Assembly: GCA_963815195.1 (NCBI GenBank)
Contig: CAWFGE010000020.1
Location: 224,001 to 288,000 of the forward strand
DNA length: 64,000 nucleotides
Direction: 5' to 3'
Source of the DNA: an uncultured Planctomycetaceae bacterium
GTDB taxonomy: Bacteria > Planctomycetota > Planctomycetia > Planctomycetales > Planctomycetaceae
The notes beneath the pieces were generated by a model that worked only from the letters and a program-made list of their open reading frames with translations, did not search any database and was not told where the DNA came from. Both the position numbers and the translations under genes were made by a program. This document shows, piece by piece, positions 1-64,000 of this stretch (position 1 is its first letter; every line of letters starts with the position of its first letter).

Positions 1-1853
1 GTACCAAGGCTGACAAGGCTGTCGTAATGTTCCTGACCTTTGGCTCCCAGGGAAAAGTTGCAGCGCGAGTCGGTGACCAGCAGGCGGTGATCCAGCTTCT
101 TTTTCACATCTTTGAGTTTACGAAGCGATGCCGCCAGGGACGTGGCGTTGTCGGTCGTCAACACCGCCAGGGCATTGAGGATGTCTTTTGAGCCCCGGCC
201 GTTGTCCACCCGTTCCAGAACTTCGAGATCGTAAGACGGACGAGCGTTGTTTTTTCCTACGATTCGCTTGTGCGAAACCAGAGTGTAAAGATCCGTTCGC
301 GGCTCGCAGTAAGACAATAAATTCTCCAATAGGGTGGAAATGTTGTCGCTATCCGGCGGCAAGCTGCCCTTGTTCAGATGCCGTTTCTGGATGCTTTCTT
401 CGATCTTCGCGCGCACGGCCTTATCAAGGAGGGATTGTTCGTGCTCTTTAGACGCGGGTTCTTCGGGCAACTCCGAATCCCCGGGAACATCGGGAGGAAA
501 GCCGATCCCCCATGTCTCGAACCACTTCTCCACGCCCAATTCCCTCAACCGGCGTTGCTCGACACGCCAGGCATTGTGCGCCCAGTTGATCACATCCCGC
601 GGTCGGGCTTCCAGGATATTCCCCTGTTCGATTTTTTCCCTGTACCATTTCTCGCCGATCGGAAAGAAAGGATCGGCTTCGATGGCCGCATCCACTTCGG
701 GAATCGGCCCGCGGAAACCTTGCTGAAATTCTTCCAATCGCTGCCTGATGATCTCGGCTCCGTCCGGTTCCACCGGAATCCGCGCCAGTTGGAGGTGATC
801 GCTGCCTGTGTCCTTCGATTCCCCGAATTTCGCGATCCGGTCCCAGGCGGCTTCGGGAATAATCCCGTCCGTCTTGAAGCGAAGCAGCGTCTCTTGCACG
901 CCGGACGTGATCAAGAGCAGATTGGGAGCATGATCGATCAAAGCATGCAGGAACCGAGAGAATGCCTTCACCTGCTCTTGTTTCAAATTGTCGAACTGGT
1001 CGATGCAGATAATCAGCGGAGTATCCGCCAAAGCCAACAACCCGGAGAGGGTGAGCAGAACTCGCTCGCAGTGAGACTCATCCGCCAGGCCGTAATACGA
1101 TGCGCCCTCGTCTTGGAGACGAATTTCCCGCAGGCCGACGATGGGCAAATCAAAACGTTCCGCCGCTTCGGGTTCGATGAGTTCTCCCGATAAGAAGTTC
1201 TCGATCATTTGAATCTTTGCCCGGCGCTCATCAGGCGATTTTTCCTTGCCGTAAATCAGCTTGTTGATGCTGCAAAAGTACTCGATCAGCAAGTCCCGGA
1301 CATGCAAATTGTCGGAAATCTCATTTGTAAAACTCCGAAGCGCTTCCCGGCATTTGGATTCTGTTGTCGGCAGGGAATATCCCCGTTCCTTCAAGGCGGA
1401 CAGAGCCACCTTCTTGAGGGCTTTGTACAACCGGCTGGACGTATAATCGGCATTTTTTTCCCGGCGGGAAAGAATGCTCATCACCACGCGCAGGAAATAA
1501 TACGGCAATCGTTCCGGCGAGGCTTGCACGTTGTGGAGGAAAACATAAACGGCTTCGTGCTTCACCGCCCAGCGGTATAGGCGGGACAGCAAATGGCTTT
1601 TCCCGACGCCCGCACCGCCCAAAATCATGGCTCCGACCCCTTGTCGACCCGCAAGGGTTTCCGTGGCCAATTCGACAAGCAGGTCGAATTGCCGCCCGTG
1701 AATCGATTCCACATCCACATCATAGTCGGAGGGTTCATTCACGCGGTTTGAGGAAAACGGCTTGCGATCCAAAAGGGCCGCCGCAAAGTCCTCCAACGTC
1801 AGAGGCCCTGCCGAGTGAAAGCTGCCTTGGGGTTTTGGATTCATGGTGTGCAT
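1..1853 (-). CDS. Large P-loop (AAA-like) ATPase; 3' end runs off the window
   Basis: Manual translation from ATG at 1853 (MHTMNPKPQG...) gives Walker A GAMILGGAGVGKSHLL and Walker B PLIICIDQFDNL. It is absent from the ORF track, consistent with no stop codon inside the window. Confidence 0.8.
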   Translation of the reverse strand, partial: MHTMNPKPQGSFHSAGPLTLEDFAAALLDRKPFSSNRVNEPSDYDVDVESIHGRQFDLLVELATETLAGRQGVGAMILGGAGVGKSHLLSRLYRWAVKHEAVYVFLHNVQASPERLPYYFLRVVMSILSRREKNADYTSSRLYKALKKVALSALKERGYSLPTTESKCREALRSFTNEISDNLHVRDLLIEYFCSINKLIYGKEKSPDERRAKIQMIENFLSGELIEPEAAERFDLPIVGLREIRLQDEGASYYGLADESHCERVLLTLSGLLALADTPLIICIDQFDNLKQEQVKAFSRFLHALIDHAPNLLLITSGVQETLLRFKTDGIIPEAAWDRIAKFGESKDTGSDHLQLARIPVEPDGAEIIRQRLEEFQQGFRGPIPEVDAAIEADPFFPIGEKWYREKIEQGNILEARPRDVINWAHNAWRVEQRRLRELGVEKWFETWGIGFPPDVPGDSELPEEPASKEHEQSLLDKAVRAKIEESIQKRHLNKGSLPPDSDNISTLLENLLSYCEPRTDLYTLVSHKRIVGKNNARPSYDLEVLERVDNGRGSKDILNALAVLTTDNATSLAASLRKLKDVKKKLDHRLLVTDSRCNFSLGAKGQEHYDSLVSLG

Positions 1854-1896
1854 CCCGGTCCAATGTTGCCTGGAAGCGAAAGGGAGTCGGTGCGGA

Positions 1897-2896
1897 CTAC
1901 AACCTCGAAATATAGATCAGGAGGGAATCGCCTTCACGAATCCCCGCTGAGCGGTCTTCGGGGGAGAGTTGTTCGTAGTTGCCGTCGGAACTGTTCGCCG
2001 TGAATCTCCGCTCTTTGCGGAGCAGCCAAACCCCGCGATCGAACGTCGGCCGATCGAACTCCGGCAAGGCTGTGCGGAGATCGGAAAGCTTCACGAAATT
2101 ATGCGATCCCCTTTCCCGATCCAATAGGGAGAAGACGCTCTCAAACCTCGTGGCGAAATCTTCCTCAAGAACCGGCGACGGGGATTCTGTAACGGAAGCA
2201 ACACTCGTAGAGGCCGGTTGTAACTCCGTCGCTGGAAGGGATTCGACCGAGGAATCACGAGCGTCGGAAATAACAGGTTCATTCGCCGCGCGCATGGGGC
2301 GAATATCCACAATGCGGAAAACATAGTTCGTCCGAGCATCTTTGGGCAGATAACCCACGCCTTCAGGAAGCGATTCGTCCTTCAGACGAGCATTCAGGGT
2401 TTGTTGGAATATCTTATTGAAATCGGCGGTGCCCGTTAAATGGTCCTTTCAGTTCGGCAACTGTAAACAACCGGCAATTCCCGCTTGTGGCCAACTCGAA
2501 GGCAAATCGCAACAACTCGTCGCTTGCCGCCAATTGAGCAATGTCTTCTTTGAGGCAGACATAAGCATCCAACCGGCGTGGAGCGTGCTTTTTCGATCGG
2601 CTGGAAATCGCAACCACCGCATGAGCATCAAAGCTCTTTTTCCCAATACTCTTCTTGATCACCGCTGTATCGGAAACACCGCATCGCAGAGCTAACTCCC
2701 GGACCGTGAGGGGAAAGGGACCGTTTCCGGTCTCCTTCATCGCCCGCAACTCCGCAAGCATCCGTTTCGCAAGTTCTTCGACCTGTTTGGCCTGTGAGGT
2801 TTGTTTCTTTTTTGGGGGCGGTTCAGAAGAGGGAGATACGATGGAAGAAGGGGAATCGGAGAGCGTTGTCATTCTTCGGTCCTTTGGCAAATGCAA
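1897..2896 (-). CDS. Hypothetical protein with winged-helix-like C-terminus, split by one frameshift (ORFs 2414-2896 and 1897-2358)
   Basis: Removing one T at ~2416 (CAA-T-AAG) joins ...HRRFQ to KIFQQTLNARLKDESLPEGVGYLPKD... It lies directly upstream of, and co-oriented with, the ATPase. Confidence 0.6.
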
Positions 2897-3339
2897 TGAA
2901 GGGAAATTGCAGCTATACGTTATGCCAGACCTGCTTTAATTTCAAATAAACTCCAAAGGTTTGTCAGAACGGCAGAATTCTCGGATCGCTTTGAATGGAT
3001 TACGGAGTTCCGGCCACGTGTGCCGATTGGAAAAGTGCAACTTCGCGCGCAAGGCGATCGCAGCCACAAAGTTTCACCAGAACGCAACCCTGGGCTTCAA
3101 GCCGATTTCGCAAAAGCGTCATCGAAACCGCCCGTTTCCCAATGGGCTTCCGATTTTGGGACGGCCGTGGTCTACTCCACGCGGACCATCAACTCCCGTT
3201 TGTCCGGGCCATCCGTATGTGCTCTCCAAGGTCATTTGCGCCGTTCCAGCCGATGAAATTGCCCATCCGGGCAAACGGTTCTTGGCTGTTGATCATCCCG
3301 CGTGGCCAATTCACAACCGATTCGGAATAAGCTGACGCA

Positions 3340-3560
3340 TTAGACATCCTCCTTCAAGGCCCGGATATACCTTTCCGCCGACCGCTTCACCGCTGCCTTT
3401 CCATCTTCCCGGACGACCTTTCCCCACCAGGCCCCGTAAATCCGATCGAAGTCGAACGGTTCGACCGCCTCGACGATTCGCCGAACTGTCACAGCCGGGA
3501 TCGGAATGAGGTTTGGGTACGAGTACATGAAGCTAACCCAGCGGCGGTCTTGGACGACCT
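3340..3560 (-). pseudogene. C-terminal fragment of an MBL-fold metallo-hydrolase
   Basis: VVQDRRWVSFMYSYPNLIP...FDRIYGAWW is the typical C-terminus of this family; the 5' part is missing. Confidence 0.65.
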
Positions 3561-3561
3561 C

Positions 3562-3943
3562 CCATCTGGCGGTTGAGATTGACTTTTCTCAATTCAATGC
3601 TGATGGAAGCCCGCGGATTCATCCCACACGGAACAATCCTATTTGTTTTCCGATCCGGAAATTAAATCCAGATCGCATGGTTGTCTGCACTCTCTGGGCA
3701 CCGAGGGGGCATCTGGCTGAACGCTTCATGGGACGTTCGGAGGGACATCCAAAACACCAGGAAGTCCAGGAACTCTATAAAAGTTCGTCTCGATTTTGTG
3801 CGTTCTACGAGGCGTGGTTGGAATGCGTGGATGCAGTTCCTCATGCGGCGCATTGGATTCTTCATTCAGTTCAAGAGGGATACGCCCCTCACCCCCCGTC
3901 ATGGCTGAAAAAACAAATCGACGATTGCCGGACACAACCATGA
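3562..3943 (+). pseudogene. 5'-truncated hypothetical gene fragment
   Basis: Open frame HLAVEIDFSQF...DDCRTQP* without its own start, back-to-back with the MBL fragment. Confidence 0.3.
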
Positions 3944-3984
3944 CCGAAAGCGGCAGGTGGTCCCCGCCCGCGGACCGTGGAAGT

Positions 3985-5397
3985 TCATCCCATCAATTCC
4001 GGCAGAGGCCGGTGTTCGCCGACGAGGTACTGCGGGCGACCTGCTAAATCGACAAATTGCGTCGTCGTCACGTCGATCCCCAGCCGCTCATACAGCGTGG
4101 CGAAGACCTCCCGGAAATGGACCGGGCGAGACTTGGGTTCCTCTCCCCAGCGCGTGGTCGAACCGATCACTTGTCCGCACTTCAGGCCGCCGCCCGCCAC
4201 GAGTGCACCGGCCACGTTCGGCCAATGGTCCCGGCCCGCGTTCTTGTTGATCTTCGGCGTGCGTCCGAACTCACCCCAGACGACGACTGCGACTTCTTCC
4301 AGGAGGCCGCGCTGGTCGAGGTCTTCGATCATGGCGGAAAGCCCCAGGTCGAACAGTGGCAGCGTGGCGCGGGCTTCCTGGAAACAGCCCTTGTGCCAGT
4401 CCCAGTTGTAATCGCCCTGGAGCATCCGACCGAAGGGCCAGCGGCTGAAGGAAATCGTCACGCACCGCGCCCCGGCTTCGATCACCCGCCGGGCCAGAAG
4501 GAACTGATCCACGTAGGTTTTCCCCTGCCGCTCGCCGGGATATTCGCGGTCGAGACCATACCGGCTGCGGATGAGTCCGTCTTCGCGGCTCAGATCGAGG
4601 GCGTCGGCCAGCCGCTGAGAGGTCAGCACCTCGAAGGCTTGCCGCTGGAACTCGTCCATGCCGTCCGTGAGGTTCTCCCGGTCCACGCGGCGGCGGAAGC
4701 GGTCAAAGCTGTCCAACAGACTGCGGCGGTCGGACAGCCTCCGCAAGCTGACACCGGTCAGCCGGAAGTTTCGCCGGTCCACGTTCCCGACTTCAAAGCC
4801 CGCGTGAGCGGGGCCGAGATACCCCGGTTGCGTGGGGGCGGTCCGCATGATGAACCGCGCATCGGGATCGACGGGGACGAGATCGGCCGCCGCCGGTACG
4901 CCCGGAATCCGCGTCCCGAACTGCTTGGACAACACGGCTCCGAGCGACGGCCAGCCTCCGGGCGGAAATCCGGGAATCAGCGGCGACGCGGGCATGGCGG
5001 CGTGCGATTCCCAGCCGGTCGTGCACCAATGCGTGTTGTGATCGTTCTTGAACCCCACCAGGGACCGAATCACGGCGAATTTGTCGGCCAGTCCCGCCAA
5101 GCGCGGCAACAATTCGCAAACCTCCAGCCCCGGCACCTTCGTGGCGATCGGCTGAAATTCCCCGCGAATCTCCCCTGGGACTTCGGGCTTGAGGTCGTAC
5201 ATATCGAGGTGCGAGGGTCCGCCGGGCAGGATCACCATGATGATGCCCTTGATCCCGGCTGGCCGCTGGTGCTGGGCTTCGGCTCGAAGCACGTCCGGGA
5301 GCGCCAACCCGCCCATTGCCAGGCCGCCGATCTTCAGCCAGCTTCGCCGCGAGAGGCCGTCACAAAATCGCGACCGGGGTCCGGGGATCGTGAGCAT
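3985..5397 (-). CDS. DUF1501 domain protein
   Basis: Tat-like SRRSWL N-terminus; GGPSHLDMYDLKP, WDWH and WGEFGRTPKIN...GRDHWP motifs. Confidence 0.9.
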   Translation of the reverse strand: MLTIPGPRSRFCDGLSRRSWLKIGGLAMGGLALPDVLRAEAQHQRPAGIKGIIMVILPGGPSHLDMYDLKPEVPGEIRGEFQPIATKVPGLEVCELLPRLAGLADKFAVIRSLVGFKNDHNTHWCTTGWESHAAMPASPLIPGFPPGGWPSLGAVLSKQFGTRIPGVPAAADLVPVDPDARFIMRTAPTQPGYLGPAHAGFEVGNVDRRNFRLTGVSLRRLSDRRSLLDSFDRFRRRVDRENLTDGMDEFQRQAFEVLTSQRLADALDLSREDGLIRSRYGLDREYPGERQGKTYVDQFLLARRVIEAGARCVTISFSRWPFGRMLQGDYNWDWHKGCFQEARATLPLFDLGLSAMIEDLDQRGLLEEVAVVVWGEFGRTPKINKNAGRDHWPNVAGALVAGGGLKCGQVIGSTTRWGEEPKSRPVHFREVFATLYERLGIDVTTTQFVDLAGRPQYLVGEHRPLPELMG

Positions 5398-5641
5398 GAG
5401 GGACTCCTTCTAAAGCCGGGGAACGCATCAATCAGCACCAATGTATCGGGCTGTGGCCGTGCCCGCAATCTTCATCCCCAAAACCGAGAATAGCTCCCGT
5501 TTTTCAACCGCTTGTCTTGCCTGCCTGGAAGGACCAGACGGGATCGCGTTTCTTTGGGAAGAATCATCAAAATGGGTACCACGGTCGGTGCTTCACGCGC
5601 ACCACGCGACCCTTCCAAGCAGTGATCCGCAATCATTGATT

Positions 5642-6050
5642 TTACGTTTCAGACATAAGGGCGACGCTGGAGATCAGGTTCTGCTGAATGCGGGTTTTGG
5701 GGACCTCCAACACCGGCGTGTGCCCGATCGGCGCATAGCTCGCGCCGATCTGGTCTTGAACTCGCGCCCCTGTCTCGTCCGCGAAATGCAGCTGACCATC
5801 TTCTCTTTCCGCCTTTTTTTCCGCCTCAGGCAGAGTCTGCTCTTCAAATTCCCGCACTTCGTCCGGGTCCTGTTCACGGGCGTGACGGGCCGGTTTTTGG
5901 GGCGTCATCTTCCAGCGATGAAGATAATTCCCGACGCCTTGCTCCGACAGATCAATCTCGTAGCGTTTCCAAATCAATGTCTGGACCACGTGTCGCGTCC
6001 AAGTCGGGATGGGAATCGCATACACGTCGGGAGTCGCGTCTTGCAGGAAC
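5642..6050 (-). mobile_element. IS630-family transposase internal fragment
   Basis: WTRHVVQTLIWKRYEIDLSEQGVGNYLHRWKMTPQKPAR (winged HTH) followed by LHFADETG (first DDE Asp); both ends missing. Confidence 0.75.
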
Positions 6051-6392
6051 AGATGCGGACTGTCGAGGCCACATGTACTTGAGGAGTCGCCAGGGAATCT
6101 GGGGAACATTAAATGATCCTCCGCCGTAGCGAAACGTTCCGTCTGAGGCGGGTCCGTCATTCACTACCCGAACATCGGACTGGTCGATTTTCGTGAAGGT
6201 AACGAGGTTGCCGCTTGAGGTTACCATCATTGATGATTGACAGTGTTCCTCGAAATAATCCAACTGCTCTCGTTCCCGCTGCTTTAGACGCTGGAATTCC
6301 TGCCCGGTTGCGCCAGACACGTCATCGAGTGTTGGCGGACTTGCCTCGCCAAAATCGTCGCCCAATAAGTCGTCACGATCTGGACGCGTCAT
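6050..6392 (-). CDS. Hypothetical protein downstream of the integrase, 3' end probably cut by the IS630 fragment
   Basis: ORF 5952-6392 overlaps the integrase stop (ATGA coupling); its sequence runs into IS630 DNA near 6050. Confidence 0.4.
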
Positions 6393-7669
6393 TGGTGTGG
6401 CTCCCCTTCCTGCTCGTTGACTTCAGTTTGACCGTCGTTGGTTTTTTCAAACGGGAACAACCAGTCCCGTACAACATCGACAACAGCTTGCAGGCGTCCA
6501 TTATCGAACCCTTCACGGTACACTCCACTCATACTATCGTCAACGTGCCCCATAACGGCTTTGACTGCCGGCAGGTCGCCCGACCGTTCCCCGATCGTCT
6601 GGAACGTGTGACGCAGTGCGTAGAAGTTCAGCCGACCGCGTTTGAGTCCCAACTGCTCCAACAACTTCCTGCACTCTTGGGCGACGCTATCAATCGACAT
6701 GCCCCGTTTCGCCTTGTCTTCGCTCGCGACCGTCCGCACCCAGCGATTGCCGTACTTCGTCAGAAAGCACAGATCGGCGTCGACTTCGTCCTTCGGTTCC
6801 GGGCGTTCTGCAATCGCAGAACGCAGTGCGGAGACCGTTTCGGGCCACAACGCGCAGCGACGTTCCACGCCCGTTTTCGGCCTTGGAAAGTTAATGCAAG
6901 CGGATTCCAGATCGACTGCGGATAGAGGCAAATTGGCGATGTCGGATTGACCGAATCCGCAGTTGATGCCCAATAGAATCATGGCCTTCAGAGGAACGCC
7001 TGCGGCGTCGATCATCGCCCGGAGTTCGTGGGCCTCAAACGTTCTCTTCCCATTAGCGGCCCTTGCTTGACGCAACGTTTTCTTGCTGGGCTTGTTCAGA
7101 CTCTGCCCGTAGCGAACGGGCCGATCAATCAGGCTTTGATCGTAGGCATACTTGAAGACCATCCGGCATCGGCCAATCTCGTTGCCCAGTGCGACCGGAC
7201 CGCGTTTCTCCGCCAAGGCTTCGCGGAGGTTTTCAAAGTGATCGGGGATCAGATCATCAACCAGATGGTTTTGCCCGAAGACCTCAACGAGGTTTTGGCA
7301 GGTGCAATAGTAATCGCGGAACGATCTTTCCGAGAGTTCCCCCGTCTTCATCTTTTTGCTTTTGCTGGTCAGAAACCGATTGCAGAGATCGGCGATGGTA
7401 ATTCCGCTCTCATCTTCCGGGGGCAGGCCTTTGGGGGGGTTGCAACCGTTCCTAAGGATATAATCCTTTTGGAGTGTGTAGGCGTCCAGTGCGGCCTGCC
7501 AGTCGGACGCATAGCCGAAGTAAAAGCGTTTGCCTTTGATCTTCTTGTAAAGGCGTCCCGAGGGGGGATGATGTGAGAGGGGAAATTCGGGGTAGGGTTT
7601 TTCCCAGCTTGGGCTGGATACTTTACTGCCGGATGCCGATTGGCTAGACTTGGTAGGTATGATGCTCAC
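6389..7669 (-). CDS. Tyrosine recombinase/integrase, divergent from the tRNA
   Basis: RPKTG, FYALRHTF, MGH and YRE catalytic-region motifs; N-terminal arm-binding-like KKIKGKRFYFG; likely GTG start at 7669 (ORF open to 7795). Confidence 0.85.
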   Translation of the reverse strand: MSIIPTKSSQSASGSKVSSPSWEKPYPEFPLSHHPPSGRLYKKIKGKRFYFGYASDWQAALDAYTLQKDYILRNGCNPPKGLPPEDESGITIADLCNRFLTSKSKKMKTGELSERSFRDYYCTCQNLVEVFGQNHLVDDLIPDHFENLREALAEKRGPVALGNEIGRCRMVFKYAYDQSLIDRPVRYGQSLNKPSKKTLRQARAANGKRTFEAHELRAMIDAAGVPLKAMILLGINCGFGQSDIANLPLSAVDLESACINFPRPKTGVERRCALWPETVSALRSAIAERPEPKDEVDADLCFLTKYGNRWVRTVASEDKAKRGMSIDSVAQECRKLLEQLGLKRGRLNFYALRHTFQTIGERSGDLPAVKAVMGHVDDSMSGVYREGFDNGRLQAVVDVVRDWLFPFEKTNDGQTEVNEQEGEPHQ

Positions 7670-7870
7670 CTCGCAACATCGACCATAGGTGGGTGTCATT
7701 GACACCCGGCAGGTGCTTTCTGCTGGGTGTCTCACGTCACCTGCAATCGTATCAAATGGGCTTGCGGGTGTCGAATCAGCAAAAACGGGTGTCACTGACT
7801 GGCCGTTTAGGTGCTGAAAAGAAGAGCAAACAAGAAGAAAACCCTTAAAACCAAGGGTAAAACAGTTCCA

Positions 7871-7944
7871 GGCGGTGTAGCTCAGTTGGTTAGAGCAGCG
7901 GAATCATAATCCGCGTGTCGGGGGTTCGAGTCCCTCCACCGCTA
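7871..7944 (+). tRNA. tRNA-Met (CAT), probably elongator
   Basis: GGCGGTG/CACCGCT acceptor stem, D-arm AGCTCAGTTGGTTAGAGC, anticodon stem GCGGA/TCCGC with loop ATCATAA, T-loop GTTCGAG; CCA not encoded. Confidence 0.93.
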
Positions 7945-9166
7945 CTTTTGTACACTGCAATAGATCGTGATACTTCGCAAACGCTTGATATGTCACGACT
8001 TGCGAGTTTCCGGAATTCGACGGTTTCGACCGATTTCGAGGAGTTTCGGTCGACTGCTGCATCGGATTTTGCAGCGCTTTCGCGAAGTGGGCATCGGTCA
8101 CCTGCAGGTAATGCTTGGAAGCGATCGCCTGGGAATTGCCGATCCAGGCACAGACCACATGCGAGGGAAATTCTTCCTCCAATTCCGTTTGGCGGGTGCT
8201 TCGCAGGTTCTGAAACAGCTTCGGCCATTTCTTCACGCCGGCCCGTTTTATAATGCGCTCCAATTGGGTTCGCAAGTTCGTATTCGAATCACGATAACGG
8301 GTAATGACAAACTCCGCCCCTGGTTTCGCGAGTTGCTTGCACTCTTCCAAAAACGGTCGAAGCTCTGGAAAAATTGGAACCATCCGAGAATCGCCACCAG
8401 CGTGGTGCTCCGTCTTCGGGCTGCTCACCCGAAATCGTCCGGTTTCCCAGTCAAGGTCTTCCCATCGCAAGCCCAAATGCTCCGACGGGCACCGCAGACC
8501 CCCGTACCGGCTCAGGGCGAAGATCAGCCGCCATTCTGCATCCGGACAAGCCGCGATCACTTTTTCGGCCTCTTCCTGTGAAATAAAGTAAAATCGGCTG
8601 GGGTTCGGCTGAACTGTGGATTTCAGATCGGCGAAGGGGTTTGTGGGGATCATCTTCTTGCGGAGAGCCTTGGCGAAAAACTGCTTAGCGATGGCGATAT
8701 GCTTTCGGACGGTGTTTTCGGAAAGTCCCTTCGTTACCATCGACAGCCGCCAATCGTCGGCATCGCCTTCGTTCATATCGCGAAGACTACGTTCGCCACC
8801 GAAGAATTCGACCATTCGGTCGCGAGTAGTTTTCAACTTTTTGATCGTTCGTGGCTTCAGATCCGCTCGGGATTCGAGATACGATTCCAAAAACTCTTCG
8901 AGGCGAGCGGATTCCGGTTTTGGAATCAGCCCCACGCGGGCAAGGCGTTCCGCCAAGCCAAGTTCCAGTTCGGATACCCACCGAGCGGTTTCGGCATCAA
9001 GGGCGTGTCCGGAAAACTTTGCAGATACCAAATGCTCCACTCGAAGCTTGACAGCCTCTGCTTGCTTCTGCGGCATTTTCCCCAAGCGGATTGTGCGGCG
9101 TTTGCCATCGGGGGCAACAAATTGAATCTCGCGACGCCCGTTCGGATGACGAGTGATACTGGCCAT
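7904..9166 (-). CDS. Tyrosine integrase converging on, and overlapping, the tRNA 3' half
   Basis: GGLRCPSE (R), SPKTE (K), FQNLRSTR, WIGNS and KHYL (Y); likely start ATG at 9166 (MASITRHP). Confidence 0.9.
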   Translation of the reverse strand: MASITRHPNGRREIQFVAPDGKRRTIRLGKMPQKQAEAVKLRVEHLVSAKFSGHALDAETARWVSELELGLAERLARVGLIPKPESARLEEFLESYLESRADLKPRTIKKLKTTRDRMVEFFGGERSLRDMNEGDADDWRLSMVTKGLSENTVRKHIAIAKQFFAKALRKKMIPTNPFADLKSTVQPNPSRFYFISQEEAEKVIAACPDAEWRLIFALSRYGGLRCPSEHLGLRWEDLDWETGRFRVSSPKTEHHAGGDSRMVPIFPELRPFLEECKQLAKPGAEFVITRYRDSNTNLRTQLERIIKRAGVKKWPKLFQNLRSTRQTELEEEFPSHVVCAWIGNSQAIASKHYLQVTDAHFAKALQNPMQQSTETPRNRSKPSNSGNSQVVTYQAFAKYHDLLQCTKVAVEGLEPPTRGL

Positions 9167-9255
9167 TGGGATTCCTTTTCTGCAACACACCCATCACGAC
9201 TGACTGAGGATTTTAACCGAAACCGCAGCGTGACGGAGCAACTAAGGTGGATAAG

Positions 9256-9489
9256 CTATGAAGTGGGGTCGAAATCTGCATTGCGTTTGGTTCGATTAAT
9301 CCAGGCCCGCAGGTCTTCTGGGTCATACAACACGCGATGGCCAATCGGCACGTGTGGGATAGTGCCGGCCTTGGTCATCGTCCAGAGAGTGCGTTCGGAA
9401 ATACCCAACGCTTTGGCGGCAGTGCGGCAATTCCAGAGGAGTGGCGTTGAGAACCCAAAGGAATCGTGCGAAGAGGATTGAGTTGTCAT
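9256..9489 (-). CDS. Excisionase-like helix-turn-helix protein
   Basis: AAKALGISERTLWTMTKAGTIPHVPIGHRVLYDPEDLRAW pattern; directly upstream of the integrase. Confidence 0.8.
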   Translation of the reverse strand: MTTQSSSHDSFGFSTPLLWNCRTAAKALGISERTLWTMTKAGTIPHVPIGHRVLYDPEDLRAWINRTKRNADFDPTS

Positions 9490-9631
9490 GGGACAAGAAT
9501 TCAAAAAAGCCACGAAACGGTTTCCACGCGGGAAACGTTTGTGGCTTTGTTGCTTCAACGACCAGTATAACCGGGGAAAGCTCTCCGACAAGTCCCTAAT
9601 TTGAAAAAATCGGCCGTTGGAGTTTGCCGGG

Positions 9632-10106
9632 CTATGTCGCCGTGCCGGGATACCTCGAATTGGTTTCCAATTCCAAGACCCGCTGATCACCGAGAAAGGT
9701 GGCGTTCATGAATTGAAGGAAGCCGTAATACCCCAGTAAGACATAAGGCAAGGGAGCAGTGGAAAGGCCCACAAGCGCCGGCCAGCGCCAAACCGACGAG
9801 CCGCTTGCCAATTGAAGCTCCACGTCGGCAAATCGGAGCGGATAGGCGGTGCCCCGCCAGCGGAGAACATGGCCCGCGTCCGGGCGGAGTTGGGCTCCGA
9901 TGAGGAAAGAGGCATCTAAAGGAAAGATCGAATCTTGGGCTCCCGTATCGACCAGCGCCTTGGAAAAGGGGAGAGATGAGGCCGGACCAATGATCCGAAC
10001 ATCAATAAATGGCCGCCAGATTTGAGTGACGCCCGTGGGATGCGAGGCGATCGTCCTCCGGCGGCCCGGTGATTTGGACAGGCTGGTAGGGATAGCGCAG
10101 GCTCAT
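9632..10106 (-). CDS. Retropepsin-like aspartic protease (frameshift near 10055)
   Basis: Manual translation gives MSLRYPYQ... then, after the shift, WRPFIDVRIIGP...ALVDTGAQDSIFP...VLLGYYGFLQFM (DTG motif and C-terminal LLG). Confidence 0.7.
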
Positions 10107-10336
10107 TCCAATTCCGGTCCTCCTTGCCAATCGTCCTCCAAGACAATCCGCTCGTACCACACCGTTTCCGGGTTTTCGCCCGATTGCTTCACGAGTTGGT
10201 GCAACGTTTGCAGATCGGCCGACGCTGCCACAAGGCGCATGCCGTCATCGCTAAATGCGGCCCATTGCCCACCATATCGCCGCAATTCTTCCTCTGAAAA
10301 CCGATCCCGGTTTTCTCGATAGACTTGAAGATCCAC
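10103..10336 (-). CDS. DUF5678-like small protein
   Basis: ELRRYGGQWAAFSDDGMRLVAAS motif; GTG start after AAGGAG; stop overlaps the protease ATG. Confidence 0.6.
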   Translation of the reverse strand: MDLQVYRENRDRFSEEELRRYGGQWAAFSDDGMRLVAASADLQTLHQLVKQSGENPETVWYERIVLEDDWQGGPELE

Positions 10337-10814
10337 AGTTTTCTCCTTCAACAAACGCGATTGCGAAAAGAACAACCTCCTCTTTCAAGCTAGGGCCAGC
10401 GCCGCATCGGGTCAAGGTTTTTCCCCAGGAAGTCGTTTTGGGAACCGGGAAATAAAAAAGGCCGCGGGCGTTTGCCCGCGACCAAGCTGCATGTTCCCGC
10501 CGATTCATTCACCCGTTCTCATGCTTGATCGAGCCGGAACTTGGCGAAGAAGCAACGGCCACAAACGTCCCGCACAAAGGGAAAACGTCCGTGGCCAAAG
10601 GGAATGGCCGGAACATGCAACGATTTTCATTATGGCTTTCGGCCAGCGTGATTTCTAGACAATTCTTGTGAATTTCATTGATTCCGCCCACGCAAGGCCC
10701 CCAAGTACCCATTCCAACAGGCTTTGGCTTGGGGGATTCGTGAATGGGTCAAGCGCTCTCGCAAAAAATCCAAAAAAACGCTTGCGGCGGGAAAGGACCA
10801 ATGGTCTAATTAAC

Positions 10815-10828
10815 TGAACGTACGTTCA
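10815..10828. promoter_or_regulatory. Perfect 14-bp palindrome, putative operator
   Basis: TGAACGTACGTTCA lies between a promoter-like stretch and the GGGGAGG RBS of the sigma-like gene. Confidence 0.45.
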
Positions 10829-10853
10829 ATATCCAGTAGGGGAGGTTAATCAC

Positions 10854-11441
10854 GTGTCGCTAGCACCCACATCCCACAACCTATACCGAGAATTCATGCA
10901 GGCCCTCTCTCAGTCACCAAATGACTCTCGAACAATTTGGCAAACGATCGTTGGACATCCGTGGTATCAACTCGAACTCGAAAAAGCCGCACAGCATTTG
11001 GTTCGTTGTCAAAACCTTCAAATCTTTCCGGAAGACATTCAGCACGAAGCCATCCTGTTCTTGGCACGCACTCTGGAGCGACATCCGGATCTTCAGTTCG
11101 ACTCGCTAAATCCATCCCAAGAGCACTTTAGGCACTTGATGCGAAAAATCATTTTTCGGGATTGCCAGCAGGCTCTTCGCCGACTCAGGCGAGGACTACG
11201 AGAGATGCCCTTGACAGACGCATGTTTGGCAACAGATTTCGATTCCCAGTCAGCGACACCAACGAATTGGGACTGGAATCTGAAAATGCTGCGTCCTCAG
11301 GAACGGTTCGTCGTCGATCAGTATTTACAGGGACGAACGTTTTGCGAAACTGCGGCGTTGCTTGAGGTGAGCCTTCCGACGGTCTAACGGCGATTTCAAC
11401 GGGCGATCACAATCCTTCGGCAGTCTGTCCAAGAATCGTAG
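10854..11441 (+). CDS. Sigma-70/ECF-like factor with an in-frame TAA at 11385-11387
   Basis: EDIQHEA (region 2-like) and LRPQERFVV...GRTFCETAALLEVSLPTV*RRFQRAITILR (region 4 HTH continues through the stop to TAG at 11441). Confidence 0.6.
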
Positions 11442-11639
11442 TTCATCGCTTCTCGACCGACGACCTGCAGGCTGCTGCAGTTGCGGCTCACGGCTACCAA
11501 TCGAACGTTTTCCAACATTCTTCTCTGATTTCAAACAAAAAACCGAGCGGAATTTCTGAAAATAACTCCCATCTCAAAGCATATATATAGAGGGAGGACT
11601 TTAGTGTTCTCAAGAACACTTTAAGCGAAAGGCTTATTC

Positions 11640-12273
11640 ATGCTCGGCGTCATTTTTCGGTTTCACACTACCTTCGAATCACTTGTGAAATTCTCGCTCA
11701 ACTGCCGGCGTCACAGATTGAAGGACTGGCAGATGCCATTTATGCCGCCTGGAGCAAGGAACGCACCGTATTCTTATGCGGCAATGGAGGAAGTGCCGCC
11801 AACGCTTCGCATGTCGGAGAGGATTTGGCGAAGAGCACCCTAGATCAAAACGATCTTGCTAGTGATCGCGCGTAAACGGCTCAAAGTGTTGAGCTTGGCG
11901 GATCAAACGTCCGCCATCCTCGCCTGGGCAAACGACCAAGGCTTCGAGCACGTTTTCGTTCGAGCAACTGAAAGGATTCGCCCGAAAGGGAGATCTCTTG
12001 ATCGGGTTCAGCGGCAGCGGGCGAAGTCCCAACGTCATCAAGGCCGTCGAATGGGCCAACTCGGCGGGACTCGTGACGTGGGCACTCACGGGGCACGATG
12101 GAGGAGCCCTCCGCACATCGGCCCAGCACCTTCTCCGCATTCCTCTAAATGACATGGGCGTCATCGAGTCGATTCATCTGTTGCTGATGCATTGGATCGT
12201 TGACGACGTCTATGCCCGCATCCATCAGCAAGGGCGTTATGCCAGCCCGGAGACAACGGTGCTCTCAGACTAG
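11640..12273 (+). CDS. gmhA: Phosphoheptose isomerase (SIS domain), about 3 frameshifts
   Basis: Stitched frames give VFLCGNGGSAANASH, AWANDQGFEHVF, GDLLIGFSGSGRSPNVIKA, LTGHDGG and IESIH. Confidence 0.8.
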
Positions 12274-12364
12274 CGTCCGATTGGAATAAAGCAATGTTTT
12301 TTCGTGTTGTCGTTCCGACGGGAATGACTGATCCCCTGAGGCGATTTGCGGACTGAGATTTTAT

Positions 12365-15300
12365 ATGCGCCGGCTCATACTACGATCGTTTCAAAGTCCG
12401 GGCGACATTGTGATGCTCACTGCGGCGGTGCGCGATCTGCATCGAGCCTATCCCGGCCGGTTTGAAACCGATGTTCGCACCTCCGCACAGGATCTTTGGG
12501 AAGGGAATCCGCTTATCACCTCTCTGCGGGAAGTGGACCGCGGGGTGGAATGCTTCGACATGCAATATCCGCTGATCCACCAAAGCAATCAACGTCCTCA
12601 TCACTTTCTGCACGGTTTTATTCAATACCTAGAACGGCGGCTAAGTCTCACAATCCCCGTGACGGATTTTCGCGGGGACATATATCTCACCGACGCGGAA
12701 AAACGATGGGGCGATTTGCAAGAACAATTCAATCTTCCCGAGCGCTATTGGATTGTTGTGGCCGGGGGAAAATACGATTTCACGGCCAAATGGTGGAACC
12801 CGGCCTCTTATCAAAGAGTCGTTGACCATTTTCGATGTGCTCTCAATTTCGTGCAGTGCGGAGAAGCGGGACATTGGCATCCCCCGCTAGACGGCGTGCA
12901 AAATCTCGTCGGTCAAACCCGCCTGCGGGATTTACTGCGGCTGGTGTATTTCGCAGAGGGCGTTTTGTGCCCGGTCACGTTGGCCATGCATCTCGCCGCC
13001 GCCGTGGAGCGTCCCCCAAACTGGCCTGCCCTCCGTCCCTGTGTTGTGGTGGCCGGCGGGCGAGAACCGGCTCACTGGGAAGCCTATCCTGGCCATCAAT
13101 TTCTTCACACAGTCGGGACGTTGGACTGCTGCGCCACGGGAGCCTGTTGGCGTTCGCGTTGTCAAACGGTGGGGGACGGCGATGCCAAAGATCGGTGCAA
13201 CACCTGCGAAAAGCCAGTTCGGGTTTCCGAAGACCTCTCGATTCCCCAGTGCATGGAAATGATTTCCTCAACAGACGTGATTGCAGCCATTGAGCGATAC
13301 CAGATCGAGTCACCAACCTCCGCGCCATCTCGGAACCGTGGCATTGCTGTGACGCCTCGAATCCCGATTCCGCCAATGCCATCGCTCTGCAATGCCAATC
13401 ATGCGGAACAGGCTCGCTTCCTCATTGATTGCCGTCAGGCTGAACTGGACCGGCGTGCTCTCGAAGTCGTGTTGCGCCATTTGCACCACTATTACCCCAG
13501 TCACGACGTTGACGTTCTGGTCAACCAAAACGATTCATCAGCAGTGGACTGCCAGGGAGGGCGATTGCTTGTCGCGGGTTCGGACGCGGTGACACATCAA
13601 GGATACCGTCAGGTTTTCCAAATGGATTGGCGTCCCTGTGAATACGAGCCTCCTCAATTTCTGAATACACCCGCGACACGCTGTTTGCTGGAAGATTTTC
13701 ATCTCACACCGATCCCGGATTTGTTGCTTACCTCTTCTGTGCCTTTTAAGGACGCTCCGCCCATGCCATACACGACAATTCAGCCAAGCGACAACAATCC
13801 TTCGGCTGTGGTTACAAAGAAAGCTGGGAGAAACCGCAAAACGACGCCGCTTAGCGTGCGGTTTTATCATGGACTCGGAGATTGTGCATTTTTTTCGCAC
13901 TTGATTCCGCTCTATCTCCGCCGTGGTTACGAAATCCAAGTCGAATGCACGGCCGACAAACGGCTATTATTTGAAGCCGCCGGGGCCAAGGTGATCGGAA
14001 CAGGAGGTCGAGACGACCATCCGTGGGCCTATCCAGGGGAAGACCTGCGTCCCGTGCATGGCCGGTTCTGGCAGGGGAGCAAGCCCGCCCACAATCTCTC
14101 GCAATCTCCGCTTCCATCCATCGGCAGCCAGGGGGAATTGTGGAAAGAGTATTGTGAAGAACGGATCGATATTCGGACCCATCTTGCCGCGAAAGCTTTG
14201 AAAACCGCAGAGCGCTGGCTGTCCGGGCTTCCTCGCCCGGTAGTGCTGCTTCATACGAAAGCCAACACGTCCCAAGCCAGAAAAAGTCTTCCTGACCGGA
14301 CCACGCTGGATTTCTACCGGGCGCTTTTGGACCGAATGGAGGGATCAATCATCCTCTTGGATTGGGACAACCGCGTTCCCCGGGTCAATTCCTGGCGAGT
14401 CCGCCATCTTGACGATCTGGGCGATTGCCCCACCGAAGTTCTGATGGCCCTGATGACACAAGCCGACCTTCTCATTGGCGTCGATAGCGGCCCCTTGCAC
14501 GTGGCACGATTTACCGGGATTCCGACCGTCGGCGTGTGGATGCCCGGGCACTACCCGGCCCGCTACAGCCTTCCCCGCCATGAACAACTCAATGTTGTTT
14601 TGGCAGAACCGACGGCCCAATGGAATCGCTTTAAGCGCATTCCTTGGAACATTGTCGAGCATTCCGGAAATACCTTTGAAGCCAGTCAATTGGCGACTAT
14701 CTGCGCCCGCATGCTCGGAACTGCTTATTACCTCGATTGGAACGACATCGCAGCCGACATTCAACTGCAGCAGTTTGTCGGGCAGTATTGCCGAGGCCGG
14801 ACCGGCCAAGGCCTTTCGGATGATGTTGACCGGCATCGCAGCTTTGATCGGCTGCTCAAGGAAACCACGCGACGCTTTCCCGATCCGACCATTGTGGAAA
14901 CAGGGACAATTCGGGCTGCCGAGGATTGGAACGGGGCTGGTTTTTTCACCTACTTGGCGGGGACCTATCTCTTCCGCCGGGGGGCGGGGCGACTGCACTC
15001 GGTGGACACCAATCCGCAATCCTGTCGGTTCGCAAGAGAGGAAACGGCGGTGTTCGGATCAGTCGTGCAAACCCACCAAAGCGATTCTGTCCGGTTCTTA
15101 AAACAATTCACCGAGCCAATCGACGTGCTGGTTTTGGATTCCTTGGATACCACGGAAGCAGGTCATGCCGAACATGCCCTCCGCGAGATTCAAGCCGCGG
15201 CGAACCGGCTCCACGAACAAAGCCTGGTTGTATTCGACGACACCCCCTGGAGTCGTGGCCGCTGGGTCGGCAAAGGAGCCCTGGCCGTGCCCTGGCTGTT

Positions 15301-15376
15301 GGAACGGGGCTGGAAGCTTCTCTACGCCGGGTATCAGGTGATCCTGGAAATGAACCCCGCGAGCACCGGTTCCTGA
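12365..15376 (+). CDS. Multidomain GT9 (ADP-heptose transferase-like) x2 plus C-terminal class I SAM methyltransferase
   Basis: SPGDIVMLTAAVRDL...MHLAAA (GT9 domain 1); HGLGD...LLIGVDSGPLHVA (GT9 domain 2); IVETGT...LHSVD...IDVLVLDS...LVVFDD (Methyltransf_24-like). Confidence 0.8.
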   Translation: MRRLILRSFQSPGDIVMLTAAVRDLHRAYPGRFETDVRTSAQDLWEGNPLITSLREVDRGVECFDMQYPLIHQSNQRPHHFLHGFIQYLERRLSLTIPVTDFRGDIYLTDAEKRWGDLQEQFNLPERYWIVVAGGKYDFTAKWWNPASYQRVVDHFRCALNFVQCGEAGHWHPPLDGVQNLVGQTRLRDLLRLVYFAEGVLCPVTLAMHLAAAVERPPNWPALRPCVVVAGGREPAHWEAYPGHQFLHTVGTLDCCATGACWRSRCQTVGDGDAKDRCNTCEKPVRVSEDLSIPQCMEMISSTDVIAAIERYQIESPTSAPSRNRGIAVTPRIPIPPMPSLCNANHAEQARFLIDCRQAELDRRALEVVLRHLHHYYPSHDVDVLVNQNDSSAVDCQGGRLLVAGSDAVTHQGYRQVFQMDWRPCEYEPPQFLNTPATRCLLEDFHLTPIPDLLLTSSVPFKDAPPMPYTTIQPSDNNPSAVVTKKAGRNRKTTPLSVRFYHGLGDCAFFSHLIPLYLRRGYEIQVECTADKRLLFEAAGAKVIGTGGRDDHPWAYPGEDLRPVHGRFWQGSKPAHNLSQSPLPSIGSQGELWKEYCEERIDIRTHLAAKALKTAERWLSGLPRPVVLLHTKANTSQARKSLPDRTTLDFYRALLDRMEGSIILLDWDNRVPRVNSWRVRHLDDLGDCPTEVLMALMTQADLLIGVDSGPLHVARFTGIPTVGVWMPGHYPARYSLPRHEQLNVVLAEPTAQWNRFKRIPWNIVEHSGNTFEASQLATICARMLGTAYYLDWNDIAADIQLQQFVGQYCRGRTGQGLSDDVDRHRSFDRLLKETTRRFPDPTIVETGTIRAAEDWNGAGFFTYLAGTYLFRRGAGRLHSVDTNPQSCRFAREETAVFGSVVQTHQSDSVRFLKQFTEPIDVLVLDSLDTTEAGHAEHALREIQAAANRLHEQSLVVFDDTPWSRGRWVGKGALAVPWLLERGWKLLYAGYQVILEMNPASTGS

Positions 15377-15443
15377 TTGCCCGCGTCTCCAACACGTAAC
15401 GTTTTTTTACCGTTTCCGTCCTTTTTGCGCTGAGAGTCCGCGC

Positions 15444-16217
15444 ATGGATACGTCATCACCGATTTTTGTCACGGGGATGCCCCGCTCCGGCACGACCTTG
15501 ATGCAGCATTTGCTGTCGCATCACCCCCGCATCGTGATTCACGGCCAAGAGCCCAAGTCGGTCGCTTGGGGAGAATGGTTGAGAATACTGAACCAGGGGA
15601 TCCTGTTCGCGAAAGAATCCAATGCCCGCCTCACCTATGAATGCCCGCACTACGCAGCGGAAGCGGCACGACCTCAGCACACATCGAACCAGTTTCTGTC
15701 CTTAATGCGCGACTATTTGACCGGAGGATTGGCATCTCCCCGTTGGGGTCTGAAATCTCTCACCCAATGCCGAATTTCCGCTGCACTCCTTCTCAAAGCC
15801 TGGCCGGAAACGCGTTGGATTGTGTGTGTCAGGCATCCCATTCGTTCGTTTGAATCGCTGCGAAACACATTTGATCGAAGCGCGGCGTTTACTCTCCAAG
15901 AACTTGCATACGGTTGGTGCAAGGCGGTGTTGTTTGGAATGTTTCACCCACAAGCCACGCTGTTGCAGTGCGACCAATTGCTGACTGCCCGGGAACGGCA
16001 CCACCGTATGGCTGAACTCTTTCGATTCCTCAATGAAAGTTATCCGCCCGAGGTGCGGCAGTTCGTGGATCAATGGCCCATCATCCACAAAGTCGTCGCT
16101 GACGAAGATCGGCAATTTCGGTTCGGTGACGGGGAACTCGAAGGCCTAGGAACCGATTGCCCTTTGCTCTCCAACCTGGCGGAGAAACTCAACTATCGCT
16201 TGGAGATGATTTCATGA
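15444..16217 (+). CDS. Sulfotransferase family protein
   Basis: PIFVTGMPRSGTTL (5'-PSB loop), WGLKS and VRHPIRSFES (3'-PB). Confidence 0.85.
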   Translation: MDTSSPIFVTGMPRSGTTLMQHLLSHHPRIVIHGQEPKSVAWGEWLRILNQGILFAKESNARLTYECPHYAAEAARPQHTSNQFLSLMRDYLTGGLASPRWGLKSLTQCRISAALLLKAWPETRWIVCVRHPIRSFESLRNTFDRSAAFTLQELAYGWCKAVLFGMFHPQATLLQCDQLLTARERHHRMAELFRFLNESYPPEVRQFVDQWPIIHKVVADEDRQFRFGDGELEGLGTDCPLLSNLAEKLNYRLEMIS

Positions 16218-17722
16218 TCACCTCATCGATTTGGGACCAAATCGGCCATCCGACGCTGTTGGTCTTGGGAGATTTGATCCTGGACCGGTACGTCACCGGC
16301 TCATGCAACCGAATCAGTCAAGAAGCTGCCGTTCCGGTACTTCACACCGTGGAGCAGGAGGTTCGGCTGGGAGGAGCGGTTGCCGTGGCTAATCTCGCTC
16401 GGGGACTTGGCGCCAATGTTCTTCTCGCGGGGATTGTCGGGGAGGATGCCGAAGCGAACCAGATTCGCAAAATCTGGGGGGCGTTCGATCTCCAACCATC
16501 TCTACTGCTCGTCGATCCGACTCGTCCCACAACGGTCAAGCAGCGATTCTTGACGCGAACACCCGATGGCACATTTCAACATCATTTGCGAGTTGATACG
16601 GAGCAAACTCATCAAATCTCGCCCTCTTTGGAAAAGGAATTCCTCGGCCAAGTCAAATCTCAACTCGACCGAATCGGTGCCATCCTGCTGTCCGACTATG
16701 ACAAAGGCGTTCTGACGCCCCATTTGGTCCAGGGAATCATCGAGGCGGCTCAGAATCGAGAGGTTCCAGTCCTGATCGATCCCGCCAGGATGAACTCGTT
16801 TTCCAAGTACCGGGGAGCGACTCTGATCACGCCCAACCGCGTCGAAACCGAGCGAGCAGTCGGCTTTTCGTTATGCGACAGACGGAACATCCTCTCCGCG
16901 GGGCATCTCTTAAGAAAACAGTACCAGCTTGAATCCGTGTTGATCACGCTCGACCGCGATGGATTGGCTCTCGTCACCTCTGATGTGGAAAAAACCATCG
17001 TTCCCACGCGGCCTCGGAAAGTCTGCGACGTGGCCGGGGCGGGGGATATGGTTCTCGCCGTGGCCGGGCTGGGCCTGGCCGCTAAACTGTCGTGGCCGGA
17101 GATTCTGGAGCTAGCAAACACGGCGGCGGGCCTGGAAGTCGAACGCCAAGGCGTAACGCCGATCACCCGCGAAGAGATTTCGATAGCACAGCCATTGCCA
17201 CATTCTGACACTTCCAAACTGGCGTCCCTGGAGCAACTTGAAAAGCTGGTCTGCGAACGCCGCCGGGACGGCCGAACCATCGTACTGACGAACGGCTGCT
17301 TCGATCTCTTTCACATCGGTCATCTTAGAACACTGGAAGAGGCTGCCGCTCAGGGAGACATCCTGATCGTCGCCATCAACAGCAATGAGTCTGTGAAAAA
17401 GCTCAAAGGCCCGATGCGCCCCGTGATCGAAGAGAACCAGCGGGCACAAATCATCGCGGCCCTGGAATGTGTCGATCACGTCCTGGTTTTTGACGAGGAC
17501 ACGCCTCATCGATTACTAGAAGCCATCCGGCCGGATGTGTTGGTGAAGGGCGGTTCGACAAAGGACGTCGTCGGACGTGAGATCGTGGACGCGTATAGGG
17601 GGCGGATGCACATTACATCAGAAGTGCCCAATCTTTGTACGTCACAGTTAATCGCCTTAATTCGCGGTAGCGAATGCGATTCCTCTGCACGAAGCCTCAT
17701 CGCATGCGAGCAACAACTTTAA
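16214..17722 (+). CDS. hldE: Bifunctional heptose-7-phosphate kinase / heptose-1-phosphate adenylyltransferase
   Basis: LVLGDLILDRY...RISQEAAVPV, LSDYDKG and DVAGAGD (PfkB kinase) plus TNGCFDLFHIGH and PDVLVKG; ATGA overlap with the sulfotransferase. Confidence 0.92.
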   Translation: MITSSIWDQIGHPTLLVLGDLILDRYVTGSCNRISQEAAVPVLHTVEQEVRLGGAVAVANLARGLGANVLLAGIVGEDAEANQIRKIWGAFDLQPSLLLVDPTRPTTVKQRFLTRTPDGTFQHHLRVDTEQTHQISPSLEKEFLGQVKSQLDRIGAILLSDYDKGVLTPHLVQGIIEAAQNREVPVLIDPARMNSFSKYRGATLITPNRVETERAVGFSLCDRRNILSAGHLLRKQYQLESVLITLDRDGLALVTSDVEKTIVPTRPRKVCDVAGAGDMVLAVAGLGLAAKLSWPEILELANTAAGLEVERQGVTPITREEISIAQPLPHSDTSKLASLEQLEKLVCERRRDGRTIVLTNGCFDLFHIGHLRTLEEAAAQGDILIVAINSNESVKKLKGPMRPVIEENQRAQIIAALECVDHVLVFDEDTPHRLLEAIRPDVLVKGGSTKDVVGREIVDAYRGRMHITSEVPNLCTSQLIALIRGSECDSSARSLIACEQQL

Positions 17723-17731
17723 GAGAAAACC

Positions 17732-18076
17732 ATGCGCTATACGAATTGCGAATGTGAAGCCCCAGGATGGTGTCCACGGCACCAGTGTCATAAATCCCAG
17801 TTTTTCTTCGACATGTGTCGCTTTAATCAAAACATGTTTGAGCTTTTTGAAACAAATATATTACAGGAGCACGTTTCCACGCCGATCCGTCAAGCCGATA
17901 TTTGTCGACATCGTTGCGATTACCTACGAGATGTCGAATGCCCCACCTGCTTGGGACATGTACTTTTGAAAGTCTTCGAGTGTGCGATCCATAGTGAATG
18001 CACGATTTCAAAACAGATCGATGGAATCGCGCAATGTACGACTTGTACTGACTTTGAAATCGAGACGCCAAACTAG
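17732..18076 (+). CDS. Small Cys-rich hypothetical protein (13 Cys in 114 aa)
   Basis: CxC...WCPRH...CRHRC...CPTC...CAIHSECT...CTTC; starts 9 bp after the hldE stop. Confidence 0.7.
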   Translation: MRYTNCECEAPGWCPRHQCHKSQFFFDMCRFNQNMFELFETNILQEHVSTPIRQADICRHRCDYLRDVECPTCLGHVLLKVFECAIHSECTISKQIDGIAQCTTCTDFEIETPN

Positions 18077-18099
18077 GCCCTTTTTTTAGGAGAAACCCA

Positions 18100-19086
18100 A
18101 TGCCGACTCTCGACTGGTGCCCTTATTCACCTTTCAGCCTTCCTTCTAAACTAAATGTCTATTGCTACGTTCAATTGGATGATTTGCTGTGTATCGGTCA
18201 CACCTACTTCTCAATTGACTGGGACGGGGAAAAATATACACTTCCAGAGGGTCCATACGGTCCCATCCCATACGGTCCGCTCGATGCTTCCGTTAAAAAA
18301 ACAGGCGTCGATAGCTCAGGAATCGCCGAACTCTTGTTCTCGGCGTCCATTAGTAAAGAAGGCCAATGTAATTCCAGCTTTTCCTTGGTTTCGGGGCCGA
18401 GTTGCTTTACACCTCCAGCTATTCTCGAACAACTTGGCGGAGAAGTCGATCCGGGTTGTTGCGGCACCGTCTTTCCCAATGTACCCTTTACCGAAATCCG
18501 TTTCTATAGCGATGGGTGCGCCCTTTCCAAATGGCAATCCTCCAGAACTTCCAGAACCATGTTCCAACGTGCCCCCGGGGCAATGTTGTGACAAACATGG
18601 AGGTGGAAAAGGGGGAGGAAACCACTGTGGTCAGCAAATGTGTGAATTCAGCGGTAACCCGGTTCGTTACGCGAGCGGAGAATTGCTCTATTCCGAAACG
18701 GATCTGATCTCAAGTGGTTACGGAGTTCCTTGGGGACATACGCGCCGTTTTTTGAATCGTCTCTCGGTTCCGGAAACGCTCGGGAACGGTTACAACTGGC
18801 AGATAGAGCAGTGGCCCTACCTGATCATTGACTTCGAGGGGAACGTCACGATCATGGGGCAACATCCCGTGTTCTTCGACAAAATCGGGACCGCTTTTAC
18901 ACCTCGCTTCGCCATTACTCACGACACATTGACCTATGATTCGGCTGCGGAGACCTACACGCACACAGCCAAAGATGGCACGGTCACGGAATTCAATGCC
19001 GTCACGCGAATGTTCACGCGGCGGACCGCACCGGGCGGCTCGGTCATTGAGGTGAAAGCCGTGGCAGCCAATGGATTCAATATCAC
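18100..19086 (+). pseudogene. Rhs/YD-repeat protein 5' part (Cys-rich N-terminus plus DUF6531-like domain), frameshift at ~18515, truncated by IS1380
   Basis: AGGAGA RBS; removing one G in GATGGGTGCG joins ORF 18100 to SGNPVRYASGELLYSETDL...WGHTRRF...LGNGYNW...YTHTAKDGTVTEF. Confidence 0.75.
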
Positions 19087-20865
19087 CCCGGATTATTCAT
19101 CAGGTCCGTGCGTGGTGAGTATTTCCGTGGCGGAAAGTGCACCGGGTGGTTGGGGAGCGGAGGATGGGCGGACCGCCCCCTTTCCCCCTGGGGCCTGGCG
19201 ATCGTTGGGTGAGTGAAGGAAAGAAACAGAAAGGCGGATGCCACGATGGCGAACTGCTCAGTCCCGAAGAACCAGTTGCTCATGGGCGTGACGTGGGAGA
19301 GGTGTGTAGGGCCGCGGGCGAGCTCCACGCGGACGTGGCCAGAGGTTGGCCAGACGCAGCGATCGGATGCGGGAAGACATCGCGGCCCAAAACGCGCGTC
19401 ACGCTTTCCTCAATGTAAATCACGAGGCGGCGGGAGTGCTTCACGACCCGCGCTCCTGTCCGCAGCACCGACTGCTGGAAACGATGCAAGTCCCAGCAAC
19501 CGCCCAACTCGTCCTCGAACTCGATCCGCAGCATCGACGCCAGGTTGAACGCCAGCAGGCCCAACAGCAACGTCACTTCGTTCTCCGCAAACACCGATGA
19601 CGAAAGACGGCAGCCAATCACCGCGTTGAATTCGCCCAGCCGGTCCTCGAACGTGCCGCGCTTGCGGTAGTGCGACAACACCTCATCCGCCGAGCGTTGC
19701 TCCTCGGTCCAGTTTGTGATCAGGAAGAAGTAACGCGGAAACAGAGCCAGTTGGCCCGTCTTCACATCCGGCTTATCGACGATCACCAGAATCACCCGCT
19801 GCGGATGACGCCAGCCCTCGGCTTGGTACTTTCCGAGTTCGATCACGTCCTCATATCCGCCTTTGGGCGGCCGGCCTACGGGACGTGTCAGATAGGGCGC
19901 GGCCATCTCTTCCAGCACGTTGTTCTTCTTGATTCTCCCGCAAAAACGGATGTTTTCGTCGGTCAACTCATCCAACACCGGGCCGGCGATGAAACCCGCA
20001 TCGATCCGGAGGTCGAAGCTCCACGCCAGTTGCCGGGCCTTGCCGACCACGTTGCGAATAAACCGCCGGATGCCATTGGCCGTATGCACGCTGCCTTGCC
20101 GCAGGATGGCATGAATGAAGCCGTTGCCCAGCCGCTGGCCTTCCCGCGCGCCATCGTAGTCGCCGCCGACCGAGAAACTCGCGACCAGCGGATGATAGAC
20201 CGTCTCTTTATAGTAACCGTTATAGCGGGCCCCCGGCTGCTGGCCATAAACCTGCATCGGGAAACTGTCGATGTCGATGGTGGCGTAGCGGACGCGGCGG
20301 TCGCTGTCGCCGGTGCTTTTGATGTGCCGATGGATCCAGTCGAACAAGGCGCTCCGCACGGCCTCGAGATTCGTCTTGCAGTCGGCCAGCCAATCGATGA
20401 GCCGGGACTGAGTGGGTTGGCTGGCCAGGCGTTGGTTGAGCACTTCTTCGCCGGGCCGGTCCCAGGCGGCCATCTTCATGGCGGGATCATGGGCGAGCCG
20501 GTCGAGATCATCCTGATCGGACTCTCCCAGGGCCATGGCGTAGATTCTTTCCCGCAGCAGTTCGACGCCTTGATAGCGGACGCGGTCTTGCTGGCGAGGA
20601 TCGATCAGTCGATCGGCAAGCGATTCGGTGAGTCCGAGCCGATGATCGAAGTCCCGCAGCAGAACGGCACCGGAGTGTGACGTGAGCCGCCCATCGACGG
20701 CCTTGACCTTGATGGAACGATTGAAATCGGGCTCGAAAATGTTAGGCTGAACTTCACCCATCGCGTGATTCCTCCGTATGGTGTTGGGATTGCATATAAC
20801 ACTTAAACGCAGGGGGTCACGCGATGGTTCCTTCTTTTTTCATCTTTTTTGGTGAATAATCCGGG
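19087..20865 (-). mobile_element. IS1380-family insertion sequence (transposase ~19257-20761, C-terminal frameshift)
   Basis: Perfect 13-bp terminal IRs CCCGGATTATTCA (19087) and TGAATAATCCGGG (20865); transposase motifs LTSHSGAVLL, LASQPTQSR, IDIDS, RIDAGF and YRKRGTFE. Confidence 0.92.
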
Positions 20866-21411
20866 TTCATTGAGCAGGTCATTGAGAAAGTGAAGCGACT
20901 CGACTTGAAGGATCCCGTTAAACAAAATAGTGAAATCACCAAAACCATCATGGACATTACGGTAAAAAGCCTGCAATTTATCGGGTAACAAATCGAATTT
21001 CCTACGCCCTGTGCGAGTCAACTGAGTGAGTCTTACCGGCGAATTGCCTAACGAAAAAACGAATTTGGTTTCGCCACCGATTTCATAGGCATAAAGATAT
21101 ATCAGTGAAGGGCGTTCTTCGGAACATTCCAAGACTCGAATTCCGAGACACATTGTTTTAAGAAAGTTGGAAATCGACGGAACGAGGTCGAGGAAATCTC
21201 CCCAGATCCGACTCCATTCCGGTTCCAACCCCTTCTCCTGAAATTCTAGGGCTTGCTTCCAAGTGCGAGGGACTTTGCGAGGATTCTTGAGGGTTGTCAC
21301 GGATGACGACAATACGCAATCTGATTCAAGTTTCCTGGCACTAACCCGTCGGGACTCTTTCAAGAGTTGTTTGTCAGTTGGGATTTTCATGAGTGCTTTT
21401 TTCCTCAACAC
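20866..21411 (-). CDS. SMI1/KNR4 (SUKH)-like immunity protein, 3' end cut by IS1380
   Basis: LLPDKLQAFYRNVHDGFGDF...GIL motif; directly follows a toxin-tip fragment; AT-rich. Confidence 0.55.
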
Positions 21412-21595
21412 GATTCGTCCGGATCCTTCGATTCATTCAACAAAGACCGGATCTTTTTTGAGATGGCTTTTCTCGCATTGCCTTCCTCTATAATCATTCG
21501 TTTTTTGAAGGACTTGCTAACTGGAAATTCAGGGTCAAGCCGAGTTCCTGTTCCTTGAAACCCCGTCCATGTTACAAATGATTCGTCTTGTATCG
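21405..21595 (-). pseudogene. Orphan C-terminal (putative toxin tip) fragment
   Basis: Open frame ...SIQDESFVTWTGFQG...DPDESC* begins at the repeat boundary; its stop overlaps the immunity gene start. Confidence 0.4.
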
Positions 21596-21696
21596 AAGTT
21601 TTTGTAGGGCAGGCTCCCGCCTGCCTTTTTCCGTTATTTGGCAATCGTCAATCAATAGAAAATAGAAGGCAGGCAGGAGCCTGCCCTACTCGACTC
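21596..21696. repeat. REP doublet (REPIN-like) copy 1, GTAG family
   Basis: AAGTTTTT + GTAGGGCAGGCTCCCGCCTGCC...GGCAGGCAGGAGCCTGCCCTAC (86 bp, 21604-21689) + TCGACTC. Confidence 0.9.
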
Positions 21697-21839
21697 AAAT
21701 CCTCGGCTTTGAGTGCTTGTTGGAATATGGGTGATAGTTGTTCGGTTGTGTTCGCACGAGTTATAACTTGTTGTTGCATTGACTTTAACCCTCAGGTGAT
21801 CGAATAGATCGGATAAATACGCGACGATGTTGTCACGAT

Positions 21840-21939
21840 CATTAATCAACAACGGCATTTGGCAATAGCAGGAAAACGTCAACTCGTGACAATCCGCTGG
21901 CTCATGGTAGTGCTTAACAGCCTTTCGATGTCCCACCAT
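21840..21939 (-). pseudogene. RAYT/Y1-transposase N-terminal fragment
   Basis: HRKAVKHYHEPADCHELTFSCYCQMPLL resembles REP-associated tyrosine transposase N-termini. Confidence 0.55.
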
Positions 21940-22072
21940 CCTCGATTCAGCCTCTTAGATTGCGCAATTTGCCTCCCATAGCCTCCGGCCACCAAACACT
22001 GGCGTGAAAAAGGACGTCCCATCAGCCACATAGTATCGATGATAATTCGGCATACTTGAGGTGTCCCCTAAA

Positions 22073-22094
22073 TCGATGGTCTGCACAGCCCTAC
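22073..22094 (-). repeat. Degenerate GTAG-type REP, related to the copy at 62285-62309
   Basis: TCGATGGTCTGCACAGC---CCTAC versus TCGATGGTCCGCACAGCGGACCCTA. Confidence 0.6.
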
Positions 22095-22135
22095 TTGGCT
22101 CCTAGAAAACAAGGGTAACTGCATTGAGTGCGTTC

Positions 22136-22621
22136 CTATGCCTTTTCCTGAGGCCGTTCAGAATCTGGAAGATACTCAGTAAGCGCGTCTTCTACATCGA
22201 CTACGTATTCGTAAATTTGAAAAGCATCGCACGTGGGGCGAAATTTGACAGTAGCAGATGTTTGAGTTGGTTCGATAACAATCTGCACCATAAAGTGAAC
22301 TTCCGTGACGCCAGACACTGTGTCTTTGCGTTGTATTAATACACATCATTTGCCGTGATTCCAATAGCAACGTTGTTCAAATCGTTGGCTGTTTTCAGCC
22401 GGATCGTCGATCTGAACTTCTATCGTGCTGATTTCAGCACATGGAACGTCTATGTACTTTCGAAAGTCTAAATACTTTTCGACAAAATAGATATCTATCC
22501 TCTCGGCTGGTTTCCGATCTCGAAGGTCAAAAAATTCTTCCGCAGTAAAAACAATGTTATGCCATTCGGCTTCTTTGTGTTTCTTATACCTAAACGAAAT
22601 CATTACATTATCGGCTCTCAT
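22136..22621 (-). CDS. Putative immunity protein, split into ORFs 22346-22621 and 22136-22318; homologous to 62486-62968
   Basis: Shares Y-x6-W, EFFDL/EYFDL, YIDVP/YLGVP and YWNHG/FWSGG with the 62.5-kb protein; lies downstream of a toxin tip. Confidence 0.55.
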
Positions 22622-22732
22622 TCTATTTGATCCATTTCGTATGATCTTGGGGCAAAGACTTGCCCACTTGGCGCGATGTGAGATTCACCGTAAATGAAAT
22701 ACAAAAACGGTCCAGAATAAATCCTGCTGATC

Positions 22733-22918
22733 TCAGTTAAGTTTTCTACCTTCGTAATACCTTCCTAACAGGCGACGTAATTTGGTGGCTTGTCCCGGTG
22801 TTAAATTGCCAGAAACCTCGCGATTATTTATTTCTTCTAGCAGTTGGCGGCGTGTCAGTTTACGTCGCCTTATGTCGTCGCCGCTAAACGGACTCCAATT
22901 AGCTGAATTGAACTCATC
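22733..22918 (-). pseudogene. Orphan toxin C-terminal tip ending ...YYEGRKLN
   Basis: Begins at the REP boundary; its C-terminus resembles ...AFEGRDLG of the HINT-toxin at 62987. Confidence 0.5.
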
Positions 22919-23092
22919 AAGTTTTTGTAGGGCAGGCTCCCGCCTGCCTTTTTCCGTTATTTGGCAATCGTCAATCAATAGAAAATAGAAGGCAGGCAGG
23001 AGCCTGCCCTACTCGACTGCCTTTTTCCGTTATTTGGCAATCGTCAATCAATAGAAAATAGAAGGCAGGCAGGAGCCTGCCCTACTCGACTC
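22919..23092. repeat. REP doublet copy 2 (22919-23018) and partial tandem copy 3 (23017-23092)
   Basis: Identical to 21596-21696 including flanks; copy 3 lacks most of the left arm. Confidence 0.9.
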
Positions 23093-23369
23093 CGAGCGCC
23101 AGCCAGTTTTTTGTAAATTCCTTCTTGATCCAACCCCACCGTGTGGAGTAGGCCTTATCGCCGGGCGGCAGCGACCAGATGGCGTGCAGATGGTCGTGAA
23201 ACAGCACAAGTGCGTTGATCGTGAACGGCCATTTCATCCGGCAGCGGCGAATGATGCTGCCGAGCATGGGCCGCGCCGGGATGCCCGTCAAAAAGCGTGC
23301 CCGACGGTCGGAGACGATCGTGAAAAAGAATGAGCCTCCGGGAACATGGGCGCGTCGCCAGTTGGGCAT
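23082..23369 (-). mobile_element. RAYT (REP-associated HUH tyrosine transposase), 3'-truncated
   Basis: MPNWRR...GGSFFFTIV...WPFTINALVLFHDHLHAIW.LP.GD..YS.RW..IK; the stop TAG comes from the REP GTAG; the catalytic-Tyr region is absent. Confidence 0.85.
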
Positions 23370-23392
23370 GATCGTCGTTCTCCTCATCGAAA

Positions 23393-23413
23393 GGCCGGCA
23401 CAGCCGGCCCTAC
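23393..23413 (-). repeat. GTAG-type REP immediately upstream of RAYT
   Basis: Minus strand reads GTAGGGCCGGCTGTGCCGGCC (hairpin). Confidence 0.7.
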
Positions 23414-23534
23414 GTTACTGGTGTTTTTGAACAAAGGCGGCATAATCATGCCTTGCCGATAATTCTTATCTTAAAAACCATCGTAACGGCCATCGCTCGC
23501 GCATGGCAATCGGACGGAAAGAAAGGCACGATCG

Positions 23535-25029
23535 GTGCTCTGGCGTTTGCTGCAACTTCAGGTTTTGACGCCCTGGTTTTTGGGCATGGTGCTGGGGACG
23601 TTCGTGGGAGCCACGCCCGGCTTGACGGCGACGATGGCCGTCGCGCTCATCGTGCCCATCAGTTACCACCTCGATCCCACGGCGGGGTTGGCGATGATTA
23701 TCGGCGTGAGCTTCACCGCGATCTTCGCCGGCGACATCCCGGCCACCTATTTGCGGATCCCCGGCACCCCCGCGTCCGCCGCCGCGACCTTGGACGGCCA
23801 CGAACTCGCCAAGAAAGGCAAAGGCCAACTGGCCCTGTTGCTCGATTTGTTCTGCAGCGGCCTGGGCGGGCTCATCGGCGTGACGATGCTGATTTTCATC
23901 GCCCCGCAACTCGCGAGGTTTGCCCTCCAGTTCGGCGACTACGAATACTTCTGGCTCGCCGTCTTGGGGCTGGCGATGAGCGCGCTCGTCAGTATGGGCC
24001 AGACCAGCAAAGGCCTATTGTCCGCCGCCTTGGGCATGTTCGTGGCGACGGTGGGGCAGGATCAGGTCACTTACGTTTCGCGGTACACCTTCGGCAACGT
24101 GGATGCTCGGGCCGGGCTGCATTTCATTCCGGTGATGATCGGCATGTTTGGGCTTTCGGAAGTTTTGCGGAACGTGCGGCATCCCGAGCGGCTCGCGATG
24201 TCGGCTGCTTCCGAAGCGAAAAACAACTCGATCGGTGAAACCTTCGCGGAGATTCTGGATCAAACGCTGGACCGTTTTGAAATCTGCGATTGTGGGGACG
24301 ATCATCGGCGCACTCCCCGGCGCGGGGGCCGACATCGCGGCGTGGGGCGCCTACGGCATCGCCAAGCGGACGTCCCGAAACGGCGAGGAATTCGGCCACG
24401 GTTCGACCGAAGGCGTGATCGCCCCCACCAGCGCGAACAACGCGGCCGTCGCCGGGGCCTGGATCCCCGCGCTCGTGTTCGGCATCCCGGGCGACGCGGT
24501 GACGGCGATCGTGCTCGGCGTGCTCGTGACGCAGGGGATTCGGCCGGGGCCGATGTTGTTCAAGGAATCCGGCGGACTTTTGGATGCCATCTTCGCCATC
24601 GCCCTCATCACGCAGTTCCTGTTGATCCCCTGCGGCTATGCGGGCATCAAGTTCTTCGCGTGGATCCTCAAGCTGCCCCGGCACATTGTGTTGGTCTCGG
24701 TCCTGGTGTTTTCCATCGTCGGCGCGTTCGCCCTCCACAACAGCCTGTTCGATGTGTATGTGATGATTGCCTTTGGCATCGTGGGCTTCTTTTTGGAAGC
24801 CTGCCGAGTCCCGTTGGCTCCGATGATCCTCGGCTTGATCTTGGGTCCTTTGGTCGAAGAAAAACTCCGCGCCGCCCTCATCGCCAGCCAAGGCAGCCTG
24901 GAACCCTTCTTCACCCGCCCGATCTGCGTGAGCTTGATTGCGATCCTCGCGGCGACGTTATTAGCAAGGCCGATCGGCTATTTGATCGCCCGCGCATTGG
25001 GCCGTCAGAACACGGGCCCAGACGTCTAG
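23535..25029 (+). CDS. tctA: Tripartite tricarboxylate transporter large permease (frameshift ~24258; start uncertain)
   Basis: GATPGLTATMAVAL, RIPGTPASAAATLDG, ANNAAVAGAWIPALVFGIPG and APMILGLILG. Confidence 0.85.
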
Positions 25030-25193
25030 ACGCAAGTCCATATGGCTGGGCCAACGAATATCGCCCAACGTGGCATCCGTTTTTTTTCAAAAAATCTCGG
25101 CGACGCTGTCGATTCGGCCGCAGCTTATTCGACCAATGAGTGAAAGCCGGAGTTTTTGGCGTTTACAACCGGATTCTTACGAAAGGTTCACCC

Positions 25194-25550
25194 ATGAAAT
25201 ATCTCATTCTGCTCTACGCGGAAGAAGGCGCTTGGCCGCCTGATGAGCACCGCGTGGCCCTCCAGGAATCGATCGACATCTGCCACCAACTCCACGCGGA
25301 GGGGCAGTACCGGGACGCCTCCCCCTTGCAGCCCCCGTCCACGGCGACCTGCGTTCGCGTCCGCGACGGCAAGCCCCTCCTCCACGATGGCCCCTATGCG
25401 GAAACGAAGGAGCTGTTGGGCGGATATTTCCTGATCGATGTCGAAAACCTGGATGAGGCGATTGCGATCGCGGCGCGGATTCCGGGCGCCCGGCGAGGAA
25501 CCGCAGAGATCCGCCCCCTCATGGAAGTCCAAGGACTGCCCCAACTTTAG
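25194..25550 (+). CDS. YciI/DGPF family protein
   Basis: DGPYAETKELLGGYFLIDV and EIRP. Confidence 0.88.
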   Translation: MKYLILLYAEEGAWPPDEHRVALQESIDICHQLHAEGQYRDASPLQPPSTATCVRVRDGKPLLHDGPYAETKELLGGYFLIDVENLDEAIAIAARIPGARRGTAEIRPLMEVQGLPQL

Positions 25551-25573
25551 ATTTTGATCGGAGACTGGAATCA

Positions 25574-26008
25574 ATGAAACCGCGAACCAAACGAACCATC
25601 GGCTGGGTGATGAGCGGGCTTTTGTCCGCGTTCCTGATCTTCGGCAGCGCGTCGGGGAAATTTCTCGACTGGGAGGGAAAAGCCGCCATGTTCGAACACC
25701 TCGGGTATTCGATCCCGCTCATGCAAAAGATCGGCATCGTGGAAGTCGCCTTGGCCATCTTGTTTCTGATTCCGAGAGCCGGTTTTCTCGCGGCGATTTT
25801 GTTGACCGCTTACCTGGGCGGCGCGACGGCCACGCACGTCCGTGTCGCCGATCCGTTCTTTATGCCAATTCTGATGGGGATCTTTCTTTGGGTCAGTTAC
25901 GGACTCAGGCGGCCGGAGGTATTCTCCCTGGCCGTCGGTTCGCATCCGCCGATGGGCGACTCGACTTCAACGTCCACGTCCACTCTTCCACAAAAGGAAA
26001 CCGCATGA
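25574..26008 (+). CDS. DoxX-like membrane protein
   Basis: LFLIPR...ILLTAYLGGATATHVR. Confidence 0.8.
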   Translation: MKPRTKRTIGWVMSGLLSAFLIFGSASGKFLDWEGKAAMFEHLGYSIPLMQKIGIVEVALAILFLIPRAGFLAAILLTAYLGGATATHVRVADPFFMPILMGIFLWVSYGLRRPEVFSLAVGSHPPMGDSTSTSTSTLPQKETA

Positions 26009-26430
26009 CGACTGCATCCATTACGCCGTACCTTTTCTTCTCCGGCCGCTGCGAGGAGGCGCTCGATTTTTACAAAAAGGCCCTGGGGGCCGAGGTCGAG
26101 ATGCTGATGCACCACAAGGACAGCCCGGACGCCCCGCCGCCCGGCATGTTGCAAGCCGGCTTTGAAGACAAAGTGATGCACGCCACGTTTCGCATCGGCG
26201 GTGCCACGCTGATGGCCTCGGACGGCTCGGGCGACAAATCCCGATTCGAAGGCTTTCGGCTCTCGCTGGCATTTGCGACGGAAGACGAAGCCAAAAAAGC
26301 CTTCGCCTCGCTCTCGGACGGCGGCGAAGTCGCGCTGCCGCTCACGAAGACATTCTGGTCCCCGTGTTTCGGCATGGTGACCGACCGCTTCGGGGTGGGC
26401 TGGATGATCACAATCGCGGCGGCAAGCTGA
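26005..26430 (+). CDS. VOC/PhnB family protein
   Basis: PYLFFSGRCEEALDFY, VMHA and FWSPCFGMVTDRFGVGWMI. Confidence 0.88.
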   Translation: MTTASITPYLFFSGRCEEALDFYKKALGAEVEMLMHHKDSPDAPPPGMLQAGFEDKVMHATFRIGGATLMASDGSGDKSRFEGFRLSLAFATEDEAKKAFASLSDGGEVALPLTKTFWSPCFGMVTDRFGVGWMITIAAAS

Positions 26431-26449
26431 CTGACAACGCGTTTGAAAA

Positions 26450-26598
26450 CCTGAGCGGTAGGCGCTAGCCTCCGGCTTGTGAGCGGTAGGCTAGCGTGCG
26501 TAGCCTCCGGCTTGTGAGCGGTACGGCTGTGACGTAGCCTCCGGTTTCGGTGGACGGATATTAAAAATCGGCCGGCGGCTAGCGCCGTTCCGCTCAGG
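26450..26598. repeat. REP-like element with a triplicated left arm (TGAGCGG family)
   Basis: Three imperfect TGAGCGGTA...TAGCCTCCGG units and an inverted arm CCGGCGGCTAGCGCCGTTCCGCTCAGG; related copies at ~45270 and 48121-48424. Confidence 0.65.
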
Positions 26599-26766
26599 TT
26601 TGCAGAGGACTCCATTTTCCCACACGTTCCAAATCTCGGGCAGACATTTTCCGCTCGGTGCGTTGCGCAGCTTGCCTGGAACCGGTAGACTGTTATTTAC
26701 CCGAGGGCGACTTCCATTTCTCCAAGCCGAGATTCCATCGGCGAAACGATCAACGGGAGCGATTCC

Positions 26767-27666
26767 ATGAAAGCAGCTTGCCTGGCCTTCGTTTTGATTT
26801 TCGCCGCCAGCGCCGTTGCGCAAGACGCCAGACCGCCGCAGGAAGGACGCCGGCAACGGCCGCGCGGATTCGGCCGGCCGATCGTCCTCAATCCGGATGA
26901 TGTCCCGGCGTTTTCCGAGCCGCCGAAGGGGTTCGACCGGAAGCGAGAGGACATTCCGCACGGGCAACTCGAGATGATCGAGTACGACTCGAAGACCGTC
27001 GGCACACGCCGGAAGATGCAAGTTTACACTCCGCCGGGCTATACGAAGGAGAAGAAATACCCGGTGCTTTACCTGCTCCACGGAATCGGCGGCGACGAAA
27101 CCGAATGGGAGCGGTTTGCCCATCCCGGCACCCTGCTCGACAACCTGATTGCCGACGGGAAAGCCGTGCCCATGATTGTCGTCATGCCCAACGGCCGGGC
27201 CCAGAAAAACGACCGAGCCGAGGGAAACGTCTTCGCATCGGCGCCGGCCTTTGAAAAATTCGAGCGGGATCTGCTGGACGATGTGATTCCCACGATCGAG
27301 TCGCGGTACAGCACGTTGCCCAACCGCGAGAACCGCGCCTTGGCGGGACTTTCAATGGGCGGGGGCCAATCGCTCAACTTCGGACTCGCGCACCTGGATA
27401 CGTTTGCGTGGATCGGCGGCTTTTCCTCGGCACCGAACACCAAAAAGCCTGCGGAACTCGTGCCGGATCCGGACGCGGCCAAGAAACTCAAACTGCTGTG
27501 GCTCTCGTGCGGCAGCGAGGATCGGCTCATCGGCATCAGCCAGGGCGCTCACGCCTACCTCAAGGAAAAAGAAGTCCCCCACGTCTGGCACGTGGCCAAG
27601 CACGGACACGATCCCGCGGAATGGAAGCAGGCGTTGTATTACTTCGTGCAAAAAGTCTTTCAGTAA
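26767..27666 (+). CDS. Secreted esterase (alpha/beta hydrolase, XynZ/Fes-like)
   Basis: Signal peptide; YPVLYLLHGIGG and GLSMGG nucleophile elbow. Confidence 0.88.
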   Translation: MKAACLAFVLIFAASAVAQDARPPQEGRRQRPRGFGRPIVLNPDDVPAFSEPPKGFDRKREDIPHGQLEMIEYDSKTVGTRRKMQVYTPPGYTKEKKYPVLYLLHGIGGDETEWERFAHPGTLLDNLIADGKAVPMIVVMPNGRAQKNDRAEGNVFASAPAFEKFERDLLDDVIPTIESRYSTLPNRENRALAGLSMGGGQSLNFGLAHLDTFAWIGGFSSAPNTKKPAELVPDPDAAKKLKLLWLSCGSEDRLIGISQGAHAYLKEKEVPHVWHVAKHGHDPAEWKQALYYFVQKVFQ

Positions 27667-28086
27667 AAGAAATCTGGGCCTGTTCGCTCCGCGAGTTTCC
27701 CGAGGGAATTCCGATGACGAGATTATATTTCCCCGTCGTGGCGGCTTTGCTTGTGCCGTTTCTCGTTGCCCCAGTGCCGGCCGAAGAGCCGCCGATTGCC
27801 AACGGGGAATTCCAATGGTATCGCCTTGAGGATTGTTCGCCGCCTCGCTCACTTGAGGCGCCGCAAAACACAAGGCGAAACACCAGATTGACCGCCAACA
27901 CCTTCGCATGGGGACCTCCAGAATGATGGAATAGGAAGCGTCGATTTTCCATCAGACACGGACGATCCCCGCCTGGAAACCTAACTCAGATTGGCGTTTT
28001 TTTCGAGTCGAGCACTGGCCCGCGCAAAAAGAAACCGGCCCTTCGGGGAGAGCCGGTTTCGCGATTGGAGAGTGAGGCAGCGGAGC

Positions 28087-29610
28087 TTATTGGATGACCA
28101 GGAAGCGGGAGCCGCCGCCGGAGTGCACGAGCACCAGGATGCCATCTTCCAGTTTGGAGTTTTCGATGGCTTTGCGGAACTCGTCGGGGGTGGCGACTTT
28201 TTCGTTTCCGACCTTTTCGATCACGTCGCCGGATTTCAGGCCGGCTTTGTCGGCGGGCGAGCCTTCTTCGACGTTCGCCACCACGACGCCTTGGACATCC
28301 TTGAGGTTCAGCTTGTTGCGAAGAGCCGGGGTCAACTCTTGGACGCCCAAGCCCAGTTCTTCATAGCGGTTTTGGGAACGGCCGCGCTCGGACGCCTTGG
28401 CGACCACATCGTCGGTCGGCATCTTTTCGATGGTCACGCTCAGGACTTCTTTTTCACCGTTCCTGAGAATTTCCAACTCGTAGGCTTTGCCGATGTCGAG
28501 TTTCTCGACCGCATCCTGGAGGGATTTGGGGCTGTGGACGTTGTGGCCGTCGAGCCTGAGGACCACGTCGCCGGGTTTCAGGCCGGCTTTCGCGGCGGGG
28601 GAATCCGCCAGGATTTGGGCCACCAAGGCCCCGTCATCGGCTTTGACGTTGAGCTTCTTCGCCAAGGGGCCGGCTAAGTCTTGGATCATCACGCCCAAGT
28701 AGCCGCGCTGGACTTCGCCTTTTTCGATGAGCTGGTGGGCGACCCATTTGGCCATGTTGATCGGGATCGCAAACCCGACGCCGTCGTTCCCGCCGCCCCG
28801 CGAGGAGATGGCGGTGTTGATGCCGATCACTTCGCCCCGCAGGTTCAAAAGCGGTCCGCCGCTGTTGCCGGGATTGATCGCGGCATCGGTCTGCAGGTAG
28901 TCTTCCCGCTGATTGATTCCGGGCACGCGGCCTTTGGCGCTGATGATGCCGGAGGTCACGGTCGTTTCCAGACCGAAGGGGCTGCCGATGGCGAGCACCC
29001 AATCGCCGACTTCCATCTTGCCGCTGTCGCCGAGGGGAATGGCTTTCAAGTCTTTGGGGGGAGTGATGCGGACAATTGCGACGTCCGCCCGCGGATCGGT
29101 TTTGACGTCGGTGGCGACAAATTCCCGCCCGTCGGTCAGGCGGACTTTGATTTCGTCGGCCCCATTGACGACGTGGCTGTTGGTCAAAATGATGCCGGAA
29201 TCGTCAATCACAAACCCCGACCCCATGCCGCGCTGCTTGGGAGCCTGCCTGGGAGCCTGCCCGGGAGCTTGGGGCGTGCTGAATTCGCGCTGATCGAAGA
29301 ACCGCTTGAGCTGCGGATCGTTTTCGAAGAACTTCTTGAAAGGGGAATCGTCGCCATAGGGCAAGTTGGCTTGCTCGATGACTTTTCCGTTGGTAACGGT
29401 CTCGATGGACACAATGCTCGGACTGGCGATTTTCGCGACGGCGCGGAACGACATCGACAGAGCCTGCGCTTCTTTGATGCCGGGAGTGTCGGCGGGAATC
29501 GGGGCGGAATCGTGTTGATGATTCTGAGCGAGGCCCGCGGCGACGCCCACCAATGTCACCGAGGCCACCATAGCAAACAACCAGCTGCGATGGGCAGATA
29601 AAGCTTTCAT
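28087..29610 (-). CDS. degP: HtrA/DegP (Do) serine endopeptidase with two PDZ domains
   Basis: GSGFVI, LTNSHVV, QTDAAINPGNSGG and two PDZ repeats. Confidence 0.92.
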   Translation of the reverse strand: MKALSAHRSWLFAMVASVTLVGVAAGLAQNHQHDSAPIPADTPGIKEAQALSMSFRAVAKIASPSIVSIETVTNGKVIEQANLPYGDDSPFKKFFENDPQLKRFFDQREFSTPQAPGQAPRQAPKQRGMGSGFVIDDSGIILTNSHVVNGADEIKVRLTDGREFVATDVKTDPRADVAIVRITPPKDLKAIPLGDSGKMEVGDWVLAIGSPFGLETTVTSGIISAKGRVPGINQREDYLQTDAAINPGNSGGPLLNLRGEVIGINTAISSRGGGNDGVGFAIPINMAKWVAHQLIEKGEVQRGYLGVMIQDLAGPLAKKLNVKADDGALVAQILADSPAAKAGLKPGDVVLRLDGHNVHSPKSLQDAVEKLDIGKAYELEILRNGEKEVLSVTIEKMPTDDVVAKASERGRSQNRYEELGLGVQELTPALRNKLNLKDVQGVVVANVEEGSPADKAGLKSGDVIEKVGNEKVATPDEFRKAIENSKLEDGILVLVHSGGGSRFLVIQ

Positions 29611-29771
29611 AAGCGGATCTCCATTAATTCAAAAATTTTCAAATGTCCGCATGGTGGGGGATGACAATCGTCCGAAAGTGCCCCTCATGCAGCAGTGCAA
29701 ACGTGGGTGACCATGCTGTTTTCCGGAAAAAACCGATCCCGCCTGAAGGTCGCAGCCGGGGCGGAGTTTTC

Positions 29772-30620
29772 TCAAAATTCGGAAGACGTCTTACCCCTTA
29801 CTACGCAGTCGCCGCGGGGCGCGTTGGAATCGGCCGGAATTTTTTCGGGAATGTGGCAAAAACCGGGACGCGCGGCCGGTTTCCCGACCGGTCCTATGGC
29901 TTGCGCCAGCAGTTCGACGGCTTCGGCGACCCAGCCGCTGTGCCAATCGTGTTTGCGCTGGGGCCCGTCGCGGTATTCGTGCGGAATTTGGAGTTCCTCA
30001 AGCAGAGCATGGGCCTCTTGGTGATCCGCGCGGAAGCCGCCGTAGCCGGCGAGGATCAATCGTGTTTTCTGACCGATTTTTGAAGCCTTGAGCAATTCCG
30101 CCACGCGGTATGTTTCGAACTGGGCCTGGGTGCCGAAGATGGGTTCCGTGCCGTATTTGCCGAGCCGGTCCATCATCATGGGGGCGTCCCACGCCGCCGC
30201 CCCGCCAAAGGTTTCGGGATGCCGAAGCAGCAAACTCCACGCCCCCCAACCGGACTTGCTGAACCCCAACAACCACCGGGCTTCCGGCGTCGGCTCGGCG
30301 GGATAGGTTCTCTCCACCCAAGGCACGACCACATTCACAAAGTAAGTTTCCTGGCGGATCGCGGCGTTCGCGGGATGATCCGCATACCAGGGCAGATCGG
30401 CGAACGTGGGAGCCACGAAGATCACATCGTGTGTGTTCGCCAAATCCTGCTTCTGCACTTCCAACAGCCCATCCCCATAACGATCGCCCCGCCCCGCTTC
30501 GACCGGCAGCACATACACCACCGGATACCGCTTCGCCTCGGCGATTTCCGTCGGCAGGAGCACGCGGATTTCCGTCGGGCCACTTTGATAGGGCGATTGG
30601 ATTTGTGGACCAGAACCCCA
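29772..30620 (-). CDS. Putative esterase (alpha/beta hydrolase), possibly the C-terminal part of a fusion with the upstream methyltransferase
   Basis: SPYQSGPTEIRVLLP, YPVVYVLP, GFSKSGWG and HDWHSGW; no clean start codon. Confidence 0.7.
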   Translation of the reverse strand, partial: WGSGPQIQSPYQSGPTEIRVLLPTEIAEAKRYPVVYVLPVEAGRGDRYGDGLLEVQKQDLANTHDVIFVAPTFADLPWYADHPANAAIRQETYFVNVVVPWVERTYPAEPTPEARWLLGFSKSGWGAWSLLLRHPETFGGAAAWDAPMMMDRLGKYGTEPIFGTQAQFETYRVAELLKASKIGQKTRLILAGYGGFRADHQEAHALLEELQIPHEYRDGPQRKHDWHSGWVAEAVELLAQAIGPVGKPAARPGFCHIPEKIPADSNAPRGDCVVRGKTSSEF

Positions 30621-30639
30621 TCCGACCGCGGACTGCTTG

Positions 30640-31329
30640 GGAAACTTTCGCGTCTTCGACTTTCTCAAACCGCACGAAGTAGGATTCGTCGAGCAGGTCT
30701 TTCTTCTCTTCGATTTGCCGAAAACCAGCCGCGATGATTTCCTTCGTAAACACCTCCTGCCCGGCGCGGACGTGCTTCATCATGCGTTCGGAGGTCTTTC
30801 CCGGGATCCGCTGGTAATCGACCAGCACGACCTGGCCGCCGGGCTTTAAGGCCCGATGAATCGACCGCATGGTTTTTTCGGGATACTCAAAGTGATGGTA
30901 CGTGTCGCAGATGTAGGCGAGATCGATGGACTGGGGCGGGAGCTTGGCGGAATCCTGACTGCACACGACGCCCTGGATGTTCTTGATCCCGTCCGCTTGG
31001 GCCTCCTGCTCGATGTGCTTGACGAACTTTTCGGAAATATCGACGGCGTAAACCTGCCCCTTGGGGCCCACGGCTTTGGCAAACACCCGCGTGAAGAGGC
31101 CGGTGCCCGCGCCGATGTCCGCCACGCTCATCCCCGGCCGGATTTTGCAGGCCTTGAGGATCTCCTCGCGGTGGTCGTAAGCATCCCGGCCCTCCCGCTC
31201 AAACCGGCCGACGAAGTCGCTGACGTTCGGGTTCTGGAAGGATTCGTTGATCCCCGGGTTCACGCTCTTTTGCTGAGCCGACACAGGCCCCGCGACCAAA
31301 AGGAGGGCGAGAACAATCCAATTCTTCAT
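30640..31329 (-). CDS. Secreted class I SAM-dependent methyltransferase
   Basis: Signal peptide; VADIGAGTG, YAVDIS, DTYHHFE and ALKPGG; the ORF-track tail past ~30640 looks out of frame. Confidence 0.8.
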
Positions 31330-31523
31330 GGTGAAACTCCGTGAAAACACAAACCGAAAACCTCACACCAAGGCGCGAAAGCGCAAACGATGGCCAGCAA
31401 CATTTTATCCTTCCGTGCGCGGCGCAACACGGTTCCCGCATTTTCCTCGCTCGGTTTGAAGGAAATCACCGGTCGCTGATTCGTCTTCGCGCCTTGGCGT
31501 GAGGTTTATCGAAGGAGGCTTCT

Positions 31524-31634
31524 TTGAATGAGGCAAAGGCTCCGAGCACTGTGGAATCCTTGTACCGGGAGGCCACGCGGGCGGCTTTGTTGGGGCTGGT
31601 CGTCAATTTGGCCTTGGGCATCATCAAACTCGCG
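31524..31634 (+). pseudogene. N-terminal fragment of a cation diffusion facilitator-like transporter
   Basis: YREATRAALLGLVVNLALGIIKL resembles CDF TM1; it runs head-on into the MATE 3' end. Confidence 0.4.
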
Positions 31635-33020
31635 TGGCGAGCCAGCGGCCGCGGCGATAGCGAACGGTCACCAGCGTCGCCCGGAGGAGAATATCCACGC
31701 CCATGCCGACCCAGGCTCCGATCAAGCCGCCGTCGAGGACGATGCCGCACAGATAGGCCAAAGGGACGCGGACGAAAATCACGCCGATGATCGAAAACAG
31801 CAAGGGATACCGGGTATCCCCGCGCCGCGCAGGGCGAAGACATACACAATGGAAATCACCAAAGGCACTTCAAAAAACGCCAGGAACCGGAGGGCCGGGA
31901 TGCCGACTTCGCAGACCATCGGGTCTTCGTGCATGAACGTGTAAATGCCGCCCGCTCCGAAAAAGAACACGAGCGCAATCACCCCGCCCAACAGGCCGCA
32001 TTGCCAGGTGGCTTCGTTGCCCGCTTGGAGTGCGCGGTCTTTGTTGTCGGCTCCCAGGGATTGGCCGACCATCGTGCCGGCGGCGAGGCCCCAGGCGACG
32101 GCGGGCAGATACGTGATCGCTTCGACCATCACCCCGATGCCGTGGGCGGCGAAGACCGCCTCGCCGCGCTCGCCGCTCGCCAGGCGGGAAATCACCATGA
32201 GAAACAAAAAATGCCCGCCCCAGGTCACCATCCCTTCCAAGGCGGCCGGCCCGCCGATCTGCAAAATTCGCCTGACAGTTTGCCCGCGCAACCGCCATTG
32301 GCTGAGGACGATTCGAAGTCCATTGAGGCCCCGGTGCAAGACGAGCAGCATCAACAGGCCGCCGCCGCAGCGGGCAATGAGCGTGCCATACACGATCCCG
32401 CGAACGCCGATCGCCGGGATCGGCCCCGCGCCGAACACCAACGCGACCGAGAAAGCGATATTCAAAAGGTTGACGACGCCGAACACGAGCATCGGCGATC
32501 GCATATCCCCCGCGCCGCGCAAGGCGGCCGCCCCCACGAGGCTGATGCTCGTGAAGATATTGCCCACGCCGTCCACGCGGACATAGTGCACCGCGATCGC
32601 GGCGGCTTCCTCATTCAAGTTCAGAAGACGGGCGACGACCGGGGCCGCGAAAAAAATCATCCCGCAATACGCACAGCCCACGCACGCCGCCAAGGTGAGC
32701 GAGCGGTTCATCACGCGGTTGGCGAGGACGAAGTCCCCCGCGCCCCAGGCCCGCGCCACAATCGCCGTGGTCCCGGTCCCCACCAACCCAAAAATCAACG
32801 ACGCCAGCCAGCCGACGTAGCCCGCCACGACAATCGCGGACGTGGCCTCTTTGCTGAGCCGCCCGGACAACCACAGGTCCGTGAGGTCCACGCAGTAGGT
32901 CAAGATCTGCTCGCAAAGCACAGGCAATGCGAGAAAGAAAATCGCGGAGCGCAACGGCCCCGCCAAAATGGAGGACCGGGAAGCCGCCACGGGATCCGAA
33001 GGCGAGTTGTCAACGGCCAT
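31624..33020 (-). CDS. MATE family efflux transporter (frameshifts near 31820 and 31685)
   Basis: LALPVLCEQ, ALRGAGDMRSP; C-terminus AGDTRYP...GAWVGMG...RGRWLATRV* recovered in shifted frames. Confidence 0.85.
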
Positions 33021-33072
33021 CGGAAACGAGCACTCCCTTGTCACGCCGCTGAGCTATGTCAGCTTGACGGTT

Positions 33073-33239
33073 GGAAATTCGAAGCACGAAATCCGAAATC
33101 CGAAACGAATTCAAAATCTCAATGGCAAAAACAGAGATCATCCCAATCGTTAAAACGCGTTCCATTTCTGGAGTTTGGACGTTGGGATTTCGAGCATTCG
33201 GATTTGTTTCGGATTTCGACATTCGGATTTCGGATTTCC
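33073..33239. repeat. Intergenic inverted element built from heptamer-like AATCCGA/TCGGATT units
   Basis: GAAATTCGAAGCACGAAATCCGAAATCCGAAAC...TTTCGGATTTCGACATTCGGATTTCGGATTTCC. Confidence 0.6.
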
Positions 33240-33264
33240 AATCAAGGCGGCACACGGTCATCGG

Positions 33265-34634
33265 TCAATCGACCAGCCGGTCCGCCCGCAACAGGTCGAT
33301 GGCGTTTTCGAAGGCGGACACGGTGTGGTCGAGGTCGGCGTCGGTGTGGGCGGCACTGGTCATCGCGCCCCAGCCCATCCAATCCACTCCGCCGACTAAT
33401 ACGCGCAACGCAAGGCGTTGTTCAACTGCGAATCGAAGTTGCGGTCCAACCGGGCGAAGTCGTTGTTATAGGGGCGGAAGTCGCCGCCGGCGGCGGGCGG
33501 GCCGTCGTATTCGGGCAGGATCTTGGTGAGGGAATCCACGCCGTACGCCGCCCAGCCCAGGCTCTTTCGCTGGAAGAGTTCGTTGAGGGCGGACCGCAAC
33601 TTCACCGCGGCGGCGGTCGCTTTTTCGCAGGGTTCGCCGGTCGCGACGATCTCCAAGGCCGACGATCCCGCCACCGCGGAAAGCGGGTTGGCGTTGTAGG
33701 TGCCGGGGTGCTTCATTTTTTTGCCGAAGGGGTTGTCGAAGGCGATCGCCTGCATGAGATCGGCCCGACCGGTCACGCAGCCGCCCGGCAGTCCGCCCGC
33801 GAGGACTTTCGCGAGCGTGGTCAGATCCGGCGTGATCCCCCGTTGCGCTTGCACGCCGCCCGGATGCACGCGAAAACCGCTGATGACTTCATCCAAAATG
33901 AAGATCACATTCTTCCGCGAGGCGAGTTCGTGAAGGCCTTTGAGAAAACCGTCCTCCAAAGGCACGACGCCCCAGCGCCCGCCGGTGGCTTCCACGATGA
34001 TGCACGCGGGATCGTGCGCATCGACCGCGTGGGCGACGGCGTCCAGATTGTTGGGGGGGACGACGACCAGATCGCCCATCACGCTGTCGGTGACGCCGGG
34101 CGTTTCGTACCGGCCGGACGGATCGTGCGGAGGGCTTGCTCCGGGGATGAGCTGATCGTGCCAGCCGTGAAAATGCCCCGCGAACTTGAGGACCTTCGAC
34201 TTCCCGCTGACCAACCGGGCGATGCGGAGGGCCATCAGTGTCGCTTCGGTGCCGCTGCTCGTGAACCGCACCAACTCGGCGGACGGCACGAGCTTTTGGA
34301 CCCATTCGCCCCAGACCAACTCGGCTTCGTGGCAGGCTCCGTAATGCGTGCCCCGGGTGATCTGCCGATTCACCGCTTCGATCAAAGCAGGATGGCTGTG
34401 CCCCAACAAGAGGGCCCCGTGGCCCATCCAATAATCGATGAGTTCCTTCCCCTCGACCGTCGTTTTCCGCGATCCCTTCGCCCGCTCCACATAGACCGGG
34501 AAGGGCGACAGAAACCGTTGGTCGTGCGTCACGCCGCTGGGAAAAATCCTCCGCCCGCGCTCCGCCAACTCCGCCGAGCGCGGGAAGGTTTCGCGGTACA
34601 GGGATTCCGTCGTGAGTTCAGTCACCTGCGACAT
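33265..34634 (-). CDS. Class III PLP aminotransferase (HemL-like), frameshift ~33400
   Basis: LIDYWMGHGALLLGH, RFTSSGTEA, ILDEVISGFR, AKVLAGGLP and HPGTYNANP; C-terminus SAAHTDADLDHTV in a shifted frame. Confidence 0.85.
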
Positions 34635-35121
34635 AGTCGTGTTCCACACCTAAGGAGGAAAAGGAGGGCTACGAACTTCAGTACTTCCAAAAAAGCTCAG
34701 GAAATTGGTTTCGTTTTCAAGAGCCGCGCACGACGTAAGCGGTTTTCAGGGACTCAGACAACGCAAGGACCGCTTACTTCGTGCGCGGCTCGGGCATTTT
34801 TGGAACGACCGAACTTTCCTGTTTTTCGATCGGCGATTGAAAGCACAGAATCATGGGGCACAAAATCATGTTTTGCAATCGTGGCGGCGGCTCGCTTTCA
34901 GACGCCCGCCTTCCCATGATTCTCTGCCCTTGCTTTTGTACTCTAACCCCCATCGCCCCGGCGAACAATCCTGCCGCTCCGCTTCGGCGGCCTGCGAAAA
35001 CTTTTCCGCCCGCCTCTATTCCGATTTCCGCCGGGGTTGCCTAGACTGGCGGTTTGCCCCTCCGGGACCGTGGCCGGCTGGGATTGTTGTCACGCTTCAA
35101 AGTCGAAATCGAAACAGACGA

Positions 35122-36549
35122 ATGCCCAAGGACTTTCTGAAAGGCACCCAGGACCAATACGACGTCATCGTGATTGGAAGCGGCCTCGCCGGGCTCACCT
35201 CGGCCAATCTCCTCGCCCGCGCGGGGTATTCCGTGTTGCTGTTGGAGCATCATTACCAACTCGGCGGCATGGCCACCTGGTTCAAACGCAAGGGCGGGCA
35301 TATCTTCGATATTTCGCTGCACGGCTTTCCCTACGGCATGGTCAAAAGCTGCCGAAAGTATTGGACGCCGGAAATCGCCGACTCCATCGTGCAGCTCAAG
35401 GGCATCCGCTTCGAGAACCCGCAGTTCTCGCTCCGCACGACCTTCGACCGCCAGGACTTCACGCGGATCATCACCGAGAAATTCCGCATCCCGCACGAAA
35501 CCGTCGACCGGTTCTTCACCATCGCGCGGAACATGAATTTCTTCGACGACCAGGCCAAAACCACCCGCGAGCTGTTCGAGGAATTCTTCCCCGGCCGCGA
35601 TGACGTCGTCCGATTGTTGATGGAACCCATCACCTACGCCAACGGCTCCACGCTCGAAGATCCCGCGCTGACTTATGGAATCGTGTTTTCGAACTTCATG
35701 CACAAAGGCGTATTCACGTTCGAGGGCGGCACCGACAAACTGGTGACCGAGATGCGGGCGGAACTCGAAAACAACGGCGTCGATATCCGCATTCGCGCGC
35801 TCGTGGAAAAGATCGAAGTCTCCCCCGACCGCCGGGTGACGGGCGTGGTCGTCAACGGCAAGCGGATCGGCTGCCGGGCCCTGGTGTCCAACGCCAACAT
35901 CAAATCCACGATTCTCAAACTCGTCGGCCCGGAGCATTTCGATCGCGACTTTGTGGAAGAAGCCCGGGCCGTGCGATTGAACAACAGCAGCTGCCAGGTT
36001 TACATGGCTCTCAAGCCCGGCGAAGGGTTTGACGATCTGGGCGATTTGCTGTTTCATTCGGAGCATCGCGGATTTGATATTGATGCGATGCTCAGCCGAC
36101 ATGTCAGCAGCCGGACGTTCTCGTTTTATTACCCCAAGACCCGGCCGGGCAGCGACCGCTGGCTGATTGTTTCCTCAACCAACGCCAACTACCGCGACTG
36201 GGCCGAGTTGTCCGAAGAGGATTATCAGGCCTCCAAGGGCGATCTCAACGAAACCACGCTGGATTGTTTGGAACAGTACATCCCCAATATCCGCGAAAAA
36301 ATTGACCACATCGAAGCCTCCACGCCTCGGACTTTCGAGCATTACACCCGGCATCTCGAAGGGGCGTCGTTCGGCACGAAGTTTGAAGGCCTCAAAGTCA
36401 GCAAGACCCTGCCGGAGCAAATCGCCGGGCTGTATCACGCGGGCTCGGTGGGGATCATCATGTCCGGCTGGCTGGGCGCGGTGAACTACGGAGTCATCGT
36501 CGCGAACGACGTCGACAAGCTCCTCACCCCCGCGCCGGCGAGCGTTTGA
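35122..36549 (+). CDS. Phytoene desaturase-like NAD(P)/FAD oxidoreductase
   Basis: [32 protein letters not shown] and GLYHAG. Confidence 0.85.
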
Positions 36550-36592
36550 CATACCGCATTCTGCATGGCAGGCCGTTTTTCCCAGGCGGTCG

Positions 36593-36970
36593 TTAACCCC
36601 CTTCCACGGCGGATCGAAGCAAATCCGGAAGTTCGGTCGCGAACCGGCTGCGCGGCAGCACCCGGTCGCAACCCGCGGCCCGGGCTTCTTCCAGACGCGC
36701 CGTATTCACGTGCGGGCCAAAAGCGACCACCGCCGGTTTTGAGACGCCGGGCAAAAGTTCCATGATTTCGGACACGCTCGGCGAGGAAACATTCAAATCG
36801 ACGAGCACGATGCAAACCGACTTCTCGGCGAACGCCCGCAGTATGTCGGCCGGCTGGGTCGCCGGCAGGACGTCCATTCCCAAAGGGGCCGCCGCCGCTT
36901 GAATCTTTCCGGCAAACAGCAAATCGGGGCTGATGAAGAGCGCCGTTCGGGATTTGGTTTTCGCATTCAT
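36593..36970 (-). CDS. Receiver-like (CheY-fold) small protein
   Basis: DLLFAGKI...VLVDL...VVAFGPHV...ARAAGCDRVLPRSRF. Confidence 0.7.
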   Translation of the reverse strand: MNAKTKSRTALFISPDLLFAGKIQAAAAPLGMDVLPATQPADILRAFAEKSVCIVLVDLNVSSPSVSEIMELLPGVSKPAVVAFGPHVNTARLEEARAAGCDRVLPRSRFATELPDLLRSAVEGG

Positions 36971-37033
36971 GTGCCGCAACAATCTCCAATCGCCCGAGCG
37001 ATGCCGATCGCGGCATGCCGCCGCTACGGAAGT

Positions 37034-38296
37034 CTAGTTCTCAAACTGCTTGAAAAAGTCGCCCAATCCCTCATCATCGTTGGAGGCTCCGCTGTCCTCT
37101 TCGGCGACCTGATTTAAGAACGCGGCCACGTCGTCTTCGTCCATTTCCTCCTCGACCGTTTCTTCGATCCCCGAAAGCTCTGGTTCCTCTTCGATTTCTT
37201 CGACCTTTTCGAGTTCCGCCACTTCGAGTTCCGCCTCTTCGGGGGCCGGCGTTTGTGGGCTCTCTTCCCTGACGGGCTCGTCTTCGTCAAATTCCTCGTC
37301 GGCTTCGAACACCACATCCTCAGAGTCCTCGTTCTCGTCTTCCTCGAACACCACGTCCGCGGTTTCCATTGCAGGTTCTGCTTCAGTTTCGGATTCCGCA
37401 GCGCCGCCGGCTTGCTGATCTTCCCCGGACTCTTCTTCCAACTCCCGATCGACGACTTCCTCAACGGCGGCAACTTCGGATTCTTCCAATTCCAAGTCGA
37501 CAACTTCTTCGACTTCGTCAATTTCCGGTTCGTCAAACTCCAAACCGAAAACTTCGTCCTCTTGCTCAACCGCGGCTTCGGGTTCGTCCAAATCCAAATG
37601 GACGACTTCGTCGTCGGTGATCGCCGGTTCCTCGGCGGGTTCGGGTTCCGCGGCGGCGGAGGCCGGTTCGGACGCCTCGTCTTCCAGCGTGGCAGAATCG
37701 TCGTCCGCGATGATTTCCTCATCGGATTCGGCCGCGTCGGAGGAATCCAAATCGGCGGCCCAGACCATTTGAACGGTACCCGCCTCGCCGTCCGCCTGGG
37801 CCTCTGCGGGGGTTTCGTCCGCGGCTTCTTCCAGCTCAGCGTCCGCTTCGGCAAACTCCATTTCATCGTCGGGGGCCTCTTCCGACGTCGCGGTGTCGGC
37901 AAAGCCGAGGGCGGCGGTTTCGGCGAGGGCTTCGTGCTGGTGCGGCTTCAGATCGACCGTGGAACCCAGCCCGTCGGTTTGCATCGCCTTGGCCGCCGAC
38001 TCGGAAAACCGCACAAAAAACTTAATGCCGCCCAGTGACAATTCGCTGTCCGGAGCGATTTCGTAGTCGGTTTCCGGCTCCAGTTGATAGCCGTTGACGA
38101 ACGTCCCGTTGGAACTGCCCAGGTCGCGGACCGTCACGCCGTCTTCGCCGATGCAGATTTTGCAGTGCTGCCGGCTGACTTCATTCGAGGCGATTCGCAA
38201 CCCGCACTCGGTGCTCCGGCCGATGATGGTGTCGGACTTGAGCAACACTTTTTTCACTTTGGCTTTTTTGTGGGCCAGTTCCAGCCGAACGTTCAT
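37034..38296 (-). CDS. FHA-domain protein with a long acidic tail
   Basis: IIGRS...VSRQHC...DLGSSNGTFVNG followed by a Glu/Asp-rich low-complexity region. Confidence 0.88.
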   Translation of the reverse strand: MNVRLELAHKKAKVKKVLLKSDTIIGRSTECGLRIASNEVSRQHCKICIGEDGVTVRDLGSSNGTFVNGYQLEPETDYEIAPDSELSLGGIKFFVRFSESAAKAMQTDGLGSTVDLKPHQHEALAETAALGFADTATSEEAPDDEMEFAEADAELEEAADETPAEAQADGEAGTVQMVWAADLDSSDAAESDEEIIADDDSATLEDEASEPASAAAEPEPAEEPAITDDEVVHLDLDEPEAAVEQEDEVFGLEFDEPEIDEVEEVVDLELEESEVAAVEEVVDRELEEESGEDQQAGGAAESETEAEPAMETADVVFEEDENEDSEDVVFEADEEFDEDEPVREESPQTPAPEEAELEVAELEKVEEIEEEPELSGIEETVEEEMDEDDVAAFLNQVAEEDSGASNDDEGLGDFFKQFEN

Positions 38297-38437
38297 GGCG
38301 CAATATCATCATTAAGGCCGATCGGACGATCCCGCAGACAGAATTCAGTATAAACGCCGGCAGGGAAAAACCCCACCGAGCGGGGTGGGGGTTCGTTTTT
38401 TTCCCAAAGTTTGGTGGGCGGATTTGGGAAGAATACC

Positions 38438-38847
<410 letters not shown>

Positions 38848-38986
38848 GGTCATCCTCATTGTACGCCGGAGCGCAGGGGTTTTCTTCACAAAAAAACATG
38901 TTTCCTCGGTAATATTCCCGGTTCTCTGTCACTTTTGGGGATTCTTGTCGTCTGGGGCCTTTGCGGGATGCTCTCAAATGCCCGGA

Positions 38987-39018
38987 CATGCTCATAAAAA
39001 GCCATGAGCATGCCACCC
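38987..39018. repeat. Single REP arm of the GGGTGGCATGCTCATG family
   Basis: CATGCTCATAAAAAGCCATGAGCATGCCACCC, near-identical to 63845-63877. Confidence 0.7.
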
Positions 39019-39109
39019 TCGACTCACCACAAAACCTTGTGCCTGCCCTGGTGGCCGGGCTGTTGAGCGATGTTTTGATGGTCGCAGCGGAACGGGCGGA
39101 CGGCGCGAA

Positions 39110-40067
<958 letters not shown>

Positions 40068-40132
40068 GAAGCCGCCCGCAAGCTGGTGAGGAAAAACGCC
40101 GATGCGAAGAAGAGATTTCCTAAAAAACAAAT

Positions 40133-40188
40133 CAGCCCGAAACGCAAGCGAGGGAATGAGTGTCTCCCTCGCTTGCGCTTCGGGCTAA
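40133..40188. repeat. REP-like inverted repeat (AGCCCGAAACGCAAGCGAGGG family)
   Basis: AGCCCGAAACGCAAGCGAGGGA...TCCCTCGCTTGCGCTTCGGGCT; partial copy near 48450. Confidence 0.65.
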
Positions 40189-40337
40189 TGAAAATTACCA
40201 AAATGGACCACGAGCCGTCTATTGCATTGGGATCATCCGGAACGCGCTTGCGTCCGGTTCGCTCGGCGAAAGCCAGGGCGGACCACCCCCCCCTGCGGTT
40301 AATTTTTTCGACCCGAAATTCATGCTCTGACGGAGCA

Positions 40338-42074
40338 CTATTCGCTTGCGGAGGACTCTTCCTCGGCGGGTTTTTTTTCCGGTTCGGCGAATTTGAACAG
40401 CTTCGTGTTGCCGAATTTCTTTTCGCACTTGGGGCACTTGGTCTTGGCGATGGTCTTGCCTTTGAGGCCGCCGATCTTTTCTTTCCGGCGGGCTTCTTCG
40501 CTGACGACCAACCCGCAGCCTTCGCACCGCCAGCCGGCGAGTTCCAACTGCATGTTGGGATCGGCTTCGTAGAGTTTCGCCGCGTCGGGATCGAGGACTT
40601 TCAGCGACTCTTCCGAATAGTGGCATTTGAGATCGAGGATCGGATCGGTCAGCGGCACGCCCTCGAGGATTCCCAGGTCCTTGATCTGGAAATACTTTTC
40701 CAAAGCGGAGGAAAACAGGCGAAACTCGCTGAGCCAGAACGCCAGGAATCGCTGCTCGGGGCTGTCGGGCTTCGTCGGCAGGCAGACCACGATTCGGCCT
40801 TCGCCGAACACCGGGACGCCCGCAAACATCGACTCGTGCACGTAAACCACGGGCTGGACGACCTTGAATTGCTTCACGGTGTCCGCATCGAAAAACTCGT
40901 GCTTGGGGGCAGGCAGGTCGGCTTTTTTCTTGTCGGCCTCCAGGTGCTTGCGGACTTCCTGGCGGAGATCGTCGGGCGTGCCTTTCGGCCGGCTGAACAG
41001 CGTGAAGACAGGCTTCTTGGCGAGGCCGATGACGATCACGCCCTGCGCGGAGCAGCCCACATCGACATGTTCGAATTGCTTTTCCACGCTGCCGGGCTTG
41101 AGCCGCAGCTTTTGGGGATTGATCGCGTGCTGCCGAACGTCGAGGATCCAGGCCCATTTCTCTTCGGCCTTCTTCTTTTTTTGCTCGGCGGCCCGTTTTT
41201 GTGCGGCTTTGCGTTTGGCCAGCGCGCGTTTCTGGCCGGCCAGCCGTTCGGGCGAGGGCGGTTCCTCTGCGGACGTCCGTTTGGACTTGGAGGCTTTTGG
41301 CTTTTTGTTCCGCTGGGCTTCCCGCTGTTTGCGGACGCCCTCCGATTCTTGTTCCTCCTTCATCGCGATGTCCAGCAGCACATCCCCGCCCGTGGCCACA
41401 GAGTGCGCTTCCGCGTCGGGATCGTCGTCGACCGGGGGACGTTTGGATTCCGGCGCGGCGGCCTCCGGCGGTGCGGAATTTTCGGGTTCCCCTTCCGGGG
41501 GCTGGGTCGGCCGGTTTGCGGGGGAGGCCGGAGTTTTGGCACCGGCACCGTTTGATGGCGCGGGATGAGACGGGGGTGGTTCGCTTATGCGGTAGGTGTC
41601 CGAAGTCGGCTCGGACGGGGCGGCGGCCTGTTGGAAGGCGTAGCCGTCGGACAACTCGAAGTCATCGTCATCGTCAGTTGACGACGGGGGCGACGCAGAC
41701 GCAGGCGACGCAGGCGACGCAGGCGACGCAGGGCCTGGCTGAGGTCCCGCTGACCTGGGTTGTTGCGAGCGGTTGTTGCCGGACTGCGATTGGCTGTAGG
41801 TGAAGTCGCGGTGTCCGCGGAGCATTTCGTAATAGGCTTCTTGGATGTCCTCTCGCAAAAAGCTGCTGCAATTCCAGCACCGCACCAGGCCGATCTGGTT
41901 CGCCTCTCCGCAATTTCGGCAGGGGATTTGCGCGCTGCGGCTTTTGGACAAGTCGTCCTGGCTGATCGATCCCGCCCCGACTTCATCCAGGACATGCTGG
42001 CAGTTGGGACAAATGACGGTATCGCTGAACAACATCGTCCGGCAGGACGGGCAAGCGATCATTGAAACAGTCAT
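40338..42074 (-). CDS. Hypothetical protein with N- and C-terminal zinc-ribbon (CxxC) clusters
   Basis: CPSC, CPNC, CRNC and CWNC at the N-terminus; CEGC and CPKC at the C-terminus; Pro/Ala/Ser-rich linker. Confidence 0.7.
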   Translation of the reverse strand: MTVSMIACPSCRTMLFSDTVICPNCQHVLDEVGAGSISQDDLSKSRSAQIPCRNCGEANQIGLVRCWNCSSFLREDIQEAYYEMLRGHRDFTYSQSQSGNNRSQQPRSAGPQPGPASPASPASPASASPPSSTDDDDDFELSDGYAFQQAAAPSEPTSDTYRISEPPPSHPAPSNGAGAKTPASPANRPTQPPEGEPENSAPPEAAAPESKRPPVDDDPDAEAHSVATGGDVLLDIAMKEEQESEGVRKQREAQRNKKPKASKSKRTSAEEPPSPERLAGQKRALAKRKAAQKRAAEQKKKKAEEKWAWILDVRQHAINPQKLRLKPGSVEKQFEHVDVGCSAQGVIVIGLAKKPVFTLFSRPKGTPDDLRQEVRKHLEADKKKADLPAPKHEFFDADTVKQFKVVQPVVYVHESMFAGVPVFGEGRIVVCLPTKPDSPEQRFLAFWLSEFRLFSSALEKYFQIKDLGILEGVPLTDPILDLKCHYSEESLKVLDPDAAKLYEADPNMQLELAGWRCEGCGLVVSEEARRKEKIGGLKGKTIAKTKCPKCEKKFGNTKLFKFAEPEKKPAEEESSASE

Positions 42075-42280
42075 ACGAATCGGCATCCAGTCGGAACCGC
42101 GGGCGTCCGCAATTCGCTCAATGAGGAGAGATGGGAAGTGAATGAGTTAATAATCGATGAAAACGGATTCATTTACTGTACCAAAGCCCTGTGAGGATTT
42201 CAGCCGGACTTTTTCGACATTTTCCCCTATTCCCCAAGATCGCGGGATTTTTTCCACGATTTGCGGAAGTGTTTCGGATT

Positions 42281-43111
42281 TTATTCGCCGGGGAATGCCC
42301 AGGAAATTGGATCGCTTTCCTTTTCGCTGGCCCAAGCGGAAAGCGGAGGGAATTGGTGTTTAAGTCGATCGGCCAACATCTCCAAGGCAGGACGTTCGGA
42401 GGCGTAGTGTCCTAACAAAATCATCGCGATTCCCAAGGCGCGGGCTTCCAGACAGGCGTGAAATCTCGCTTCTCCGGTAAGGAATGCCTGGCATCCTTGG
42501 CGGTGGGCGTCGGGAAGAAATTCCGCGGCGGCCCCGCAGGCGATTCCCACCCGCTGAATCGGCGGATTTTCCGCGCCGACATATTGATATTGACTGATAT
42601 TCAGCTTGGTTTCGAGGTTTTTCTGGAATTTCGTCCATGAGAGCGGTTCCGGAAAATCCCCGAACCGCCCGGAACCCGCGGGCGCCGGACATTCCGCTCC
42701 CGCGAATTCCGCGTCCGGAATCGGCCGGAGCGGGGCAATATCCAAAAGCCCTAACTGATTGGCCAGCCATTGGTTAATGCCGCCCGACCCGTTGTCGAAC
42801 GCGGTGTGCGGCGAATACACGGCGACGCCCGCGCGGACCAATTCCAACAGCATTCGGCCTTCGAGGGTGTCGGTCGTCAGCCGTTTGACGGAGTTGAACA
42901 GAATTGGATGATGCGTGACCACGAGCCCCGCTGTCCGCGCGATCGCCTCTTCCGCCACATCGGGAGTGAGCGTCAAACAGGTCATCACCGACCGAATCGC
43001 AGCATCGGCGTCGCCCAACAGCAGACCGACGTTGTCCCAATCCTCCGCAAGCGCCGGAGCCGCGAGGGATTCCAAAAACTGAACCACGTCGGAAACCAAA
43101 GTCGTGCTCAT
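42281..43111 (-). CDS. Nif3-like dinuclear metal hexameric protein (YbgI family)
   Basis: AEDWDNVGLL, VTHHPILF, YSPHTAFD, LTGEARFH and GHYASE. Confidence 0.92.
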   Translation of the reverse strand: MSTTLVSDVVQFLESLAAPALAEDWDNVGLLLGDADAAIRSVMTCLTLTPDVAEEAIARTAGLVVTHHPILFNSVKRLTTDTLEGRMLLELVRAGVAVYSPHTAFDNGSGGINQWLANQLGLLDIAPLRPIPDAEFAGAECPAPAGSGRFGDFPEPLSWTKFQKNLETKLNISQYQYVGAENPPIQRVGIACGAAAEFLPDAHRQGCQAFLTGEARFHACLEARALGIAMILLGHYASERPALEMLADRLKHQFPPLSAWASEKESDPISWAFPGE

Positions 43112-43390
43112 GGCGACCGTTTCATGAAGGGGAGGCTTTGCCGGTTGTCAACGGAGGCAGAGAGAATCACCCTCCCTCCACCTTTGCCAATTCTCCCCGA
43201 ATTGCCAAGCCTTGCGGGTTGATGCATCTTTTCTGATGAAACCGCGTGGGAGAGGCGGTGGAATTCAGATTTGTCTGGACCTTTTGACGATATTTGAGTA
43301 ATACCCCGGACTGCATAAATCCGGTTCTTTTTCCCTATTTGCCTATCATCGCTTCCACGCGGCTGAGTTCTCGTTGTTCGGAGTGAGAGA

Positions 43391-45247
43391 ATGAGACATC
43401 GGCTGGCCGTGATTTTGCCGACTTTCCTGGCAATCTACGTCGCCTGCTATTATACGGCATTCCTGCTCCGATGCGACTTTATCATCCCGCCGGAGGTGAT
43501 GGAATGGTTTTGGACCAGTTTGCCGGTCGTTATTGCGCTCAAGTTCTTGGTGTGCATGGCGACGGGTGAATGGCGGCGGACGTTCCGCTATGCCGCGCTC
43601 CCGGACATGCAATGGGTGGTCATCGGGGCGACGATCTCGGCGGCGGCGATTTATCTGGCGAACATCCTCGTTTTCCCCGCCCTCCTGCATGCGATTCCGC
43701 GGTCGGTGATCGTCATCGATTGGGTGTTCTCCATTGCGCTTTCGGGGCTGTTGCGGATGGGCTGCCGGCTTTACACCGAAAGCCTGCGGCCGATGTTTCT
43801 CAGGCAGGCGAAGAATCCCACGCTGATTTACGGAACCGGACCGGAGGGGATTGGAATTCTCCGCGCGATCCAGGCCGGCGAGATGGGCTTTCAGGTCGTG
43901 GGACTCGTCGGCGACGGTCCGCGAAAACAGCGGGCCATGATCGCCGGCGTGGAGATGTTCTCCACACGCATCGGCTGGACTCGGCTCGCGAACAAGACCG
44001 GGGCGAAGCACATCCTCGTCCCCGGATCGACGCCCGGCAAGGCGATTCGCGACATCACCTCCCACTGCGGCGAGTTGGGGGTGAAAGTCCACGTGATCCC
44101 GGCCGTTCAGGAAATCATCGACGGCCGGTACAAACTGGCGATTCGCGATGTAGACATCGCCGACTTGCTCCGCCGGGAGCCGGCCCAACTCGATATGGGC
44201 AGCATTCGCGAATACGTGACGGGCCGGCGAGTGCTGGTGACGGGCGCCGCCGGCAGCATCGGCTCGGAACTCTGCCGGCAGATTCTCACCTTCTCGCCCG
44301 CGGCGGTGGTGCTCGTGGATCAGTCGGAGTTCGGCATTTTTCAGATGGAACGCGAACTGGCGGGCCGCTCGGACATTTCGGCGAAACTCCATTTGGAAAT
44401 CGCCGACGTGACCGACCCCATCTCCATCGGGCGGATTTTTGCAGAACACCGGCCGCAGTTGGTGTTTCACGCGGCGGCCTACAAGCACGTCCCGCTGATG
44501 GAAAAAAACCCTCGCGAAGCCGTGCGGAACAACATCGGCGGCACGCGGACAGTGGTGGACGTGGCGGCGGTTTCCGGCGTGGAGCGGTTTGTGCTGATTT
44601 CGACCGACAAAGCCGTGTGCCCGACCAGCGTGATGGGAGCGACCAAGCTCATCGCGGAAAAGTACGTCCAATGGACCTCCACCACGGCCGACACCCAGAT
44701 GGTGACGGTGCGGTTTGGGAACGTGCTCAATTCGGCCGGTTCCGTCGTGCCCACGTTTCGGCGGCAAATCGCCCAGGGCGGTCCGGTCACGGTGACGCAT
44801 CCCGAAATGACGCGGTTTTTCATGACGATTCCCGAAGCCGTGCAACTCGTGCTGCAAGCTGGCGCGGTGGGCGGTTCGGGCGATGTGCTGATTCTGGAAA
44901 TGGGCGAGCCGGTGAAGATCGTCGATCTCGCCAAAGACATGATCGCGCTCTCCGGGCTGAAGTACAAAGAAGACATCGACATTGTCTTCACCGGCATGCG
45001 GCCCGGCGAAAAGCTCTACGAGGAACTGTTCTACCCGGAAGAAGAAGGCACGAAGAAGGTGCACGATAAAATCTTCCGCTCAAGCCGGGACGTGCTGCCC
45101 CTGCCTCAGATCAAAGCCGACGTGAGCCGCCTGGAGGCGGCCGTCAAAGATCCGCAGGCGGACGTGGGCGCGCTGCTTCGCGAAATCGTGGCCGGCCACA
45201 CGTCGGCCGTGGACGTCCCGCCCGTTCGCATGCGCGCGGCGGCCTAA
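43391..45247 (+). CDS. Polysaccharide biosynthesis nucleotide-sugar dehydratase (CapD/PglF-like)
   Basis: N-terminal TM helices; VTGAAGSIGSEL, FHAAAYKHVP, ISTDKAV, RFGNVL and RPGEKLYEEL. Confidence 0.92.
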   Translation: MRHRLAVILPTFLAIYVACYYTAFLLRCDFIIPPEVMEWFWTSLPVVIALKFLVCMATGEWRRTFRYAALPDMQWVVIGATISAAAIYLANILVFPALLHAIPRSVIVIDWVFSIALSGLLRMGCRLYTESLRPMFLRQAKNPTLIYGTGPEGIGILRAIQAGEMGFQVVGLVGDGPRKQRAMIAGVEMFSTRIGWTRLANKTGAKHILVPGSTPGKAIRDITSHCGELGVKVHVIPAVQEIIDGRYKLAIRDVDIADLLRREPAQLDMGSIREYVTGRRVLVTGAAGSIGSELCRQILTFSPAAVVLVDQSEFGIFQMERELAGRSDISAKLHLEIADVTDPISIGRIFAEHRPQLVFHAAAYKHVPLMEKNPREAVRNNIGGTRTVVDVAAVSGVERFVLISTDKAVCPTSVMGATKLIAEKYVQWTSTTADTQMVTVRFGNVLNSAGSVVPTFRRQIAQGGPVTVTHPEMTRFFMTIPEAVQLVLQAGAVGGSGDVLILEMGEPVKIVDLAKDMIALSGLKYKEDIDIVFTGMRPGEKLYEELFYPEEEGTKKVHDKIFRSSRDVLPLPQIKADVSRLEAAVKDPQADVGALLREIVAGHTSAVDVPPVRMRAAA

Positions 45248-45418
45248 GCTTGGAACGTGTTCGATAATCTGAGCGGTAGGCGCTCGCCTCCGGCGAACGA
45301 CCGATTTGCGGAATTTCCCAAGAAATCATGGAAACCGCACGGGGATCGTGGCATAAAGGGAATTGAGGCCGAGTCGCGGTTTGCGATTCGCTTTCTCCTC
45401 CACCGCGGGATCCTTGCC

Positions 45419-46597
45419 ATGTCTCACCGGGCCTTCATCAGTTATGCCAGCCAAAATCGGTCTTACGCCGACGAGATTTACAGCGGCTTAAAAACCGCGG
45501 GCCTGTCGTGCTGGATGGCTCCGCACGACATCGCCCCCGCGGAATCCTGGCTCAAGGCGATCACGCAAGGCGTTCAAGATTGCGATGTGCTGGTGCTGCT
45601 TTTGTGCGCGCATGCCAATTCGTCGAAGTTTGTGCTCCGGGAAGTCGCGCGGGCGGTGCATTACGACAAAAAAATCCTGACCGTGCGGCTCGAAGACCTG
45701 GCCCCTTGCGAGGAGTTGTCCTTTCTGATCTCGCTCGAACAATGGCTGGAGGCGTCTTCGCATCCGCTCGATGTGGTTGTGGCCCGGATTATCCAAACCG
45801 TCGAATCGCTCGCCAAAGCGGCGGGGCCGGACAACTCATCCACCGCCCCCGACCCGTTGGATGCGATGCCCCTTGAGGATTTGATCGAGGAAGGCCTCGA
45901 ATTGGTCGCGGAGGAAATTGGCAAACTGGCGGCGTCCGAAACGCCCGCGACGCCGCGCGACCTGGGCCTGGTGTTGGACACCGCGATTTTTTACGGTGCC
46001 CCCGCCTACAACCGCGGAGCGATCGCGGGCTGCGTCCGGATTTACCTCACGATGGCCCAAGCCTTGGTGGAAGCGGTGGAGTTTGCGTCCGTTGCCGGCA
46101 ACGCTCCGTGGCAGGCCCCGTTCCAGAGGTTCGCCGAGCAGCTCGAGAACCTCCTGGCCGACCATCCCCCGACGGAAGGCCCGGCTGCGGACGAATTGGC
46201 TTGGGCGCTGCGGCATGTTTTCGACCGGTTTCATGCCGCCCGCGGCATTCAAGCCGTCGACGATTTAATCCGCGAGTTGGAGAAAACGGGACGGCCCGTG
46301 ATGCGGGACCTGGCGGCGTGGCCTCTTTTGGTGGCGATTAAGCACGGGAACATTGTCTTTCAAGCGAACGACCTCCAAGGCTGTGCGGAACTTCATCACT
46401 TCACCGGCCGCCGGGTGTGCGAACTGATGGACTCGCTGCCCGCCGCCTCTCCGCCCGATCCCCAAGTGCTGGCTCTTCGCCAAAGTCTCGAAGCCATTTT
46501 GAGGGAGCATCCCCAAGCGGACGCCGGCTCCAGCAGCGAACTGGCATGGGAGCTTTACGGGACATTTCTTGAAATGCTGCAATCCCGCGACGGATAG
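45419..46597 (+). CDS. TIR-domain protein with a duplicated helical C-terminal domain
   Basis: AFISYAS, CWMAPHDI and SSKFVLREV; repeats YGAPAYNRG..GC..IY...LAWALR and HGNIVFQAN..GC...LAWELY. Confidence 0.8.
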   Translation: MSHRAFISYASQNRSYADEIYSGLKTAGLSCWMAPHDIAPAESWLKAITQGVQDCDVLVLLLCAHANSSKFVLREVARAVHYDKKILTVRLEDLAPCEELSFLISLEQWLEASSHPLDVVVARIIQTVESLAKAAGPDNSSTAPDPLDAMPLEDLIEEGLELVAEEIGKLAASETPATPRDLGLVLDTAIFYGAPAYNRGAIAGCVRIYLTMAQALVEAVEFASVAGNAPWQAPFQRFAEQLENLLADHPPTEGPAADELAWALRHVFDRFHAARGIQAVDDLIRELEKTGRPVMRDLAAWPLLVAIKHGNIVFQANDLQGCAELHHFTGRRVCELMDSLPAASPPDPQVLALRQSLEAILREHPQADAGSSSELAWELYGTFLEMLQSRDG

Positions 46598-46809
46598 GCG
46601 CGGGAAATTTCTGCCGAAAACCCATGTTTTCGTGAAAAACCCATCGCAATCCCCCGCTTCCGGATACAATATCGTATTGGAATGATCAAGGAGCGCGGCG
46701 TCTTTCGGGAGGTTGCCATTATCGTGGGCCGCGGTTTTTCCGCCCTCCGCCGCGCGACGATCGACTTGACGGGACATGCCAGGGATTCGGCTCAGCCGGA
46801 GGATCAGCT

Positions 46810-48099
46810 ATGCCGTCCGTCCTCGTGGTCGAAGACAGCCGCACACAATCGACGCAAATCCGCTTGATGCTCAAGCACGCCGAGTTTGAAGTTTATCTCG
46901 CCGAGAACGGCCGCGAAGCCTTGGACGTTCTCAAAACCCACACGCCGGACGTGGTGCTCACCGATCTGCAGATGCCGGAGATGGACGGCCTCGAACTGGT
47001 CCAGGTGCTCCGCGAAAAATACCCCCAGCTGCCCGTGGTCTTGATGACGCAGCACGGCAGCGAGGAAATCGCTTTGGACGCCCTCCGCGGCGGCGCGGCG
47101 AGTTATCTCCCCAAAAACCAGCTCCACCATTTCCTGGTCGCGACGCTCGACGACATCTTGGAGTCGGCCCGGCTGGCCCACCGGCAGGAGCGGATTCAGA
47201 AATGCCGGTTCCGCACGGAAATCCAATACCGGCTGCCCAACGATCCCTCCCTGATGGCCCCGTTGTCCGTCCAGGTGGAGCAGGAACTGGACGACCTGAA
47301 TTTCGCCAATCCCACGACCCGCCGGCAAATTGGCGTCGCCTTGCGGAAGGCACTCGACAATGCGATTTATCACGGCAACCTCGAACTGAAAGTCGAAGAG
47401 CGGGCCGAGGGCGAACTGGTCTATCGGAATCTCGCCGAGGAGCGCCGCCAGAAACCGCCGTGGTGCAACCGGAGCGTGTGGGTCACGGTGACGATCGACG
47501 AAGCCGGGGCCTCGCTCACCGTGCGGGATGAAGGGCCGGGGTTCGATGCCGCCGCGATGCCCGGTTCCAACGGCTCCGCGAATCTCGATGTGCTCCGCGG
47601 CAGCGGGCTGTTATTGATTCGCACCTTCATGGACGAGGTGAGGCACAACGCCCTCGGCAACGAAATCACGATGATCAAACGCCCCCCCGCCGCGGGCGAA
47701 CCCGACTCGCCCGCCGTGTGCCGCCCGGCCGCTGAGAGGCCTCGGCTGTTCAAACTGGAGCCCTTGGAAGACACGCTGGTCATCACGCCGCAGTCCGAGA
47801 AAATCGGCTTCGCGGAATTGGGCATGCCCCACGAGTTGGACGGCATCTTCGAATGGATCCGTCATCCGGAAATCCTGCACGTCCTCGTGGACTTTTCGCA
47901 GATCGATTACTTCTCCTCCTCGGTGCTCGAAGCCCTCCGCACGATCTGGCTCGCCGTGAAAGACAAGCACGGCCGGATGGCGCTCTGCTCGCTCTCGCCC
48001 GCCGGCCGGGAGATCCTGCAACTCTCCCGCTTCGATACCCTCTGGCCCAGCTACCCCGACCGCACCGAAGCGCTATTGGCATTGCATCATCCGGAGTAG
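46810..48099 (+). CDS. Receiver + RsbW-like HATPase + STAS fusion protein
   Basis: VLVVEDS/LTDLQMP (REC); NAIYHGN, VRDEGPGFD and GSGLLLI (HATPase); VDFSQIDYFSSS (STAS). Confidence 0.85.
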   Translation: MPSVLVVEDSRTQSTQIRLMLKHAEFEVYLAENGREALDVLKTHTPDVVLTDLQMPEMDGLELVQVLREKYPQLPVVLMTQHGSEEIALDALRGGAASYLPKNQLHHFLVATLDDILESARLAHRQERIQKCRFRTEIQYRLPNDPSLMAPLSVQVEQELDDLNFANPTTRRQIGVALRKALDNAIYHGNLELKVEERAEGELVYRNLAEERRQKPPWCNRSVWVTVTIDEAGASLTVRDEGPGFDAAAMPGSNGSANLDVLRGSGLLLIRTFMDEVRHNALGNEITMIKRPPAAGEPDSPAVCRPAAERPRLFKLEPLEDTLVITPQSEKIGFAELGMPHELDGIFEWIRHPEILHVLVDFSQIDYFSSSVLEALRTIWLAVKDKHGRMALCSLSPAGREILQLSRFDTLWPSYPDRTEALLALHHPE

Positions 48100-48120
48100 G
48101 GCGTCTGGTGACCGGATTTC

Positions 48121-48424
48121 GTGAGCGGCACGGCGCTAGCCGCCGGCCTTTTAATATCCAAATTTGCGTCGAAAGGCCGGGGGCTAGATGTCGAGCCGCT
48201 CGTTCGCAGCACGCCATTCGACCAAACGCGGCGCCAACAAAAACGCGGGCGAGTCTGGTTCAGCCCTCGCCCCAAAACTTACGAAAAAATCCTCTACCCG
48301 CCTCGCCCCTACAAACGACAGGCGGCTTAACTGAGGAAGGATTTACGAAACTGACATCTAGCCGCCGGCCTTTTAATATCCAAATTTGCGTCGAAAGGCC
48401 GGGGGCTAGCGCCCTTCCGCTCAC
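48121..48424. repeat. REP doublet containing a 170-bp insert flanked by 52-bp direct repeats
   Basis: Direct repeats at 48136-48187 and 48358-48409; insert ends CTAG|ATGTC and GACAT|CTAG. Confidence 0.8.
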
Positions 48425-48577
48425 ATTTTGCGGTTCGCGCAACTTCAAAACTCGCGCTTCGGGCTAATGAATAACGCGGAATTGCGGTCTGTCCACAAAT
48501 GCTGTATCGTTGATGGGTAAGACGGACGATACAACGAGAGAGACAGCAATCTGCAAAATCAATCGGGAGCATTTGCG

Positions 48578-49954
48578 GTGGGAAGACATTCCGCTTTAAA
48601 GGGTTGTGCCGATTTTCGCCGGAGTTTGCGCGGGCTGGACCGGCGGGCGTTTTTGCAAGTCGGCAGCCTCGGACTTTCGGGTTTGACCCTGGGGAACCTG
48701 CTGCGGGCGGAATCGGAAACTCCACAACCGAACCGCGAGAAATCCGTCATCATTTTGTGGATGCGCGGCGGACCGAGCCAGCATGAGACCTGGGATCCCA
48801 AGCCACTGGCTCCGGCGGATTACCGCGGCGTGTTCGGGGCGGCTTCGACCAACGTGCCCGGGATTCAAATTTGCGATCTCTTGCCCCAGTGCGGCCGGAT
48901 TCAGGACAAGTGGTCGATCATCCGCAGCCTGAACCACACCGATGCCGGGCACTCGGCGGGCGATCAACTGTGCTTCACCGGCTACCCCAACGAAGGCAGC
49001 CCCGATCAAAACACCAAGCCCAGTTGCGGGGCGATTGTCGCCAAGCAACTCCAGCACGAAAATCCTAATCTGCCGGCGTATGTGATGATCCCCCGGCAAG
49101 TGCCCGGCACCGATTCCGCCTATTTGGGACCAGGCTGCCAGCCGTTTGAAACCCAGGCCGACCCCGCGAACGACGGGCCGTTCAATGTGCCCAACTTGTC
49201 CTGGCCGTCCGGTTTGTCCGTGGGCCGGGTGGATGACCGCAAAGGCCTGCTCAAGCAGTTGGACACGCTCCGCAAAACCGCCGATTACTCCCGGCAGATG
49301 GAAGCCGTCGATACATTTCAGCAGCAAGCCTGGGAGATGGTGACCAGCGACCGGGCCCGCGAAGCATTCAACCTGGATGCCGAGCCGAAGTCCGTCCGCG
49401 AACGTTACGGCTTCATGCCCGCTTACATCGCCCCCACGCCGGACCGTTGTGGCGTGCCCGCGTGGAGCCAGCGTTTGCTTCTCGCCCGTCGGCTGGTCGA
49501 AGCCGGCGTGCGGTTGGTCACCGTCGATTGCCGATGGTGGGACACGCACGTCAAAGGCTACGAAACGATGCGCGACGGCTTCCTGCCGCGCTGGGACCAG
49601 GCGTATTCCGCCTTGATTGAAGACCTCGATCAGCGGGGGCTGTTGGAATCCACCTTCGTCCTGGCCTGGGGCGAGTTCGGCCGGACGCCCAAGGTCAACA
49701 AGACCGGCGGCCGCGATCATTATCCCAACGTATTCAGCGCCGCCATCGCGGGCGGAGGCGTAAAAGGCGGCCGGGTTGTCGGGGCGTCTGATTCCAAAGG
49801 GGCCTTGCCTCTCGAGAACCCCAAATCCCCACAGGACGTACTCGCGACGCTGTACCGGCACCTGGGCATCGACACCCACGCCCACTACCCCGACCACAGC
49901 GGCCGCCCGATCGCGGTGCTGCCTTCGGGGAACGTGATTCAGGAATTGCTGTAA
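48578..49954 (+). CDS. DUF1501 domain protein
   Basis: LDRRAFL, GGPSQHETWDPKP, WDTH and WGEFGRTPKVN...GRDHYP. Confidence 0.9.
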   Translation: MGRHSALKGCADFRRSLRGLDRRAFLQVGSLGLSGLTLGNLLRAESETPQPNREKSVIILWMRGGPSQHETWDPKPLAPADYRGVFGAASTNVPGIQICDLLPQCGRIQDKWSIIRSLNHTDAGHSAGDQLCFTGYPNEGSPDQNTKPSCGAIVAKQLQHENPNLPAYVMIPRQVPGTDSAYLGPGCQPFETQADPANDGPFNVPNLSWPSGLSVGRVDDRKGLLKQLDTLRKTADYSRQMEAVDTFQQQAWEMVTSDRAREAFNLDAEPKSVRERYGFMPAYIAPTPDRCGVPAWSQRLLLARRLVEAGVRLVTVDCRWWDTHVKGYETMRDGFLPRWDQAYSALIEDLDQRGLLESTFVLAWGEFGRTPKVNKTGGRDHYPNVFSAAIAGGGVKGGRVVGASDSKGALPLENPKSPQDVLATLYRHLGIDTHAHYPDHSGRPIAVLPSGNVIQELL

Positions 49955-49993
49955 CACTGCCACGCTTCATCGAAACCGCGAAGGGAGATTGCC

Positions 49994-50461
49994 ATGCGTC
50001 TATTGCCCGTTTTGATTGTCGCTGTCCTTTCCAGTCTCCCGCAGGCTCGCGCGGCGGAGCCTGTTTCGCAGGAGGCCCGGTCTCTGCAAGGATTCTGGTT
50101 CGGCACCGGGAGCGTGCGGCAGTTTGTGCTGTTGATCGAGGGCGAGAAGTTCATCGTGACCAACCGCTTGGGTGCGCAGGTCTCCACGTTTTCCGTCGAT
50201 CCGGGCACAGACCTTCCCGCGATCGATGTCGTGCGGGATGATGGGAAAACCCAAAAGGGCGTCTATCAATTCGATGGCGACGTCCTGGAATTGACATTGG
50301 CCGACCCGGGTTTGGAACGGCCGGCGGGAAAGACCGTCCGCTCGGCCAGCGGCCTCCGGCGGGTTTACTATCGCTTTGTTCGCCAACCGTCGCCCGAATC
50401 GCTGGAGACGCTCCAAAAGAAATTCCCCAAGGAAGTGGCCGGCGGCTCGGTGCAACCGTAA
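49994..50461 (+). CDS. TIGR03067-like secreted planctomycete protein
   Basis: Signal peptide; LQGFW...IDV...KGVYQFDGDVLEL...RP. Confidence 0.65.
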   Translation: MRLLPVLIVAVLSSLPQARAAEPVSQEARSLQGFWFGTGSVRQFVLLIEGEKFIVTNRLGAQVSTFSVDPGTDLPAIDVVRDDGKTQKGVYQFDGDVLELTLADPGLERPAGKTVRSASGLRRVYYRFVRQPSPESLETLQKKFPKEVAGGSVQP

Positions 50462-50542
50462 AACGGGGCTTCCCTTCCGGGCCGGGGCTTGGCAAACTGG
50501 ATGCACCCGGAAACATCCGCCCGCTTTGCCTGGAGAGACGCC

Positions 50543-51001
50543 ATGATTGAGCTGAAGCGAATCCTGTTGGCGACGGACTTGAGCGATTATGCGAACTGCG
50601 CCACGAACTACGCCTGCGAACTGGCCGACCGGTTCGGCGCGGAACTGCACGTGCTCTACGTGTTCAATGAACTTCTGCCGAGCGCGGATTGGTCGTATCC
50701 GCAATTGAACGAGCACGTCCAAGCCTTCGAGCGCCAGCAGGCGGAGGCGTTGACGAAGGTCATTCCCGCCGATTGGCAGGCGTCGCATCCAGTGGTGCAT
50801 GCGACCGCCCAAGGGAGTGCCGAAGCCGAGGTCATCCGCTACGCGAAAGGGCACGGCATCGATTTGATCGTCGTCGCCACGCATGGCCGGACGGGATTGC
50901 CGCACTTGTTGATCGGCAGCACGGCGGAACGCATCGTCCGCCTGTCTCCCTGCCCGGTGCTGACCGTCCGCCCGGAAGGCCATCAATTCGTGCTGCCTTG
51001 A
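50543..51001 (+). CDS. Universal stress protein
   Basis: KRILLATDLS, DLIVVATHGRTG and GSTAERIVRLSPCPVLTV. Confidence 0.92.
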   Translation: MIELKRILLATDLSDYANCATNYACELADRFGAELHVLYVFNELLPSADWSYPQLNEHVQAFERQQAEALTKVIPADWQASHPVVHATAQGSAEAEVIRYAKGHGIDLIVVATHGRTGLPHLLIGSTAERIVRLSPCPVLTVRPEGHQFVLP

Positions 51002-51344
51002 ATTTCAGACGTTCCAAATGACGAAAATAGGACCGAAGGTCTGGCTCAATGTCCGCCCAGGGCCGAACGTCCGGAGCGATGTCCGCCCCAGGGCCGAAGG
51101 CCCGTCGCTATGTGAGCCCAGGGCGAAGCCCTGGGAATCGGAACGAACAGAATCCAAAAGCCCCAGCGGGGCGGCCCTAAACCGGAGATGCAGGTGGCTC
51201 AATTCACGGACACGAACCAAATAGGGCCGCCCCGTTGAGGCTTGCAAGAGTTACACCATCGTCACACGAGATTTGGAACGTCTGTATTTCCGACGATTCT
51301 CAGGTGGCACAGACATTCCTGTCTGGTGCCAACTTGATTCGGCG

Positions 51345-52559
51345 TTATGACGCCTTCTGTCCAAGCCAATCGGTGGCCAGGAGCAACGCGATCTGGCAGG
51401 CGCTCAGGTAGTTCTCGATGTCGAGGGCTTCTTCGACGGTGTGGACGTTCCGCTGGCCGCAGCCCATGGTGACCGTGGGCAGTCCCCGGGCGGAGAGCCA
51501 ATTCGCATCCAGGCCGCCGTTGGAGATCCTGGTCGCCGCCGAGAGCCCCGCCGCGGCGACAGCCGACATCGCCGCCTGGGCGACCGGCTCCTTCTCGGAA
51601 AGCCGAAACGATTCGTATTTCAAATCCGCCTGGAACCTCACGCGGCCGGTTTTGCCTTCGTCGTTTTTGACGGCCTTCGCGGCCCGCTCGAACGCGGCCT
51701 GATATTCCTTGACGATCCGCTCGCGGAACTTAGGATCGTGGCTCCGTGCCTCGGCCCGCAGCGTGAGGCCGGGCGTGACCACGTTGGTCGCTTCGCCGGC
51801 TTCGATGAAACCGATGTTGCTCGTGCCCTTGTTCTTGCCTTTGATAATAAGCCCATGCCAACCGTTCTCCACGAGGTCGGCAATCGCTCGGCCGGCGATC
51901 GCGATGGCGCTCACGCCATGCTCGGGCTGGACGCCGGCGTGGCTGGCGAGGCCTTCGATCTCGACGCGGATCGCATAATCGCCCGTGGCCCCAATTGTCA
52001 CGATCTCCGGAAAACTGCCGTCCCAGTTGAAGCACAACTTCGGCCCGCCTAGCTTCGGCAAACTGACATATCGCGCGCCCAACAGGCCGATTTCCTCCTG
52101 CACGGGCCAAAACAATGTCAGCGGCGGATGCGGCAGGTTCTGCTTGACGATTTCCAAGATCGCCGTCAACACCACGCTCGCCCCCGCGCGGTTGTCCGCT
52201 CCGAGTGCCGTGTGCGGATCCTTGGCGATGATTTCCTCCCCGCGCCGCGTGGGCCGGCTGCCCACGCACAGGGGCACGGTATCGATATGGGCCATCAACA
52301 ACCGCCTCGGCCCGTGGAGCGTGCCTTTCCGCTTGACGATCAGGTTTCCCACTTCGCCGCCCGCCGGACTTTGCTTGGGCGTGTTGTCGGTTTGAATGTC
52401 CGCGGGATCGATGCCCGCGTCCAGAAGCTCCTGGGTAATGAACTCGACGACCTGCTTTTCGTGGCAGCTCTTGCCGGGAATGGCCATCATCTGGGTGACG
52501 CGATCGATCGCGGCTTTCCGCGACACGCTCGGCAACGGCGAAGGAGACGTTTTTGGCAT
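51345..52559 (-). CDS. M20/M25/M40 peptidase (peptidase T-like)
   Basis: AHIDTV, LGADNRAG, QEEIGL, SHAG and GGLDAN. Confidence 0.9.
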   Translation of the reverse strand: MPKTSPSPLPSVSRKAAIDRVTQMMAIPGKSCHEKQVVEFITQELLDAGIDPADIQTDNTPKQSPAGGEVGNLIVKRKGTLHGPRRLLMAHIDTVPLCVGSRPTRRGEEIIAKDPHTALGADNRAGASVVLTAILEIVKQNLPHPPLTLFWPVQEEIGLLGARYVSLPKLGGPKLCFNWDGSFPEIVTIGATGDYAIRVEIEGLASHAGVQPEHGVSAIAIAGRAIADLVENGWHGLIIKGKNKGTSNIGFIEAGEATNVVTPGLTLRAEARSHDPKFRERIVKEYQAAFERAAKAVKNDEGKTGRVRFQADLKYESFRLSEKEPVAQAAMSAVAAAGLSAATRISNGGLDANWLSARGLPTVTMGCGQRNVHTVEEALDIENYLSACQIALLLATDWLGQKAS

Positions 52560-52732
52560 GGGCGTGACCTGAAGGCTTGGAGGGAATAAACTGGCGTCGC
52601 AATGCGATTCGCGGTGGATCATAACGAACTCATACCGGAACCGCACCTAATCATGTTGGAGAAGTTCTACGACGGAAACACGGAGGTCACGGAGAAAGTC
52701 AGTGAAAACAAACCGGTTGAGGCCTTCTTTCC

Positions 52733-53668
52733 ATGACACAAGATCCACCCCTCGATTGTCACCCGGCGTCTGAAGCCGAGCGGATTCAGGCCTTTCAGAA
52801 TGTGTTCGACGTGTGGCGGCATGCGGAGACCCTGGACGAGCATTTGGCCCGGCGGCTGGCGTCGCCGCAGCATCAGTATGCGAACTGGTTCGTCGGATGT
52901 TTGGGAGAACGCGTGGTGGCGGCTTTGGGCTCTTATCCGCTGAGCTTTCATATGGGCGGGGAACGGATGGAAGGCTTCGCGATCGGGTCCGTGCACACCG
53001 TGCCCGACTGCCGAGGCCGAGGCTACGCCCCGCGCCTTTTGGAGTGGGTGGAAGACGATCAAAGGAAACAGTCCCGCATGCTGGGCGTGTTGTTCTCGGA
53101 CATTCCGATCGACTACTACGCCCGGCTCGGCTATGTCACGTGCCCGGCCTGTGAAGGCTGGTTGGACTTGGAGACCTTAAACTCGATTCCGCACTCGAGC
53201 CTCAAACTCGTCGACTTCGATCCACGGTCGGAGTTTTCCAGCCTAGCAGAAACATATACCCGTTGGCACGCCGATTTGCCCTTGGCGATTGCGCGAGATG
53301 CGGACTACTGGAACTATCTTCTCCGGAAAGGAACGGGCAATGTGTACTCTTGGGTAATGGATCAAGACAACAAGCCTCAAGGCTATGTGTGCTTGAAGCC
53401 TGCCGGCGAGTCGCTCCACATCGAAGATTTCGCCGTCCCGGAACATCTGGAAACCGCAATGACTTCCGCGATTTTTAAAGAAGCCCAAGCTCGCGGCTTT
53501 CGGAGAGTAGGTGGCTGGCTGCCCGATGCGCCGGCCTTTGCGAAGGTCTTTCCGCTCACGCCGAGACAGACAGAGCAGACGATGCTGAAACTGCTCGACC
53601 GCCAGCGAAAACTCGATCCCGAAATGCGGCAAGCGGCGGGCCGCATTCACGAGATCGATCATGTTTAA
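52733..53668 (+). CDS. GNAT family N-acetyltransferase (tandem GNAT, Eis-like)
   Basis: IGSVHTVPDCRGRGYA and LFSDIPIDYYARLGY. Confidence 0.85.
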   Translation: MTQDPPLDCHPASEAERIQAFQNVFDVWRHAETLDEHLARRLASPQHQYANWFVGCLGERVVAALGSYPLSFHMGGERMEGFAIGSVHTVPDCRGRGYAPRLLEWVEDDQRKQSRMLGVLFSDIPIDYYARLGYVTCPACEGWLDLETLNSIPHSSLKLVDFDPRSEFSSLAETYTRWHADLPLAIARDADYWNYLLRKGTGNVYSWVMDQDNKPQGYVCLKPAGESLHIEDFAVPEHLETAMTSAIFKEAQARGFRRVGGWLPDAPAFAKVFPLTPRQTEQTMLKLLDRQRKLDPEMRQAAGRIHEIDHV

Positions 53669-53799
53669 CCGCCAGGCGCGCCCAAGGGCCTTGATGAAAT
53701 CGTGCCAAAAAATCAGCCGCAGGGCGCTCGCCCCGGTTTTTGTGCTTCTCTGGTTTCCGTCGAACCGGACGCTCGCGTGTGCCGGCCGATCAGTTCAAG

Positions 53800-54297
53800 T
53801 TATCGCAAAGTCCACAGGCCGGTTTTTTCGTTGAAATTGAAGTTCTTGCCGGACTTGCGGTCGTTATACAGGGATTGGTACAGCGGGCTTTTGAAGTTCT
53901 TGGACTTGGTTTTATAACCGCTCTCGAGAATGCGGTCCGCGAGATCGTTCAACGTCAGCCCCCGCGGTTCGTTCTTCAGAATATCGATGGCGTATTGCTT
54001 CGCCGATTTCACGTTTTTCGCGCGGGTGCCTTTCTTCTTTTTCGACACTTTTTTCTTCTTCCGACCGGCACTGGCGGCGGGCATTCCTCCGCGGGCGGTT
54101 TTCTTGGCGACGGATTTTTTCTTGCGGCGGCCGCCTTCGGCTTCCCGAATCTGCTGGTCCAGATCGTTCAGTTGCCTTTGAAGCTCCGCCCGCTGGGATC
54201 TTAATTCGCTGAGTTCAGAGGATTTTTCATCCATTAACTCTTTGAGTTGGGCCAGCGAAAGGTCGCTCGGTTTCGGGACGCGTTTTTTCTTCGCCAT
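53800..54297 (-). CDS. Basic DNA-binding protein: coiled coil, Lys-rich linker, winged-helix-like domain
   Basis: LSLAQLKELM...LQRQLNDLDQQI; KKKK tracts; LTLNDLADRILESGYKTKS..F...LYQSL. Confidence 0.7.
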   Translation of the reverse strand: MAKKKRVPKPSDLSLAQLKELMDEKSSELSELRSQRAELQRQLNDLDQQIREAEGGRRKKKSVAKKTARGGMPAASAGRKKKKVSKKKKGTRAKNVKSAKQYAIDILKNEPRGLTLNDLADRILESGYKTKSKNFKSPLYQSLYNDRKSGKNFNFNEKTGLWTLR

Positions 54298-54715
54298 GGT
54301 CGCCTTCTTCTCGTTGTGAGTGGTCGAGGGGAGAAACTGTCCACACGCTTCCTAGCTGGGACATCACAAAACGTCACGCTGACGTTCAATACTAAGGCCT
54401 TAGCTACTCATCCTCGAAATTGTAAAGATTACAATAGTAGGTCTCTTAAATCCTATCAAGTGCCAGCGTGAACTCATCTTGTAAAAAATATATAAGTGAG
54501 ATAGTCTCTCGCCGCTTATCTAGTTGGAGAAAACCTATTCCTTGGCGGATGCCTTCTGTGGTCTTGCCCCATCACGACAACACAACACCGGCCGGCGTTC
54601 GTCGCACGCGTGTTTAAGAGATCCCGCGCGGCTTCCGCCGACCTCTCTCTTTTCGTTGAGATTTCTCTGGAAAGGGAACCTGCCGTCCACAGTTTGAACG
54701 TCTGATACAACCCCT

Positions 54716-55903
54716 ATGCTGCGACGTCGGCTAGCCTGCGTGAAACACCTGATCCTCGCCCTGTTCGCCGTGGCCTTGCTATTGGGAGCGGTGGAGATTG
54801 GATTGCGGGTCCATCATTCGCTTCAGGTGCAATCGTCCGGCGCGGCGAACGACCTCGCGAATCTCGCCTTGCCTTCCTGGAAATGTCATCACGCGCTTAA
54901 GCCTTTGAAAGCGGCCGTGCGGAGAAACCCCGACACCCATCTCCCCGTGGAAGTCCGCACGAACAGCCTGGGGTTGCGTGGTCCGGAGGTTTCCCTGCCG
55001 AAGCCCGGGAATGTGTATCGGATTTTGTATTTGGGAGACGATGCCGTCTTTGCGTCCGAGCTGCCGGAAGAGGAATGTTTCGCCAAGCTCATCGAACAGG
55101 CATTGCCGAGCGCGGAAGGCCGGCGGTACGAAGTTATCAACGCGGGCATTCCCGGCTACTGTCCCCTGCTCTCCTTCCTGCAGTTCAAACATTCGCTCGC
55201 GAGCTTAGAACCGGACTTGCTTATTTTGAACCTCGACATGTCCGACGTGGCGGACGATCATCAATACCGCCGGCATGCGCGGTTGGCGGAGGATGATCTG
55301 CCCTTGATCTGTTCGCATCCTGTGTTTCAAACGCCGCTGTCTACCTCCCGCCCGATGCCCGCGCAGCAGTTGATGTTGTACCAAGTCCTCAAGCGCCGGC
55401 TTGGCGGGTTGCCCGCGGATGAGAACCTCACACCGGACCGCGATGAAATTGATACGCTGGAGGGACGGTATGCCTGGACGCGCGAAGACCGGGCGGACTG
55501 GCGGGTTTATATTTCGCAAGCGTTCTCGCCGATCGGACACCTCAAGCAGTTGGCGGGCGGTTTTTCGTGTCCGCTGGTGGTGACGATTTGCCCAGCGCCC
55601 TGGCAAGTGTCAGCGCGGGCCATGCCCGATCCAAAAGCCCGAAAGACCTGGGGCATCTCCGCAGGCCAGGTTTATGATCCCGGATTGGCCACGCGGTGGA
55701 TTCGCGACGAACTCCAAAGGCAGCGCATTGCGTTTTGCGATGTGACGCCGGCCTTTCAATCGGACAAGGAACCCGAGACGTTGTTTCTGGAAACGGCCCC
55801 GCGATTGTCCCGCCGGGGGCATCAGATCTTTGCCGAGGCCGTGTTAAACTTTCTAAAGCGAATCGTACCACCTCCCCGTCCGCTTTCGGGAAGTTTTCCG
55901 TAG
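54716..55903 (+). CDS. Membrane-anchored SGNH/GDSL-like protein
   Basis: TNSLGLRG, RILYLGDD, EVINAGIPGY and LSRRGHQ; the catalytic Ser position reads GDD, so it may be inactive. Confidence 0.7.
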   Translation: MLRRRLACVKHLILALFAVALLLGAVEIGLRVHHSLQVQSSGAANDLANLALPSWKCHHALKPLKAAVRRNPDTHLPVEVRTNSLGLRGPEVSLPKPGNVYRILYLGDDAVFASELPEEECFAKLIEQALPSAEGRRYEVINAGIPGYCPLLSFLQFKHSLASLEPDLLILNLDMSDVADDHQYRRHARLAEDDLPLICSHPVFQTPLSTSRPMPAQQLMLYQVLKRRLGGLPADENLTPDRDEIDTLEGRYAWTREDRADWRVYISQAFSPIGHLKQLAGGFSCPLVVTICPAPWQVSARAMPDPKARKTWGISAGQVYDPGLATRWIRDELQRQRIAFCDVTPAFQSDKEPETLFLETAPRLSRRGHQIFAEAVLNFLKRIVPPPRPLSGSFP

Positions 55904-56023
55904 CGGCGGCGAGCGTGCGGCGTAAGCTGCATGATTTCGCCGACTTCGGAAAGCCGCCGCCACTGCTTCGCAAAACATCAGCCTCTGCGTGTGCGGCTCT
56001 TGGTGTATTTTTTTGGGGCCGTA

Positions 56024-57385
56024 TTATGCGAATTCCTTCAAGGCCTGGATGATCGCATCCAGATCGTTGTCCACAAGGTGGGGCTGGTTGGCGTGGGGCG
56101 GACGGGGCGTGTCTTGGCCGGCGTGGTAGTTTATGGTCGCGTTGGGGTCTTTGAGTTGGTGCCCGGTGAGAATGCAGACCACGCGGTCGCTGGGGGCGAT
56201 CACGCCTTGCTCGCGGAGCCGCTTCGCGCCGGCCACGCTCGCGCCGCTCGCCGGCTCGCAACCAAAGCCCCCGGCTCCGACCTGGGCTTTGCCATCGAGG
56301 ATCTCCTCATCGCTGACTTCCCGCACCACGCCGTCGCAAATCTCCAAAGCCCTGAGGCATTTTTTGAGGCTCACCGGCCGATTGATTTCGATGGCGCTCG
56401 CGAGCGTCGACGCCCGCCGGTTCTCCGCGTTCATTTGCTGGAAGAACGCCTCGATCTTGGCTTCATCGACCTGGCCGTTGTTCCAGCGAAGGCCCTGCTC
56501 TTCGTAAAGCCGGTAGAGCGTGTTCGCGCCCTGGGCGTTGATGACGGCGAGGCGGGGGATGCGGTCGATCAAGCCCAGATGTTTCAGCTCGGCGAAGGCT
56601 TTGCCGAAGGCGCTCGAGTTCCCCAGGTTGCCGCCGGGGACGACGATCCAATCCGGGACTTCCCAGTCCAGGCCTTCCAGGACGCGGTACATGATCGCTT
56701 TTTGGCCTTCGAGCCGGAACGGGTTGACGCTGTTACAGAGGTAGATGTTTTCCGCGGCGCAGACTTCGCGGACGCGGGCCAGGGCATCGTCGAAGTCGCC
56801 CCGAATTTGCAGCGTCAATGCTCCATAATCCAAGGCTTGTGAAAGTTTGCCGTAGGCGATTTTGCCGCTGCCCACGAAGACCACGGCCCGGAACAGCCCG
56901 GTCGTGCTGGCGAAGATGGCGAGCGAGGCGCTGGTGTTGCCGGTGGAAGCGCAGGCGGCGAGTTTTGCGCCGACCATGCGGGCATGTGTCGCGGCCGCGG
57001 TCATCCCGTTGTCTTTGAAACTTCCCGAAGGATTAAAGCCCTCGTACTGCAAAAACAGATTTCCCGCATTGACGCCCACGTACGTCGCGACGCGATCGGA
57101 AGATCGGAGCAGGGTTTGGCCTTCGCCGATGGTCACAACCATCTGCGGAGGCGCAAAGGGCAAGAGTTCCCGGAACCGCCACACGCCGCTTTGATCCAGC
57201 GGATGCTCGATCCGGCTGCGCCGGGCGGTGAACTCGGAAAGCGATTGGGGAACGGGCACGCGGTCCCAATCGTATTCCACGTCCATCAGGCCCCCATCGT
57301 CGGGGCAGGTGACGTGGACTTCATCGACGCCGTACGTCGTCGTGACCTGGGGCGAAATGGAGGTTTGGTAGGCAAGGTCGCTCAT
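56024..57385 (-). CDS. thrC: Threonine synthase
   Basis: [40 protein letters not shown] and LTGHQLKD. Confidence 0.93.
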
Positions 57386-57732
57386 TGAGGATTCGGCTGA
57401 AACGAGAAAATGGCGGGCGGAAGGTCTTAAGGCAATCCCGTGGCGATTGTCTCCGCCGGGGGCGGGCGTTGCAACCAACATTTCCCCTCAGGTCGTTTTA
57501 GAAAAAATCTGACAAGATTCTCGCAAAAACTCATTTTCACAAGTTGAAGGCAATTGGCCTGTTGCGAAGGCCCGGGGAAGCGATTTTCTGTATGCTTGTG
57601 CAATATCAAGAGGCAGGATCGCCTTCTGAGAGTCTTGTGTCTGAGTTTTGGGTTGTTAAACTGAGACGCCACAACATTGGACTGTGACAGGATGTTTCAC
57701 CCCCTCTTGGAAAGACACGGAGGTGAAGAGCG

Positions 57733-60700
57733 ATGCCCCTTGCTGATGAATGCTCGAAAACCCGCGAGGAGTTGGTCGAGGAACTTCATCAATTACGGAG
57801 AGAAGTTTCCCTCCTCAAATCGGCCCAATCCGTCTCGGTGGGTTTTGAGGGTCCCATTCCGGAATGGCCCGACCGCCTTGTGGACAAAATGGACCAATGC
57901 GTGGTGCTGCTCAGCGCGGAAGGATCGGTCCTCGAAGTCAATCAAACGGCGCTGTTGGGGTGCGGGATGGATCGCCGGGCCATCCTCGGCCGGCCGCTGT
58001 GGAGCCTCAAATGCTGGCAAGTCTCGCGGGAAGTCAACTGCCAGTTGCGGCGGGCGATTCGTCAGGCTGCGGCCGGCGAAGTCACCCGTTATGAAACTGA
58101 GGTTTACGGGGCCGCGGGCGGACAGGAGATCATCACGATCGATTTGACGCTCAAGCCGCTCCGCGACGAATCCGGGGCTGTGGTGTCCGTTTTGGTGGAA
58201 GGCCGGGACATCACCGAGCGGAAAAACGCCGAGCGCGAAGTCGAGCGGAAGACGGAAGAGCGCCGGATTTTGTACGAGCAGCTCAAGGAGTTCGACCAGC
58301 TCAAGACCCAGTTCTTCGCCAACGTCAGCCACGAATTGCGGACGCCGTTGACGTTGATTTTGGGGCCGGTCCGCAAGCAGTTGGAGTGCCCGAAGATCCC
58401 GCCCGAGCATCGCCGGGCGCTGCGGGTCATTGAACGCAATGCCGGGCTGCTGTTGCAGCGGGTCAACAATTTGCTGGACCTGTCCAAGCTCGAAGCCAAT
58501 GAAATGCAGGCGCAGTATTCGCGCGTGGATCTCGCTAAGTTGGGGCGGCTGGTGGCGTCGCATTTCGAGGTGCTGGCGGAGGAGCGCGACCTGAACTTCG
58601 CCGTGGAAACGCCCGAAAAAATGCCGGCGGAGGTGGACCCGGAGAAACTCCAGCGGGTGCTGCTCAATCTCTTGTCCAACGCGTTCAAATTCACGCCGGA
58701 CGGCGGCACGGTCGCATTCACGCTCAATGCGCAGGGGGACCGGGCGGCGTTTTGCGTGCACGACTCGGGCACGGGCATCGTCCCGCAGAAGCGCGACTCG
58801 ATCTTCGAGCGGTTCCGCCAGGGGGATTTCGACCGCGAGCGCCCCTTGAGCGGGACGGGACTGGGTCTCTCCATCGTCAAAGAGTTCGTGCTCTTGCACC
58901 AGGGCGAGGTGTCCGTGGGGGAATCGCCGGCGGGCGGGGCGGCGTTCACCGTGGAATTGCCGATCCGCGCTCCGAAGGGCACGCCACTGGTCTCGATGCG
59001 CCCGCCCGACGAGACCTGCCATTGGGGCCAGCAGACGGTCGAGGAACTCCGGTCGTACAAAAGGCCCCGCCCGGCGGAACGAATCGCGCACCGCCCAAAC
59101 ACGCCGCTGATCCTCGTCGTGGAAGACAACCCCGACATGAACGCCTTTCTGGTCGAGACCATCAGCACGGAATACCGCGTGGTGACGGCTTACGACGGCC
59201 ACGAAGGCTACCAAAAGGCGCTCGAACTCCGACCCGATCTGATCCTGACCGACATGATGATGCCTCACATGAGCGGCGAAGAACTCGTGCGCCGGCTGCG
59301 CAAAACCCCGCCGCTCGAAGACATCCCCATCATGCTTTTGACCGCCAAGGCGGACAATCGCCTGCATGTGAAGCTGCTCAACGAAGGCGCGATGGCCTTT
59401 TTCAACAAACCGTTCTCGGCCGGGGAACTCTTGGCCCGGGTCCGGCGGCTGATCACCGAACGCCGCCGCAGCCAGGCATCGCTCAGGAAAGCCTACACGC
59501 TGCTGCATTCCGTAACCGAGGGGATTACCGATGCGGTGTTCGTCAAAGATCGCAAAGGGCGGTATTTGATGATCAATTCCGCCGGGCGCGGGCGGTGGGC
59601 CGGTCGCCGGAATGCATGCTCGGCAAAGACGACCGCGAGTTCTTCGCCCCGGAAACCGCGCAGCGGATCATGGAAGAAGACCGGCAGGTGATGGAGTCGG
59701 GGCAGGCCCGGACCTACGAGCAAGCGGCCGCGGTGCTGGGCGTCACCCGCTACTATCTCGCCACCCGCGTGCCTTACCGCGATGATGACGGCCGGATTCT
59801 GGGCGTGATGGGCATTTCCCGCGATGTGACCGCCCAAAAGAAATCCGAGCAGGAACTTCGCGAGGCCAAGGAAGCCGCCGAAGCCGCCAACAAAGCCAAG
59901 GACCGCTTCCTGGCGATCTTGAGCCACGAACTGCGCACGCCGCTGACCCCCGTGCTCGCCACGGTGAATTACATGGAGAACTGCCCGAACCTGCCGGCGG
60001 AGTTTCGCAACGAGATCACCATGATCCGCCGCAACGTCGAGATGGAAGCCCGGCTGATCGACGACCTTCTCGATCTGACCCGCATCAGCCGGGGCAAGAT
60101 CGAACTCCATTTCGAGGCATTGGACGCCCATGCTTCCCTCCGCCGGGCCTTGGAGATTTGCCAAGGCGACATCGAGAGCAAGCAGATCAGCATTTCCCAA
60201 AGCCTCTGGGCCGAGGAGCATCACATCTGGGCCGATCCCGCGCGGATTCAGCAGGTGTTTTGGAACCTGATCAACAACGCGGTGAAGTTCACGCCCAAAG
60301 GCGGACGGATTTCGCTTAGGACCTGGAACGAAACCGTCACCACCGACAAAGGCAAATCGGTCGTCCGCTTGAACGTGGAGATCGCCGACACGGGCGTGGG
60401 CATCGCCCCGGAAGTTCTGCCCCGCATCTTCAGCGCCTTCGAGCAGGGCGAGCGGACCGTGACCCGCGAGTTCGGCGGACTGGGGCTGGGGCTCGCCATT
60501 TCGCGGGCGCTCGTCAAAATGCACAAAGCCTCCTTAACTGCCAATAGCGACGGTGAAGGCAAAGGCTCGACGTTTACGCTAGGCTTTTCCACCATCGAAT
60601 CGAAGCAGGCCCTCGAATCCTCCACGCCCCGACCGGTCAACCGCAAGTCGCAAAGCCAGCAGCGGATCCTTCTGGTGGAAGACCACGAAGACACCCTCCG

Positions 60701-61010
60701 CATGATGCAGCAGTTGTTGACGATGTTCGGCTATACCGTGCAAACGGCCAGTTCCGTCAAAGTCGCCCGCGACCTGGCGGAGAATTCCCAATTCGACCTC
60801 GTGATCAGCGACATCGGCCTGCCCGACGGCACCGGACTCGATGTGATCCGGCACCTGCGTGCCCGCCAGAACATCAAAGGCATCGCCCTCAGCGGGTTCG
60901 GCATGGAAGAGGACCTCCGCCGCAGCCGCGAAGCCGGCTTCTCCCGCCACCTCACTAAGCCCATCAATCTGCAAACCCTTCAGCAAACCATCGACGAAGT
61001 GCTGTCATAA
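57733..61010 (+). CDS. Double hybrid sensor kinase PAS-HisKA-HATPase-REC-PAS-HisKA-HATPase-REC (frameshift ~59590-59615)
   Basis: Two SHELRTPL H-boxes, two N/G boxes and two receivers; the second PAS domain is split between ORFs 57733-59691 and 58752-61010. Confidence 0.85.
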
Positions 61011-61164
61011 ACCCGCCCGATGGGTTCTGTTCAGAAAGTCGCCGATCGCTCCACGTGAGGTGGACCCCATTCTTTGGACAGCGAACGGGGTTGTTGAGTG
61101 GTATGAGTCAGCGGCAGACGAGGCCCTTCATAGGCCTCGTCGTCTTTACGTTGAAGACGGAGCG

Positions 61165-61245
61165 CCGGGTGCCACTGGCAACTTGTTGCCAGTGCGGGGT
61201 GCTGGGATCAAAGACACGGGCAGGCAAGCTGCCCGTGGCACCCGG
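61165..61245. repeat. REP doublet, GGGTGCCAC family
   Basis: CCGGGTGCCACTGGCAACTTGTTGCCAGTGC...CACGGGCAGGCAAGCTGCCCGTGGCACCCGG. Confidence 0.7.
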
Positions 61246-62240
61246 CGTGTGAAGTTGGGGTTTGCCGAGCCGAAGCGGCAGCATACGAAAAGCTTCGAGC
61301 GGTACGTGATGGAGCTGCTTCAGTTCATGACACCCTCGGATGTCTCAACACATTTGGGCATCACCTGGGACCTGGCGAACGACATTCAGAAGCGGCGGTT
61401 GGGCAAGCGATTCGCCCGGCCGAAACTCAAAAAACTCAAAGAGATCGCGATCGATGAAATCTATCTGGGCAAACGCCACAAATACATCACGCTGGTTCTC
61501 GATCTCAAGTCGGGGGCAGTGGTGTTTGTGGGCAAAGGCAAAGGCGCAGAGGCTCTCAAACCCTTCTGGCGTAGGCTCAAATCATCCAAGGCCAAGATCG
61601 AAGCCGTGGCCACCGACATGTCACCGGCCTACATTTCCGCCGTGCTCGAAAACCTCCCCAAGGCCCGCTTGGTGTTCGACCGATTCCACGTGGTGAAGTT
61701 ATTCAACGAAAAGTTGACCGAACTCCGGCGGCAATTGTATCGCGAGGCGGTCGACGGTTTAGCAAAGAGCGTGCTCAAGGGGATCCGCTGGCTGCTGTTG
61801 AGGAATCCCGAGAACCTCGATGAAAAGAAAAACGAACGCCAGCGGCTGGACGAGGCGCTCAAGCTCAACCGCTCGCTGGCGATCGCCTATTACTTGAAGG
61901 ACGAGTTGCGGCTGTTCTGGGAGCAGCCGAGCTATCACGCCGCCAACCGCTTCCTCGCGGACTGGTGCCGCCGGGCCGAGGCGAGCGGGATCCGCTTGCT
62001 GATCAAGTTCGCCAATACGCTCCGCGGCCACCGCCGGGGTCTGTTAGCTTGGCACAGCCACCCGATCTCGACCGGCCCTCTGGAGGGAACGAACAACAAG
62101 ATCAAACTCATGCAACGCCGCGCCTACGGCTATCGCGACCTGGAACTACTCAAACTACGAATCCTCTCACTGCACACAACTCAATGGGAACTAGTCGGAT
62201 AGGTTCACCTAGACCCTCCCCCCTATTATCCTGAAGAACC
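61244..62240 (+). mobile_element. ISL3-family element, 5'-truncated (transposase ends at 62202)
   Basis: IAIDEI, VATDMSPAY, VFDRFHVVK and STGPLEGTNNKIK...RRAYGYR; right end ...CCTGAAGAACC. Confidence 0.88.
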
Positions 62241-62284
62241 CGGATTGGTCTGCCAATGGTTTATCATCATTGTGGCACCGAAAC

Positions 62285-62309
62285 TCGATGGTCCGCACAG
62301 CGGACCCTA
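62285..62309 (-). repeat. GTAG-type REP
   Basis: Minus strand reads TAGGGTCCGCTGTGCGGACCATCGA (hairpin). Confidence 0.7.
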
Positions 62310-62485
62310 TTCTCTATGTCGCCAAAAACACACAAGATGTTGTGGGCAACTCGGGTCATCTCATACAAGATATGGCGCATAACATAACATAGTGCTGTCG
62401 TATTATTAGTTGGTCGTAATCAAATCGAGCGGCATTTCCAACAATCAATTCAAACACAATGATTCGCACCCACACTCTACGTTGA

Positions 62486-62968
62486 TTAGGTATCGGAATG
62501 TGGAAGCAACTGGACCTCGTGTTGTGTTCCATCAGGTAGGGTATCGATTATGATGTGTGATGTAATGGTCAATTGGTTTGGTTGATCGATCATCCGCATC
62601 ACTTCGAGCCTGTTTGGATCAGCTTGAATCTCGGAGCAGATGATAAGTTCTCGGTACGGCTCAGGCCCTTCATCGACCCGCTCGATGAGCCGACACCGCC
62701 CTCCACTCCAGAAGGTTTCGAGAATTATTCGTCGCATCACAGGCTCCGTTGTAGTCAGGACAATTCTTGTTGCCGCAAGGCTTGTTAGAGGAACACCAAG
62801 ATAATCACAAGCGTGGTTATGCCGTGGGACACTGTCGAGGTCCGGCACCTCATTGGGTTCAAGATCGAAGTACTCTGTTGGTTGAATATTCTGAACAACC
62901 CAGTCTCTTGCATTCGACAGGCGATACTGCAAGACTACGGTCAGATCTCCGGTCACAATTACCTCCAT
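62486..62968 (-). CDS. Putative cognate immunity protein
   Basis: Starts 18 bp downstream of the toxin stop; AT-rich; homologous to the 22136-22621 protein. Confidence 0.65.
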   Translation of the reverse strand: MEVIVTGDLTVVLQYRLSNARDWVVQNIQPTEYFDLEPNEVPDLDSVPRHNHACDYLGVPLTSLAATRIVLTTTEPVMRRIILETFWSGGRCRLIERVDEGPEPYRELIICSEIQADPNRLEVMRMIDQPNQLTITSHIIIDTLPDGTQHEVQLLPHSDT

Positions 62969-62986
62969 TTCATGTTTGGTCTGCTT

Positions 62987-63714
62987 CTAGTTGCCGCTGC
63001 CGCCTCCAAGATCTCTACCTTCAAATGCCTTTTTGATCTGTTTCAGCGTCCTATCCGTAATTTTCCCCTCTTCTACCATCTGTTCTAGTTCACGTGGCGT
63101 CTTTTTCAACAAATCATCAATACTGACACCCTTTGGGATGTTAGGGCTGGTTCGGAGGTCTTTAAGTTGCCCCTTCCCAGCTAGTTGTTGCCCGACAGGG
63201 ACATCGGGTTCCGGTGCCCATGTTGGTGATTTAGCTTTTGGAGTCGCAGTTCGAGATTGCCCTCCGAGTTGCTGCTTCAACTGCCTCTGCTCTTGACGTA
63301 GCTTCTGCTTTGTTTTCGCGGAAAGTTTCTTCCCGGTCTCATCTACTCCATCATCGAGCATCTTCTTGATCTGATCGAGGCGTTGCTGTATTGCTGTGTT
63401 TGGGGCGTTACCGAGTCCTTGTGTTTGGCCACCGCCTTCGTCTTCGAACCGTTGGATTTCCTCTGGTGTTGGCTCCTTTCGTGCGTCAAAATCAGCAGGA
63501 TTGCAATCCGGGCTGGTATTATGTACCAACACCGCATTCTTGCCTACAAGATACGTATGGAAGTCTGCAATATGCAAGTTATAAACGGCGAGAGTTCCTA
63601 TGCGATGGGACAACTTCTCAACCGCAACCGGGCCCAGTTCGCGGCTGAGGAGTTGGTCGCCCACCTGCAAATAGCGGGCTTCGACCCATCGGCCGGGAAA
63701 CGCCGCAAACTCGG
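62987..63714 (-). pseudogene. 5'-truncated polymorphic toxin: pretoxin HINT C-terminal half plus toxin domain
   Basis: GRWVEARYLQVGDQL...VYNLHIADFHTYLVG..AVLVHN (HINT end), then a toxin domain ending AFEGRDLGGGSGN; the frame begins at the REP end. Confidence 0.8.
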
Positions 63715-63878
63715 CGGGGTGGCATGCTCATGGCTTTGCATGAGCATGTCTTCGGGACGCTTGATGAAGCTGGAGACATTGCATTTTGCCCTGGTTCCGT
63801 TAATCATGTCGTCGGATTTTCAGAATCCACGTTTCCTCAAATCGCATGCTCATGCAAAGCCATGAGCATGCCACCCCG
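63715..63878. repeat. REP doublet with perfect 34-bp inverted arms
   Basis: CGGGGTGGCATGCTCATGGCTTTGCATGAGCATG (63715-63748) and its exact reverse complement (63845-63878). Confidence 0.9.
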
Positions 63879-64000
63879 TCGCATCGAAATCGATGAGCCA
63901 AGCGATGAGGAGAGCCTGGCGTTTCTGGAAGCGAAGCGCGATGAGCTCGAACGCGAGCATCAGGTGCGACTGGATGAGGATGTGCCGAGACGCACAGTGG
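63877..64000 (+). pseudogene. Headless ClpA/B-like AAA lid fragment
   Basis: RRIEIDEPSDEESLAFLEAKRDELEREHQVRLDEDV resembles the Clp I.V.EPS.EE...YE.HH.V region; it starts at the REP end. Confidence 0.45.

Follow-up and report, generated by a model that had tools for sequence, protein, structure and literature searches.

Why should genes for making and transferring heptose stand directly before a gene for an Rhs protein, and what do their products modify? This question is raised by a 64,000-nucleotide stretch (the window) from the genome of an uncultured Planctomycetaceae bacterium, for which an initial annotation had proposed a mobile system that adds methylated or sulfated heptose to the Rhs protein, to a Cys-rich partner or to the surface of the producer. 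The window cluster is a damaged copy of a cluster that recurs in Planctomycetes and, judging from gene neighbourhoods and predicted structures, the Rhs capsule is likely sugar-coated at serine runs by the cluster enzymes. In open-access text, no report was found of a glycosylated Rhs protein or of a polymorphic toxin with its own glycosylation operon, and passages of PMC13721041 and PMC3482391 contain nothing on a link between Rhs and glycosylation.

The locus and its setting

Six genes lie on the + strand in the order gmhA, GT9-GT9-methyltransferase, sulfotransferase, hldE, Cys-rich open reading frame (ORF) and Rhs start; this order and orientation, as initially annotated, are borne out by ORFs and domain matches. 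Of the tight operon that had been described, the order holds, but gmhA is fragmented as assembled and an IS1380-family element interrupts the Rhs gene. No lipid A, flippase or polymerase genes are seen among the neighbours scanned, in agreement with the annotation. The surrounding region (5441-23400) has a GC content of 53.9%, against 57.3% and 59.8% in the flanks.

A tRNA-Met gene (7871..7945, +, found by ARAGORN) adjoins two tyrosine integrase genes on the - strand (both PF00589), one overlapping it with its 3' end (7904..9190) and the other on its other side (6389-7795), and an HTH_17 excisionase-like ORF is also present (9256..9690, -, PF12728). The tRNA and integrases fit the tRNA-integrated element that had been claimed, but a duplicate of the att site at tRNA-Met was not found in the genome; from position only, we infer integration of an element at tRNA-Met, with 7871-7945 as the probable site. 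An ORF with an early stop at its end (10854..11387, +) possibly encodes an ECF-sigma-like regulator, a label taken from motifs. It has no Pfam, PHROG or NCBIfam match; a 29% tblastn match to it lies upstream of the cluster in relative locus L065, and a Sigma70_r2 gene occupies the equivalent position in relative locus L011.

Damage to the window copy

The gmhA gene (sedoheptulose-7-phosphate isomerase, 11640..12273, +) is spread over several frames as assembled, and its fragments match TIGR00441 and PRK13936. Reading-frame breaks lie near 11655, 11875 and 11961. Only the last is covered by a short-read contig, which has a depth of 2.4 and differs from the window in nothing but one base at this break; the break at 11961 is therefore probably an assembly error. 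Two of 15 homologous genes were split in a frameshift sample too small for a rate.

The Rhs gene is represented by a 5' remnant (18100..19084, +) that covers a Cys-rich N-terminal domain, DUF6531 and the first strands. It has a frame change near 18490-18520, which lies outside the coverage of the short-read contigs, and a profile of the relatives' Rhs N-termini, built without the window protein, matches both frames (E 3.5e-14 and 1.8e-7). DUF6531 scores 19.4 bits, below the 24.1 cut-off, and the remnant is 47% identical to the core of an intact relative. After about 330 codons, at 19084, the gene is interrupted by the IS1380-family element (19085..20868, -, transposase 19280-20761), which is over the NF033539 cut-off, has terminal inverted repeats and is present in 14 near-full copies in the genome. 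The window therefore holds no complete Rhs gene, the remainder is not in the assembly, and the junction at 19085 is bridged by none of the short-read pieces listed. At least one other IS1380 copy appears to be inserted without target duplication. The remnant ends upstream of the first of three poly-serine sites known from intact relatives, and since the IS took out all three serine runs, the window cassette has lost its putative in-cis acceptor.

Recurrence of the cluster and its poly-serine neighbours

A single-protein scan of genome contigs gave no relatives, whereas alignment-based scans recovered them. Loci were drawn from the best 80 of 186 and the best 80 of 146 confirmed matches, and family and distant counts refer to 112 of 191 loci, those of at least 12 kb; L211, L214 and L215 were counted by a purpose-built GT9a profile, not Pfam. 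The neighbour scan took in 387 ORFs of 170 aa or more, represented by 346 sequences after clustering, with labels extended to cluster members.

The first glycosyltransferase domain, GT9a, is the most constant member of the cluster and sometimes the sole GT9 present. In the quick tree, the window GT9a falls within a planctomycete clade of 52 rows (SH-aLRT 99). Of the 31 further loci in this clade whose downstream sequence reaches 7 kb or more, among the loci listed, 29 carry an Rhs gene. The synteny that the initial annotation proposed to look for is found for GT9, hldE, the Cys-rich gene and Rhs, which recur together in dozens of planctomycete loci, so that linkage to Rhs elsewhere is confirmed; the sulfotransferase gene is found in 3/95 family loci among the matches listed. 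Because synteny recurs, with gene order and strand fixed across several planctomycete families, the association is more than chance.

Strict poly-serine ORFs occur, among the matches listed, in 59/95 family loci of at least 12 kb (31/35 with Rhs and 28/60 without), compared with 1/17 distant-GT9 loci and 4/432 own-genome windows of 20 kb; after clustering at 70% identity, 39/60 clusters have them. Of these 59 ORFs, 54 are on the strand of the glycosyltransferase and all 59 lie within 6 kb of it (median 1.7 kb). At 36/95 family loci in the same set, some of them incomplete, no such ORF is in view. The carriers other than Rhs include eCIS DUF6519 proteins and genes right after tape-measure genes in phage tails; DUF6519 is a tail-fibre anchor domain (PMC12923769). 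The eCIS and phage contexts fall in separate GT9a clades of the quick tree, on which their labels were assigned by hand from gene maps. In addition, a large-phage clade carries the GT9 pair without any poly-serine ORF within 10 kb.

It is very improbable, then, that the genes are unrelated cargo piled on integrative elements and the window copy a relic. The low-GC island with integrases and IS elements, the truncated window Rhs and the wide variation in accessory genes would suit such an origin, but the fixed order and strand largely refute it, as do the strand and distance of the poly-serine ORFs, and relic status is confined to the window Rhs, the 1003-aa glycosyltransferase, sulfotransferase and hldE genes being open reading frames.

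The Rhs protein and the Cys-rich protein

In intact relatives, the Rhs shell bears poly-serine runs at three conserved sites predicted to be loops between strands; counted in residues from the beginning of DUF6531, these sites lie at about +240, +460 and +1100 (consensus of 20 cores). In a predicted model, the top fold matches of which are Rhs shells (7q97, E 2.5e-30), these sites are low-confidence loops between strands (240-253, 456-472 and 1095-1113), and the runs are insertions in hairpins within one domain, not between-domain linkers. Over 149 runs, TCN and AGY serine codons are mixed, so simple DNA slippage is not their source. PF05593 is over cut-off in 5/5 intact relatives scanned, TIGR03696 (Rhs-associated core) gives 33.9 against 32.5 for L023, and the C-terminal tips are polymorphic (just one pair similar at E<=1e-4, n=15). 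Intact relatives therefore have the YD-repeat shell, Rhs-associated core and variable tip of Rhs polymorphic toxins and resemble, with DUF6531, the toxins RhsA (7Q97), Rhs1 (7PQ5), RhsP and Tse5. However, the window lineage differs from these in its Cys-rich N-terminal domain, its serine-run insertions and its linked glycosylation genes. TssC (PF05943) of the T6SS was found in only 5/24 carrier genomes, and it was not found in the host genome (94.6% complete). The N-terminal domain is without a family match and had no usable match in the ESM Atlas; derivation from prophage tail-tip proteins, for which matches are weak (E 0.001-0.07; L216, L262, L056 and L232), is not claimed. Of the three targets initially proposed, Rhs is favoured as acceptor because intact relatives carry conserved poly-serine loops.

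As a control from the Rhs side, 60 Rhs loci were taken from an Rhs search, as hand-picked matches spread over the score range. A glycosyltransferase lies within 5 kb of 17/23 poly-serine Rhs genes and 10/37 others (Fisher p 5e-4, a value overstated by kinship), and 6/23 poly-serine Rhs genes have no recognised glycosyltransferase at that distance. The poly-serine Rhs proteins appear to form one lineage, those nearest the query, so this correlation is not independent. Moreover, 16 of the 23 have no GT9 in their 20-kb locus, most having other glycosyltransferases, and most of these 16 genomes have no GT9a match anywhere; heptose is consequently not obligatory, and this Rhs lineage is associated with several sugar systems besides it. 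These include one GT4-like family (7 loci) and GT2, GT10, GT25 and DXD types. Among 54 genomes searched, 11 have GT9a, which adjoins the sampled Rhs in 8.

The Cys-rich protein (17732..18076, +, 114 aa, 13 Cys) is a probable metal-binding adaptor; its alignment shows 13 invariant positions, cysteines or histidine. It looks like part of the machinery because it lacks a run of serines and because, at other loci, GT2 or methyltransferase proteins include its domain as a fusion, features that tell against its proposed role as glycan target. That it is the sugar acceptor is hardly to be expected, although its gene stands directly before Rhs in 17 loci besides the window: several intact loci, L087 and L024 among them, lack the gene. 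Complex prediction with the Rhs N-terminal domain gave a score of 0.01, and the ESM Atlas returned only unnamed clusters below 0.8.

The GT9-GT9-methyltransferase

The gene of the 1003-aa enzyme (12365..15376, +) is intact. PF01075 matches in two stretches with 42.7 bits (cut-off 22), which places the protein in the Pfam family GT9, and PF13578 detects a methyltransferase domain with 43.9 bits. The layout is GT9a (1-316), a degenerate extra N-lobe (~346-456), GT9b (~492-785) and an O-methyltransferase (~790-1000), the last resembling MeT1 and MycF (Z 16.2). In the AlphaFold model (pLDDT 84), D14 and D506 sit just past the first strand of each GT9; in the family alignment, D14 is invariant in 26/26 covering rows, D506 in 34/34, and C255, C256, C261, C281 and C296 in 32/32.

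The top structural matches are all GT9 proteins, among them the Veillonella GT9 (3TOV, Z 22.5), WaaF (20.9), WaaC (19.3) and TibC (18.6), with rmsd 3.0-3.3 over 247-265 residues, and those with known activity are heptosyltransferases. The comparison suggested initially thus does find TibC, but WaaF and WaaC match at least as well, so that by fold TibC is not a nearer relative than the LPS enzymes. A family profile matched five PDB sequences at E<=1, TibC not among them.

TibC acts on serines rather than threonines, with D,D-heptose as its preferred sugar (PMC4358343). The window enzyme shares with these BAHT enzymes (TibC/AAH; 4RAP, 4RB4; PMC4358343) the GT9-type fold (rmsd 3.2 over 264 residues with TibC) and a gene beside that of an exported, here putative, substrate. 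D14 and D506 are candidate counterparts of the catalytic aspartate that follows the first strand in TibC (Asp110), and the five invariant cysteines may correspond to the four of the BAHT iron-finger in the C-lobe, their place being similar and their spacing different. However, structural identity is 14-15%, the N-terminal β-barrel of TibC (1-97) is lacking, residue 1 of the model aligning to TibC 96, and two GT9s are fused to a methyltransferase with an hldE and tailoring enzymes of their own. Furthermore, the BAHT substrate is a neighbouring autotransporter β-helix, while the window family adjoins Rhs, eCIS and phage-tail genes, its partner here being an Rhs capsule with pure serine runs; serine acceptors and an ADP-heptose donor, known for TibC, are proposed for it from neighbourhood. 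By analogy, the GT9 pair would work like TibC/AAH, while it is not a BAHT member.

The enzymes might instead act on the surface of the producer, on LPS core or on some other glycan, and so create a self-mark or receptor mask that accompanies the toxin, the serine runs being flexible linkers. WaaC and WaaF (2GT1, 1PSW) and 3TOV are the best structural matches, the GT9 pair is possibly sequential, HldE and GmhA serve as donor enzymes in both settings, and in large phages the pair occurs where serine runs are lacking. Surface polysaccharides typically bear methyl, sulfate and pyruvyl tailoring. Nevertheless, such a target is unlikely: it leaves unexplained the serine runs in three unrelated neighbours (59/95 loci against 4/432 windows, among the matches listed), in Rhs these are hairpin insertions rather than linkers, and no lipid A or core genes are near the window cluster. 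The NCBIfam models for WaaC, WaaF and WaaQ give 22.1, 25.2 and 23.8 bits, far from their cut-offs of 185.3, 134.6 and 170.2, and the host genome has separate GT9 genes and another hldE on contig C4.

Donor sugar and tailoring genes

The window hldE (16214..17722, +), a second copy, overlaps with its start the stop of the sulfotransferase gene (15444..16217, +, PF13469, 59 bits), a variable tailoring gene. It has the HldE layout, a PfkB kinase fused to a cytidylyltransferase-like domain (CTP_transf_like), and its best NCBIfam matches are HldE and its two domains; by its scores (395.7 bits against the equivalog cut-off of 521, and for the two domains 294 against 345 and 158.5 against 181.5) it is divergent, best in class yet below cut-off. 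Among the matches listed, hldE is present in 33/95 family loci (23/35 Rhs-linked and 10/60 non-Rhs) and gmhA in 2/95, so the ADP-heptose synthesis cluster that had been claimed is not self-contained; gmhA and the sulfotransferase gene are rare accessory genes in the family. The further suggestion that gmhB and hldD act in trans finds no support, neither being over cut-off in the host genome at 94.6% completeness, and gmhB occurs in only 8/24 relevant genomes. Because hldD was not found, the heptose made would likely be D,D-heptose. The relatives' further tailoring genes encode pyruvyl-, FkbM-, CmcI- and GT2-type enzymes, varying between loci.

Another reading is that the serine runs are glycosylated, but from a non-heptose donor or with heptose merely as the outer sugar of an otherwise-primed chain. 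The GT4-like, GT2, GT10, GT25 and DXD enzymes beside the same Rhs lineage, the 22-25 bits of the GT9s against the Waa models, the missing gmhB and the scarcity of hldE at non-Rhs loci all point this way, but we regard it as improbable, since hldE adjoins most Rhs-linked members (23/35, among the matches listed) although the host has its own copy, and the top structural matches are GT9 proteins, heptosyltransferases where the activity is known.

Proposed mechanism and significance

A heptose coat on the Rhs serine runs thus remains the preferred reading, and it seems to us somewhat better than an even chance that GT9a primes the serines from ADP-heptose, GT9b extends the chain, and a varying set of methyl-, sulfo- and further enzymes modifies the product. 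HldE and GmhA, identified as enzymes, would raise the ADP-heptose pool; GT9a would start the chain on cytoplasmic serines in the manner of TibC/AAH, and GT9b would supply the next sugar, just as WaaF acts after WaaC. The O-methyltransferase, the sulfotransferase and the pyruvyl-, FkbM-, CmcI- and GT2-type enzymes of relatives would then yield a strain-specific glycan, the Cys-rich protein perhaps helping to tie enzymes to substrate. The coated capsule, with its polymorphic C-terminal tip, would exit by a non-type VI secretion route, and we take recognition or evasion during conflict between cells to be the most likely use of the coat.

Serine-rich repeat (SRR) proteins, which are exported, have dedicated cytoplasmic glycosyltransferases, GtfA/GtfB, with genes next to their own, and mycobacteriophages are reported to encode virion-modifying glycosyltransferases beside a particle protein. 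These systems differ from the window family in enzyme families, substrates and export; serine-rich repeat proteins have long alternating repeats, whereas the window lineage has short homopolymeric serine loops, and neither the accessory Sec genes of SRR systems, SecA2/SecY2, nor GtfA/B are among the neighbours scanned.

Tentatively, and with slightly less than even confidence, poly-serine may be regarded as a portable glycosylation tag on Rhs proteins, eCIS fibres and phage tail tips, served by swappable cassettes (the GT9 heptose pair here; GT4-, GT2- and Maf-like sets elsewhere) whose product would be a methylated, sulfated or pyruvylated glycan that differs between strains. E. coli makes ADP-heptose, and the acceptor is predicted to be a short, defined peptide. 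Glycosylation of plain serine runs by such an enzyme would be of practical use as a glyco-engineering tag. Bacterial poly-serine tracts are usually read as inert linkers, and the mechanism, if true, would give them a function. It would also add a second protein O-heptosyltransferase lineage outside TibC/AAH, common to toxins, contractile injection systems and phages. Rhs toxins would gain a second variable layer and, if the tag is indeed portable, would vary along two axes, one being the toxic tip within the capsule and the other an outer sugar coat, O-antigen-like, by which targeting or evasion is determined.

Gene Content and State of the Cluster

The six co-oriented genes proposed in the initial annotation are present on the plus strand of the window from 11640 to 19084. 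Pfam and NCBIfam back gmhA, the fused GT9-GT9-methyltransferase (1003 aa), the sulfotransferase and hldE; the DUF6531 match in the last ORF, the Rhs remnant, is weak, and the Cys-rich ORF (114 aa) gave no match in the family searches. The region adjoins a tRNA-Met gene, is flanked by one integrase on either side and has a GC content below that of its flanks, and a search of the genome for a second att copy found none.

Two of these genes, gmhA and Rhs, are disrupted in the assembly; the reading frame of the fused enzyme is open. The frame of gmhA (plus strand) breaks near 11655, 11875 and 11961, and at 11961 one short-read contig, otherwise identical to the window, has one base different (depth 2.4). 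Because of this difference, and because IS copies elsewhere in the genome, with the exception of one, show 1–3 gaps each against the window's copy, the small indels of the window may be assembly errors. The Rhs remnant (plus strand) changes frame near 18490–18520 and ends at 19084, where it is cut by an IS1380 element, about 150 residues into the core and short of the first serine run. Minus-strand genes, the first likewise cut by the IS, lie on its far side, and the remainder of the Rhs is absent from the assembly. An IS-associated deletion is the simplest reading of this loss, mis-assembly being a conceivable alternative. The window copy of the cluster is defective.

The ORF cut by the other IS end (20803–21411, minus strand) has no family match, shows 73% similarity to part of contig C8 of the same genome and, judged by eye, resembles an SMI1/KNR4-like immunity protein. 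In addition, a repeat of about 100 nt occurs in several copies at 21591–21695 and 22916–23091, and also on contigs C2, C11 and C22; it adjoins pieces of a small transposase-like ORF (23082–23387), and the two resemble a REP/RAYT pair.

Recurrence among Relatives

The fused enzyme has 1470 homologues in 8000 scored candidates, and an alignment of the enzyme brought in loci from genomes (79), metagenomes (80) and viruses (32), two of these scans keeping the best 80 of 186 and the best 80 of 146 confirmed matches. When 109 GT9a domains (the first GT9 domain of the enzyme) were placed in a quick tree, that of the window fell within a 52-row clade (SH-aLRT 99) in which every named row is from Planctomycetota. 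The coupling to Rhs, proposed from the window, recurs in other Planctomycetota: 29 of the 31 other clade loci that extend 7 kb or more downstream have an Rhs gene, the exceptions being L081 and L084. The common order is GT9a-GT9b-(methyltransferase), variable tailoring genes, hldE, the Cys-rich gene and an Rhs gene of about 2000–2200 aa. Given this synteny, it is most improbable that the cluster genes are unrelated cargo.

Among the best matches, 95 loci of this GT9 subfamily reach at least 12 kb (family loci hereafter), with Rhs in 35, hldE in 33 (23 of the 35 Rhs-bearing loci), sulfotransferase in 3 and gmhA in 2. The tailoring domains interchange freely (Methyltransf_24, Methyltransf_11, FkbM, CmcI, pyruvyl transferase and GT2). 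The system is uncommon: when 401 genomes of the phylum were searched, 5 matched the whole protein. Four GT9-hldE-Rhs copies that are almost identical (L073, L074, L075 and L077) occur together in a single Gemmataceae genome. Rows of similar small proteins lie downstream of the cluster in L081 and L216 (GYF_2 by Pfam in L216). A small NifU_N-like protein, which might supply metal or sulfur to Cys-rich modules, recurs beside glycosylation clusters (L132, L135, L169, L211, L212, L214, L217, L224 and L225).

Serine Runs in Rhs and Other Proteins

Intact Rhs proteins of the family carry serine runs at three fixed sites, which lie about +240, +460 and +1100 residues from where DUF6531 begins and stand out in a consensus of 20 cores. 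All six serine codons are represented among the 149 runs. An AlphaFold model of one core (pLDDT 74, pTM 0.43) places the runs in low-confidence loops (240–253, 456–472 and 1095–1113) with strand on both sides; its best fold matches are Rhs shells, at low TM-scores. The C-terminal tips are polymorphic, with one similar pair among 15.

Strict poly-serine ORFs were found in 59 of the 95 family loci, that is, 31/35 with Rhs and 28/60 without, compared with 1/17 distant-GT9 loci and 4/432 own-genome windows; after clustering at 70% identity they remain in 39 of 60 clusters. They lie on the strand of the glycosyltransferase in 54/59 and within 6 kb of it in 59/59. Carriers other than Rhs include eCIS DUF6519 and adjoining proteins, next to Baseplate_J and eCIS_core genes, and phage-tail genes placed between the tape-measure and GT9 genes; DUF6519 is a tail-fibre anchor domain according to PMC12923769. 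These contexts occupy separate GT9a clades in the quick tree. A clade of large phages (L268, L271, L273–L275 and L278–L280) has the two GT9 genes near PhoH with their order reversed, and no serine runs were found within 10 kb of them, which counts against a universal GT9–serine rule.

As an independent control, 301 genomes of the class were searched with an Rhs core, which matched 74, and 60 Rhs loci were hand-picked across the score range; 23 of these have a poly-serine Rhs and 37 do not. GT9 was in the locus for 7/23 poly-serine Rhs versus 2/37 others, one of the two being a weak 26-bit match. Of 54 genomes searched, 11 have GT9a, which in 8 of them adjoins the sampled Rhs; five further copies were looked at, and three of these are neighbours of other poly-serine proteins. 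Any glycosyltransferase was present within 5 kb for 17/23 poly-serine Rhs versus 10/37 others (Fisher p = 5e-4, overstated since the poly-serine Rhs are kin). By these counts, serine runs go along with glycosylation genes of various kinds, the heptose cassette being one variant.

Most of the poly-serine Rhs that are without GT9 have glycosyltransferases of other kinds. A conserved GT4-like family (weak PF00534) stands out among them, in 7 loci (L210, L212, L217, L224, L225, L226 and L237), and is a candidate alternative priming enzyme; these loci also hold GT2, DXD, GT10, sulfo-, pyruvyl- and methyltransferases. Immediately upstream of the poly-serine Rhs gene in L218, L227 and L229 is a protein family with neither Pfam nor NCBIfam match, which by eye we take to be like the Maf/DUF115 flagellin glycosylases. 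In L225 (5549–12937) an N-terminus that is GT2-like by eye shares an open frame with the poly-serine Rhs, and L230 has two similar GT2 genes immediately before its Rhs.

Enzymes and Proposed Donor Pathway

The model of the fused enzyme (pLDDT 84) predicts two GT-B modules and a methyltransferase, together with one further lobe, which is degenerate. The modelled GT9a best resembles 3TOV (Z 22.5), WaaF (20.9), WaaC (19.3) and TibC (18.6), and the methyltransferase domain COMT, MeT1 and MycF (Z about 16). Unlike TibC, the enzyme has no N-terminal β-barrel, and it scores far under the WaaC/F/Q cut-offs. D14, D506, five cysteines and a G-x-DSGP-x-H motif are unchanged across the family alignment. 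According to PMC4358343, TibC acts on serines, makes use of Asp110 and has a preference for ADP-D,D-heptose.

The genome, which is 94.6% complete, holds another gmhA, another hldE and other GT9 genes; hldD gave nothing over cut-off and gmhB no match there, and gmhB was matched in 8 of 24 carrier genomes. Planctomycetes may have an unrecognised heptose-bisphosphate phosphatase. With hldE recurrent in the Rhs-bearing clusters, heptose is the sugar we moderately favour, and another sugar in its place is unlikely. The type VI secretion protein TssC was not found in this genome and was found in 5 of 24 carriers, so export of the capsule would take another route.

Several loci and proteins have the Cys-rich domain joined to GT2 or methyltransferase proteins, which points to a putative adaptor role for the Cys-rich protein; that it is itself the acceptor is very doubtful.

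Proposed Role

Gene content, synteny, the serine runs and their placement, fold class and variability are findings of the analysis, and from them it is probable that serines of the Rhs capsule are O-glycosylated, with whichever sugar. GT9a would prime the serines, GT9b would extend the sugar set by GT9a, tailoring enzymes would decorate the glycan, and the glycan may serve recognition or evasion. Self-marking of the producer's surface would account for the glycosyltransferases and leave the serine runs aside, and is rather improbable. Other serine-rich Rhs genes (L325–L327) lie on contig C15 of the genome, one with a serine-rich N-terminus (296156–301402) and a second, broken region (about 326000–349000) near GT4 and other probable glycan genes; they are a possible in-trans acceptor or second system.

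Neither Rhs-linked glycosylation nor this GT9 subfamily was described in the open-access text searched. The system would work in the manner of TibC/AAH but is not a member of that group, and it would represent a new form of protein O-glycosylation by dedicated enzymes, in this case serving polymorphic toxins.
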